Source: Ascidiella aspersa
Taxonomy: Eukaryota
Direction of reading: 5' to 3'
Assembly: GCA_963924565.1 (NCBI GenBank)
Contig: OZ004609.1
Location: 24,614,001-24,678,000 of the forward strand
DNA length: 64,000 nt
Shown here: one piece after another, positions 1 through 64,000 of the stretch
Layout of the letters: each line of letters opens with the position of its first letter
Position numbering within the stretch: the first letter of the stretch is position 1
The notes under the pieces: generated by a model
Told to the model about the DNA's origin: nothing
Seen by the model: the letters and a program-made list of their open reading frames with translations, nothing else
Database searches by the model: none
Position numbers and translations under genes: made by a program

Positions 1-532
1 GATTCCGTCGCCTGTGGGGGGCCAGCTTACTCGCTCGTTTTCTGAAAAAGTATATTTTTACCGTACACCGTATACTACTTGTTTTATGTGTGCCCTGTAA
101 CGTTTTTATACTGGGAAAACGTGAGCGCTTCGTTAAGTATGAAACTACGAATATCGTGTATTTTTCCCCCAAATTACCCTTCGGAGTGCACAAAAATAAA
201 CCGCGCAAAAACATTTGAGATTTGTGTCCTTTTATGCGCAAAGTATGTCATTTATTAATGTAAATATGCCTAAGTGTCCCAACTATATGTTACGCTTTTT
301 GGCGATGTTATCTTCTGTGCGAAGTTCCGAGCAATATTCGGCTTTAAAAAGAGGAATTAGGGCGATACACAAAAGTAAATGGTCGTTAGCTGCCTGAGAA
401 CTTTCTTATTATAATTTGTTTTCCTTGTGCTTTTTCTGCGATTTTATTCATTCATAAAAAAAAATATTACAAAACCTTGACAGGAACGTCCGCATAAATG
501 CTAGCTTTCTCATTAACTATCTTTTGACTTAC

Positions 533-3500
533 TTCTCCTTCTCCGGTTGGTTACTCTTGGGTGTTCCGTCCTCGTTGATGTTGTAGTAGGTGCTCTTCGG
601 GTCCGGGTTGTCGACGAAGATCGAGGGATCCGACTTGGACCTTCTCGGCGAAACGACGCGAACTGGCCGCCGGGGGGCGATAGAGTCGCGTAAGGTGCCT
701 TTGAGTTTCGCGAAAGTACCTCGTTTCATCGCAGATCTAAAAGTTTGCAAGATGAAAAACATGCCATACCAAACAACTTTTTTTATAAACATCAATACGT
801 AAACATTGTTTAGACTTTGGAACGTGGTCCATTGTTGTTTTTCTTTTATTGTTTGTCTAGATTCTAGAAAATATATATATATTTTCGCCTATAGTTGCAA
901 TTATATTTCCCTGATAGGTAATAGAAACGTTGGCACTTAAATTTTTGCCGGAAAAACAGTGTAACAACTTAAACAATGCCTGGCAGCAACAGCATATTAA
1001 TTTAAAGATTGTTTTAAAACGGAAATACGTCGATTAACTATACTTCCAATGCGATTTTAGAGATATACCAGGTATTACAGTTAATAAAAGAAAAACCCAA
1101 ATATGCGGTTTATTGACAGCATCTGCAAACGATGGCATTATTGCCACCCTAGCAGCAGAATGTAGCCAATGAAAGCCAACGGGAAACCAGTTCCAAGCGC
1201 TAACTGGAAATACCCGACAGTTGGGTTACGCTTAGATTGTTGACCGTAATCATTGGGTGGATTAGGGGTCAGCAGACGGGGTAAGGTTAGGCGGTGCGTA
1301 AGGTAGCTATAGGGTCGAAGCGGTTACGAAAAAAACGGTGTTGTTTCGGGAAAAACAGTTAATATGGTAAGTGTTGACATTCACATAGGTAAACACCAAA
1401 CAGAAATACGATCTCCTCGCGTCCTTTACATTGAAACAATAAAGCAATTCCATGTTGAAGTTTGCTACAGTCTACTGGCTCGAACAAATAAACAGCGTAC
1501 CGTACACGTATACTCGATCTCGAGATTCTATCTTAATCAGATAAGAGGAGAAAAATGCAGGAGCTACGCTTTAACAGCCTCTAAATTGTAGGTGGTAGAT
1601 CTTTCACATGGGCAACAGAACGCTAGTCCCACGCTAAACCAACTACACTGCATTTTGCTTGAATATACAGTAATGTGGTGACAGAGCACATGACCTAATC
1701 TAAAATAAACGGCACCGTCATGTCAGACAACAATTTGTTGTTATTGAAAGTAACCAAGGGTCATTCTATAACGAACAACATCGGAAAACTAATCTTTAAT
1801 ATACTCTGCCATACAAACAACGAAAAATTCAATTTTACTGATTTTCAACAGTTACAATTCGTCAAAAGTATGTCGATTTTTGATATAATACCAGTCCTGC
1901 ATTTTGCGTATAAAATCAACAAGGATTTTGGTGAGAATGTCTCTGCGGTCTCAGGCTTTAAGGCCCAATGCCAGTTAACCGACCACTGGACGAGCGTTTA
2001 AGCACCATAAGCATGAAATTTCGACGATCAAAACGTCAAACTTAAATCTTTCTTCCGTCAATTCCTCAAAAACAATCGCGTGTCTAATCTCCTGTTTTTT
2101 AATAGTTTTAGTTTTCGCCTGATCCGAAACAAATGTCCCTCGGGTATTTAATTAGGGGATCCACCCTGTGGCAGATGATATCTGGCGTCTCCTTGTGGAA
2201 GAAACCATCAATTAGTGCTTCCCACATCCCAATATGTTCAGTCCTAGTATCGGTATATGTCCGATACTCTGGAGGTATCGGTGCCTATTTGGTGTAATCT
2301 GGTGTAAATAGGGTTTTCAGACATTTTTCGCGATATAATGCAGTGATTTTTACTTCAAAGCTTAATTTTATCAAAAAACGTGTTTGGCAAAAGCCACACT
2401 ACCGCCTTTATTGCTCGAACTGTTTTGCGCTATTTTGCAGGCCTTGTAAACTTACTAAGACTTTTAAGTTGTCTTGCAAAGAGGCGTACGTATGTCTGCT
2501 ATCTGTTCACTGCGTGAAATAAATATGCCTCTCACCTGAGCGACGGAACCCCGCTGTCAACATCCGACTGGACTCCAGTGGAACTGTCGGCGTCGGAGGC
2601 GAGGACGCTGGTGGCGGTGTCCGAGTCGTACTCCCGGTTGGTGAGAAGATTGCGACGGAGGTGGGTCCCGCTCTTGTTGAGTAGCTGATGACGCAAAGCG
2701 CTCTTCTTCAGGTCCAGAGCGTCCTATAAAATAGATAAGGACGTTGAAAGTAACGGTGGTTCGTGATTTAATATGTTCCTTTGTAATTCTACTTGCTATA
2801 GGCCGCTTTGAAGCGTATAATACGAAATTTATAAATGGCGATAATTGACTATGAAAGCAGTCCGAGACTAAATTGTTTCTAGAACATAGGAATTTCTAGT
2901 AAATTACTTACAAGTTTCTTATTTCATATAGGTCACCATGTTTAAAGTACCGTATGCTAAATAAGCGAAACCGAAGACCTCGACTGGCCTATACTGGATA
3001 ACTGAGCTTCCTTGCACGATTTGTATTTTTAATCGGACGCGGGCAGCCGTGCCAGCTTGAGAGCATTTTTGCCGTTCAGATTAATGAAACCCGGTGTCAA
3101 ATTACACAACGGCCCGCCACCGTTAAGCCGCAATGTCCGCCGAATTCTGTCTGGTCTTTGTCGCGCGAATATTCCAATTCATGAATTATGTAGGTTGGAT
3201 TGGGGCAGTTTAAATACCAATTTATTTGTTATACTTCGTGCCTTAGAGATAAAGTTTTAGTCCCAAGAAAAAAGATCAAAGAAAAATTTTGGAAGCAAGG
3301 TTGACAAGCAAGCTTGTATTAAAAAACATTTTAAAGAACTTCTTTTTAAGGAAATGTTGTTCGGAAATCTACTTAGCAAGCAACTTGTGCGCCTCGGCAT
3401 TAATTCATATACACAGCAATTAGTGCTGTTGCTTCCAGGCGATTGCCAAAGCAAGACTCCGCAACCGCAGTAGACAGTGCGCAAGACTGCATTATTCGAT

Positions 3501-6500
3501 AAGATATCCGACTTTGGTGGATACAGGAACTTTAATTAGTTTTTCGCCGCCGGCGATGAGACATTTTGCCTTAAACAAGCCTCGTTGTGTGGCAGATATT
3601 TGTCGTCTGTTCAAGTTTGACCATGTGGCCAATCCTCGACGCTATTTGTTAGTAGGCCAAGTGATTAATCACGAAGCACTTTAGGTGGTTCACCGGTTTG
3701 ACGTGCGTTGGCACTTTGTTCATCTAGAGGAAAGTTCCAAGAGAAACAAATGCCCGAGGACACGCCATTTCAAAGAAAAACTTCGGAAAAAAATTTAAAA
3801 TCTTTAGCTTCTAAAAACGACATTTGTTTCAGTTGTGACAAAAATTTTTGATCTACATTCTATTTCGTAATTTTTAATAGTAAATGATCTGATGTTTTCC
3901 TGACAGGCCAAATTGGCTAGTATTTTAATCATTTTATAATGTCCTCTGTTTAGTTACTGCATTATGGCATTCCTTTAATAGAATAGTGTTCACCGTGTAA
4001 ATTTTGTTTAACAAATAAAAAACTAATTGCAGTGTGCTAAGCGACAAAAGTCAGCAGTGCAAAACCAGCACGAGCATTGCTGTAAAGCAGCGGGAGCAGA
4101 TCCTTTGTTGCCACAACGTAATTAAGACGAGTCACCACAATGTAATTACGGCTTGAATAAACTTTCTCGGAATGCGGGTGTACGTGAAGGCTCATGGCGC
4201 AAAAAAGAGCAGTTCTTTTTTGAATAAGTGCTAACTGTTTTCCTTTTGATCGTTAAAAGATTTACTAGGAACACTATTCTCTAATTCGTGAGGTTAAATA
4301 GAAAAGCACGGCCCGATAGCAAAACTTACGTCAGCCTTTGAGTGTCTTTCGGAATCGGAGCTTGGCAGAGAATTGCTGAAACTGCTTTTCCTACTTGACG
4401 GCCTGGCGGGCTTTTGTGGTGGAGTGAGAAAAGCACGGTTGGTACCTGTGTTGCAAGTTTAGGATTTTACAGTAATTATTGAGCGAACAAAATTGTTCGG
4501 GACGTGAACTCACTTTTTGATAGCTCCTTGCATGGAAAATCTAGCGAGATGTACCTTGTGCACAACTAACCATATGCCAGGGGCGGTTAGAATTCACTTT
4601 AAAGTATAATCTATAGGCCGACTTTTTTGCTGTATTTCTTTTGCTAAACACCACTGAGCCGTTTTTAACTTAGACAATGCCAAATTTCAAGGAAAGTACA
4701 AACATGCTTTTTGTGTAACAAGAGAATTTAGGTATTACTGAGGTATAGCTACAACCGGCTTATGAGTGAAGCGTGTCAAAATTGTTACAGAAAAGTGTCG
4801 CCGCTGTACCAACGCCTTTATAGCTTTTGGCCTTTGCTACACGCTTCTTGGCAAGCGTGACCAACAATGAATACCAGACATATGAAAACAAATTCGCACT
4901 TGTCAGTTAAACCGGTGCCTGACACGAGACTAAGCAAACGTATTGGATTATTTTCGGCTTCGACATTTCAATGAAGTTGTCGTGACAATAAAAACAAACA
5001 AGCTCAAGCAAGAAGTTGCCTCGTCACAGCACGCAAGAGTAAAATGCATATAGGAGACATTAACATGATCCAATGAAAGTCAATGATTTTAAATGACTTG
5101 ACCTAAATATAATAGGCAAAATAACTTGATTTTAATTTGAGTGTGTTGATTAAATTAATATTATTTTTAATTTGGGGGTTAGTTTTACCGAACTTTTTGT
5201 TTGTAAAATCGTTTGCTCGCTATATGCTATACGTTTTTGTTGGTTGCTAAATAAATATGGCTCAGAATAGAACAATGAACAAATTTTGAATGACTTTGAC
5301 ATTACTTGCTACAACAATGTCTTGAAATAAGACTTTGACTGGGCTATTTTTCGCAAATAACTTATCTTGGCCCTAATTTATATCGCAAATGACTTGACTG
5401 GCACTTAAAAAATGACTTGTCTTATCAACACTGCTAATTTTACGATAAGGGTTGCACAATGCATTAAGGTTTAAAACTTATGTTGCAAGCATGCTTCAGT
5501 CACTTATTTGTCAGAGGTAACGCGGCACCAGGCCAAGTTGCAGGCGTAACCTATCGTATAAATGATTCATGCCACCGTTTTGAGCGGTGTCACACATACC
5601 AGAAGCGCTCAATATCAAACGCAATTGACAGGGCAGGGTTAAAGATGCGTGTTTTGGGGACAATTGTCTTGCTTTAAATAGAAACATTAATAAAAATTCA
5701 AACTAAAATGGATCACATATGTGATTGGACTCAACTTATTTAGCGTGGCATATCTCAAACATCAGGGTTAAAAATAAAAATCGATCTGCTTTTAAATTGG
5801 ATTTCTTTAAACGATCGAATCGAAAGTGCGCATATTGATCTTCCTAACCCGATTTATAATGACTTGCGGTATAACAAATGGGAAGCAGCCAACCTAGATT
5901 TCCGTAAGCATCAGAAGTCCTCTTTGATTTGTGATCAGCCGCTACTCCTTCGGAAGAGCTGCCAGTACTATGATCGCCATGAGCGCGCGAGGACAGCATT
6001 TTCTTAGAGCGGTGCGAAAGGGGAGAGTGCATTGCTTTTCCGGCTCCTTTGCTTGGACTGCTTGCGGCGGACCTGCAGTGGTAAACAATACAAAACTTAG
6101 GAAAATGTGGTCAACATTTGTGATTGGTCGCCAGCCAAAAATTTCATCTCGAAAGTTCGGTTTAAAATTTAATCGCGCAGGTGACTTATTAAAACTTGTT
6201 TGTATGTAGGCCGTAACGCGTTCAAAGTACAAAAATTCAACATACATATTTAAAAATACCACCCTCCCCCCCCCAAAAAAAAAAACAATACGCTAATGCC
6301 TATTTTAATAAAATAAATATTGAGTGTTTTACGTTTTAAAGGTTAATTCGTTGGATTTAACCAAAAAAACATGATTTTGCCTAAACTGAACTACTAGCAA
6401 CCTATTAAAATGAAGATGTATTATTTGTTGGCAACCGTTGCCGCACGCACATTCGCACATGCATTTGTGGAAGCGGAATGCGTGTCAAACTTGTCAATCT

Positions 6501-9500
6501 GCACTTTAGGTAAGCGGACAAATGCCACCGCGGTCGGTCTACAGCAAAGGGCGTGGGCCGACGCAAGCCAAATGTAGCTCTTTGGTAGCTTAGTGGCATT
6601 TACGCTGCGCTGCATTCCGTTCCGCTCATACTAGCACTTTGGTCCAGCGATGTCTTGGCGCTTGTCGCCACCAGAAAAGCATTGTGCAACTGTTTTTTCT
6701 GACCCTTACCCAGCGGATTTTACGCCTGACTGGGATTTCACGCGCGTCATTTTCGATAGTTTTACAACAGCAGGCCGCGCAGGGTATGTAAAGCAATGAA
6801 GGTTTTTTGTTTTTATTTTTGATCTCAATCAATGTGGAGAGCAACGAGCAAAGATTAAAATTAGGCTTGAAGGTGTTTTGTCTTTGCTTTTTATTCGTAA
6901 GCCGAAAAGTAAATAATATATTTACTCTAGTAAACTCTAAATTTTATTTCAAATTATGTTGCCTATTTTGGCTAAAGCATGAAGATTCCACGCATTATCT
7001 TGATAATTTGCATAGAACGGCGCCAAGAAAGTAATCCGTATCTCTGTGTCAATCTAAGGCCGTGACAAGAACATTTCACCTCAACCAATCCCCACGAAGA
7101 ATTTCACGGTCCATTAAGAGCGATAATCTAAGAGGCCTCACCCGGATTTCGGAGTCTGCTGTCGGCCCCCAGCGGCCGGACCCTGTTGGGGCGGATTGGG
7201 GCGCGGGGGGTTCCATTGCTCTTTTTCCGACACTTCGTCTCCCTTGTATGCCAGGATGGTGGTGAGCGCTTCAGTGGACTCTGAAAGGTCAACTCCTGTG
7301 CAACAAAAAACATAGACTGATTTATTGCAGTTGTTCTCCCACACGGACCCACAGGTTTGTGTAAAAAGGTGTGATCCATTAAACCAAGAAGAAAGTTTTT
7401 TGTTTGATTAGTGACCTGTTAATATAATCCTAATTCAATAAATGTGAAAATGACAGTCAAACTTTTAACCGCGCTTTAGGTCTACTTCTGTGGAATGTCG
7501 TTGAGGAATAAACACGTCCTTTGTTATGCGTAGATTACACAAACCAACGTCGTAAATTGATGTCAAGATCCAGATGCAAAAGACTATATTTTGCACAATA
7601 AGTTCGCATGACTGTGTCAAGGATCCGGCCTGAATTATATCAAGCGTGCTGTGAGAAAGTTCGGGCGAAGTGCACAGTTTGCCACGTTTATGAATGCACG
7701 AATGCAACCATAACCGCTCCGCGCATAAAGGCACTTCGCAACAAGACACAACGAGAAACGGGAGTCCCATTTTTGCCGAACGTGACATTCGGGCCTTACA
7801 CGGTTACGCTTGGCAGATAAAAGTCGGGCTCAATAAATCACTCGAGCCTGAAACGCAGCACGGTAAATCCGACTTTGAGCTTCGAGATGCAAACGCACCT
7901 GCAGCTTGTGATCTGAAAGCGGTATTTACGCCAGACAATGGGATCTCGTCGTATATCATTGCAAATTAAAAAAAAACAGGCACATGGTCCATAAAGCCAG
8001 GCTTCATATAGGGTACCTAACTTTCTTTGACGAATAAATATTCGAAAAAAAGGCACTATTAATATAATACGGTTAAAAACCTTAGTTAAACGTTCCTTCA
8101 ACATTTTTAAATTCGTTAAATGCAAAATATTCTGTTCGTTAAAGTATGTTATAGTATAACTAGAGAGCAAGTATAGAAGGTGATTCAGTGGGTTCGACAA
8201 CCATCTTTAGGAAAAACGCTATTTTAGCGGGCAGAATAAAAATATATATTTTAGAAGCACTTACAGTAGGCTAACTTAGGTATCAAAACAAGTTTAATTT
8301 CAAATTAACGGTTGTGTACATTATTAACATTTTAACATTTCTCGCCTATTAAACTAAAGTCACAGCGAATAAAATCTATTCATTTGTACATCATACTGCG
8401 TTTACATGTGTTTCCGGGTAGCGGACATCACGAAAATAGAGATCGAAATAAGTTACAGCTAACGGTGTCATCAGACTTGGAAAAACGATACGCCAGACCA
8501 CGTAAACCCTCAAGGCAGTGGCGGAGGCGCACTATCGCATCAAGCCATCGCTTTCGCCTTCGACGCGCGTGTCATTTAGAAGGAAAGGCGCCAAGTGGAA
8601 CGGCTAAGCCTGGCGCGGATCGAGACGTTCTGACTTGCCGATCGCCGCCGATAGCGGGAATGCGCGATTGCGCAGGCATAACCTGGCATGTCTACAAGAC
8701 GCGCTTGCCTCTGTTTGAATGCGCTGCAATTTGTAGCTCTTGTGTATGGGTGAATATTTCGCGGGACAGGTGTTTGTGCTACATTTATATTCCCATACAA
8801 AAGCATCTGGTGCTGTGCTTTAAACTTTATACTTTACTTGCTTACCACAACGATATGTTAAATTATAAACACACGCCATTTGCTGGTGTGTGACGGTTAA
8901 AACAATAGGATTTACAAGCGATTGGTAATAAAATAACACAACTTTTTACGTAATATACGGCACTGGAATGTCAAGCACAATTTAAAAAGTTTAAACTTCT
9001 TCACAGCGTTCAAATATAGTATCTCGTATTGTAAACCGCCATACGTCATACAACTCTCAGATTTTCTCCCCTACAACAATTGGTATTCTTTAACGGTCTA
9101 CCACCAATCCCAAGATGAAAAAAACACTAGTTTTCAGTAACATGCCTTCTGGATTTAAACCTCTATTTAATATTTTTCAATTTTTATTTTGTTTGTGGAG
9201 TACGCAAAGGTTAAAAACGAAAAACTAAGACAGGGGTGTATGTCAAATAATAAAGTAACAAATAACGCCTAGATAAGCCTACCTTTACCGAGAGGAACTT
9301 GGACAATGTCGGCGTCACCCTCCTCGTCTTCCTTCTTGTTTCGGAGAAGCTTGCGGAAGAAGCTCACCGGATTCCTGCCGCGACTTCCGCTCGAGTTTAT
9401 GTCTTCCTTCCTCTCGATAGACTTCGCTCGCCGATCCCTCTTCCTGGAGCTGCTCCTGCTCCTCCGGAAGAAGCTCCTGCCTCCTCGCTCCTCATCGTCT

Positions 9501-12500
9501 TCGCCGATGTTGATCTCTCGAGCCTCCAGCGCTTTCGGGTTCGGCCGTTCCTGAGACTTCGCGCGTCGGAACGAGCTGCAAGAAAAGTTAAAGTTAAATA
9601 TGTATGGGTTAGAGTTAAATATTAATCAATCACTTTTATACCAATTAGCACTTTGCAGCAATGTAATTTGAAAGGCCACTCTTGCCAATCCAAACCGGTT
9701 GCTTTAAAGCAGTGGTCGTCAACCTATGCGTCTCGACCACATATGGGTCGCGTAAACCCTTCTCTCACCAATGCCTGCAGTTTTGGTGATTTCTCGTGGG
9801 TGATACAAGCGCAGTGAATGAAATCAAAATGGTAAAACAAACAAATAAAATGTAGACTTGTGCATATTTAAGCCTAATCTTTCGGTTGTGTTATTTAGTT
9901 CAAGTATCAAACTGGGGTCTGATTTCAGTAAAATTAAATTGGGATCGGGTAATAAAAAGGTTGGAGACCACTGCGTTAAAGTAGCTTTATTGTTACAAAT
10001 CAATTCTGACCGGGAAACATGTTGATTTAGAAGCACTTTTACACTAAAGGCGAAATTGGGAAACAAATGAAAACATGATATTAAGATGTTTACCAATACA
10101 TGAATGGAAGAAATAAGTATATATTGTCGCTGGACCTTTTTTTAGTTAAATAGAACAAGAAAACTTTAAAACTAACTTAACGAACTGATTAGGATGAATA
10201 AAATAGGTAACTTACGAAAACTCTAAATAGGAAAGTCGAATAGGTACCATTTAACCAAAACAAGTTAACCCGAAAAAACTTAAAAACAACACCTAATTTA
10301 ATTAAAAAAAGTTGGCGCAACTTTGAATTTTACCTTCTCAGGAATTTTCTCTCTTTTGATTTGGAGCGTTCCGGAGACCGATCTTGTGACTTCGATCGTC
10401 TCCACTTTGACGACATCTTCTTGGATTTGTCGGTCTCGGTTCCGGTCGAGTCCTCCTCCGCTTCAGATGCCTTCGATCTTCTCCTGAAGGAAGAGCGCAA
10501 GCCTCTTCCGCGCCTCTCCAACACACGCTGCGACGCAGAACGCTCTTTTGTGCGAGGAGTCGAAACCTCGGATTCAACTTCTGATTTGATGCTGAACAAG
10601 TGTATATGATTTAAATAAATCCAAGTCGCCACCAGTAAAGCACCCATGGTCGTTTATTACACGATAAATATAATGCTACAGTTCCCTAAAACGTACTAAA
10701 AATAAAAGTGTAGGCTAAATCATATCTATACTTTTCGTATAGTTAAATAAAGCTAATTTTACAATATTTTGGTCGAATAAAAAATGGGTAACTATCTACC
10801 CTTATATAACCTTTTAGCTTCCCCTTAATTTAAGATTTTCGCCTACTTCAAAATAGCCCATTTTACCTTTGGCGGTCGGCCGATGATAGCTTGCTGTCGC
10901 GGAGACTCTGTTTATCCTGGGAAGCTTCGACGGACTTATCGGTCTCCGACTTGGACGGAGATTTTGATCTGGGAGGAGTGCGCGCTCTTCTGCTGCTGCC
11001 TCCGGGCGACTTCGAACGCTTGAGTAAGGACCTCTTGCGTCTCAGGCTGGGAGAGATGTACTTGCCCTCCTGGTTACCGCCGAGAAGATTTCGAAGCTGG
11101 AATCCGATGGAACGTGGCGCGGTTGAAGAAGGAGTGTCAGAAGAGTCGTTCTGGTGTTCCGAATCGTCTGGATGCGGACTTGTGGAGCCCTTAGATGGTG
11201 TTCTCTTGTGCGAACGGACAGAGGCGGGCGTCGAGACCGGAGTCGGGGCAGCGTCGGAAAATCCGGAAGTTTTCGATCTTTCGTCGACCAGCGGAGACGG
11301 AGGTGGAGACGAAGAGGATGTAGCTCCGGATGCTGATCCTTTCTTCTCGTCGGTTCCGATACCGCTGCTTGCTCGTGACCTGGATTCCCTTTCTTTCTCA
11401 GCTTGGGAGAAATTGTCGTAGCCAACCGGGTACCTCGGAAGCGGTGGTTTTGGTTTATACGGCGACTCCGGCGGTTTGATGTTGTCGAGAATTTCCTGGA
11501 CGCGGTTTTTCGCCTCTTTCTGTTCCTCCGTGTCTGGCGCTGGAAACCTCAACACCGGCTCGGGTTGGCCCTCTAAGCGGAAGGGGACTTCCTCGTACGG
11601 GTTGACGATTCCGTCGTCCAAGCTCTCGTCATAGTCCAATGAGCTAACTGGGAAGGGCTTGTACTCTTTGTTAGGTGTCGTTGCTAATTCCCGCAGATCG
11701 GGGGAACTGTTAGGGATGTGCCTGACTTGTGGCGACCGGTCCTCGGCTCGCGAACGAAGCGGCGACGTTGGTTTCTGCGCTTGGCGTTTCAGCGAAATTT
11801 CCTGCGACGCCGAATGCAAGTTCTGCCTGATGTCCGGAGCTCGATTGCGCGACGACGAAAGCTCGGTAGGTGGCGATTTTCCGTCCTTCTGCTGCTGGTT
11901 GTAGTGCTCAGTCGATTCGAAAACGTCCACGCTGCGTGAGGCTACTTTTTCGAAATTATCGCGGTCGAAGCTGCCGTTAGTTTCGTTGTTTCTCGTGCGA
12001 GGAAGGGTCGAAGGCTGCTGTTGCTGTTGCTGATATTGCTGTTTCACCTCTTGTCGTCTGTCGAGCCTACGGGCGCTGGGCGATCTGACCTGGGCCTCTG
12101 CTTTGGCGTTACTCTTCGAGCGCTGGATATTTCCTTTATGGCGGTCCAAGGCACTCACCGCCGAACTGTGACGCGCCAAGTGTTCTTCAGTGATGGACAA
12201 AGGAAGGCTGCCACGGCTCCCGGCCCTCTGTCGCGATAGTTCCGGTTCCGACGCCAAGGAATCGTTCGAATTGTGGCTGCCTAACTTGCCGGTGCTTCCG
12301 GAATGCCTCAGTTCCGATTTTTTCTTGTTGGACTTGGCGTATTTCTGCGAGTTCAATCGTTCTCTATGCTGCTCGGCCGCACGTTGTTCCTCTGCAGCCC
12401 GCCTTGTTTCGCCTGCAACACAAGGATGTGCCGGTTACACATGACGCCTGCATAAGCTTTAGAAGTATTGACGTCTTCGCAAAACCTGTGTGAACTAAAA

Positions 12501-15500
12501 GCTAAGTATAACAAACCTGGTGTATTGCCCAAGTCTTCGAGGGAAAATTGACTAATAAACCAAAGGCCGCGTCAACATATAAAGGAGCTTTTGTAAAAAC
12601 ATGTTAACCAACAGAAATCCACAAATTGAAACTTTAAACACGAATAGTGTTACTTGTGGAGAAATTTAGATGTTGATTATGCTTACTCTCTATCAAAATG
12701 AATACTTTTATTTACTCAGTTATTAAGTTTAGCTGAAGATAAAGGGAGTTTCTTTTTTTACCAATCAAAACTGAGAAACAATTCATTTTAGGTAACTCTA
12801 TAGCTTTCTGGTTATCGGCCGTTCAACACAAATCTACTACCTAACATATAATGAGAGCTACTAAAAACGTTGGTTACATTTAGGTTCAAAATAAACTAGC
12901 ATTTCGCGACACTGATGCACATTTTAAAATACCTTGAAATTAATAGAATTTGCGCAATGTGTTTCCTCATCAAGGTTCGTGGAAACAAATCGCCTTAACC
13001 TCGACTGCTCATTTAATCACTCGTACACAACACTTGTTTAGCCTTTGTCCGATCGACTATTAATGCCAGATGACTGAAAAGGCGTACATTAAGTCAGAAC
13101 TGAACACCCCACTGGAGTGGATCGCAGACACGACAGTGTTTACTTTACACGCGTCAATGATTAACTTTGTGTTTAGAAGCGGCGCGCTCAGACCCCTCAA
13201 AGCGAAGTTCGTCGTCACTTGTGCGTTTATGGATTGCAATTAATTATTCAGGCTCAGTTGCAAAGGCGGTGGCAGTTTTAAGGCGTCGGTCATAAATTCA
13301 TCACACCCGCTTTACGCGCTTGTCGTGATTGATAAATGATGACGGCTTACAGCGGCTTGAAGGAGGTTGGCATCGTACACTTTTTTACGGCTCTATTAAA
13401 TCAGCCAATAGGCGAGACTATTAGTTGCGTCAAAATATGCCAAATGGAAACGCGCTTTAACAGTTGATTCTGTGAACCCGGACAATATAAACAATAAATC
13501 ACAGCCTGGTGATTATAAAACAATTTCTAACCACTTACACTACATCCACTTTCGTATAATTAGTTGAAGCGTCTATTTTACCAACTAAGCTACAGTAAAA
13601 TCACTACTCCAATATCACATTTCCACTGCGCCAGACACTGCTACAAAGTACAAATGCCTAGTGAAAGTGTTCTGGTCTAGCACTGTTAGTACGGTTGTCA
13701 CAAAGGGAGTTGTGAGTTGGCACAGTGGCACTTTGGAGAAACCGCGAGATTGCCACGAGCCTCTAACAAAGGCGAGAAACCTGAACTGACTGAAACTGAT
13801 GCGCGTTTTTGTAGGTCGGTTTGAATGCCTGGAAAGTGCTAAACCCCACTTTCAACTATGTGCTTACGTTTCTAAGCATCATTTCAAGGAATCTTTAAAT
13901 GCAGTTAGACACAGTGTTCTGTGTATATTCTATTGGTTACGATTTAAAATTCGTGCATCGCAGTCTATTCACATAGGCCTAGGACCTAAGGCATCTTATT
14001 TGTCAGAGTTCAAATAATTTAGGTACCCATCACAACATAAATATATTTAAAATCTTCTGCATCTGACTAAATCTTTATAAACTTATAATTTGTGTGTTTA
14101 CCCTTTAAAAAACTGTTAATCTAGATAAACTGTTTACCAGAAGATGAACAAGCCAGGCAACAGTAAAACGTACAATAAAAAAATAATACGTATTTTATAA
14201 ATAAAAATGACTTAATAGACCATTACCTCCGTAGTTTTCTAAGTTGTCGTATCCGATCTCGTCGACCTCTTCCGACTTTGCCGCGCCGAATGAGCTCCTC
14301 CGGACTGGGGCGACTGGAGGAGGAGGCTTGGAGGTAGGAGCGGCTGAGCGCTTCTTCGGTTTGGGCTTCTTATTGACGCTGAAGTCAAGCGGGAAGTTGG
14401 GAGTGTCGCTCAGGTTGCCGTCTTCTTGCTCTCTCGACTTGCTCCTCTTCAGCGTTCCAACGGCCACTGCCTCGTTAAATTCGTTTACCGATGACATGAT
14501 GGAGGACGGGGTGAGCTCCTGCTCGTTTGAGGATGTCGATCGGCGGAATTGATCCGGCTGTCGGGGCGCCGGCATATCTACAATAGTCGGTTCGAGCTTG
14601 GACAAGTCCACCATGCCGTACGGCTCCACATCCGGCACCGTCCTTTCGGGCTCATGCCTTGAAATGGATTCGTTCTGGGAAGAGCGCGATCCCTCTGCGC
14701 TCCTGCCTCCGCTCACTGAGGACTCGGAGAGCCGACTTTCGCGCGACGTGTCCCGTTTGAGGACGTGACGCGAAGAGTGATGGCTCTCTGTGTCTTCATC
14801 GCTGATGAACTCGTAGTCGCCCTCGTTGTCGGCTGCCAAGTCTTTCGGCGCCGGGTGGAAAACAGGTCGTGGTTGACTCTCGAGTGGAAACGGGCGATCC
14901 GCCGCTTTCGGGGATGTAACGCTGGCAATCGGCTGGTTGTTAGGTCTCGGCGACTTCACGCTTCCGGGAAACAGCATCGGGTTGCTTTGCCAGCGAACGG
15001 AAGAAGCGTCCGACTCTTCTGTGGAACTGCTGGTCGACTGCATGGCCGTGCTGCTGCCGCCGCCGCGCGCCGAATGCTCGGACATGACAGTCTCCGTTTC
15101 GGTGGTTTCACCGTCCAGCTCGCTGTCTTCGTTGAGCGCGCGTCGGGAAGACGCTACACTGCTCAGTGCGCTTCCGCCCAGCGACGTGACCTGTTTACCG
15201 CCGTGGCGGGAGTTGAGCGTGTATTCCTCGGCGTAGGCGGAAGCGTCGTCTCCTGTTACTGAGGAAGCGCAAGACGATGAGTCGCCGTAAGTGCTGTCTT
15301 CTTCCAGAATAGGCGCCAGTGGCTCGTCCACCAGGGTCCTGGCGCGCACCTCCTCGGGCGAAAACTGCTGCGCTAGAAGCTGCTGCTGCATGATGGCCGA
15401 CGGCGTCAGGGTTGTCAAAGTTGTCGACAGAGCCGACGAACTCGCCAATGGAAAAGCAGGCTGCAAAGGCTGGGGCATAGGCGAAGGCATGTGCGGAACG

Positions 15501-18277
15501 TTGGCCGACTGTGGTTGAATTACATTTAGCCTTAGCTGAGCTTGGTTCAGTCGTTTTGCAGCTTGTTCAGTTACGGCCTTTTCTTGTGACTCGGTGGGTG
15601 TTAGATCCGGTGACGACTGGCTGTCGGCCCTTTTCGCTACCGACTGCCGGTTGAACTTTAATTGCTTCGGCGGCAACTTGGGTGGGCTGTTTTTAGGTGG
15701 CAAGGCAACAGAATCCTCACTCAAGTTTTCCTTTAGTTTCTTGTATTCAAACTCCAGTTCCCCGATTGCATTGCGAAATTCAGGATGGCCATGGCCCTTG
15801 CCGGCATTCTTATTCCGCCGAATTGTATCCGTCTCTTCGTAATTCGGCTGTATTTGAGGCTGCGGTGTCTTACCCGCCGCCATTATCTGCTGTGGACTGC
15901 TTTGCTTGAACATCGCCTTATCGTTGTTGCTGGCCTGCCTGGCGTTAGTATCAGCAGCAGTCAGGCCCGCTGACGTGTCACGCTGTCGAGCCAGCTCGGC
16001 CTTGATTTGCTGCTCTCTACGTTTCTCCTCTTGTTCTCGCTTCTGCCTCACCTTCTCCATGATATCCATGTTGTCGTAGTAGAGAATTTCTTCGTCGATG
16101 TCGCGCTGCTGTTTCGGCGGCGACTGCTGATCGTACGGAATGCTGACAGGGAAAGTGCCGACACTTTCGTTGGCAACGTCGCCTGGCCAAAACTGCTGCT
16201 GCTGCGGGGCGGCTCGTTCAGCCGTTTCGCCCGCCTGCTTCTGTCTGCTAATTTCCGCGCTCGACTGATCAGCTGAACTGTTTAAACTGCCAGTCGCGCT
16301 TCGCTGGACGCCGTTATCCCAAGACTGTTGTTTGCTAATTCCTCGCGTGCCCGCAGTGTCCTGAGGCGTAGCACGCTTCGAATCGATTCTCTGCGGGACT
16401 GCGGGTGCCCGATGGTTGCTGCCCAACCACGCCGTCGGTTGTTGACATGTTTTCGCCACGGAATCCTTTGGCTCTTTCGCGCTATTTTCGGAGAAACGCC
16501 CGCTTGTCGCTTCGCCAGGAATTCCATCATCTTGTGGCGGCTCGGGCGGCGGAGGTAGATCCGGCGGCGGGGGCAATTCGAGGTCGTCGTCGAACATCAG
16601 CGTTTGGTCATTGCTGGGCTTCGGGTAAGCGGGCATGGCAAATCGACTCTCGATCGCAAAAACCGCCTCGTGCGACAACTTGCCGACATTTGGCGACGAC
16701 TGCGAGTGCGGAAAGGCTGGAACGACTGGCTGCTGATGCTGGCCTAAGGCGGGCGAAGTCGGACCGTCTTTGAAGAACTTCTTCTTCTCGGTTGGCGAGA
16801 TGAGGGAGTTGATTAGCTTTGACTCGAACTCGTGCTCGTATCGGTTTTTCAGATCTTGCAGATTCTGCGACGCGTCGACTGTCTCGCGAGGGCGCTCGTG
16901 CTCCAGCGACCAGGGCTCCTGCTTGAGGTATTCCAGTTCGGATTTGGACGGTGAGGCCAGCAGATCGGGATTGTTTGCCAGGTAATCGCTGTCGTAAGTT
17001 TCGTCATCACCGAACGACTCGAGGTCTTTCATGTTTAGAATGTCGCGAAACAGCTCGTTGGCCGTGGGGTTCATCGTCCCGTTGTTCTCGCCATAAGGCG
17101 AATACAGACTTGTGGGGGGCGTGAACTTCGGGTCGGGTTCGGGCTTTTTAAACTTCATCTTCATTTTTTCAAAGCGCTGACGTATCTCGGACACAGGGGC
17201 TAGCGCTGGGTCGCTAGAGTCGATTGGTGGAGACAGAGGCTCCGGGGACGCGATGCCGTTGCTGATTTCCGATTTAATGGTGAGGGACGGCGGCCGGTGC
17301 TTTGGCTTGCTGGCCACTTTGGGCGGCAGTTTTCGGATATCCGGGGCTTGAGGCGCGGCGATAAAGACCGGGCTCTCCATTGGAGTCGGCGGTGATTGCG
17401 GAGCACTGTTAGATGACCTCGGACTCAACGCTGCATTGCCGCTCGATTTCGTCGAAACGGAGCTCTGGCTACCTTGCTTTGGAACGTGCGCGTCAAAGGT
17501 CGTCACTTGTTTAGATTTTGTATTCCCGTTTGGCGCACTCACCTTCCTTATTCCTGTCGGGTTAAAGCGGAATATTCCTTCGCCGCTTGTAGGCGCCGAC
17601 TTGACTTGATCGGCGCTGTTCGGTCGCAGACTCTTAGGCTTCGGTGCCACAAACGGCTTTGGCGATAGAATCGACGGCTTGCTGAGCGTCGGCTTTAAGC
17701 TTCTGGGCAAAGTCAGCGATTGTACACGGTTGAGCTTACTGCCCTTGTTGCTGCTGTTGTTTTGGTTCGTGGAGAACCTATTCGCGCTGCCTGAAGCCTC
17801 TTGCTGCCCTGTAACAGCGCTGCTGCTGCTAATGCTGACGTTGCTTGACGGTTCGCTGTAGGCGTTTGACTGATTGCGATCTGTCGCTCGCGCGTTGGGA
17901 TGATGCTGCACTGTCAGATCGAAGCGACCGCCATCGATTCGGCCAGCACCGGCGGCGGCCCCCGGTGCGGAATCGCGTTTTTCCAGCGACTGGGCACTCA
18001 GGCGCGACCGTTCACGCGCCGCTGCATTCAGCGCGAGTACCTGCTGCTGGTGCTGGTGCTGGTGATGCGGCTGCTGTTCCGTTTGTTTTTGTTCCTGGCC
18101 AGCGCCCACGGCTACTCGCCGCTGCCAAACGTCGTGGCCGTCATCGAGAGCGTAGCTCCTCGCTGCGCCCGAGGAGGAGTGAGAGTGGGAGGCGGAGGAA
18201 GAGCGACGAGGCAAAGTAGTAGCGCCCCTGTTTATCTCGAGCGGCGCGCGAGCCAGCACCTCTACCGAGCTCGTCAT
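533..18277 (-). CDS. Large multi-exon gene, >2200 aa of Ser/Pro/Gln/Arg-rich, predicted disordered protein; 3' end lies outside the window; product unidentified
   Basis: Coding exons with GT-AG boundaries and consistent phases: 18277-14227 (first ATG after an in-frame TAG), 12412-10867, 10591-10334, 9575-9283, 4445-4330, 2723-2536, 736-533. Includes the 1364-aa and 497-aa ORFs. GC-rich codon usage. No recognisable folded domain within the window. Confidence 0.85.
5080..5433. repeat. GACTT-rich interspersed repeat, probable non-autonomous DNA transposon remnant
   Basis: Multiple GACTTGAC motifs ending in ...CAACACTG; similar tracts at ~31397-32200 and, inverted, at ~44622-44980. Left boundary approximate. 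Confidence 0.5.
9710..9973. mobile_element. hAT-type MITE
   Basis: Termini CAGTGGTCGTCAACCT / AGGTTGGAGACCACTG; near-identical 8-bp flanks CTTTAAAG / CGTTAAAG. Confidence 0.8.
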
Positions 18278-19171
18278 CGCGCCGTTCAATTTCCTCTATT
18301 GTCTGGTGCTGGTCTGAAGCCGTTGCGGAATGCGTCGCAGCGGCTACGGCGATGCGGTGCGTCTAAAGACGCCTTTCCTTGGTGCGTAGCTGGATTGTCA
18401 CAGGACAACCTTCGGCATAAACGGAAGTAACGTTCTCGAGTGGGCACAGTTTAATTTTAGTAATGTGTTAAATTTCGTGCCGGCGTCACCGGACAGATGG
18501 CAACGTTCTTTGGCACTTTTTGGCCACACCTTATGTTGCTTGTCCGCTAACCTTCAAAGACAAACAGTTAAATTATAGGATGTATTAATACTTTGCGTCC
18601 ATTTTACGAAAATATGGAAAACAACGGGTTTAAAAAGATTTTACCATTAAGCAGAATGAAAGATGGCAATTAAATATATCTTTACTAAAAATACGTTGAT
18701 TTGCCCCAATCGAAGTACGACAATTATTATTCAATTATTATTGGCAGTAAAGCTCGTGCAAAAATCCATACAAAATGACCTGACACAATGTAATAGTGTT
18801 TTAGGCCTGAACCACACACAATGTAATAGTGTTTCGTCCCTGCAATGTAAAGAGGCCGAAATTAGAGGTAAGAGAATGCACAAATTGGAAAATAACCCCA
18901 CGACCGTGTTTACGAGGAAAGCGGTTTAGGGCGTTTCTCACAACGCCAAGGTATAGCAGTGCCTTGTTTTGTGGTTAGCGGACACCCAAACACCGACAAA
19001 GGAAGTTTAGTGAATGAATCACCACACGAAAACAGCAAAAATGTTTCAGGTTTTAGGTCTTTTCTGCAACTAAGGCAATAAAGCAAACAACCAAGCGAAG
19101 ATTCATATTCTGTTAGTTGATGTGCGATAAAAAATTTATTGCCGCGTTTGTGTTGCAACTGATCCATTTAC

Positions 19172-19283
19172 TTTGGGTTTTCAGTCACATTAACTGAAGA
19201 TGATACAAGCTCGTATCGAAACGTCTTAATTATCAAGATGATGACGATCTACTCGACCTTTTTGGCTTTGCAATTTATTATCA
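19172..19283 (+). mobile_element. 112-bp hammerhead-bearing insert (Penelope-like pLTR fragment or retrozyme-like element)
   Basis: Flanked by a perfect 12-bp direct repeat TGATCCATTTAC (19160-19171 and 19284-19295); a homologous decayed copy lies at ~21436-21528. Confidence 0.8.
19189..19230 (+). ncRNA. Minimal type I hammerhead ribozyme
   Basis: Stem I ATTAA/TTAAT, core CTGAAGA(T), stem II GATAC-aagctc-GTATC, GAAA, palindromic ACGT stem III, GUC cleavage triplet (predicted cut after 19225). Confidence 0.8.
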
Positions 19284-19365
19284 TGATCCATTTACGTTGT
19301 TAAAAAAATAATATTGTTTTTAAATTTGAATGTGACGCTCTAAATAAATTTTAGGTAACCTAGGT

Positions 19366-19701
19366 CAGTGGTCTCCAACCTGTGGGTCGCCTAAAATTAT
19401 TGTGGGGTCCCCATAACTCACCATATTCCATCTATTTTAGTACGATTTATGCCTCTGTCCGACTCTTATGTAATTTTGTTTTGAACTACAAAACTTCCTA
19501 AAGGCAATCTTTTTGGTTCACATATTTAAGCCACAGTTCTCAGGAATTGTTTATACATTACGCATGTTCGCTCGTGTTACTTTGTTCCAGAATTATTTGA
19601 AATATTTCATTTGTATCTGAAAACAAATGGGGTCGCAATGTAAATTCTGATTTAATGTTATGTAAATTTGGGTCGCTTATTAAAAAGGTTGGAGGCCACT
19701 G
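19366..19701. mobile_element. hAT-type MITE (336 bp)
   Basis: TIR CAGTGGTCTCCAACCT / AGGTTGGAGGCCACTG; perfect 8-bp TSD ACCTAGGT. Confidence 0.9.
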
Positions 19702-21435
19702 ACCTAGGTGACGCGCAAAGACCGATCACGCACGACTGCTCAAATTAAAACGAAATCTGGCATATCATTTTGAGTTTTAAAAACGCAAACTATTTGATAC
19801 CAATGGGCTGGAAACGTAATTGAGAAATGAGCACCATTTTCGCAATGAGACAACAGAGCAGTGCGCAACTCTACCTCCATCTAGCGGACCAAATAAAATA
19901 AACATTATTAGTCATCTTTTCTAATGTCTCGAGTACAAGGGCAACCTCTAAAACGCGTTAATAGCGAGTCCCGACCACAGAGTCGATTTGGTTCACACGA
20001 AGCGCAAGAGATGTTTGCGTTCGACTTAGAAACCGTTTACGGTCGACATTATTGACCTGTTTTTTCGGCTTTGCTTAAAAACAAAAACCTATTTTTGGAA
20101 CAGCGAAATTGTAACGAGAAGTCGGGGTAACATTTAAGGCAATGACAGATGATACGGCGGGTCAATAATCATACAAACTAACTTGAATGTAAATTGTGTA
20201 AAGTGTAAATCATATTGTGAGTACAAACCCGATGTCGCTCGTTTCTTTGAAAAATATATTTTGTGGTTTTACGAAAATTTGCTATAAATAAACATATGCA
20301 GTTGGCCTACTACGCCTTGGAGAGTAACCTAACAACTTCGTGATTGCTCGTATATTTAATAAGGTGAACATTGCTTAACTTTTGCGTAAAACGATCCTCA
20401 CCTTCAGTGGAACACATTGCTTAGTTTCATGAGAAACATTTTTTACTTCAACGAAACACAATGCACTGCATAACTTGCACAACGGAAAACTGTTCTTAAC
20501 TTAAACTAAACATGTTGATTAACTGTACCAGAAAACTATCTCTAACTTTAACGATTCTTAACTATAAAGGGCGCGCTGCTCGAATTCATCCGAAAACGAT
20601 GTATAAACTTAATGTAACACGATGCTTGACTTCAAGTTATTTCTTGTTCGCATTCCATGAAATACGACCACCAAACAAAAGCATTCCGCGGTTTCGACAT
20701 GGGTGTTTCAGGCTAACCGCAGTTTTCATCTGAGTTTAGACCTTAACGGTTCAGTGGCTTCTTATGCCTGTAATTAATTGCTCGAAACACCGAAATAAAA
20801 GCAAACAAGTGTTTTGATATACTACAACCTTACTTTGTCATCTGGAAAAAAAGTTGTTTAGCAATGGACTATACTTATCGATAGTTCTACAATCTCAAAG
20901 CAAATCACTATTTTTTAGAAATCTATTGCATAATATATAAATAAATTAGACTACACGCCTTACTTCAACCTTTTTACGTTACGATAGAGAAGTTTACCGC
21001 ATTTTTTTTGTCTTCCCAAACTAGGTCTACTCATCGACCAAAACCTACACATTACTAACCGCAAATGAAATTGGACGTTGGTCAACTACGAAATTTGACC
21101 ACGTAGCCAACAACACGGCAACGACAACACACACAAAACCCAACCCCGGTCGACCTTGCCCGGGTAACCATATTGTGACGTCACAATCGGTCGGGGACAA
21201 AAAGCACCTCGAGTAGGCAGCGTTGGGGCGTCGCTCGCGTGACAAGGGCGGCGGGATTCGGTGGCACTCTTGTTTCGGCGTGATTGCAATTAAACTGCAT
21301 CTCGCTTTGTCCTGGTCGAGAGGCGAGAGCTTGGGTTTCGCTTCTCCTGGAAAACTATTCGCTCCGGTAACGAGGCGGATTTGCCTGGAATTCGCGCGTC
21401 GCGACGGAATACTTCTGTTACTGTTGTAAGCGAGG

Positions 21436-21528
21436 TTTGGCTATATTTCGGTCACATTAACTGACGATGATACAAGTTTGTATCGACGTTGATTTACTCA
21501 ATTTTTTTGGCTTTGGCATTCATTATCA
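21436..21528 (+). repeat. Decayed copy of the hammerhead-bearing element
   Basis: GTCACATTAACTGACGATGATACAAGTTTGTATCGA ... TTTTTGGCTTTG ... TTATCA aligns to 19172-19283, but the GAAA core and 3' stem I are deleted. Confidence 0.7.
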
Positions 21529-24500
21529 AGCTAGAAAACACTTTCATTACTTTCTAGTAATTAATAATATGTCCAGGGCAGTTGTTTCGGGCCAGGCCGC
21601 GGTACCCAAGCTTGACTTAACCTCTAAAAAACCTATAATTAAAGAATGTATTTTAAAATTGCACTTAAGGTAGCTGACGCTCTTTAATTAAAACATGACT
21701 AGTAAAACTAAATTCAGAAAAGAATTCGAGGAAAATACTTGATCAGACTATAGACCATTTTAAATGTTGATTTAAATAACTAACCGTTAAGATTCTGAAC
21801 GAATCAAGTTTCAAATCGATATCCAAACACTCAAAATATATAATAGCCAACTGCGGACTAAATTTCTAACAATTGTGGAGATACCGACTGTTGACTTTCT
21901 AATCACTCTCTAAATAAAACTGCATTCAAACATGGCACACGGCCGACCTTCAATCGCCAATAAACGACTTTTAAGTGCGACAACTTGGCTCCAACTCAGT
22001 CAACCTTGCGTTTGCACTCACCCACCACCGCGCTCCAGTTTATATCGAAACCTAAAGCGACCGCCTCCGCCGCCAGAAGCCACCGCAGCAGCAGGTAAAG
22101 GCAGAAAGGCCACGAAAACAAGCGCCAGGTCACTTCGCCCGGGCCCATACAGAATCAAGTGGCCGCTTCACTATACAACGTTCGCCCCTTTTGACCCGAG
22201 AAGTAGCGTCAACGCGCCCGTGACGAGCAACGAAAAGCCACGGACAGCAAGAGCAATAGCGCAGTCAAAAAAGCTGTTGATCGGTCGCGCAATTGAAAAC
22301 AGATAACCCCGAAACTTGTCGGCGACAAAGGACGTAGGCACTGGACTGTGCCGCTCGCCTGTTGACGGCCAGGCACGGATGGGCGCATCGAAATGCGTTT
22401 CCCACGACTATATTATGCTGTGCTTGTGCGCGACCGAGACGCGCATTATTCTATTAGTGCCGACCCGCCAACGGGCGGCGTTCACGATAATTTCTTGCCG
22501 TCGAAACACTGCCGGGTTTTGCGACAAATAATTATGCACGGGTGGTGGCATTCGGCGGGTTCTAAAAGGCGGGCCATACAGTTGAAAAGCTTGGCTTTTC
22601 TTTCAAGGTTGACTCGATTTTATTTACCGGACACCTTTAATCTGACGCTGGAATATAATGTTCGTATTATAACGACGCGATAAACGATATTTCCCTAGCC
22701 GCAGCAACACGACGTCGGGGTAACATAACTGGCGGACATCTGCCTATTTAGAACTTTACTCACAACATTTTACTTTCAAGTGTAGATAAGTTACGGGAAA
22801 GGGCAACCTTAAATTGTGATCTAAACACAAAGTAAAGCGATGCCGCTCTCTTCACGTCTTAAAAACAGCTTTACATCAATCACAAAAAGACTGAGTTTCA
22901 GAAGATGAAACGGCCAACACAAACTGTAATATATTTACGAGTGAGCGATGCCACTCCCCCTAAGTCACATATCACCTGCTGAAACAGCTTTGCGTCAATC
23001 ACGAAAGTGCAGAGCTTCGGCAGATTTTGCAGAAGCTTTAACAACGGCGTTACTGTTACTGTTGTGACAACACCTTAAGTAACGTCTTCTCAGGTAAGGG
23101 GCCAAACCCAAAATATGGGTGACAAATCACGCGTAAAGGATCTGTGTTTTGACTGTACTTATTGCAGAGGTGCTACAGTGTGTTATTTTGACACTACTAA
23201 TACCAGTTGACAAGACTACTTAGAAGGTTAGCCTATAAACCTCCGCGTACAGCTTGTCGATGACAAACGCTTGGTACCAATTTCTAAATTTATTTCGTCA
23301 TAATAGGATGTGCCCGGTCTTTGGAAAGGCATAAACCAGTGGACACTGTTACTTAACCCTAGATAACTTGATTTTCTATTAAATCGATAAATCGGCTTTT
23401 GAGACACCATGAAGTTCTTACACAATATTTGACACACATTGATACTACGACTCTAATTCGATAAATAAATAGTGATATGAAATAACAAAACCCGAACCAT
23501 TTTATATAATAGTCACGTGTTGTCATTGTTTATTAGTTTTTATACCGACGATTAAGTTTACTATCATTACAAAGTTTGGATGGAAATAGTTTTAACAGAT
23601 TTAGTGCTTCGACCAGAGCTTTTGTAAATTGCGCGACCACTTTAATCAAATACATAAATTTAAGTTTAATTGACATCACGTTATTTGGAACCTGCACAAA
23701 GGCTTCGCTAAAATCTAAACAGTCGCAAACTTTTTATTTATTTAATGAAACGATAAAGCTTGTCCCAGCAACGCGCTCAAAAGATTTGCTGCTTTGCGTT
23801 CTTGACAAGCACAAATCAATTTCCACTTTTCAATTGTTGCTCCACAATCAAAACAACAAGACACGCGCAGATGCCTACAGTCAAGTCAAAGAACTTGCGC
23901 CGGAATTAAATTTGAGACGTTACACCACAGAATACAATCGCCACAATAGCAGGGTCCCTATCTTCAGAAATACCCGTCCTTTTCAAAACCAGTCGCGATC
24001 TGAACATAAAGAAGCGTGGTTCTCTTATCAATCTAGGTGTAAAGTGCTCAGTGCGATGTCGCATTTCGGTATAACGTTCTCGGCATAAACATCTTAATGA
24101 AATCAATTGCTATAGAAAATTATGGTTATTTTACAAATAGTTAAATAAGTTTAAAAACGTAGATTCAGCAAACAAAGCTGTTGCGGCCAGGGTTCAGCCT
24201 GCCTGGCTGACTCATTTCATTCGAATATAGGTGATACCCAAAGCGATTTTTTTGTGAACCGTATTATCAATATACCAATTCTTAAACCTTAGTCCTACAC
24301 TTTTTTAAATACAAAATATATTTTGCTTCCCTGCTTGTTGCGTTGGTTTTAAACTATGCTCTTCCGTTTCGGAAAGAACTGAGCAAGTCGCACTTGTAGT
24401 TCTGAATGTTATTCCCGATTCAAAAACATGCCTAAATGGACTGTATTGTAATGCATGCCTAAAGCTTGCTTCTATAGATCTACTGCCTTTGCATTAAATT

Positions 24501-27500
24501 TAGCGTAAAAACATACTGAAAAAAATACTGAAAAAAGAAAAGAAATTGATTGACATGACCCTCGACATGCAAAAGCAACAACCACGTTCCTAGCTGCCTG
24601 TGGTAAGCTCCCAACAAGTCTCCACCTAATATGCGCGATTGGAAATCGAATCAATCCTGAGGCAGCAGAATTCGCTCGCTCCACCTTGTCAGCCGATTCG
24701 GACAGGCCGGGGCAAACAAAATTACCGTCGCGGGATCCAACGCTATCCAAACAAACCACGTCGGATCGCGCTGCGCGACGCTGAAAAAGGAACCAAACTC
24801 AACAAATTCAGCTGCACCTAGCAGAGCTCGGCGACCACCAACCTCCGTTCTGGGCGTCTCCCGTGTTCACACCTAAGAGCCCAGGGTCAATAGGCTCGTC
24901 GCAAATGACCGTTTGATTACACACCGTGCCTCGACCGACGGCGCGCCTTATGCGGCAATGTGTACGCTGCTACGAGGAATTCTTTGCATTGTTTATCAGT
25001 CGCCTGGCCGCCCAATCTTTTCTGTCGCCTTCCCTAAAAGCCGCGTCCGGGCGGTGCGTGCGATTTTATTGTGCTGCTGCTGTCTGTCGCCGCTGCGACG
25101 AAGGAAACCGCGGGATCAAATCCACGCTTGCTTGCTAGCGGCGAGAATTTCCCCGTCAATTGGCATCGGCAATAGAAAACAGAGGAAGTACCCCTAAACC
25201 AAATAGTTAAAGAAATACGTATCACTTCCAGAGCTGGCCAACGGCTTATCCCTTTCAGTATCTTTCCAGCACCATTTCATAACTTAAAAAAGCCTTTATA
25301 GTTTTCTTATAACTTAGCTGCCCACTTCGATCAATTAGTCTTATTTTTTTGCATATATTTATCGGTAAAGTGCCATAAAAGCTCCGAAGTGTCAGAGTTT
25401 TTGAAATATAAAACCCTAAAATCGTTACACAAGTGACCTCACTCATATATTCAAGCGTTTCCGCCATTCCATCCTATATCACCTTAGGTATCGATCATTA
25501 TAAATCGTATCTCAAAATGGGAACGACTCAGAACCGGCCTGTGGTAAGCTTGTAAACAACCCATCATTTAAACGCGATGCGACCGATGCGTCATCCTTTA
25601 ACTGTCGCTGTAAATGCGATTGCTGCTGTAAAGAGATACGACAATTTCGTCCAATAATGCCCAAAGCGACGCTGTTGTCAACGCTTTGTTTATTTATTTT
25701 TCTCTGTAACCACATATGCGTGTCCAACTGTCCATGCAACTGGTAGAATGGGATGACTACATCTGCTAATAGTTGGGGATGACTACATCTGCTAAAACAC
25801 TTACAGCTTATAATCTTTATAATCTTTTATTTTTGGGGTATACTGACGAAGATTTACGCGCTCAACATAAATAATAGTTTCAAATGTACGTCATAATATA
25901 GCAGATGCGCACCCTGTCGTAAATCTTACTTTTGTTGCACTTTGTCTAGTACTAACATTGCCCTGCAATGTACGACGGGCGATTTATGATTGCAGAGGTG
26001 CATGGGTGACTGTGTGTCTCACTGGACCAACTGCTTGTCAGTGGGTTTTAACAGCAACGACGGCAAGACACAACAGATCGATGCGTGTCCTTTCTATCGA
26101 TGTCGCAAAAGGCCAACTCCAGTCAAAAACAAAAAGATGGAAATCGCCCCGAGGTCTGATATCGATTAAAGAGATCTCTTTCCGTCAAAGCAATTTAAAA
26201 AGATAGGCCAGCATTCCATCGAAGAAATTAACGTCTAAGACGCGGATTACGTTTCCAAACTAAACCGGGTAAAGATGCTTTTGTTGACGTTGTTGCGGAT
26301 GTTTTGCAAAAACGAGTGCAATAGGCTATACCGTGCAACTTCCACTGCCTCCTGTAAAACGTAAGAGATCATAAATTTTAGGCTCGCTTTTCTGCTGACG
26401 CTGAACGCCAGCGAAAGGACGTAAGCGGACACTACAGAAGGCTCATAAAAAATTAAAATACAGCTTCGCCTTTCAGTTAAGAACGGTTTGTAGGCGGTAT
26501 TGCTTAGCCTCGCATATTAGCATTGTTTGTCACCATTTACATGAACTTATCTACCACTTCCGAGGCCACTTGTCCTTATCAGCACTCGAAAGAATTCTTT
26601 GCAAAACGAATTATGTTTAATCGACACACAAACGGCTGCGATTACAGTTTCCTCAATCTACCGACTGTTACGTGTCTTAATTGAGAATCCTACATTCTAC
26701 TCACAAACGCTTATCTCTTAATTTGATCATAAATTAATCTAAAATACGTCGATAAGTATTTGAAGCAAAATTGCAGCAGTAACCATTTTAATACTTTTCG
26801 CTTTGCTATTTTACATGCCAGTCAAACGCACAAATTACACAGCAAAGCCTGAAACCTAGCTAGACTGAAATTAAAGTAACAGGTGCGTTTTAATCCACAT
26901 TATCATATGCGTTGTATTCTACGAAGGGCTGCATTCCTGGATGGTAGAGTTAATTGTCATGTAACTTTGGATAAACCTATTGCAAAACATTTACTTAATA
27001 AACGGCTGACATAACTTTCGACTACCTGTTGCAACTAAAAATTGTAGACTAACCCTTTATTTACCAACAAATTCTGTTTGCTATTTGCCGCTAAATATTG
27101 TTCTCATCGAAACTTTCAGCAGTGGCGAAGAAACCTACACAGTCGATATCAAAAAACAGTAAACAGCACCTTACTGCGTGCGGACAACACACGGTTCCTC
27201 TTTGACCTGCAAGATTCACTATACAAAGGCGCGCCCGCCCGCCTCCCTGGCTGACTGGACTAAACACACACACGTGGATAGACTACAAAGAAGGGAAAGC
27301 GCGCGGCGACGTCCGCTCGGAAACATATATTTTACGTTCGTCTCGAAAAACGCACCTACTCGAATAGGCCGCGGAGGGTCAATAGAAAGCCAACTTATTT
27401 TTCAGCGGGCGGCGTTTGAATGTCCTTTTCCGAGTCGCCAGACATCGCGTAAGTGAAAAGCAGCTGTGTCCACCGATTGCTGTTAGGGGCACAGAAGAGG

Positions 27501-30500
27501 GCGTACCATCTCCACCCCATACGGCAGACACATTTTAAACTTTTCAGGTAAAAATACGCAAACCTAAATGCCCTCGCGAACAATATAGGTTTGCAATTGA
27601 ACCACTGGCTGCGATGCTACAAATTTCATTTAGAACTGAGTTAAACTAAGTCATAAATGTATAAACAATGCATGAGTGTCGCATGTCACATTCTGCGTAC
27701 ATCTTAGTTCTAATTCAACTGGTCTAAACACCAGTTTAAACGCTTCTTTATGATGGTGTGCGATGGAACTCAACGTTCTTGGATGAATAAACAATGCGAG
27801 TATAGGAATCGCGCGAGATACGATTCGAGTCAACTCGAGCGGCTCGCACTTAATAAAACGACCGTCGCTCGTAAAACACGCGCATCACATAAAACGCTGA
27901 TCGTTTATTTTCTCTCTCCGTGTCTCTCTCCCTCTAAAGCGCCCCCTTACCACCGTCTGTCGACGATTGACGCCCGGACAGCTCGCGTGACTGAATATGT
28001 GACGACACAATGCGATCGGACGCGCGTGAAGTTTCCAACGAGCAAACCCAGACCTTCTTCCGCGGTTCTCACACGTCCTCGAAGAGGTTTATTACGGCTC
28101 CGTTCCGAATAGCGTCGCGTTTAGGACGGGATTAGCGCGCGCCACTCTGGACAGGAAGCGTCGGTCTCGTCCGAATTTGGTCCAACCTGTACTTAGATCT
28201 GGACCGGCGTCCGCTCGGACCGATTTTCTGCCGCAACTTGCACCTGAAATCGAAACTCTCCCGTCCTTCCCCGGCAGGGAAATCGTCACGTTTCCTGGCT
28301 GCTGTTTGAGTTATAGGTAAATGCTATTTCGACTAAACATAAAATTTGCCATTGGTACCGGACCTTTGTTGGGTAGTGAAAGTAAACAATCCATTTTTCT
28401 ATTGGGTAGTAAAAATAGACAACTTGATTCCAAGCAATGTCTATTGGCCTGGTTTATTGAAGCAAAAATGATACAAAATAGCATAGACAATTCGTAAAAA
28501 GTGTAGGGCAAAGCTAACATTTTTTCCTTGATACTACACATAAATTGACACCAGTTTAGACACGTGGCTATGCTTGATGAATATTCAGACGCTATTCATC
28601 GGCACGCACTCGAAATCTGCAGTGAACAAACACATTTTTCCCAAATTTCAGTGGACAATATTCGCTGTGCATCAACCTGCAGTAAGACTAACTTTGAGGT
28701 CGATCTCCGAGACGCTACTTGACTTATCAACTGCGCGACTTGGAAGCGATTACCATCTGCAGAGCCGCACTGCCGGGTCATTACGCTTACCACATTACAC
28801 GACTCCAGACTGTCAAACTACTAGTCGAAACGCGTGTAACCCTATATTGGATGCTCGACGGCGGCACGACACAGAAGAAGTCTCCTTTCGTCACGCCGCA
28901 GCTGGAGCGATAATGTGTTTCCCGTATCGCCTTGGATCTGTCACTTGTGTGGTAACCACTATAAACCAGCCCTTGCATACGAAACCCAGAGAGGGCCACA
29001 CAATCCCCGCATTGAAAATTTGGTCCCTGGAATTTGAATGGCCATTTGGTTTGTGTTATAGGCCGAATGGGGCAGACCCAGAAGGGCACGTGGTCATGAG
29101 ACCAGCCCAAAACTGTTTTTTGCCTATTTTAACCACCTAAATGTTTTTTTAAGGTATGTTTGTCTTAGGGCATTTTGTGTTTGTTTAGCTGGAAGGCACC
29201 GTGCGTCTCATCGCACCTTTTGAATTAAAAAGTTCCAACATAATTTGTGACGTAACGTTTTGACGAAACTTTGTGAAGTCATCCCTGAAATTTTTTTATG
29301 ACTTTCAACAAAATATCGGGATACGCCCCTGTCGGTCGGTGGACCTACAATTACATATTTCTAAAAGGCAATGATGTTTTTCTAACCCTTTGTCTATTTA
29401 AGAAGGTTATTAAAAACAAAGTTCAACACCTTTCCATGGTGCTATTTTAGAATCTTTAAAAATAGGTGGAAAAACGGAGCCGTCTACTTTGCGAAGAGGC
29501 CGTGTAAACTGTCCAAGTCACACAAGTCTCGACGAGATAGCTTCAAAGTTAAGTGCTTTAACCTGTTGCTAAACAGGAAACGCGACCGAAACAGTTTTCG
29601 ACGCTGAGGTTTGCGTTTTTCACGCTTGCGACAGCGATGAAAGTTGTAGCGACCGGATTGACCCTTTTCGGCGGATAAAAGTAAACCGCAAACTCGAAAG
29701 TAAGTCGAATTGTTTGGGGTTGCAAGCGCGCAGTTCCTGTGATTACCTAGTTAAAACTGAGTGCGGCTCTATTAAAGCAACTTTCTAAAAACAAAGTCCT
29801 TGTTGAAACATTCGCAACTATCCACAAGAAGAGTGTGAAATGCAACGTTTAAAATCAATGCAACTATTAATGTTTCTTTAATGTAAAAAAAAAATATATT
29901 TCAGTTACACTAATGTTTAAAATTGAGACATCATCAGCAACAATAACATTGAATTATACAAAATTTTGTGTGTACCTTGCTTTAAACGCTACATGTAATT
30001 CAGCCAAACCGTTGTCACTAAAACCGACAAATCTAAAAAATGACTAAGTGCAACAAAACAGTGGAGACTTCCTAAACGGCTTAATACGCCGGTCGGCAGC
30101 TGCTGTAAGTTTGCACATACCGTTCCGTCAAAAATATCCACTATTTTAGGCGTTTATTTTCATCGGCCACCTGTTGCTATTATAAGAGGCACTGGCCCTT
30201 ATCAGTAAATGACCATATTACGTGCTCCGTGTGCTATTAGCGGACGGCAACAACCAACTGCGTTTGCTGACAATTTTAGGAATGCGCCCTTTGTAAACTT
30301 TTGTAATTTAAAAACCAGGCGCTAAAACTCGTGCAAGAAAGATAAACTTTTATTTCACAACCACCATAAATACATTGGAAGATTGTATTTAACGTTCCAC
30401 CGACATAAAGACCGGGATATATGGAGAGACAGGCTGAAACTTTGTATGGCAACGGAGTCAATTCCTATTTGTATGCAGCCGAAATGCCAATATTCAACAG

Positions 30501-30695
30501 ATTCTTAAATGCTAGTCGAAACAAATTTCAAAAAATTAAGAACTTTCGAATTTCGCACAAGGTTGGATGACGCAGGGTCGCTATCCAAGGGCAGTGAACC
30601 ACATTGCAAATACACCAACACGTTACAGTTGAAATGAAGTAACTCTTTACAGTCCATTGCCGTTTGTCACCCAGCGCCAACTTGGTTCGTTGTCG

Positions 30696-33600
30696 TCAGT
30701 AGCGGATCTTAGAAATGGCGTCGGCACGTCGGTCCGTGTTTTGGAAGAGGGCGCGTATCAGGCCCTTTGCTTCGACCACCGTGAACGAAGCACCCAGGGG
30801 CCCTTTGCCGTCCGCCCACCTAGCACAAAAGCACAATTTTTAAGAAGCGCGTTAAGGTTGAAGGTTCACGGTTCGAATCCCGCCTATATCTAACGTGATT
30901 TCCACGTCTCGTTTATACATTAAAATGTATATCAATTGACAACATATGTGCTCGAAAAATGCGGAAATGGTATGCAGCGATGTTGCAAAGCTAGTTTGTA
31001 TATAAGACATAAATCAGGCCGAGGCGAGTAATTTAAAAGAGGAACTTAAGTGAATTAAATTCAAGTCATGGACTTAGAACACTGGTATAAAGACATTTAA
31101 CAAGAACGTTAACATCGTAAGAAAATGAGAGGTATGTCATCAGAAAATAGTGTGCATCTGAACATGTAAAAGCAAATTACTCGATAGTAAATCTTCTTGA
31201 AACACTAAACGTAACTACTTCTGAGAAGCGTGCTTCGTATTTTAATTTTGCGTGTAGAATATCCCTAAGCGTATTTCTTTGTTCGTGGTTTGAAATCTGC
31301 TAACACGTTTACAAAGCAATGCGGCGGGAAGCAAACGTGTTTAACTTGCCCGGTCTGTTTATCCGTTAAATCGATTCAGCGTAGAAACCTCAGCGTCAGT
31401 GTTGTGACGACTTATAACAATTTGACTTAAGAACACTTTTAATTCACAGTTTCCAAATTACTTGACTAAGTATTTTAGAAAAAATACTTGACTTGACTTA
31501 TATCAATTGGAGAAATGAGCTGACTTGAGCGTAAGTGATTTACGCAATTTACTTTTCTTGAACTGAATACCTTTCAGTAAAGTTGAGTTATTTACGTAAA
31601 ACATCCTAACTTGCTATTTGTGTTGCATTTTATGTTTGCTATGCGAAATATTCAGAATAGACAAAAAGTTTAACATTTATTTTGGAAGACAATAACGCAT
31701 CTTTGGTTTAACCTGTTATGGCAAGACTTGGACTGGGACTATAGACTTGCTGTTCGTTTAAAGCAGGGGTTATTAAACTTGTTTTACCGCGGACCCCTAA
31801 AATTTGTTTTACTTCGCGTGAACCACGGTAGGCAAGGAATTTTAGAGATGACGTCATAAATTAAGATCACAATACAAATAGACTTTATTTTTGAAATAAT
31901 AATAATATTTTATTTTATTTTTTGAAATCTGCTGTTTTCGGTCCAAAAAAGGATAGGTGAAATGAGATCTAAATAATTCAGTGCAAAAGCGTTTTATTTT
32001 TAATTAAGCTCTTTTCTTTGGAAAAATTATTACTTTTGAAATCAACAGTACTATTTGTGATTTAGGCCTTAATGAATCCCCTAAAACTAGTTTACAGACC
32101 CTCAAGGGGTCTATGCCATGGACCTCAGTTTAAGAATCCCTGGTTTAAAGTAAAGTGACTTGACTTTGACTCCTGTTGTGTTCCGATGACTTGACTGTAA
32201 AAAATACTTTTTTAAAAGTGAAACACTTCTCAGCGTTAAACCTGTAGTTACCTGTCCACAATGTCGCGTAGGCTGGCGTCCAGCACGAAGACGAGTTCGA
32301 TGAGGCGCGGCCACTTGCGCAGCGACCTCTGGAAGGGGAAGTTAGCCGGCACCGAATCGTCATCCTCGTCTTCCGGCTTGGCGAAGAGTGCCGGGAGCTG
32401 ATCCCGCAGGATGCAGCAGATCTGGTGGAGGAAGAGAATGGGATGGTTTGAACTCTTTAAGAATCCGGTGGTTCTCACGCTTTTTCAGTGATGGTTTGAA
32501 CTCTTTCAGCTTTTTGGTTCGTTTTTAAATACAAGCAGAGTCCAATGATTCTTACGCTGTTTTAGTGTTGCTACTCTTAATTACCCCTTTGGTAAAACTG
32601 TAAAGTAATGATCCGTGATTAACCTTTAAATAAACAACACCAGATATGTTGACGGTGAAAATAAATAAATAGGTATTTGAAACGTTCAAAATGATACCTA
32701 CTTTAATACTTGATATTGATAACAATTAATAAACGGCGAGTTTTTGATGGATTTTCATATCCCCCATTTTAAAATTATAAAGTTAATGCAGGCCTACAAA
32801 AAACTAATAAATATAGTATAGATTAGAACGACCTAAAACATTGCATTCAATAAAACATTAAAAAGGCTGATGCTACTGCTATTGAAAAAAGCATCTCCTA
32901 TTACTTTCAAATAAAAGTGACACATGTATAGGAACGGCATATTTCAGTGGTTTTGAAATATGTATAGGGACGGAATATTTTAGTGGGTTATAAATACAAA
33001 AGTTTTTACATGAATTTAGGTTTTCCGATTATTTAAACCAGACTATTTTTCTTATAAGTTACATTCCATTTTACCATTAAAGTATATTTCAAACATCACG
33101 TCTTCTTAAATACAGATTAGCGACAGCCGCTTGCTTTAGTCTATTGCTTTTTAATGATCTTGCATTACAATTATATAATATATATGTCATCAAAACTTAT
33201 TTCATTACGCAAAACATTTATTTTGAACTTAGCAATAGGATGGGCGGTACGATTTCCTAGTTTAAGGTAAAACCCGCTAATTTAAGTGCTGGTTATGGAC
33301 CATTAAAGATAGTCAATGGAATTGTGAAGCGACAAAAAACAATGCTGGTCCAAAATCCTGCCACATTTTCGTCCGGGGGTTTATATTGCTAACATTATTT
33401 GGGTTAAGGTGCGAGCTAAGGCTTGGGTTTGGGAGGGTCAAGTTAATGTTATTATCATATTTATTCTCCTATATTTACTTCAAATGTGACAACTCTTTCG
33501 TTAGTGGAAAAAATGTTAGGATTGTAGATCAGAGCCACAACTACACCTGTATAAATCGATAAACCGCATTTGGAAACAAATTCAAACATTTTCTAAACAG

Positions 33601-36600
33601 TAAAGTCGACGGAAAACAAAAGCCTACAACACCCGGTATTCCCAGGCGGTCACCCATCCAAGTACTAACCGGGCCCGACGTTGCTTAACTTCCCAGATCG
33701 GACGAGATGGGGTGGATTCAACGTGGTATGGTCGTAGGCAACGGTAAGCGCGAAATCAATCGCTATATACGCGCGTGGATATCAATTAGGCCAGGAAAAG
33801 ATATTGGTGTAATGTTTTCCGATAAGTACTGTATAAATTTCTAACATTGCTGATTAAAGGCTCGCTACCGTTTCTCTTTTCATAAAAAGCCTTACGGTTA
33901 GAGAAGTTGGCCCAACTAACATCTCTACATTTAAATATTGCCTCCCAAAAAATGCTCTGATTAAATTTTCAATCTTCAAAACATACAAAACGTAGCACAA
34001 CAAAATGAATATATGAAGATTTATCTAATTTCCTTAAAATCACGATTTTTTTTTAGCAAGGAGGCATCAAGACACTTACACAGAATACGTACAGCAACCC
34101 TAACCGAGTATAAACAACGCAACATTTGGACTGGGTTAGCAAAATATCGCGTTCATTGCAGCGGTTTAACACTAAGCAAATTTACTTTTCAAACAGTTTT
34201 TTTTTTCGTTAGATGCAGTATGGGATTTACGTTTTTGCTTGAATTTCGCGCAATTTGAATAAACGATTGGTTCGCAATGCAAAAAGAATTCACAGGGCGC
34301 GATCTTTGTTAGTGTATTATAAAATAAAGCCACTTTAGGTTTAATTATTTTCGGTGCATTTCGGACAGTATGACAAAAATCTATTTCACGGCGTCTCATG
34401 GTGAAAAGTTTAACAAAGTTTGGAGCTGGTCTGGAATCCTGCCACATTTTCGTCCGGGGTTTATATTGCTCACATTATTTGGGTTAGTGTTTGTGTTTGG
34501 GTGGGTTAAGTTATTGTTAATAATATATTTATTCTCCCACATTTTGTAATTTTGATTTTGCCAACTTGTTTGGTTACTGTTAAAAAGTGGTAGAATTGTC
34601 AGAACAGTACCTGTATAAATCGATCAATCGCATTTGAAAACGAATGCGAAAAATAAGTAAGTCGACGAAATACAAAAGCCTACAACACCCGGTATTCCCA
34701 GGCGGTCACCCATCCAAGTACTAACCGGGCCCGACGTTGCTTAACTTCCCAGATCGGACGAGATGGGGTGGATTCAACGTGGTATGGTCGTAGGCAAAGT
34801 TAAGCGCGAAATCAATAGATATATACGCGCGTGGAAATCAATTACGACATACAAAACATATTGGAAATGTTTTCTGCTGAACGTTTTTTAGGTACAGTAT
34901 AAAGTAGGGCTACCATATTTTCAGCACCCAAAATAGGAAAAATTTTTTGCCGGCAAGTAAAACGAAAGTACAATTGTTTCTTTGGAGTTTAATGAAGTTT
35001 TATGCTGATTTTCGGGATGTTTGGTTGTTTTGGGATTCTCGGGTTAATTTTTGATAGGATATTTGGTGTTACTGGCCGACTCAAGCGCAAATATTGATCG
35101 GTTTGTTGTAAATTTTGCGGTTGGCGGCTACAAAGACAGTTACATGGGACGATTTAAAATCCTACGTTTTAAAGTGAATAATCACACAACTTTGCTTTAT
35201 TAATGGGCCTTTTTTTACATGTGAGGTTTGGTTGCAAATTTTCTGGCGCAATGTTTGCAATAACAATCAAGAACAAGGGAGGGCAATTATATTTAACCGC
35301 GGGCCGCATGGGAAACTTTAAATGTTGTGGTGGGCCAGGTCAAAATTAGGATCTCAGATACACGCAATATGACGTCATACTCTAACGCTATAAAACACAT
35401 AAGCTAATGAATTTGTTATTACGTTTGGAGTTGTGCCAAAATGTGCAATTTAAGTCAAAATTTAAGAAAGCCACAAGGCATCGGGGCAAGCGCGAAAAAT
35501 GCGACTATATTGGTTTCAAAATGTAAAGTTTAATTTAGAGTTCAAGGGGGGGCATGACGCATTAAGCACAGAAAAAAAAATATAAGTTGCTTAATATATT
35601 GGCGTTTGCGGTACAACGGCCATATTGCAAAGACGATATAAATGGGGAGAAACACACAACATGACATTAACTAAACTAGGTCGAAAAAATGTGAATCGGT
35701 ATAATGTTTCAGAGTTTAGAAAACGGTCGGTATTTCGTTCAGATTTTAAAGACGGAATACTTTCGACAGAAGCGCAAAAGATATATAAATATTAGACTAA
35801 ATTAGTTAAACTTTCGTCGGAGATAGTGCCACAGTGCAGAAGACGCTATTTGTCAGTTAAGATGCCAAAAATCATGTGAAACATACGAGAAAGACAGAAG
35901 AGATTCGCGCAAATCGCGAAAACAGTTTCCGTTTTAGTATTTAGAACAGGCTTAAAATATAAGTTTGCGGGCTCATGACTAGATCCGTCCCTGGAAAAAG
36001 TGTTTTAGGATACAACCAAACATGTAGAAACTCGTCCTTGTTTTCCCTTGACCTATATGTATTTTAAGGAAAATAAGACAAGGGCCGGATTAAATTGCTT
36101 GGTGGGCCGTATATTGCCCAGGTCTGATAAAAAAGGTAGGGTTGGTAGGGCAATTTATTGGAAAACCTTTTCTAAACCAGCAATTCGGCATGTTTCATGG
36201 CTACAGTATTTTTTTGGAAATAAATACAACGTCTCGCTTAAAAGTATTGTTGAAAATATATGCAACTAACTCCAAATGCGAAAAAATAGGACATTTGGGC
36301 ATTTTTAAGCATCCTCAAAGGACCATTCACTTTTCTTGAGAAAAAAGGACAAATCCTCCTAGAAGAGGACATATGGTAGGCGTAGTAGTATAAAGGTTCT
36401 AACATTACTGATTGAAGGCTCGCTACCGTTTCTCAATTTATAAGAAACCTTTCCGTTAAATAAGATTGCCCAACTAAGATCTAATCGCCTTTTTTTTTAA
36501 ATTGCTCTGTGATAAAATGATCAATCTTAAAAATATACACAACGTCGCACAAAAAATGAAGATATATATAAGTTCCTTTAAATATCGATTTTTTTTAAAG

Positions 36601-39600
36601 AGTCATAGTTCCTATCGTCGTGAGGTCATGAGAAAATATTAAAACGACTCGCTAAAATAATTCACAGGGCGAAATTGTTAGTTTATTATATAAGTCATTT
36701 TAGGTTTACCGGTAATTCTTTTCCGCACATTTCGGACAGTACGGCAAAATTCTATTTCACGACGCCCTAGGATTGTGCAATAGCGCCAAAACTAAACATG
36801 TGTAAATCGATTAATCGCATTTAGAAAAGAATTTAAACATTTTCTAAACAGTAAAGTCGACGGAAAACAAAAGCCTACAACACCCGGTATTCCCAGGCGG
36901 TCACCCATCCAAGTACTAACCGGGCCCGACGTTGCTTAACTTCCCAGATCGGACGAGATGGGGTGGATTCAACGTGGTATGGTCGTAGGCAAAGGTTAGC
37001 GCGAAATCAATGGCTATAGACGCGCGCGTGCATCAACTACGCCAGACATATTATATCGGTTGTGTTTTACGTTTACGTCTAGGTGTAAGCTTTCTAAGAT
37101 TACTGATTTAAAGACTTGCTAGTGTTTTTCATTTTATATGAAACCTTTCGGAAGTTTGCCCAACTAAGATCTATTTTAAATATCGCCTTCTTAAAAAAAA
37201 ATACTCTGTGGTCAAATGATTAATCTTTAAAACATACACAACGTCGCACAAAAAAATGAATTTAGGTTCCTTTAAATTTCGATTTTTTTTTAAAGAGGTT
37301 TAGTTCCCATAGTCGTGAGGTCATGAGAAAATATTAAAACGACTCGCTAAAACGAGTTGGAAAGGAGAATTCACGAAGCACGGTCGTTGTTAGTTTATTA
37401 TGAAATATAAGCCATTTTAGCTTCAATTGTTTTTGGTACATTTCGGACAGTATGACAAAAATCTATTTTACGGCACCTAATGGCGCAATCAAGACACGCT
37501 GTGACCTTTCCATAAAACATGACATCGTACTGTTCGACTGAAATCTTTTTCGCGATTAACAAAACAAAGTTTGGCTCTGGTCGAGAATCCTGCCACATTT
37601 TCGTCCGGGGGTTTATATTGCTAACATTATTTGGGTTGAGGTGCGAGATAAGGCTTGGGTTTGGGAGGGTCAAGTTACTGCTATTATCATATTTATTCTC
37701 CTATATTTACTTCAAATGTGACAACTCTTTCGTTACTGTAAAAAAATGTTAGGATTGTAGATCAGAGCAACAACAATACCTGTATAAATCGATAAACCGC
37801 ATTTGGAAACAAATTCAAACATTTTCTAAATAGTAAGTCGACTGAAAACAAAAGCCTACAACACCCGGTATTCCCAGGCGGTCACCCATCCAAGTACTAA
37901 CCGGGCCCGACGTTGCTTAACTTCCCAGATCGGACGAGATGGGGTGGATTCAACGTGGTATGGTCGTAGGCAAAGGTAAGCGCGAAATCAATGGCTATAT
38001 ACGCGCGGGTATATAACAATTAGGCCAGACAAACACTATTGGTAGTTTTCCGTTGACGTATAAACATTTTAACATTACTGATTTAACGCTATATAGTCAC
38101 TAGTGTTTCTCATGTTATAAGCAACCTCTCGATTAAAGAAGTTATCCCAACTAAGACCTACATTTTTAAATATTGCCTATTTTAAAAAATGTTCTGTGAT
38201 CAAATGTAAATTTTCAAAAACATATAAAAATTTATTTTATTTCCTTGAAATCTCGAAGTATTTAAAGAGTCATAGTGCCCACGGCCATGATGTCTTAAGA
38301 AAATATTAAAACGACTCGCTAAAACGAGTTGGTTAGCAATGCAAAAAATAATTCACAGGGCGCGACCGTTGTTAGTTTATTATAAAATATAAGCCATTTT
38401 AGGTTTAATTGTTTTCGGTACATTTCGGACAGTATGACAAAAATCTATTTCACGGCACCTGATGGTGCAATCAAGACACGCAGTGACCTGGCCGTAAAAT
38501 CATGATCTCGTACTGTTCGACTGAAATCTTTTTCACGTTTAGGAAAACAAAGTTTGGCGCTGGTCGAGAATCCTGCCACATTTTCGTCCGGGGGTTTATA
38601 TTGCTAACATTATTTGGGTTGAGGTGCGGGCGCGATCTTTGTTAGTGTATTATAAAATAAAGCCACTTTAGGTTTAATTATTTTCGGTGCATTTCGGACA
38701 GTATGACAAAAATCTATTTCACGGCACCTTATGGTGCAATCAAGACACGCAGTGACCTGGCCGTGAAAACATGATAACGTAATGTTCGACTGAAATCTAT
38801 TTCGAACTCACGTTTAACAAAGTTTGGAGCTGGTCTGGAATCCTGCAACATTTTCGTCCGGGGTTTATATTGCTCACATTATTTGGGTTAGTGTTTGTGT
38901 TTGGGTGGGTTAAGTTATTGTTAATAATATATTTATTCTCCCATATTTTGTAATTTTGATTTTGCCAACTCGTTTGGTTACTGTTAAAAAGTGGTAGAAT
39001 TGTCAGAACAGTACCTGTATAAATCGATCAATCGCATTTGAAAACGAATGCGAAAAATAAGTAAGTCGACGAAATACAAAAGCCTACAACACCCGGTATT
39101 CCCAGGCGGTCACCCATCCAAGTACTAACCGGGCCCGACGTTGCTTAACTTCCCAGATCGGACGAGATGGGGTGGATTCAACGTGGTATGGTCGTAGGCA
39201 ACGGTAAGCGCGAAATCAATCGGTATATATGCGTGTTGATGTTAATTAGGCCAAACAAAATATATTGGTAACTAGACGAAATACCCGGCGTTGCCCAAGT
39301 TAAATAGGGTATCTACTTTTTACTTGTAACAATTAATAAACATTTGCAGTAGGCGGTATGTATTATGTGCATTCGTGCAATGCCCGATTTTGCGTGGTAT
39401 TGCAGGTAGCAAAAGACGTTCTTGTAATTTAGCGTAGCCCTGTACACGGAACTTAGTAAACTGTGCTGCTGCTGATAGTCGAATTATGATATAAATCAAT
39501 CACACATATTTCACGGTCTTGGTTTAGTTTTTCGCCTATGTTAACGATTGCACACTAAGCAGTTTCGCAGCTGGCACCTGGCAGGAGTTTTGACAACGCA

Positions 39601-42600
39601 TTGTTCGCTTTGCGTCTTACGGTTTGCTTTTGCTGTATACGTTAATTGACTCTTTCTGGTTAGTTTTTTTCAATTTATGACGTCATTAAAATCACTATTT
39701 TATGAGGTCATGCCTGTCACTATTTTTATTTTGACTGCCGGATCGAAGTACCAAGTTCGGAACCGATAATGCCGCACACTGCAAATTGTAAAGGTGGGAT
39801 AGCTTTGGGTGAGTGAAGAAAGGCAAAAGAGATTAAGCTTACCAACTGCAGCATACATTTACGTTTAGTCTAAACACGACCATGCTGCCGCTGTGCATGC
39901 TTACGGCTTGTTGCTACACACATCAATAAATCACTATTATTAGAACGCTAATATAAATAGCAAACTATTAAATCTCTTCACCTACGTTATGTTTTGACGA
40001 TATTTTCTCGCCCTTAGGAGGCATTGTAGTTTGATCGTAAATAGCTTTGACATTGCTTTGCGCCGTTACTGACCGCAACTATGCAAATGTAACTAATTTC
40101 AGTTTATCCACTGCCATGCTGATTTAAGACTATTGATAAAATTCGGCACTCATGCGCTAATCAGCCGAAAATTTATTTTGACAGATATTAGACAAAATTA
40201 CGGATTTTAAACTTAAAAGCACGTGTTTTGTCTTTCATTAGGGGGTACGCCATAAATGCAGCTATGTCAAAAGGGTAGGCAAGTAAAAAATGGAAAACCA
40301 CTGTTTTAATCCCAGCTCAAAATACCGCGTGGCGTGGCTGCGCTAAAAGAGTATCAACCAAAGAAAAAACTTACAGTTTTTAGCTGAACAGAATCGTCCG
40401 AGGTGATGTCTTCCATGGAACACACTGAGTTGACCACTTCGCCGATAGCGGAGTCGACGAGTGCCGAAAGACTGCGCATGAACATCGGTAGCGGAAGGAC
40501 ACCACGCCAGACCTTGCGCAGATGATGCAGCTGGTACATGACCTGACGGAGAATGGAATCAATATCGGGTTGATGTTGTGCTTTTACGGAAAGTGCACCG
40601 CGGGCAAGCAACGTATTATAGTACAAATTTAAACTTTTGAGTCATCATTGAGAACTTGCGCACGCGTAGAAGCGACGATTTGGAATCGCCTTTGGTGTGG
40701 GTAAAACTTGCTTACAAACCACCTGGAACTATCTCTGTTTCTGCATATCTCATAGTCGCGCTGTCTTGGAATTCAGTTTTTCAATAGCTCATACCAGTAT
40801 TTCTAAAAGTTGTACAACATTCTTGCGCTATAGGCTACATGAATACAAGTAAACTAACAGTTTCCTCTTTGTGTAAGAAAAACAAAGATGTATGGAGTTT
40901 CGGGAGCATATGGTTTAAAGGTGTGTTAGCTAGACGTAGAATAAATATTTAAAGCCCTACACAACTATATAGCACTGTGTAAACGTTTTTAACAGTTTAA
41001 ATTTTACCACGTTATTTGAGGCAGACAATAATTGTTAAGTATAGCCCGTTAAAAAAGGAATAAACACCAAACAGTTATACGAAATGTTAGAATGCTATCA
41101 ATTTCCAGTATGGGCTTTGATGTGTATTCTTCGCCTAAATCCCTAATTCTGTCCTATTTTATGTTTTTCTGGTAAGTGTAAAACATATAGTGCGTGAAAA
41201 AATTTTTTAAATATTTTTAGATTTTCTTAAGCATCACCGTAAACTATAAGTAACAAACGTTTGTTTGAACGTGTAGTGGACTGTTCAAAACACTTATGCT
41301 TCTAAAAGAGATAGTTAATGCTGTTGTTTGATACATAGTCATTAACAGCCGTTTGAAATTTGGTAAGATAATCATAATAATGTCCCCTAGCATAAAACTC
41401 TTTTCAAGTAATGTGCTTATGAAAGACCAGACCAAGCGATAGGTTTGACTCACGTGCGCAGTTTAAAAGATAACCATAGAAACCTGTTTGATTGGCTTTT
41501 CGGCCATCTGATACTTGTCGGCGTTCGTGTTGGTGGCGAAGTTTTTCAACGGCGAAAGGTACTCGACAATGACGTTTCGCTGTCGTCTCATCTGGGCAAG
41601 AAAGCAATCTTCGCCTGGGCGGAAAGTAGAACAATGTTTGTTCCAGTCACGGTGAGAGAGCAATCGGCCAATAATTGAAGCGTTTTAAGTAATTTCCACA
41701 AATAACCCACAACAGAAAGGTGTCCGAGATTTTGGATTGAAAAAACACGACACTTTTACACGATATGGCAAATGTACGTACTACCAACTCGCGTCTTTTT
41801 GTTTTTATTTGCGGTAAAGCTAGTAAAAAGTAAAATAATCTACAGCTGATGCTGAAAAAATCTTAAGCCTTCGACTGCACCAATTTTGACACTATGATCA
41901 CATTTTAAAGACGATCAATTAGTCGCGCAAAAAAAAATTTAATGAGAATTATTTTGCATTTTTTTTATTCAAGATTTTTAATAATCATGGGACAAGTAAA
42001 TCGATAGCGCATTAATACTTAGGAATAGGGGGGGTCACCTACCTAGTTTTCGTAAAGGTTGAACTTGTTGAACGAAAGTCAAGTCTGCGCTCTTGACCAT
42101 GGACGGTAACCTAGTGGACAGCTGCTGACCCATGGTCAAGAGATGGTGGGCAATGTAGTAGCAGTTGTTGTGGTGGACGGCGGACACTTGCGGCAAACTT
42201 TCCAACGCGTCTCTGTAACAACAGAATAATTAAAACTGTTTGACCTTGAATAAATTAAAACTGTTTGACCTCGCCTATATTTACATTTTAAATGCTTTTG
42301 CTAAATGACAGCGTTGGAAACTGGCCATTTTGTAGTGATTCAAGTTCAGGCCACATCACCATGCAATACAATAATTTTATATCCGGGAAACATTTTCTGG
42401 TCTAGAATCTTTCCACTTTTGTAACGAAACGAGTTGCAAAAAATTGCAGGAAATATTAAATGTTATAACAATATTTGACCTACACTAACCTAAATAATAA
42501 TGTTTGCAAGAAAATGTAGTAGTAGGTTTCTAGACCAGCATCACATTTTCGGCTTATGTTAAGGTAGTCTAAAACAAACAATAGCTTTCCAAATTTACTT

Positions 42601-45600
42601 TTGACGTAAATAACAGGTTTAGGTTTTCAAATAGTAAAAATTCATTTTTCAGTTTATTATATTATTAAAAATGAACTTTTTACCCTGTAAAGCGCAAAAG
42701 CCTACAACACCCGGTATTCCCAGGCGGTCACCCATCCAAGTACTAACCGGGCCCGACGTTGCTTAACTTCCCAGATCGGACGAGATGGGGTGGATTCAAC
42801 GTGGTATGGTCGTAGGCAAAGGTAAGCGCGAAATCAATCGGTATATACGAGCGTACATATCCATTTTCCAGACGCAATAAGTATCATCATAGTACAGGGG
42901 AGGGCAATCTGCGGCTCGCTAGCATGTTTGTTGTGGCTCTTCTAATCGAATCATTAAATGCCCAAAAAATTGTAAAGGCTACCAAGATAATTATTAAAGT
43001 TTCTCTATTTTTCTTTTCTTTATTTAGGCCAGCATTTTGTTTATGACGTAACACTAGAAATAGAATACGAAGAGTTAGTTAACAACAAGTCAACTGAATT
43101 CCATTGCTAAGGTTTCAGAGATTAGCAAATCAAACAAAAATTATTTCTGCAAATGGCTCTTCCAATGAATACATTTGCCCACCCCTGCCATAGTATTTAT
43201 CGTTTATATGCTAGTGTTTCTAAAACATTTGTGAACCAGGGCAATTACTTCGCAAACTTGTAAAACCCTGTACTAATTGCGATTTAAATATGTTTTAAAT
43301 GACAAAAATAAATGTATTTTAAATATTGAAGTATGGTAGAAATTGCGGACCTTGCTGATATATCTTTAACAAGTTTTAAAAACGGTACACTTAATAACAT
43401 GCCCAATTAGAACAGAGTCAATATGTTAGCTATCAGGTTTCCAACGCAAATTTGGCAGCATCCGGCTATAGTAATATACCATACATTAGGTTTCGATAAC
43501 CGACGCCAAATTGAACTTTCGTTTGGTTAAATATCTAACATTCTCGATATTTGTGTGGCCGGGAGTACCGTGCCCTGCCACCTCATAACACTAACAGAAA
43601 GACCTACGAAAATAAAATTCATTGTAGATTCCTCTTTTCATGATCTGCACTACTCAGACGTGTTTTGCAATAATAGTTTGCCATCGAATCGTAAACAAGT
43701 AACAACGCGTCATTTACATATAATATCTAGCAAAAATATTTCCACAGATCCTTGTCAAACTGTAAAAGTATTTGAACACTAGCCCAGATAACAATATAGC
43801 GCTTGATCAATTGGATAACTATTGCCATCTGACTTTGAAATCATGAACATTTGTATGGAAAATATAAATTAAAAACTTCAAAATTATTAAATACTTTTAA
43901 AATTGACTAAAGCAACTCACCTGTGAAAATTTGGTACATCGGATTGAAAGTGCTCAAAAATTTCATCTATCGTAACGATCAATCGCATGGCGCTGAAAAA
44001 AATAAAAATCGCATTCAATAAGAAATTCCAAAATTTTTCAATTAGTAAGTCGACAGAAAACAAAAGCCTACAACACCCGGTATTCCCAGGCGGTCACCCA
44101 TCCAAGTACTAACCGGGCCCGACGTTGCTTAACTTCCCAGATCGGACGAGATGGGGTGGATTCAACGTGGTATGGTCGTAGGCAACGGTAAGCGCGAAAT
44201 CAATCGCTATATACGCGAATTGCTATGCGTCGTGGTTACGGCAAACCAAGTAACTGGGAGCTATGTAAATCTAGATAACTATTTGTATTACGAGTCGCAG
44301 ACACGGCTATAGTATGCCGCAGTACAACTTTAAATATTAGGAAAACATTTCTTTTATTTTCTACAGAGAAAACATAACAAACGTAAAGTGTTCCATCAGT
44401 GGTTAGATATTAACTGTTTTTTAGTGCTTAAAATTGGCATTTTTTTGTTTAAAGAGCTTGGCGTTGTTGAGGCATCTTTTTAATTTTGCACTTGTTTGGA
44501 ACGATGTGTCGATCAAACCATGTTTTACTCGTTATGTGCGATACCGTATTCCCTATGTATTTTTATTTCGGTTGCTATATCGAGTTTAGGCGAAATGGAT
44601 CGCTTAATTATATATATTTTCTAGTGTTGTAAACAAGTAAAGTCCAAGTCAAGAATAAGTTAATTACAAATGAAATATTTTCGAAAAAATAACAAGTCAA
44701 GTCCCAGTCCAGTCATGTCAACTTTCATTGACGTAACAAATAAAACTATAAACTATATTAATAGACAACAAGCAATTTATTTTTCGTGCAAAAATTTAAA
44801 TCAATTACCCAACTGTATTAAAAATATTGATTGAAAACACTTAATTTTAGCTTAAGTTATTTGACAGAAAGACATAAGTAAGTCCATGTCAAGTCATTTT
44901 GGCCAAAAGACTGAAGTCTCAAGTCAAGTCATTTGACAAAAGTGAAGAGCTCTAAGTCAAGTCACAAGTCATAACAACTGTGATATTTTGTAACTGGTAA
45001 CAACAATGGTTTTGGTTTTGGACTCCATAAAGATACGCCCTTTTAGATAAGTTTGAGATTTTTGGGAAAGAGTATGGGTAGAGAAACATATGTTAACCAA
45101 CTAACGAAAGGCCTAAGATGCCTAAAAATAAAATAATTCTACTTTCTACACTACATGTTTCAGTACACGTACAGGCAGATCTGGAAGCCACACTTTATTA
45201 AATCCGGATATTTTTGATCAAACAAAATCAAAGAAACAAACAAGCAAAATTACTAAACGTTATACACTCACCATTCGGAGCTGGCGGTCATGGCTTCGTA
45301 CAAAGTTTCGTAAACGAGAGAGACCAACTCCAGTGTGCTTGTGCTAACTCGACATCTGAACAGACAGAAGGTGAGATATATGCTGTATATGCTTTAGCCC
45401 TGGGTTTAAACATAGATGGGAACCTGTACCTACGAACTATTTCCAGACATATTTTATTTTCATATTTTATTACAACTGTTTGAACATCTTTGTTTATTTA
45501 TGTTATTGAGTATGAATCTTTCTTTCGCAAATCTAGCATCCCAAAAGCGTTATTAGTCACTACTTTCTGATTAATAACGAAATGCATTTTTTCTAGTAAT

Positions 45601-48600
45601 TGTTTTGACGCAACACCTTTGCATTCTGTTGGAGACCCTGAGATTTAATACCGTATAAAGTGCTGTTGGGTAACAAATGTTGCTGTTGGTAGTTTTGTGG
45701 TTTAAAAACTGGTCATCAAACACGATGTGAAACTACAGCAGTCGTGCGACAACATGGAGCTCGATCTTACTTTGTTTCATTAACGCTTGACGAACATAAT
45801 TGTTGTCAATAAAAGCCAGCAAGTCGACGTAAACAAACACAGTTCGCTATACAGTGGATTGTTCAATAAGACCTGATTAACTCTAATCAATACAAAATCA
45901 TATTCCCAGGCAGCCACGCATCCAAGTATACTAAAGACTTTTTCGGCCCGCCACAACATTTTATGTTTCTCATGCGGCCCGCGGTAAAAAAATAATTACA
46001 AAGATCAAACGCGAACATTGTTACTTTATCATTAATTTAAACTTTTTGAGGTTTATTGCTCGTTCGTACATAGACTATACTCCTATATATTGTGGAAGTC
46101 TGGCTGTGAACTAAAACAATAATTGTGCTGTTTAACTGACATATTTAAAAATTCACTTACTGTACAGTTTTTAAAAGGCGTAAAGCTGAAAATCCATTTA
46201 TCTTGTTTTCAATAAAATAGCCCTTTGCTTTGCGAGGGGCAAAAGCCTACAACACCCGGTATTCCCAGGCGGTCACCCATCCAAGTACTATCTGGGCCCG
46301 ACGTTGCTTAACTTCCCAGATCGGACGAGATGGGGTGGATTCAACGTGGTATGGTCGTAGGCAACGGTAAGCACGAAATCATTCAGTATATACATGCGTA
46401 AAGCGTGTTTTGCGAGACGGAAAAAACTGTCGTCATAGTAATTGACGTTTTTATACCATCAGTTATTCTCAATAGTAATTTAAATCAGGTCCCAACTGGT
46501 ATTACAACCAGGATTCAACACGTTATGGTCGCAGGTGAAGGTACACTGTAAAGCAAACCTTCTATAGGGCTGACTATCGACGAACGCGTGGTGTATATAC
46601 AGATACAGAGGTTTAATAGCATAATGTGTTTAATCGGAATTGCCACACACATACACACACACACACACACGGAGTTTTGATTTAGTGTTTATATTTGATA
46701 TAAACGATACTTTTTACTTTCAAGTAAACACTAAACTAATTTTAAAGAGAAGTAACATACCTTTTGTCACATTATATAGAAAGCATAAAGCCGCAATCAA
46801 ACATTAAGCTGCCAAGTTTAGCATTTTAGCTTTGTGTACAGTTTCCCGCGAGAAAAGGGAGAACAAAATTAGATTAGCCTAACGTAAATAATATGGATTA
46901 ACCAAAAACAAACATGTGTTTTAAAGTTATAATCCGAAATTCAGCTTCGGGGTAGATACTAAGAACTCCATACATAATATACTGCCGGTCAATTGTTCTT
47001 CACAAAGCGGACATGTGGGGTAGTCAAACTTGACATGACCGTATACGTGTAATTCCACGAGCCCAATCAAACATTTAACTCACTGTTTCTCGGCCTTTTA
47101 TGGCTAGCGGCACCCCTTAGAAATTAAAAATTGATTGCAGCACCCATACAAGATTTCCGTAGGCAATTCACTAGAATGTCACCATAAACGGAACTGGAAC
47201 AACATTCATTAATTCTACACAACGTAGGAAGTTAAAATTGGGTTTATTCCACTCTATTCTTACACAAAAAGTTGTAGGAGTTGAGCAAAAATTAGAGTCT
47301 TAAAAATTCCCAGAAAAGTCGCGGCACCCGTAAGGATTAGAAAGTTGAGAACCACTGATTTAACTGGTCAGCATTTCGCGTGTGTTTAACACTTACTTGG
47401 GAAACAATAAAACATCCTGGGCATTTTCTTTAGGTTGGCTGGCGGCGGGGGCAGCAGGGACAACTATCTGGTCACTTGACTCTTTCTTTATTTCTCCCAT
47501 TATCCGAGAGAAGAAACTGTCGACATCGCCTTTTCCGCCGTCCGTTATCTATACAATATTACAAAAATTACCACATCTGGAGACCAGAGAGTTGCTTAAA
47601 CCTATATATTTTTTTACATTTAAAGTTAAATCAGAATACTATGAGTTTATTGAAATCAAAAGTGGTCATGCATTTGAGTATTAAATACAACCAACCCGAA
47701 ATCGAATAAACTTTAACAATTTATTTGCATGAGTGGCGTTAGAAGTATATCACTGCCCGGCTGTGGCTTGACTTCACACTTCACCAATTTTAATGAACTG
47801 TTTAATTTTTTTTCTGAAAGCACTTGCTACAGTTAAGAAATTTGACTGCTTACAGCGATAAAAAACAAGGAAATCATTAGGCGTACTAAAGTTTCGCTCA
47901 CCGGGCTTGTTTCGTGTATTTCCTTCTTCATGATGGACCTTGCTTTTCCCATGATGGCCGTACATCGACGGTTTGCAAAATGCACGTGAATGTCCGACAC
48001 GTAAGCCAACAGGCCACCTACAAATGGGAAAGACAAAGCTACAAAAAGTCTAAGGAACATGGCACATAGCAGATGAAACTACTAACAGCTTTGGAGCATT
48101 GTTGAGCATGGGTTTTGGTAAAATTGACGAACATGGAGACGTTTTATTTCTATGTCTATGAGATCGATGTTATTGTAATTCATACCACGGTTAGTGGTGC
48201 TACACTTGAAAGTCCACCTAGAGAGGGAGGTCTGACACAATATATTTCTATACCACGGCTAATTTAAAAATTAGACGACGTCTTTAAAAAAGTAAAACAC
48301 ACAAAATAGACAAATCAAAACATAAAGCTATCGGTTTCTGGGGATTGGGACAAAATTTGCTTTTGTATTAAAAATATTAAACTTGATTGTTAAGTCCATG
48401 TTCTTATAAACAAACACAGCGTTGGATTGCAAACAATTGCTAAAATGCACAAATTAATACGGTTTCATACCGGCACCTAACACTAGCAGTGGACATAAAG
48501 TAAACATAAACTTACCGGGGTTTTCGGGCAAGAAGTGGATACTTTGTAGTGCCGATTCAAACTTTGCAACCACCTCGACAATCTAAACACATCCATGAAA

Positions 48601-51342
48601 TGTTTCGCTTGGTTACTTAGTAGTAGTTTTTCTCACATGACAAACCAATGGTTACCTGGTCGTAAGCCTCAAGTTGTTCTTTAGAGTCGGGCACAGATTT
48701 CTCCAAACACTCGTCAACGAGAAGGGTGATTGTGTCTTCACATATCACAGGAGCGAACAAGGACATCAGGGTTTCATCTAAAAAAGGTAAGATTGGGTTT
48801 GCCTGTTTTACTTGGTCAACTTGGTCAAGAGATTTAAATAAAATCTTCCACTGAACAGGTAGATGACAAAAACATATATTTTTTACAGATTTGCAAAAAC
48901 AAAAATAAACCTCCTACTCTATCATAAAATTTTAGAAAAAATAAAATTCAAAAGGATCACCTTTATCTGTTTGTATTTTTAGCTTTAAAAAGTTGTCATT
49001 GAGAAATCTTAGTACTTCCCACACTTTGTTAAAGACCCCTTCTGGTGAGAATTTCTGTTAAAAACAATTACGCATTTGTTCTTTTATAAAAATACGGAAA
49101 ATCAAAAGTATCAATATTATATAATTAAATAAAAGAATAATAAATTATCTAAAGTGAACAACTATTTGTGGTCAGTGTAAACATCGCATTTGTTTAGCTT
49201 GCACATGTTTTGCCTTTAACTTCTAAACTGCTATTGTATGGCAAACAAACTAAATGGTTTCTTTTAAAAATGACTATTTAGACAGGTATACATATAAATA
49301 AAAATCTGAAGAGAAAATTGTTTAACACACCTGTTTTGACTCATTGCTTTCATTAGTTGGAAGCACAACCGCACCATGTTGCTTAATACAAATGACATTG
49401 CAGTGTGGTAGAGCTTGGGTTTCAGGTTGAACATTTGGATTTTTGATTAGAGGGATCAGAATGTTGTTTAAAAACATGTTGGCTGCAAAAAATAGATCAT
49501 ACATTTCAATCCAAATTTTAGAATGATGTCTGCACATTAGATAAATATTCCTTAAAAAAGACATTCCAACAGGAACGTAATACTACTAACAGGTTGGCCA
49601 GAAAATTGATTAATGTTTTAATACACAATTTTCAAATATATTATTTACAATACCCAGTTTTTGCGTTCGTAATCCAAGAGCTTTACACGATTGCATGGCA
49701 AACACAATGTCTTGAGCAGAGAGCTTTTCTTTTTGATTAGAAAAGTCTAAGCTGAGCTTTGTGCTAAAACCATCAGTTTTGTCATCTATCAGAAAAGACA
49801 ACAATAAACAAATATTTGTTATTTTAATACGTCTAAATATTAGCCTAAAATACTGGCACTAAAAGTTTAACAAAATTCATTCTGCAAATATGTACTGAAA
49901 ACTGAAATACCATGGATGTGTTTAAGTAGCCAGTATTTGTTCAAATAACACTACCATTAAATGTAGCAGGAAGATTCCATACAATGCACTTGTCCCAGAC
50001 CTCGGTAAGCACATAAATAAGATTTTCCTGACGGACTGTCACCTCCACACACAAAGTTTTGTATATTTCTGTGTCTCCAAGAGAATCATGTTTCACAGAA
50101 TTTAAAATGTCCTTTATCTACATAACAACACAGATTGCAAAAATCATGGTTACTATTTTTAATCGTTTTTTTTTCTAAATATGAATAATAGAATTAGGTA
50201 CTTAGTTTAGGTTATACGTTATATTTTATAATACATCATTATGTTCCAAATAAACAAAACAACTATCTTATAATGCAGAACTTTGTTAAATTTAAAACTG
50301 TACTAATATTGTTCCAGCATATTTTGAGTTTACATATTTCTTAAATTATTTTTTCCACAAATTCTTACAAAATATCAAAAAACAATTTTAACTCACTTCT
50401 TTTATGGCAGTGGAAGTTTCACAAAACTGCTGCTTTTTCAAACTACTGTCATAAGTGTCAAGGAATGTGTGGACACTATACAGTTTTTCTAAGGCAAACA
50501 CAAGTGCGGATGTTTTAGCATGTTGAAGAGAAAGCTGTTGGAACTCGCTGTTAGCATCTTGCAACTGTTGGGTTGCCTAAGCATAAACAAATAGTTCATG
50601 AGTTATCACCATTACAGCAAACAGGTATTTATGTCAATAATTTAAAACATGAAAGTTAGAATAAACAATCAAAAAGAATCATTGTTATGAAATTTGAAAT
50701 TTAAAACTTAGAAACTGCTATATGTGCAGTTTGCCACATGGGGAATAAGCTGGCAAACTTAGAACATGTATTAATCCAACCAACATTATTTTGTATATTT
50801 TTCATCTTACATACTAGGTGTGTTAAGCATTTTATAACTTTCTAATGGTGCATTACATAACAAATTGTATGTTCTGAAGAGCACTTTATGTAGATTTAAA
50901 TTGTTTTACAACATACATAATATATATATACATGTAATAGTCTTACCATGCTCTCCAGTGAGTTTTGTAAGTTTTCCGCATCGAGTTTCACTTGTGAAAG
51001 CTTCTCATCAACCTTTTCTGCTGTTGACTGCAGGAGGAGAAATTCTCCGTAAGAACGCTCAATGAAATCATTAAAGTCTCTCTGCAACAAAAATAGCAAT
51101 GTTTTATCTCAAATTAGTTTAGTGTTTTAGCATTTTATATATATATGTTTGTTGATTCCTATTTTAGACAAAGAACTGTTTCATTTTATACATATATATA
51201 ACGATATACAATAATCTATATGAAACATTTTTTCAACCTTAATCTCCAGAGCGCGAGAATTAAGTTTGGTTATTTTTGTGTTCCAATCATCTTTAGCAAG
51301 TTTTCCTGCGGAGGAAAGCACCTCACAAACCAATGAAGACAT
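30696..51342 (-). CDS. ZW10: Centromere/kinetochore protein ZW10 (RZZ and NRZ complexes), 18 exons, 778 aa
   Basis: Exons: 51342-51238, 51081-50947, 50576-50397, 50117-49955, 49785-49654, 49482-49331, 49054-48961, 48777-48656, 48582-48516, 48017-47902, 47548-47397, 45355-45272, 43992-43921, 42212-42043, 41614-41484, 40542-40375, 32421-32252, 30819-30696; all GT-AG, 2337 nt in frame. Recognised ZW10 motifs: [66 protein letters not shown]...[13 protein letters not shown]. Confidence 0.97.
31764..32142. mobile_element. hAT-type MITE nested in a GACTT-rich repeat (ZW10 intron 17)
   Basis: Termini CAGGGGTTATTAAACT / AGTTTAAGAATCCCTG; perfect 8-bp TSD GTTTAAAG; GACTT-rich sequence continues on both sides. 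Confidence 0.88.
33345..33532. mobile_element. Small inverted-repeat element (MITE-like) in the 5S spacer
   Basis: Termini CTGGTCCAAAATCCTGCCACATTTT / AAAATGTTAGGATTGTAGATCAG around a GGGTTA-like core; further copies at ~34426-34602, ~37577-37764, ~38560-38627 (truncated), ~38830-39006; solo relative at 42397-42538. Confidence 0.6.
33621..33739 (-). rRNA. 5S rRNA, copy 1 (ZW10 intron 16)
   Basis: Reverse complement reads GCCTACGACCATACCACGTTGAA...GTTAGTACTTGGATGGGTGACCGCCTGGGAATACCGGGTGTTGTAGGCT (119 nt), followed by a TTTTGTTTT Pol III terminator. Confidence 0.98.
33764..33769 (-). promoter_or_regulatory. TATA-like element at -25 to -30 of 5S, conserved upstream of all eight copies
   Basis: Minus strand CGCGTATATAGCGATTGATTTCGCGCTTACC directly precedes +1; close variants lie at the same spacing before every copy. 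Confidence 0.7.
34677..34795 (-). rRNA. 5S rRNA, copy 2
   Basis: Identical to copy 1 by eye; oligo-T terminator present. Confidence 0.98.
34905..36384. mobile_element. Non-autonomous hAT-like element inserted in the 5S spacer, carrying a nested element at ~35274-36125
   Basis: Termini TAGGGCTACCATA / TATGGTAGGCGTA; GTATAAAG on both flanks (right copy offset by 3 nt); spacer homology resumes after it. Inner termini CAAGGGAGGGCAAT / ATTGCCCAGGTCTG. Confidence 0.7.
36872..36990 (-). rRNA. 5S rRNA, copy 3
   Basis: Identical to copy 1 by eye; oligo-T terminator present. Confidence 0.98.
37853..37971 (-). rRNA. 5S rRNA, copy 4
   Basis: Identical to copy 1 by eye; oligo-T terminator present. Confidence 0.98.
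39081..39199 (-). rRNA. 5S rRNA, copy 5
   Basis: Identical to copy 1 by eye; oligo-T terminator present. Confidence 0.98.
39270..39310 (+). mobile_element. Possible Helitron/Helentron-type terminus truncating the 5S spacer
   Basis: AACTAGACGAAATACCCGGCGTTGCCC resembles non-autonomous Helentron ends; spacer homology stops abruptly here. The other end was not identified. Confidence 0.4.
42397..42538. mobile_element. Solo MITE-like element related to the 5S spacer element
   Basis: Termini CTGGTCTAGAATC / GTTTCTAGACCAG, with a CCTACACTAACCTAA core in the opposite orientation to the spacer copies. Confidence 0.6.
42699..42817 (-). rRNA. 5S rRNA, copy 6 (ZW10 intron 13)
   Basis: Identical to copy 1 by eye; TTTT terminator; unique downstream flank. 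Confidence 0.98.
42895..43187. mobile_element. hAT-type MITE
   Basis: TIR CAGGGGAGGGCAA / TTGCCCACCCCTG; 8-bp flanks TCATAGTA / CCATAGTA. Confidence 0.85.
44065..44183 (-). rRNA. 5S rRNA, copy 7 (ZW10 intron 12)
   Basis: Identical to copy 1 by eye; ends about 70 nt before the exon-13 splice acceptor. Confidence 0.98.
44622..44980. repeat. AAGTC/GACTT-rich interspersed repeat
   Basis: Starts TAGTGTTG, contains many CAAGTC units, ends CAACTG; same family as 5080-5433 and 31397-32200. Confidence 0.55.
45900..45931 (-). pseudogene. 5S rRNA relic (box C region)
   Basis: TATTCCCAGGCAGCCACGCATCCAAGTA versus intact TATTCCCAGGCGGTCACCCATCCAAGTA. Confidence 0.7.
46244..46362 (-). rRNA. 5S rRNA, copy 8, variant (G70A, U72A; ZW10 intron 11)
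   Basis: Full length; plus strand reads TACTATCTGGG instead of TACTAACCGGG. Confidence 0.93.
46511..46543 (-). pseudogene. 5S rRNA relic (5' end plus upstream flank)
   Basis: GGATTCAACACGTTATGGTCGCAGGTGAAGGTA versus intact GGATTCAACGTGGTATGGTCGTAGGCAAAGGTA. Confidence 0.65.
47081..47357. mobile_element. hAT-type MITE
   Basis: Termini CACTGTTTCTC / GAGAACCACTG; perfect 8-bp TSD ATTTAACT. Confidence 0.85.
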
Positions 51343-51987
51343 TTTTCACTGTACTATTTTACATTGGTTTAAACAGAAATGACAGATTATTCTACACTAT
51401 TAAGAATTAAGTATGTTCAAAGTGCACAATAAGCTAGACACCATAAATTTAGCCTTTATGAAACAATGAATATCAAAACAGCAAGGCTATAAGACAAAAC
51501 AGAAGTAATAGAATAAATTGAACTGAGACAGACCACGATTGCACAGCAGTAAGTACAGTGCTTTCTCTAAATATCATATCTCCAAAGCATAGCTATTTAC
51601 CGAAACATTTAACAAGATAAAGGACTACAGTGAAACAAGCACTAACTGCATCTTATACATTTTCCTTGGTTAAATTTAAGCAATAAACCAGCCAGAGTAA
51701 CTACTTATTACGACACATTTTCATCATTTATATTACTTGTGTAATTTATTACAATTTAATATAATATAATAATTTTTAGGGTTGAGCAAGGAAAAACAGC
51801 AAGCACATTAGATATATAATACAGCACTTTTATGTTAAAGGGTATTTGTCATATAATTTATAGATCAAAACGACAATACCAGTGTAATCAATGACTCAAA
51901 CTGTACTTCGACACAATACATAACAGTCATATTTACAATTTTTCAAAACAATTTTGCTCCGAATTTGGTTAAACGAACATGCATAGA

Positions 51988-52200
51988 TTAGTCGCTTTTG
52001 ATGTAGGTGACTTCTTTGCCAGACTTTTTCAGCATTTCGGTTAAAGCTTCTACGCTGAGATCAGAATCAATCGAAACTAATTTATCTTCCAAATTTACAT
52101 CGAATTTTGAAGTGTCCCCAATTTTCTTTGTGAGAATTCTTGTTATCGCTGATGAACAGCCACTGCAGGTCATTTCAACTTTGAAAACTTGTTTCGGCAT
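51988..52200 (-). CDS. ATOX1: Copper transport chaperone ATOX1 (HMA domain), 70 aa, intronless CDS
   Basis: MPKQVFKVEMTCSGCSSAITRIL...LKKSGKEVTY: MxCxxC metal-binding motif and C-terminal KK(S/T)GK motif of the Atx1/ATOX1 family. Confidence 0.95.
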   Translation of the reverse strand: MPKQVFKVEMTCSGCSSAITRILTKKIGDTSKFDVNLEDKLVSIDSDLSVEALTEMLKKSGKEVTYIKSD

Positions 52201-53753
52201 TTTGTCAACGTATTGTGGAAAACTTTGCAAAGCAGATAACGACAGTAGAATGAACTATGAAAAAAATATTTTGATTCTTTGGCTGAAAGTTAAACGGATG
52301 ATGGTGCAGTAAATTAATATTACCTTGCATCGAAGTACAACTTCCTAAACAAAATTAAACTTGTAAAAATAGTTAAAAAACAAACAGAAAAACCAAAAAC
52401 TTTTATTATATAAAATTTTTCCTTTTTTTCGTTCAATTTGCTTTATAATTTGAGTAACGATACATTTTGTATCGCTAATTGGATATACTTTGTTTTGCAT
52501 TTAAATTTTACCGCATTCCCAATTGGGAAATTCCCTGATATCTAACATTTGATTTAAAATTATTAATTATTTTGCAAAACCTTTGTACAACAAGAGGCAC
52601 GATTTTATAAACAGTGTTTTCAACAATTAGTCAAATGAAAAAAAAGGTGCGAATCGAAAGGACAGATTTGGGTTGGTACGGGAACTCCTTCTAACCAATG
52701 ATACTATATAACATATATAGTATCATTGTTCTAACTAATACCATTAAGACACAGAAGAATATAAATAAAGGCCAGGGATAGCAAACCATTGAGGTCACAA
52801 ATTGGCCCATTACGGTTACAAACTGATTTGTTGCTCTAAAACTATCATAAACCAATTGGTTGTTTTAAAAATCACAAAATATCACCAAACATTTCAGAAC
52901 AAAACAAAATGTGTAACCACTGTTCTTCAACGTGTAAACCATGCAAAAACACAATATTTGCATCGTGGATGACCAGCCAAATTCGCCTTGACACATTCAA
53001 GACCTGAATCAGGCGCGGATCTAGGATTTCAGTTTGGGGAGGGCCATGAATTTTTTTCAGATATGACGTCACAATTTTTTCAGATATTACGTCACAAAAG
53101 TATACCATTGCGTGACGTCATAATTCAGGTAAAAATAACATCGGCTGGCCGAATAAACTAACTCCTGTAAAATAACGCGAAAAACAGACCCTTTGAAAGC
53201 ACAAAAAAGTAATAAGGTTAGCTTCTACAGTGGGCCGGTTTCCTAGTTTGACCCGGTATGAAGAATATCGCTGACGCTACCATGTCTATTGTCTACACAT
53301 CTTGCTTTTTCCCGAAAAGGCGAGAGCAACCGCACATGCCACCGAAAAAGCGCCGAGGCCACGTCGCAATAAAACCATAGCGTTGTCTGCTGCGGTCAGC
53401 TGTGGTTCTTTCATGACACTTCTCTCAATTTTTAAGTTACTGTAGTTGTTTTTTGCCAAATAAGGTTGCTGAAATGAGCAAAACTCTATGCAAAGTTAAT
53501 CCTAACATTGGATAGGTTATTCAAATCCTTACACAAGGGTCGGCAACCTTTGTGTAGTAGTCGCGGGCTAAAACCAAACTCAGAAAGGTCTCTCACACAA
53601 CATATGTTAAATGAGATTTTGTGTTATTACAACGTTATAACAATTGTGAATCAGGTGGGCCTCGGATTTTTTTGCACTTTAAAAACGTGTTTATAATTAC
53701 TTTTAAGGAGGCAGTAAAGTCTTGGCGCACTATTAAAAAAGTGTAATAAAACT

Positions 53754-53978
53754 TTATCTTCAGTAGAAAGAGAGTGGCCCAAATAATAGATAAAAGATTC
53801 ATTCTTTTATTAGCAAACGTTTCGGCAATTTCTTTTGCCATCATCAGTGCAGTAAGTGAGTGCAGTAAGTGGTAAGTTACTGCACTGATGATGGCAAAAG
53901 AAATTGCCGAAACGTTTGCTAATAAAAGAATGAATCTTTTATCTATTATTTGGGCCACTCTCTTTCTACTGAAGATAA
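53754..53978. repeat. Perfect inverted repeat (102-bp arms, 21-nt spacer), each arm carrying a hammerhead motif
   Basis: 53754-53855 is the reverse complement of 53877-53978. Confidence 0.95.
53877..53922 (+). ncRNA. Minimal type I hammerhead-like motif (mirror copy on the minus strand at 53810-53855)
   Basis: GCA-CTGATGA(T)-GGCAA-aagaaa-TTGCC-GAAA-CG-TT-TGC: intact core and stem II, ACGT stem III, GUU triplet, short stem I. Confidence 0.65.
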
Positions 53979-54873
53979 TCAACAGATCCGTGTTTAGTGT
54001 TCCTATGTAATAAAACTACTTTGAGAAAACGCGATAAATTTTATAGTTAATCTATCTTAGTGTTTGTTAACCATTTGGGGCACACCTGGCGAGCGAAGCG
54101 GGCGCGATTTTTTTGGTATTCCGGTATTTCTTTTAAATTTCTTGTTTTTGTTACATTTAAAAAAAATGGTTAAAAAATATTTTTCGATTATGTTTGAATA
54201 CGTTTTTCGTTTGTCCGCGACGCACTTGGCAGCTTTCCACGGCGCAACAGTAAAGAAGCGCTGATCTAGTTCAAAAAGAGCATCAAAACGTAAACACACT
54301 GGATGTATAAAGACCATTAGCGCGAAGCGCGAAAATTTTTCGCATTTACACACTTAAAATAGTCAAAAAGTATTTAAAATGGACTCGTGTCTAATTTGTC
54401 AAAGAGGCGGCGGGCCGGATGAAGTATATTGGCAGGCTGGTTATGATACAGATTTGATTAACAACAAAAAATATTTTAATTGTGCTTGGATATAAGTTAG
54501 TTATTATATAGTCGAGGTCAGCGTACGGTCACTTAAGCCGTCTCTGCAAATTTGAAAAACGCCGCTTTGCGCGAGTGCGCGAAACGAATTTTACCATTTT
54601 TTTGAAATATTCATTATATGGCGCCATAAGCTCGCACACCACTACAAAGCTTAAAAATATGTCTTATTTTGGCAAAATATAGGCCATACTACCTAGGGAA
54701 CCGCGAAAATAAGCTGCCTATTGAGTAAAAAAATGCACATATTTTTTAGTTTGGGGGGGCCATGACCATATCGCCCCCCCCCCTAGATCCGCCCCTGACC
54801 TGAATGCACCCTATATATAAGAGAGTGAAGTAACGCGGATGGCCATCGTTCAGGCTTGAGTACTGCAAAAACA

Positions 54874-56411
54874 TTATTCGTAGCCTAAAATGTAAAAAGT
54901 CACTTTTTGTAAGCTGTTTAATCCGGCCACGGTTTCTTGACTGAGGTCAGAGAGGTCAGAGTTTTTTCTGCTTTAACCTTGAACGCGGCTCATCTGGCAG
55001 GTTGCGTTGCAAAAATTCGAGGAGCTTGTTCGAATCCCGCCCAAGGTCGTCAAATTCGATGACGTAGTCGTAATTGAAGGTACAGGGATTACAAAGCAGG
55101 ACCTGAGGACGCCAGTGAACGTCCGAGTACTCAGGGTTCTTGTTGTTCCACTTAATCGCAGATCTGGGAATATGAGGCAACACGAAAGTGTTTCCCAGAC
55201 TATTTTTTAATTTTATTGCGCAATATTTTGTTTATATATTTCACAATATTGTGTTTAGTCCGCTATTAATCATCTTTTTATGCGTTGTTTTATTTGTTGG
55301 TATAGTTGTTATTAACTTCTTACCTTGTTAATTGGTAAAGTTGTATTTCTCCACTATTTAAAATGTTCACGTATCGAAGAACCTCTTCTTGTTTCGATGG
55401 AGGCAAGGCATTGAATGTTGGATCTTTTAACCTAAAACGAAGTTGACGTAAAGCAAAACGAAGTTGACGTAACATCGAAAATTGCCACTTTGCCAAGAAA
55501 CGTCACCAGTTTCCCAAAGAGATCATGGCAAATTGGGCGCTACATCACAATTAGGTTAATTCAATTAAGTTTTAGTTATAAAACTTCTCTATGCGATGAA
55601 GTCATTTTTACTTCTTACTTAAGCCTTTACGGCTATACACAACATCATTTTGGTGTACGTAGTTACAGGAGATACTTTAACAATGTAGCCTACAGGCGCG
55701 GATCTAGGATTTTTGTTTGTCGGGGGGGGGGGGACATGAACTAGTTTTCAAAGATGACATCACAAAATTACGTCATAACGAGACATCACAAACTCACAGA
55801 ACACTACATAGTTTGATAATTTGTTAAATTTTTAGGTTGTAGGTGTTATTTTAAATGCAAAAGCTATATTACAAAGATGTTAACCCTTTTGTTGCCTGAA
55901 TTTGTTTCTATAAGGTAAAAGCAAAATTTTTGCCTCGTTACTCTGTTTTTTCCCTATACTTGAAAAAAACGTCATGTTTTTTATGTTTAGTTAAAATTTT
56001 TCTATGTTGCGATGAAATGCACGACGCCTTTGGGCTAAAACAAATTGATTAAAATACGTTAGGACATACTAGAGATGCAAATTCAATGTAGAAAAAAAAT
56101 TGTATATACGTATAAAATAGAAAAAATACAGCTTGGGGGGTGGAGGAGGCATAGTCACGCGCCAACCTGCATACACCCCTGGTAGCCTATACCCGGTTTT
56201 GTTGAATTCCACTCCGTGCATGTCATCTTTAGCTTGATTAAGAGCTATTTTTCGTCCTTCCTTCAACTTGTCATTGGCATCATTGTATGCCCTCTTGGTT
56301 AATTTGCTTTTATAAGCAAATAGGATTCTATGGTGGCGTTTAACGAAGACGGTCTATATACGTCGAGTCGAATACCTCACGACTCGTGGTATTGCATCCT
56401 TGCGATCCAAT
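54874..56411 (-). pseudogene. Carbohydrate sulfotransferase (CHST8-14 / Sulfotransfer_2 family) pseudogene
   Basis: Exons 56411-56193, 55431-55324, 55163-54874. DVHWRPQVLLCNPCTFNYDYVIEFDDL and terminal FYILGYE* match the family. The 3'-PSB motif is eroded (FVKRHHRILFAYKSK) and preceded by an in-frame TAG (56354-56356); premature TGA at 54956-54958. Confidence 0.75.
55693..56181. mobile_element. hAT-like MITE, same left terminus as 53010-54797
   Basis: Starts CAGGCGCGGATCTAGGATTT, ends CTGCATACACCCCTG; perfect 8-bp TSD GTAGCCTA. Confidence 0.85.
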
Positions 56412-59294
56412 CTAAAATGAAACTAAATGATTCTGCGGCTCAATCACATTGGTTATTACGGATCCTTTCAGTTGTTGATTTTGTCAAGACCTGGTGAAAA
56501 GAGAATTGCGAAACTATTAGTTACAGAAAAAATATCTTAAACCACATTCTATATATATTTTTTTGGGTTTAATTGGTCGCTTTTTGCAAAATGTCTGTCT
56601 ACCATAACTGCTAATGGTGTTCAAAGATAATGTGTGACGATGACGTTTTTGTTAAATCAACCACAATGACTAAAATCAAATAAGAAGCATGAAAAGTGCA
56701 TCTATAGCCTGCTTTTTCAAATATTTAATATATAATGGTAGACCTGTGTACTGTTTTTCACCATTATAACCCATAGAACCATTGTATTACAGATTTTTCA
56801 ATGTTATAAAAGTATTGTTTTGCCCCTCCAGCTTTTAGTTAGCTACGAAATATTCTTTCCTAGTTTACCACAAAAGAAAGACAAACGTTTGTAAAAATAT
56901 GCGAGACGCGTTCAAATCGCTGTAAATGAATTTTGAACGCATCTCGCACATTTTTATCTCCTTTTTTCTTAGTGTGATTTTACTTTGCGTCTTGTTGGCT
57001 TTGTGTGTCAGTCCCTGGCGAAGGCTTGCCGGATAGTAAGCCGAAACGTTTGTAGAAAATAATATATATTGCCAGAGGAACCTGTTTTAAATATACTATG
57101 CCTGGTAGCAACAGCATATTTAAAGGTTTTATTCTACTGCCCCCCCAGTTTTTGATCATCAACTGCCAAATGTGTAAAAGAGCTTGTAACAGTAACCACT
57201 GTTCATAGTTTTTTCCCCTTCAATCGAGAAAAGTATTAACTCGACGATAACAGCCTACGAATGGGGAACAGCCTACGAATGTCTTATTTTACAATTGCAG
57301 TCCAACATTAATTAAATCTTTAAATGAACTGTGGCATGACAAAACAGGATGTGTATATTTCAAGAAGGGCGAAACCGACCACCTTACAATCCGATCACAT
57401 TAAATCAGAACAACAAACCGAATGGACAACACTGACTGCTTCTTTTAATTGCATTGCTTTAGATTTCCGGTTCTTTGGAACGTTGCACAAAACACAATTA
57501 TTTCAAATAGTACCAAGTTTAAATAGCACGCTTAAATTTGGACTACAGGCAGGATAGTCTTTCCTAGACATATATTCGTTTTAGTGGTGTTACAAAGATA
57601 TACCAAAAGACACCTGGCATGCACAACGCAATGCGTATAACACTTTGCCAACGTCCGATATTAGCAGTCGCGAGACATCCAGCATTATATTAAATTACCG
57701 CACGTCATCATGACGTATGTCAATGCATTCTTCCCTGTAATAAAATTTCGTGGAGCGCAAATGGTAATTTTGTTGAGCACCAAGATTAAATTGCAAGATA
57801 TTTTCATAAACAAATTTTGTGGTTTAGTAGAACTGGCATAAACTTTACCGAAACGAAAGTACATGTACAGTTTTTGTACACCTAAATGGTACAGTGCTTT
57901 TCCTTTCATATTTTCGTTCTGTCGATTAGTGACAAGGCAAAAGAGCCTAGGTTGCAAATTTAACTCTAGGAAAATGTGGACTGTTATTCTAAATGTTCAA
58001 TGAAAAGCGCTTCTTGATATGTTTCACTAAACGGCTTTTTCCTCCATGTTGAACAAGTGCGTGGATTTAGCAAGTCAATTGTAACAAGGGTTTGCTTTGT
58101 GTTTACATTTCACTTTGTAAAATAGGGAAGCTTGCACACACATTCGCCATTTTATGCAGTTTAATTTTATCTGAAAACCGATATGTCTTTAGTTGAGTTG
58201 AACGGCAAAGCAATACATCTTCGTTGGAATTCCGTCGACTTTATAACCCATGTGATTTTGACTAGACTAAATTTTGTTTAAAAGTTGCGGAAGAGATTCA
58301 GGCTGTAAAATGTGAGCGTAATCGAAGGTCAATAGTTAAGCTGCTTGAAAAACAGTTGCCTAACTATTTGTATCAAATTAGGCCCACAGTCGACCAACAC
58401 AAACCAACAGTCCGTAGCAACGGGGTACGCCTTGGAGAGAGATCGTGTTGCCTCTAATTGTTAGCGTACACAAACAGTTACCTATTCAATGATTGAACAC
58501 AATTAAAAGTCATTCCATCCCTTTGATGATCGGAATTTCGTTGGCTAGCCATCTCTCGATAGTAGTGTAACGATAAGAAGTGATCTTATCTTGGTGCGAA
58601 ATAGGTTTGAGAATATATTCGGAGTGCCACATATTAAAAAATTAAACATATGGAGAGTGTTAAGATTAGTCGAAATTGATCATGAAAGGGTATTTTTACA
58701 AAAATTCAAGTGAGTTTCGCAAGTTGTACACACTCTTTGTCAAAAATATTTCCTACAGTGTTTCCTTACGTTTCGTTCGAGTGTTGATGGAATGTCAAAA
58801 TGTTCTGAAAGCTCTTTAGACAAAAGTGCCCGAGTTGTTGAAGTATGGCATGGAACGCATGTCACATAAGTATCCATTGTTTGATATTCATTAGCGAATT
58901 TACTCAAGTCGACACTATCAGGCCAAGTTTTGAAATGTCAATACCTTTTACGAAAGTGTAAAGCTTAAAAGCTTTAAGCGGTTGGCACGAAGCGTATTGG
59001 AACACAAACTTAAAAATGGCGAAAGTTTTAAAATTAGTCGTTTACTTGCCCAATGAAGCATCTACCAAAATATTAGTTTTTGAAAGTTTAGGGAAGTGCT
59101 AGCATACAAACCTGTGCACAACAAGGTAGCAGAATCAAATTTAACGCAAGCTCTATTTGTCTTTCAAATAGTTTTTGCAAAGGTGTTTTAGATTAAGAAG
59201 CATAGCAATAAACCACGTTGATTTACTTCTAAGAAACGGCCGTGCGGCGGTATTTCTGTTAGCGTTGAAATCCGCTGAAACAAAAATCGCAAAA

Positions 59295-62200
59295 ATGTCG
59301 TCGGCACCTAAGAAAGTAAATGGAAGTAAAAGCACGTCGGGTGAGAACACCAACGAGGGTAGCCCGCATTTCCCGAAGGAACGTCCGACGGAGGACTTTG
59401 GCTCTTTTTCCTCGGCAATCATCCCCTCTTCCAAGGATGTGTTTCGAGGCCAGGTGCTGGTCAACCGGCTGCTGGTCTACTACAGCAAGTTCGCCGGATC
59501 GCGCGAAAAGGCGACACGCTACGCGCAAAAGCTGCTCGACCTCGGCCACATCGAGAGCCTGACTCTAGGTCGGACCTTTGAAGATTCGGCGCACGTCTAC
59601 CGCTGGACCGACGTCGCTCAGGTCATGAACCAATCCAAAATCAAGGGTGAGGGAACGGTCGGAGAAAGCCCGGAGGAGGACAAGGTCAGGCGTCCTCTGC
59701 CTCGCACTTCACCGAGCAGGAGGACTGACCAGGAGAAGGGGAAGGCGATCTTTAAGATTTCCATCGAAACCGACAACTGCGACGGCGCCGAGATACAGGT
59801 GACTCATGTGCGAAGCAAAACTATGACATCCTTAGGAATTTAGAGTAAGGCCAAAAAACTGAATTCTAGAATCCAGTGCTTCCAAACGTGTGGGTCGCGA
59901 CCCATTGGTGTGTCGCGAAGCTATTTCAGGTGGGTCGCGAAGCATTTCTAACTGTTAATTTTTTCTATTAGATGGGGAAATTATTGCATCATCATTCCGA
60001 TACATTTACGCAACACTATCACAACTACTTATAACAATTAGATGTGTTGTGTGATATTAACTATTTCAGTACGTGCGCCAGTAGTAAAGATGCAGGTTTT
60101 ATGTAGTTTTATTCGTTAGGTCACATCTTATTGTGGGTCGCGCAATAAAAGTTGCATTAAAAGTGGGTCGCGAACTGAAAAAGGTTGGGAAGCACAGCTT
60201 TAATCAAAGTTAAATGCCAAAAGCTTGTTTCATATTGCCTTAACAACAATAGTTGACTTACTGTGAAACGCCATAGTTTTTTTAGAAGCAACTTAATAGA
60301 AAACTTGGTTGCTGTTTTAGGCCTAATTCGGAGAGAAACGATCAAAATCAGATTATGATTTATTTTACTTTTAATAATTAAGTATAATCTCTCTTAAAAA
60401 TATGTTATTCGGATCGTATTTGTTGAAAAAACTATTTTTTTTTATATTTTGTATTTAAAAAAATTCTCAGTATAGTTTAGATATTATTTATACCTGAAAA
60501 TAGAACTATATTAAAGTGAAAAGTGTAATGGTAATGAATAAAAAAGTGCAAACCTTAATACATACAGTACGCCTTAAAAAAAGGTATCATTTTATCCAGG
60601 GCCAATACACTGTTTTAATTGAGGCAAATTAGTTGATAATTTGCAGTGAAAACAAAAACTAAATACGCTAGTTGGTTAAAAAACCAATCGTGCTTTTGAT
60701 TCGCAGGCTCGAATTCGAGCGCAGCCTCGTTCGGGAAAAGAAGGAATAACACACGAAACTTTGCTGGCGACCAAATCTGCGACCGCGGTAACGGAAGACT
60801 CGTTTTTTGGTCAAGGTGTCGCCAAAGCTCTGAGCTACGTCAGTGAACCGACCGCCAACGAAATGTAAGGCCGATTTTAAATTTAATTAATCAAAGAGTT
60901 TCCAAACATTATAAATTAAAGTGGAAATGCTACGACATTCAAGGCTGCCGCAAAAAAATGATTAATTAGTTTGTTAGCAACGTTAGATGCTGAAAACAGT
61001 AATGTGTTAACCGGCGATGAAAAGTTTAACAATGGAGAGAATTATTTGGTACAATTATTTAAAAAAAGACAGTTATCTTCTAACTATAAAACCAAATTGA
61101 GCTAACACAAAGAGTTGTCTTGTGCGTTTATGAAGTCTGTGGGTCATAATATGTGGTATACGTATTATAACTTAATGCAGAGGCTTGCAGCGCTTCGTAA
61201 CATTCTGATATGAGTAAGTTTTAACCTCGCGTCGACCAGTTTGTTCACAAAAGACTGATAAAGCGCTTATATTATATTGATTAGCGTTATTTCAATAATA
61301 ATGTCAATGAACGATTTTAAAGTATAGTGTATAATTTTGTGTCTTGTGTAATGTTAGCCCGAGATCCACAAGCCCTATTATAACTGAACTTTCGCCGAGT
61401 CCCGTTCCAAGAAACAAACCAGAGGAAAAAAGCCCGGACCAGGTGCCCCAGAACAAGAACTCAACAAAACCGCACAACACATCAGATAAAAACAAGACGT
61501 CATCTGTCAATCAGAAAAAGAGCGAAACTACTTCGAGCGCCAATACAACTCCTTCCAAGCGAAAAGCTTCACAGGGGGAGCCGGCGATTCGAAAATCGCT
61601 CTTCGGCGACAGCGCTGCGAAGCCAACTCAACGGACACGAAAAGAAGAAGCTAGGGCAAAGCCGTCCCCGGTGAAAAGCGCAACAGAGCCGGCACTTGTC
61701 GTTCCCGCGAAAGCCGCACCTGGCCCAGCTGCGAGAGACTGTAACCGCTTGAATAAGAACAAGTGCGTCACGACGAAGAACTGCAAGGAGACTTCGCTCG
61801 ACTCGAAAAAAGGCGACGAGCAGCGCTCGCTGGAAGCAGCGACGGTCCCAAGCGACAAAGGACGAGTGTCGTCGCGCGCCGAGCACAATGGAGACGGGGC
61901 GGACGGCGACAATGCGACAAAGCCAGGTTGTGACAGGAAGCCTCATCTCATGGCCAGCACACAAACGTCAGAGAAGAGCATCTTGAGGGCCTCGAAGCTC
62001 TACAGTCCGCGAGGCGGCAACGCAATCGGCCTCGACGATCGGTGAGCACTTGGTAGAAAGAACAGACATTGGGGTTAGCGTGGTTATGACGCACGCTTGC
62101 TTTTGCGCCGCGACTCCTTTGTGCACTTTTAAGTGCATTTAGACGCTAAACAAAGCCTGGTATAGTGGTATAAGCCTCTGAAAATTATTACCGTTAAAAA

Positions 62201-63136
62201 GTGAGTTCTCGCTTTGCAACCCGCGCGACAAAGTATTGATCGATTTGTTTAGGGCACAATTATTTTACCTTTTTACCACTACAAAAATATGCGACACGCT
62301 TAACTTGACAAAACGCGCTTAATTAACGATAAAGCCATCGTTGGATACCTTATTATTATCAGTTGTCCTATCGGCAGTGTGCATTCAAGACTCGCATGCA
62401 ATGTTTATTTATAATACAACTAGTTTAACTTCCAAAGTTACAAAAAATCCGGCACACTTGAGAATCTCACAAGGTATCAAAATTCTCTGTGGGTTATGGT
62501 AATGAATTTCCATAATTGGTCACAAAGTAACGAAGAAAATGTTAATTATTGATTAATAGAGTCGACCCATCTTCGCGTGATGCCTCGGTCCTTTCGAACG
62601 GAAACGACTCACAAAAAGTGGTTGAACAAAAGAAGAAAACGAGATTTGCAGACGAAGAACAGGGTAAAATTTATAGTTTATCTTGTTGCATTTAAATGCT
62701 TTGTTCGCTTTAATTTGCTCGATGGCGAGAAAACGTGAATAACTTTGGACAACCTTACCATCAATAAATATAAATGACCTTTACATAACCAAGCCATTAA
62801 AATGTAAATTAGATTAGCAGTATCAATCTAGCAAAATGTAGCGTACATTACCTTCACTGAATCAAACAATCCAAAAAATAAATTACCTTTAATATAATCG
62901 AATTTTTGGAAGCAGGAACTGGTTTAGGCTATAGACCAAATGCTCACGTTTCCATGGAAACACCTGACAAACGCTTGACCTTAATGCGACTGTCATCGAA
63001 CTGTTTTACAGTGCTGACGAACGGCGAAGTGCAACGAAACCCGTCGTGTCTGACCAACGAAAGCACCGAAATGTCGCTTCACTCGTCCGGAATTGCCGAG
63101 GATTCGAACGTAGAGGCGTTGTCGCTACATATACCG
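59295..63136 (+). CDS. N-terminal DEP-domain protein followed by a long disordered region; 3' end not seen
   Basis: Phase-consistent GT-AG exons 59295-59798, 60707-60864, 61358-62041, 62560-62663, 63012-63136. FRGQVLVNRL...SREKATRYAQKLLDLGHIESL...FEDSAHVYRW fits the DEP-domain pattern. Confidence 0.8.
59874..60197. mobile_element. hAT-type MITE
   Basis: Termini CAGTGCTTCC / GGAAGCACAG, internal GTGGGTCGCG repeats, similar 8-bp flanks CTAGAATC / CTTTAATC. Confidence 0.8.
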
Positions 63137-63619
63137 GTACGTATATAAAGCTAACACGACAACAGTACACGTTTTAACATGCGGACTTTAGCCACGCATT
63201 ACACTTCATGTGTCTCTGATTAATGTGCTTACCACCAATGCCGTTCTTGTATCTGTGTCGAATCACCTGATCAGAGTTTTTTTTATAATATATACCAAAC
63301 GGAATGCTGATAATATAGGCCTACTAGCAAGAGCAGCTCTTCTCAATCAGACATTGGGATGTGAAGGCTTTTTTTGTCTGCGAACTTCTGACTGTATTTG
63401 CGCTAAATTTGGTTTCGGAAAATACAAGCTTCCGTTTAAAATAAACAATTTAATTTGTTTTATGTGATAAAGTAATAATTAATTACGGTATGACACCCAT
63501 TTTGCCGAATTTGAGCTGCCAGAAGAAACATGTACCAGTTCAGGATTAGTATTGAATGGCATTTGATATTTGTATACCTAAATTTTTTTTTAACAAAAGT
63601 TAGTTGCAAGGTACTAAAA

Positions 63620-63740
63620 TGTTATTATAAGTGGGCCGCGACGTAAAAACGGTTGAGAAGAAATGACCTAGAGCAGTGCTCTTCAACCTTTTTTGGTTTG
63701 GTTATCCCTTAAAGTTTTTGTGACAAACTCATGCGCCCTG
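63620..63740. mobile_element. Adjacent ends of two hAT-type MITEs
   Basis: Right-end-like AAAAACGGTTGAGAAGAAATG, an 8-bp spacer ACCTAGAG, then left-end-like CAGTGCTCTTCAACCTTTTT. Outer boundaries not determined. Confidence 0.5.
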
Positions 63741-64000
63741 TTTACTTAAAAGGTAAATTGAGGTAAAAGGCGATCTGAAAAATCATTATGCTTATTAATA
63801 TCATCATGTAGGCCTATTTAAACCGAGCGGAACTGCCGAAGTTTTAAACACTGTCGGTGAGAGTTCGATTATGGCTGCAGGCTGCTTAAGAGTACTATTG
63901 CATGTCATAAAACAGCATTCAGTGTTAAATATTATTATTTCATTAAAAGTTTGTGACGCATCCTTGTATACTATTTCGTACTGGTGCACCCCATGCATAT

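What the first reader, a model, noticed from the sequence alone, without database searches (positions are those of the whole stretch)
33621..46543. A 5S rDNA locus inside the introns of the essential kinetochore gene ZW10
Seen: eight full-length 5S genes and two relics spread over four ZW10 introns (five in the ~8-kb intron 16, one each in introns 13, 12 and 11), all on the ZW10 strand. Seven coding regions look identical while their flanks diverge, and helix III has a compensatory pair (CCCA/UGGG instead of the common CCGA/UCGG). Known: 5S genes usually sit in dedicated arrays or are linked to histone, snRNA, SL or 45S repeats. Inference: these are selected, homogenised Pol III genes nested in a single-copy Pol II gene and interleaved with its exons. 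Co-orientation would avoid head-on polymerase collision, and 5S sequence would also be present in ZW10 pre-mRNA.
Basis: partly seen in the sequence, partly recalled or inferred. Interest (0 to 1): 0.85.

Follow-up and report, generated by a model that had tools for sequence, protein, structure and literature searches.

The report
5S rRNA genes inside ZW10 introns
Eight intact 5S ribosomal RNA genes lie between the exons of a sea squirt's single-copy ZW10 gene, but they are one of several such intron-nested clusters in a genome that also has a very large separate 5S array, so the arrangement is real and unusual without being specific to ZW10.

Summary
Rfam finds eight full-length 5S genes on the minus strand. 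Seven are identical over 119 nt, and two decayed relics score above chance. All lie in four introns of an intact, single-copy ZW10 gene on the same strand. Flanks of the tandem copies differ by 15-21% while the coding parts are identical. A ~35-nt upstream module with a TATA box at -30 and a T4 terminator is kept in all eight. This points to independent, selected Pol III genes spread by DNA-level duplication, not retroposition.

The interpretation needs correcting in three ways.
- This is not the genome's 5S locus. It holds 8 of 28 copies of a dispersed class found at seven loci.
- A dedicated 183-bp tandem array on another contig holds at least 7,600 units of a second 5S class. That class differs by 14 positions, including three fully compensated pairs.
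- At least two other clusters also sit in introns (IFT122 and a DPP-like gene), there as head-to-head pairs, so co-orientation is not a rule.

The layout resembles the maternal/somatic 5S systems of zebrafish and Xenopus. The scan had already noted the upstream module and the DPP-like cluster elsewhere in this genome.

The parts
33621..33739 (-). 5S rRNA gene, dispersed class, copy 1 of the tandem group in the large intron
   Evidence: RF00001 116 bits; identical 119 nt; TATA module at -30 and a T4 run after the gene
34677..34795 (-). 5S rRNA gene, tandem group in the large intron
   Evidence: RF00001 116 bits; identical
36872..36990 (-). 5S rRNA gene, tandem group in the large intron
   Evidence: RF00001 116 bits; identical
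37853..37971 (-). 5S rRNA gene, tandem group in the large intron
   Evidence: RF00001 116 bits; identical
39081..39199 (-). 5S rRNA gene, tandem group in the large intron (first copy met by ZW10 transcription)
   Evidence: RF00001 116 bits; identical; starts 1,175 nt after the donor at 40375
42699..42817 (-). Solitary 5S rRNA gene in the intron between exons 43992-43921 and 42212-42043
   Evidence: RF00001 116 bits; shares only about 171 nt with the other copies: the gene, 48 nt upstream and 4 nt downstream
44065..44183 (-). Solitary 5S rRNA gene in the intron between exons 45355-45272 and 43992-43921; it ends 72 nt before the acceptor
   Evidence: RF00001 116 bits; sequence read; its downstream flank is homologous to the array spacer up to the acceptor CAG
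46244..46362 (-). 5S rRNA gene with two substitutions (G70A, T72A) and the most diverged promoter; possibly decaying
   Evidence: RF00001 110.8 bits; differences; G70A breaks pair 70/105 (structure); 7-14 mismatches per 40 in the promoter
46511..46578 (-). Relic: decayed promoter module plus the first 26 nt of a 5S gene
   Evidence: Local alignment score 24, shuffle maximum 19, 0 of 300 shuffles reach it; blastn
45891..45934 (-). Relic: decayed 3' part of a 5S gene (positions 72-115)
   Evidence: Local alignment score 24, 0 of 300 shuffles reach it; blastn
32422..40374 (-). 7,953-nt ZW10 intron holding a degenerate tandem 5S array (units of 981-2,195 nt)
   Evidence: Self-comparison: spacers 77-97% identical; flanks show 15-21% mismatches; boundaries from the splice model
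34100..34262 (.). Copy of a genome-wide interspersed repeat of about 165 bp, inserted in one array spacer
   Evidence: Matches at 84-91% identity on many contigs, 1,514 first-look candidates; the rest of the spacer matches only this locus
30699..51342 (-). ZW10 gene, 16 coding exons. The 3' exons are 47548-47397, 45355-45272, 43992-43921, 42212-42043, 41614-41484, 40542-40375, 32421-32252 and 30819-30699. The 5' exons are approximately 51342-51238, 51081-50947, 50576-50397, 50117-~49950, ~49858-49649, 48850-48656, 48582-48516 and 48017-47902.
   Evidence: Pfam ZW10_C, ZW10_C2 and Zw10_middle; tblastn with 12 ZW10 orthologues; splice phases all consistent; the model aligns end to end with amphioxus ZW10 P0006, E 1e-146 (name); the ZW10_C exon is single-copy in the genome

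Best explanation
The eight units are independent, functional RNA polymerase III 5S rRNA genes of a low-copy dispersed class (28 copies at seven loci). They lie in four introns of the intact, single-copy ZW10 gene.

Inferred mechanism, from the established type-1 Pol III pathway: TFIIIA and TFIIIC bind the internal control region. TFIIIB/TBP is positioned by the conserved upstream module with its TATA box at -30. Transcription ends in the T4 run directly after the gene.

Shown by sequence: the cluster arose by DNA-level duplication of the gene together with its promoter. One tandem group of five copies formed in the large intron, with short-range seeding of minimal units into three neighbouring introns. 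The coding part has since been kept invariant by purifying selection, probably helped by gene conversion, while spacers drifted and took up repeat insertions. One edge copy and two relics show birth and death of copies.

ZW10 is a passive host and one of at least three such host genes. Its pre-mRNA necessarily carries eight sense 5S sequences, which are removed with the introns. The 5S class in these introns is most likely the constitutive or somatic supplier of 5S rRNA. The huge, heterogeneous tandem array on another contig is either an oocyte-type reserve or a decaying 5S-derived satellite.
For: - Full-length RF00001 matches at 110.8-116 bits, with 33 of 34 model pairs canonical.
- Seven of the eight copies are identical. 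Genome-wide, 22 of the 28 class copies are identical even though flanks between loci cannot be aligned.
- Flanks of the tandem copies show 15-21% mismatches. At 15% divergence, the chance that one pair keeps 119 nt unchanged is about 4e-9.
- The -35 to -1 module is conserved in all eight copies. A TATA-like hexamer lies at -33 to -26 in 23 of 28 class copies, against 10.7% of background windows.
- A T4 run follows every copy.
- The shared non-transcribed promoter and the absence of A-tails argue for DNA-level spread.
- The ZW10 model is intact and phase-consistent, and the gene is single-copy.
- Other intronic clusters sit in IFT122 and in a DPP-like gene.
- The array class has at least 7,641 units in 183-bp repeats. 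Its monomer variation ignores the RNA structure: 461 changed pairs are broken against 192 kept, and the substitution rate is equal in paired and unpaired sites.
Against: - There is no expression or Pol III occupancy evidence.
- Identity of the coding part could be kept by gene conversion from active copies elsewhere, without these copies being transcribed.
- The array-class consensus is itself a good 5S sequence (up to 112 bits). It is separated from the dispersed class by compensated pair changes, so it may supply much or most of the 5S rRNA.
- Whether the intronic position is old or recent is unknown, because no related ascidian locus could be fetched.
Confidence: 0.7

Rival explanations
1. 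The intronic copies are silent or nearly silent passengers. Their coding parts are kept identical only by gene conversion from active dispersed copies elsewhere, and ZW10 merely tolerates them.
For: 22 of 28 copies are identical across loci with unalignable flanks, which fits concerted evolution. One copy and two relics in the window are decaying.
Against: The non-transcribed -35 to -1 module and the terminator are conserved in all eight copies, while sequence beyond them has drifted until it can no longer be aligned. Conversion tracts limited to the coding part would not preserve the promoter.
Confidence: 0.15
2. Nearly all 5S rRNA comes from the large tandem array on contig C4. The dispersed intronic class is a minor or stage-restricted variant with little share in ribosome supply.
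For: At least 7,641 array units against 28 dispersed copies. The array consensus scores up to 112 bits and keeps the structure through compensated changes. In the array unit the 5S part is more conserved than the spacer, 93% against 77%.
Against: Array monomers vary by about 6-7% per site with no regard to base pairing. There are 93 distinct sequences among 159 monomers. No T4 run occurs until about 19 nt after the gene. The pattern looks like higher-order repeats, which is typical of satellites.
Confidence: 0.2
3. The interleaving of 5S genes and ZW10 exons is an assembly artefact.
For: Repeated identical 119-nt units can mislead assemblers. The copy number in the tandem group could be wrong.
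Against: There are no gaps in the window. Every copy has its own distinct flanks. The exons lie in the correct order with fully consistent splice phases across the 5S-bearing introns. The same kind of nesting occurs in two other genes.
Confidence: 0.03
4. The copies are 5S-derived SINEs or retroposed pseudogenes scattered at random.
For: Copies occur on six contigs and in both orientations.
Against: There are only 28 copies at seven loci. They share upstream, non-transcribed promoter sequence. They have no A-tail, no tRNA-like or LINE-like tail, and are full length with a terminator.
Confidence: 0.03

Closest known systems
Maternal (oocyte) versus somatic 5S rRNA gene systems of zebrafish and Xenopus (PMC5340908)
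   Same: There are two sequence classes. One has thousands of short-spacer tandem units on one chromosome, many of them variant. The other has a few dozen or fewer copies with long, unrelated spacers. The class differences fall partly in the internal control region.
   Different: Here the low-copy class is spread over seven loci and sits largely inside introns of protein-coding genes. Stage-specific expression is untested. The organism is a tunicate, not a vertebrate.
Dispersed 5S rRNA genes of the tunicate Oikopleura dioica, often in inverted repeats and linked to the SL RNA gene (PMC8008620)
   Same: Both are tunicates, with a few dozen 5S genes scattered over the chromosomes. In this genome, inverted head-to-head pairs occur at the C9 and C2 loci.
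   Different: The ZW10 copies are all direct and not paired. Rfam found no SL RNA gene next to them in the window. Nesting in introns is not described in that paper, and this genome also has a huge tandem array.
Pol III genes nested in introns of Pol II genes, for example intronic tRNA genes in nematodes and mammals (general knowledge; see also PMC3509611 on intronic Pol III units)
   Same: A short, self-contained Pol III unit with its own promoter and terminator lies inside an intron and is removed from the host transcript by splicing.
   Different: The nested genes here are 5S rRNA genes, in clusters interleaved with several exons of the same host. My searches of the paper library found no description of this.
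Dispersed 5S genes with upstream TATA elements in fungi such as Neurospora and fission yeasts (general knowledge); scattered 5S genes of Yarrowia lipolytica (PMC2566860)
   Same: The 5S genes are scattered rather than arrayed, and an upstream TATA box near -30 accompanies the internal promoter.
   Different: Those genes are intergenic and in fungi. Here they are animal genes, intronic, and co-exist with a tandem array.

Membership tests
5S ribosomal RNA gene (Rfam RF00001) | Full-length match to the covariance model above the gathering score | tested here: met
   110.8-116 bits against 38, model positions 1-120, all eight copies
5S ribosomal RNA gene (Rfam RF00001) | Five-helix structure kept by canonical pairs | tested here: met
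   33 of 34 model pairs are canonical. The unusual C31-G46 pair is a compensated version of the consensus G-C.
5S ribosomal RNA gene (Rfam RF00001) | Pol III terminator (T run of four or more) at the 3' end | tested here: met
   The last gene base plus TTT gives T4 in all eight copies, and the same holds at all other dispersed-class loci.
5S ribosomal RNA gene (Rfam RF00001) | Transcribed by Pol III and incorporated into ribosomes | not testable with these tools
ZW10 (kinetochore RZZ / NRZ tethering complex subunit) | ZW10-specific Pfam domains in the right order | tested here: met
   ZW10_C 61.4 bits (cut-off 25.8) and ZW10_C2 48.5 bits (cut-off 27). Zw10_middle scores 20.2 bits, below its cut-off of 23.6, on a single exon.
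ZW10 (kinetochore RZZ / NRZ tethering complex subunit) | End-to-end similarity to named ZW10 orthologues, with an intact reading frame | tested here: met
   The exon model of about 748 aa has no stops. It aligns over 1-747 to 1-781 of amphioxus ZW10 (E 1e-146) in a local script only.
Retroposed 5S pseudogene / 5S-derived SINE | Copy limited to transcribed sequence, with an A-rich tail and target-site duplication | tested here: not met
   Homology extends 31-48 nt into the non-transcribed promoter and stops at or shortly after the terminator. No A-tail is present.
Classical tandem 5S rDNA array | Many head-to-tail units of uniform length with homogenised spacers in a dedicated locus | tested here: not met
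   The window has five units of 981-2,195 nt with spacers 77-97% identical, plus three solitary units, all inside a gene. The genome's real array is on C4: 183-bp units with at least 7,641 hits.
Dual maternal/somatic 5S system | Two 5S classes with fixed differences and contrasting copy number and spacing | tested here: met
   14 consensus differences, including compensated pairs 31/46, 67/108 and 68/107. There are 28 dispersed copies against at least 7,641 tandem copies.
Dual maternal/somatic 5S system | One class expressed in oocytes, the other in somatic tissue | not testable with these tools
   No RNA reads were available.

The most novel reading that the evidence does not exclude
This ascidian runs a two-tier 5S system like that of zebrafish and Xenopus. 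A megabase-scale tandem array would serve oogenesis. About 28 invariant, TATA-driven genes would serve somatic cells. Most of the somatic genes would live inside introns of ordinary protein-coding genes (ZW10, IFT122, a DPP-like gene), so Pol III units and Pol II host transcription share the same DNA. That would place dual 5S systems outside vertebrates and give a natural model for Pol II/Pol III interference.
Probability: 0.35. Interest if true: 0.7.

Novelty: new variant of a known kind. Interest (0 to 1): 0.55.

Why it matters
5S genes are textbook examples of dedicated tandem arrays. Here the copies that look most strongly selected are scattered in small clusters between the exons of housekeeping genes, while the classical array looks partly decayed.

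If the intronic copies are the working somatic genes, this genome offers three things:
- a compact natural system for asking how Pol III units and their bound factors co-exist with Pol II elongation and splicing (one copy ends 72 nt before a 3' splice site);
- a case for studying how dispersed copies stay identical;
- a test of whether maternal/somatic 5S specialisation predates vertebrates or arose twice.

If they are not expressed, the finding reduces to an ordinary case of tolerated intronic repeats.

Tried and rejected
- **Reads.** Expression and assembly remain untested.
- **Related species.** Two metagenome scans with the ZW10_C exon were run. The first found nothing. The second found 69 loci, none closer than 51% identity on the whole exon (a few short partial matches score higher).
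- **5S near ZW10 elsewhere.** None of the metagenome loci scanned with Rfam (L097, L096, L050, L093, L113) has a 5S gene. A 54-nt blastn match in L096/L097 is not supported by Rfam.
- **Sampling the C4 array further.** I used a pattern count instead.
- **Host genes of the three small loci.** For C5, C6 and C3 30.15 Mb, Pfam on the ten longest ORFs gave only weak hits: a C-type lectin, a nesprin-like spectrin repeat, or nothing. These hosts are undetermined.
- **SINE reading.** Rejected, as set out under the rival explanations.
- **Relics as two halves of one split gene.** Considered and dropped, because positions 27-71 are missing and no clean insertion boundary is seen.
- **Weak Rfam hits.** The snoZ105-like and SCARNA7-like matches in the window are far below their gathering scores and are taken as chance.
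- **Joined ZW10 model.** The joined exon model was built only inside a script, for the stop and phase check and a local blastp. External searches were done exon by exon, by reference.
Full report
**What is in the window.** A gathering-threshold Rfam scan finds exactly eight RNA genes in the 64-kb window, all 5S rRNA. All are full length (model 1-120), all are on the minus strand, and they score 110.8-116 bits against a threshold of 38. Seven are identical over 119 nt. The copy at 46244-46362 carries G70A and T72A, and the first of these breaks a pair.

A permissive scan finds no further 5S. Local alignment does find two decayed pieces on the same strand: the promoter plus the first 26 nt at 46511-46578, and positions 72-115 at 45891-45934. 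Each beat all 300 shuffles.

**The host gene.** Single exons on the minus strand match Pfam ZW10_C (61.4 bits), ZW10_C2 (48.5 and 23.5 bits) and Zw10_middle (20.2 bits). A search of protein representatives with the ZW10_C exon returned full-length ZW10 proteins, named in their sources for amphioxus, Saccoglossus and a nemertean. tblastn with twelve of them marks the exon cores.

Splice-site and phase analysis gives one stop-free chain of 16 coding exons from 51342 to 30699. Its 3' half is unique and fully phase-consistent. The joined model was built only inside a script. There it aligns end to end with amphioxus ZW10 (E 1e-146). The ZW10_C exon occurs once in the 308.6-Mb assembly.

The 5S genes lie in these introns:
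- 47396-45356: the 46244 copy and both relics.
- 45271-43993: the 44065 copy.
- 43920-42213: the 42699 copy.
- After two 5S-free introns, the 7,953-nt intron 40374-32422: five copies.

The 44065 copy ends only 72 nt before the acceptor of the next exon.

**Anatomy of the copies.** The five copies in the large intron form a degenerate tandem array with units of 981-2,195 nt and spacers 77-97% identical. Part of one spacer (34100-34262) is a copy of a genome-wide interspersed repeat of about 165 bp. The rest of the spacer is specific to this locus.

The three solitary copies share only 155-215 nt with the others: the gene, 31-48 nt upstream, and 4 to about 60 nt downstream. All eight keep a module of about 35 nt upstream with a TATATA box at -30. 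All eight are followed by a T4 run.

Between array units the flanks show 15-21% mismatches, yet the coding parts are identical. At 15% divergence the chance of one pair keeping 119 nt unchanged is about 4e-9. Homology that includes the non-transcribed promoter, together with the lack of A-tails, excludes retroposition.

**The rest of the genome.** A whole-genome RF00001 search and two class-specific pattern counts show two 5S classes.

The window's class has 28 copies at seven loci:
| Locus | Copies |
|---|---|
| C3, ZW10 | 8 |
| C9, ~6.75-6.77 Mb | 9 |
| C2, ~10.71-10.72 Mb | 6 |
| C5 | 3 |
| C6 | 1 |
| C3, 30.15 Mb | 1 |

Of these, 22 are identical in sequence, although flanks between loci cannot be aligned beyond about -35. 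A TATA-like hexamer lies at -33 to -26 in 23 of the 28, against 10.7% of background windows.

The second class forms a 183-bp tandem array on contig C4. Three sampled 10-kb stretches gave 161 RF00001 hits, with 91% matches between units. At least 7,641 pattern hits run from 23.38 Mb to beyond 24.02 Mb.

Its consensus differs from the dispersed class at 14 positions. Pairs 31/46, 67/108 and 68/107 are changed on both sides, so both lineages evolved under structural constraint. Within the array, however, variation ignores the structure: 461 changed pairs are broken against 192 kept, and the rates in paired and unpaired sites are equal. There are 93 distinct sequences among 159 monomers, and no T4 run follows the gene for about 19 nt.

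So the ZW10 locus holds 29% of the invariant class but about 0.1% of all 5S-like units.

**Other hosts.** The C2 cluster lies between exons matching the IFT122 beta-propellers and TPR domain, on the plus strand. On C9, head-to-head pairs lie between exons matching DPPIV_N and Peptidase_S9 of a DPP-like gene, on the minus strand. This confirms an earlier first-stage note.

In both, the 5S genes face both ways, with 99 nt between the members of a pair. At least 18 of the 28 dispersed copies therefore lie between exons of protein-coding genes. Co-orientation with the host is peculiar to ZW10. There it rests on about four independent placements, which is not significant.

**Interpretation.** The sequence evidence fits independent type-1 Pol III genes helped by an upstream TATA element. 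They were spread by local DNA duplication, are held invariant by selection and probably gene conversion, and show some birth and death at the cluster edge. The steps involving TFIIIA, TFIIIC and TFIIIB are inferred from the established pathway and are not shown here.

The contrast between thousands of heterogeneous short-spacer units and a few dozen invariant long-spacer genes matches what is described for maternal and somatic 5S in zebrafish (PMC5340908). Dispersed and inverted 5S genes are known in the tunicate Oikopleura (PMC8008620). Draft ascidian genomes list only 7-32 5S loci (PMC5006418). My searches of the paper library found no description of 5S genes nested in introns.

**Limits.**
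- The organism is a sea squirt only according to an earlier follow-up note, which I did not verify independently.
- Expression, Pol III occupancy, assembly confirmation and conservation in related species therefore remain open.

Noticed in passing
G000:C4:23377656-24021125 (loci L031-L033 sampled): A megabase-scale tandem array of 183-bp units, each a 5S-like gene plus a 64-nt spacer. It has at least 7,641 units, 91% matches between units, and repeated score patterns that suggest higher-order repeats of about 2.4 kb. It is either an oocyte-type 5S array or a 5S-derived satellite.
   Followed up: partly
G000:C1:19039380-19040906: A small plus-strand cluster of about eight array-class 5S units, spaced about 184 bp apart, lying away from the main array.
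   Followed up: no
window 39199, 42817, 44183, 46362 relative to donors at 40375, 43921, 45272, 47397: In all four 5S-bearing introns the first 5S gene starts 1,034-1,175 nt after the donor site, although the upstream flanks are unrelated. This was noticed after the fact and may be chance.
   Followed up: no
window 43993-44064 and the array spacers, e.g. 33541-33620: The flank downstream of the 44065 copy is homologous to the array spacers right up to the acceptor CAG of exon 43992-43921. Each array unit in the large intron therefore carries an acceptor-like TTTATACAG.
   Followed up: partly
window 14195-18289 (-): An open frame of 1,364 aa, G+C-rich and rich in Ser, Pro, Ala and Gln, with no Pfam match. 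It is probably a large exon of a disordered protein. A similar 497-aa frame lies at 10863-12356 (-).
   Followed up: partly
window 51991-52254 (-): A small open frame with a heavy-metal-associated (HMA) domain, resembling an ATX1-type copper chaperone. It lies about 650 nt upstream of the ZW10 start codon on the same strand.
   Followed up: partly
L097:10325-10378 and L096:3307-3360: In two metagenome contigs, a 54-nt stretch 78% identical to 5S positions 37-90 lies about 150 nt downstream of a ZW10_C-like exon. Rfam finds no 5S gene there, so this is probably chance or a fragment.
   Followed up: partly
G000:C9:6755630-6755966 and similar pairs on C9 and C2: Head-to-head 5S gene pairs are separated by 99 nt, so the two genes share one short divergent promoter region. 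This resembles the inverted 5S repeats reported for Oikopleura.
   Followed up: partly

Follow-up and report, generated by a model that had tools for sequence, protein, structure and literature searches.

What has produced a perfect palindrome with a hammerhead ribozyme motif on each of its strands, and does it do anything where it now lies? The window, by which we mean the whole 64,000-nt stretch of AT-rich eukaryotic DNA analysed here, contains such a structure at 53754–53978, and an earlier note made from its letters alone had read it as a young fold-back insertion of 225 bp. Elsewhere the window carries a 5S rRNA cluster of eight genes (33621–46362, minus strand) with irregular spacing and partly repeated spacers, and two long open frames on the minus strand (14195–18295, 1366 codons, and 10863–12434, 523 codons) without a Pfam match at E≤1. 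The features of the locus are as follows, with element position 1 set at 53877 and position 0 counted.

53010–54797, no strand assigned: host repeat that received the element; its termini are short inverted repeats and it is flanked by an 8-bp duplication (53002–53009 and 54798–54805), delimited with paralogue L107
53742–53753, plus strand: left copy of the 12-bp target-site duplication, TGTAATAAAACT, identical to 54006–54017 and present once in the empty site of L107
53754–53860, minus strand: tail-less arm, running from element position 102 down to −4, antisense on the plus strand, a 100% match over 107 nt to element copy L079
53813–53850, minus strand: minimal type I hammerhead motif from the motif scan, predicted cut after 53816
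53861–53876, no strand assigned: junction insert of 16 nt, a re-copy of the antisense strand next to it, its boundary with the left arm ambiguous by 2 nt
53877–54005, plus strand: tailed arm, element positions 1–129, comprising the pLTR end and the first ORF codons (ATGs at 53888 and 53891), with 0 mismatches to the pLTR–ORF junction of L079 over 129 nt
53882–53919, plus strand: minimal type I hammerhead from the motif scan, predicted cut after 53916, with features as given in the available text of PMC4209133
53979–54005, plus strand: 27-nt 'tail', on the right arm only, common to sister copies that end at about 126–130
54006–54017, plus strand: right copy of the 12-bp target-site duplication, identical to 53742–53753

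The inverted repeat is formed by arms at 53754–53855 and 53877–53978, each 102 nt long and 100% complementary to the other, with a 21-nt spacer between them; the runner-up in the 50–58 kb part of the window has 39 nt at 79%. The perfection of the palindrome had been described correctly, and the spacer, described as repeats of the arm end, consists of GTGAG, which is 5 nt more of the element antisense strand, and 16 nt re-copied from the same strand with an 11-nt templated match to its adjacent part. What did not hold was the idea that the 225-bp palindrome is the whole insertion. By comparison with sister copies, the right arm goes beyond the palindrome by 27 nt, up to 54005, and the left arm takes in 5 nt of the spacer. 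The full inserted unit of 252 bp (53754–54005) is larger than the palindrome and is framed by the exact 12-bp duplication.

A read or assembly fold-back, named in the earlier note as the artefact that could undo its reading, would account for perfect arms, and no spanning contig piece was among those listed. Nevertheless, a fold-back of the assembly at this locus is very unlikely because of the target-site duplication and the paralogue L107, which is 94–96% identical to 53010–54726, lacks the insertion and has the 12-mer once. In addition, only element sequence is mirrored and the flanks are not, the tail is present on one side only, and 55 other inverted insertions were found each with its own junctions, so that we give an artefact of either kind next to no chance. 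The palindrome is a recent insertion within a high-copy repeat, the empty-site junction having 380 exact matches in the genome. The host repeats are nested, with an inner high-copy repeat at about 53533–54440, matching L108–L110 at 71–80%, inside the outer one at 53010–54797, which may be hAT-like, to judge by its 8-bp duplication.

In order to identify the parent of the two arms, one arm was compared with its own genome (309 Mb, 75 contigs), as the earlier note had proposed. This gave 53 matches, many of them at 100%, among 40 scored of 630 candidates, and an exact 21-mer of the element has 216 matches in the genome. At locus L079 a 1038-nt partial copy lies ahead of a 2773-nt unit, a partial tandem that forms the pLTRs, and the intact ORF of 837 aa starts inside the hammerhead; this partial tandem ends tail-less and a target-site duplication is not evident there. 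The near-identical copy L031 shows RVT_1 (E 9e-10) and a GIY-YIG domain at the C-terminal end (E 1e-5) in Pfam, and the parent protein is matched by 1711 homologues with E≤1e-20 out of 7997 scored. At L031:3756–9901, at least 2.2 kb including the element end and its flank are duplicated at 99.96% identity, 3945 nt apart, which could be a recent segmental duplication or an effect of the assembly.

Both arms consist of that end of a young EN+ Penelope-like element (PLE) which bears the hammerhead, as follows from the 216 exact 21-mers, the intact RT/GIY-YIG ORF and the match to L079 without mismatch; the tailed arm reads MMAKEIAETF... in translation. The family has a single ORF with RT and C-terminal GIY-YIG, pLTRs in partial tandem, a hammerhead motif in the pLTR and, at the palindrome locus and in 56 of the 75 loci surveyed below, an inverted 5'-truncated copy with a one-sided tail and a target-site duplication. 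The Penelope-like origin suspected from the letters is borne out by the domains of the 837-aa parent ORF, and the youth of the insertion by the empty site in the paralogue and the many 100% sister copies. From its layout the element likely belongs to the Penelope/Poseidon clade. A Zn-finger-like linker between RT and EN is described for Neptune and Nematis in the available text of PMC8557442, and none was evident in the translation when read by eye.

As had been claimed, a hammerhead motif is present on each strand. A motif scan of both strands over the whole window gave three hammerhead-like cores with a stem II, at 53885 (plus), 53847 (minus) and 19194 (plus), and an Rfam scan of the window found no hammerhead family at E≤5 and only 5S rRNA above threshold. 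Each arm contains CTGATGA-T-GGCAA/AAGAAA/TTGCC-GAAACGTT, which can be divided into stem I (GCA/TGC), the core CTGATGA, an extra T, a 5-bp stem II with a 6-nt loop, GAAA and a palindromic stem III region. The arms thus show the CUGANGA and GAAA boxes, the extra nucleotide after position 9, G10.1–C11.1 and the palindromic 15.2–16.2 of the minimal type I class, and the predicted cut after 53916 had been placed correctly. Recurrent variants in sister copies fall at N7, in loop II and at position 17, with one in stem II. The A-rich tail noticed 3' of the hammerhead is there as a sequence, yet it is the start of the element ORF and not a mere tail. The motif at 19.2 kb belongs to a distinct family, as had been stated, with the same layout and different stems (GATAC/GTATC, TTAA/TTAA).

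In comparison to the Schistosoma families in the available text of PMC4209133, which have a stem II of 7–8 bp and a stem I of 4–5 bp, these stems are only 5 bp and 3 bp long, and by the criteria given there a monomer would need a longer stem III. Unlike the metazoan PLE minimal hammerheads of that paper, the motif stands here in an inverted and not in a tandem repeat, and a dimeric fold is therefore impossible in cis. For a single minimal PLE hammerhead no cleavage was detectable in vitro in the experiments reported there, and by analogy one arm on its own would probably show no cut in such an assay. The full-length palindrome is predicted to fold into a single hairpin (−122 kcal/mol as DNA, −180 kcal/mol as RNA). 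A transcript read through from either side would begin with the antisense arm and is predicted to fold into one long hairpin; cleavage within a palindrome transcript is therefore not expected, the ribozyme being buried in 102 bp of predicted helix. The isolated arm or its 3' part folds weakly (z −2.6 with 59 nt, −0.6 with 129 nt and +0.6 for the start-site region), and thus there is no clear stem-loop at the start sites discussed below.

For a survey of the family, 100 of the 216 matches, those listed first and lying on C1–C4 of contigs C1–C9, were grouped into 75 loci. Among these matches, 56 of the 75 loci were scored as inverted pairs, one per locus; the other 19 were unscored as pairs, at least two of them (L090 and L049) having a diverged or 14-nt inverted arm. 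All 56 pairs have exactly one tailed end (p 3e-17 against an independent 50:50 choice). This end lies at 122–137, mostly at about 126–130, with values above 130 probably reflecting chance run-on, and the tail-less end lies at 43–106, in 52 pairs at 89–106. The tail is on the left in 28 and on the right in 28. Sixteen further best-hit loci stand outside these counts, and the 12 of them that are pairs obey the one-tail rule as well. When the tail itself was used as the query, 199 matches were obtained, and inspection by eye of the 100 listed first brought up no two in minus/plus order less than 10 kb apart. Duplications of 11–13 bp were called in 39 of the 56 and these 39 are 78% AT. The insertions have a median size of 196 bp, with 42 of 56 not exceeding 300 bp, and arms above 100 bp occur in nine.

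The two arms overlap in 54 of the 56 insertions, by a median of about 42 bp, and do not overlap in two. In 36 insertions the tail-less arm extends further upstream than the tailed one, and in 20 the reverse holds (34 vs 16 when a difference of at least 20 nt is asked for), by up to 962 nt; at L031 the tail-less arm has 2848 nt and the tailed arm 814 nt. Only three insertions, the palindrome locus among them, have inner ends within 5 nt of each other. Inner ends show a modest clustering at −4 to +3, with 13 of the 56 ends in the tested range falling there (p 3.5e-4, for an interval chosen post hoc), the region where in most copies TCACT stands 22 nt after TATATATA, and as both arms of the palindrome locus end near there its centre may mark the RNA start. 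No enrichment of inner ends was seen at the ribozyme cut (9/50, p 0.11). The junctions of the 50 two-segment cases comprise 21 with microhomology, eight blunt ones and 21 with inserts, several of which are copied from nearby element sequence as at the palindrome locus, and we infer that this pattern fits end-joining or polymerase stutter. At L093, L082 and L057 the junctions contain repeated re-copies of short element stretches resembling the palindrome spacer. At the outer junctions, overlaps of 1–3 nt look similar for tailed and tail-less ends and would suit priming as well as end-joining. A C/T variant (35 T and 38 C in 73 matches) agrees between the arms in 10 of 10 inverted pairs, counted by eye with an exact pattern, and alignments show shared variants in long pairs, with discordance at diagnostic sites in L088 and L106.

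The second family, which is more abundant (2582 candidates), is represented in the window by a tail-less stub at 19178–19283 (plus strand). In 18 pairs taken from its best hits, 16 have one tail, two have none (L118 and L129) and none has two, with L132 and L133 looking like one duplicated event. In a single case in this family (L118:203–248), the start of an arm and the predicted hammerhead cut are no more than 1 nt apart, as though the 3' end of a cleaved RNA had served for priming. The tails of both families (53979–54005 and L117) share the core ACAGATCCGTG..TAGTGT.CC, which reads RSVxSVP in the frame of the first family, while the hammerhead stems differ; this core is a candidate protein-binding or start-site signal.

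How are such insertions made? We consider it likely that the 252-bp insertion arose from two truncated PLE end pieces set head to head by double priming after a staggered cut. The element endonuclease would cut both strands 12 bp apart and so provide two free 3' ends, one of which would prime at a distal start site and the other at a proximal site about 27–33 nt upstream, the tail being the distance between the two sites. The ~100 nt copied would be the same for both cDNAs, which at the palindrome locus would end close to the presumed RNA start, and the two cDNA ends would then be joined by end-joining with short re-copied inserts. Barring later trimming of the centre, the arms look like separate cDNAs. 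From the shared variants we lean towards one source copy per event, though not necessarily one RNA molecule, and concordance could also come from one active source copy at a time or from gene conversion. Several points speak against double priming: the arm excess at the palindrome locus is only 3–5 nt, so the case against a fold-back rests on the family; an asymmetric deletion at a symmetric palindrome centre could mimic unequal arms; two of the 18 pairs of the second family lack a tail altogether, and in the first family L088 and L106 are discordant; and PAc, the Poseidon element of Anolis carolinensis, shows no strand difference in start site in the available text of PMC11167929, which leaves a strict pairing of the sites unexplained there.

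The earlier note had proposed a fold-back as the mechanism, and self-priming on an antisense template has been put forward for head-to-head PLE repeats (Arkhipova 2013, PMC3846280, as far as its available text goes). A cDNA started at the tail site would fold and be copied back to ~27–33 nt short of the target, with deletions at the centre making the arms unequal. One tail per insertion and identical arms would then result by construction, and the inner ends differing by 3–5 nt at the palindrome locus would also suit this course. It is disfavoured because a fold-back copy cannot hold sequence that the first strand lacks, and the tail-less arm is the longer one upstream in 36 of 56 insertions, by at least 20 nt in 34, with L031 as an extreme; inner ends as close as here are the exception, two arm pairs have no overlap at all, and tail-less ends without an inverted partner exist, e.g. 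L098 and L079. Moreover, in PAc one of the places where RT starts is the tail-less boundary (PMC11167929). We thus hold a fold-back for unlikely. Twin priming of the LINE-1 type, an established route to 5' inversions (PMC12016303), could alternatively have acted on a tandem two-unit transcript, where priming of the second strand would take place in the upstream pLTR. The arms would then stem from two different repeats of one RNA, and strand displacement would be unneeded. It accounts for the overlap and for the shared variants, and partial tandems exist (L079), yet alone it gives no reason for exactly one tailed end. Both cDNAs would further have to stop within ~130 nt in the 42 insertions of up to 300 bp, and pairs with both arms more than 500 nt into the ORF (L035, L045, L080) would need at least two full units, which makes this route, differing from double priming only by the repeat copied, rather improbable to us.

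With two motif-bearing arms one may finally think of a functional or mobile unit, that is, a paired-ribozyme device, a non-autonomous palindrome or a source of siRNA or a cruciform. The stable predicted hairpin and the complete core on both strands would agree with this. Against it stand centres that vary from copy to copy, the position in a recent insertion inside a high-copy repeat, and the absence of cleavage in vitro for single minimal hammerheads in PMC4209133. Since both cores are kept in only 11 of the 56 inverted insertions, the paired hammerheads are an incidental by-product of insertion, and a functional unit is in our view hardly credible. A mobile palindrome of the Foldback or MITE type, which should show one and the same centre at many sites, was rejected, as the 56 insertions vary in their inner ends and junctions. 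The same applies to a non-LTR retrozyme, which is a head-to-tail tandem of 150–450 bp with type I hammerheads according to the available text of PMC7229834: the arms are head to head, the window has no further copy and the sequence is part of an autonomous element. In an RNA run with the same species label, of which ~6% was read, 551 reads fell on the locus region, most of them 90–99% alike and continuing into unlike sequence; they therefore come from other repeat copies and carry no information on transcription of the palindrome locus. On the full element, 94% of 132 RNA reads continue into unlike flanks, the depth over the ORF body is 0–2 and no pile-up marks a start. No function is indicated at the palindrome locus, which might in principle extrude a cruciform or give rise to siRNA.

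A reading that goes beyond double priming at this locus, which we regard as quite possible rather than probable and which the one-tail rule and the shared variants open to a direct test, is that Penelope/Poseidon integration is obligate asymmetric double priming. A dimeric protein with one RNA would bring its two fixed start sites to the two ends of a staggered break of 12 bp, the leading cDNA would be displaced by the polymerase that trails it, the tail would be the spacing of the sites and the inverted repeats would be two joined cDNAs. If true, this would explain the long-puzzling inverted repeats together with the tail. The head-to-head PLE layout is already published and the palindrome locus is ordinary mobile DNA; in such genomes a perfect hairpin of ~100 bp that carries ribozyme motifs is everyday debris (9/56, as given above). 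What the young family adds is a one-tail rule (56/56) with overlapping arms and short duplications, which connects genomic structure with the two start sites that PAc uses in vitro and speaks against self-priming as the origin of PLE inverted repeats. How inverted repeats and tail are formed is called undefined in PMC8557442, and the family rule makes this question testable. Our literature search, with subscription papers and supplements outside its scope, found no paper stating a one-tail rule or double priming for PLEs.

Known systems resemble the locus in different respects, and the published texts are compared here as far as they were available. Inverted pLTRs with an optional tail at one end, duplications of 8–10 bp and a promoter candidate of the form TATATATA-20 nt-TCACT are described in PMC3846280, and an inverted 5' copy with a one-sided tail of 30–40 bp is called typical in PMC8557442. 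Like Pen2a_Av of Adineta vaga (PMC3846280), the palindrome has head-to-head inverted pLTRs that include the first codons, a tail at one end, a short target-site duplication, the same motif pair at a similar spacing (22 nt here) and a parent ORF of ~840 aa; unlike Pen2a_Av it is a miniature of 252 bp with no ORF body between the arms. The duplications of 11–13 bp are longer than the 8–10 bp of published inverted PLEs and the tail of 27 nt is shorter than 30–40, and for those elements the tail is given as optional or often one-sided without a count (PMC3846280, PMC8557442). LINE-1 twin priming (PMC12016303) likewise primes cDNA from both target strands, leaves a 5' inversion within one target-site duplication and shows microhomology or inserts at the junction; its second primer lands at variable internal positions, with an occasional overlap (15–42%, median 12 bp), whereas here the two positions hardly vary and the arms nearly always overlap (54/56, median about 42 bp). 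The closest parallel is PAc, the only PLE studied in vitro (PMC11167929), where both strands are cut and extended and RT starts at two adjacent internal sites bounding the tail. It belongs to another family and host, is compared by geometry only, and inverted insertions or a pairing of sites are not described in the main text of that paper. As in PAc the ORF starts inside the hammerhead, the targets are AT-rich and two start sites bound the tail. Counted from the ATG at 53891, the predicted cut lies at 26 nt and the distal end at 115 nt; the corresponding values in PAc are 26 nt from the ATG for the cut and 111–118 nt into the ORF for the start of RT.
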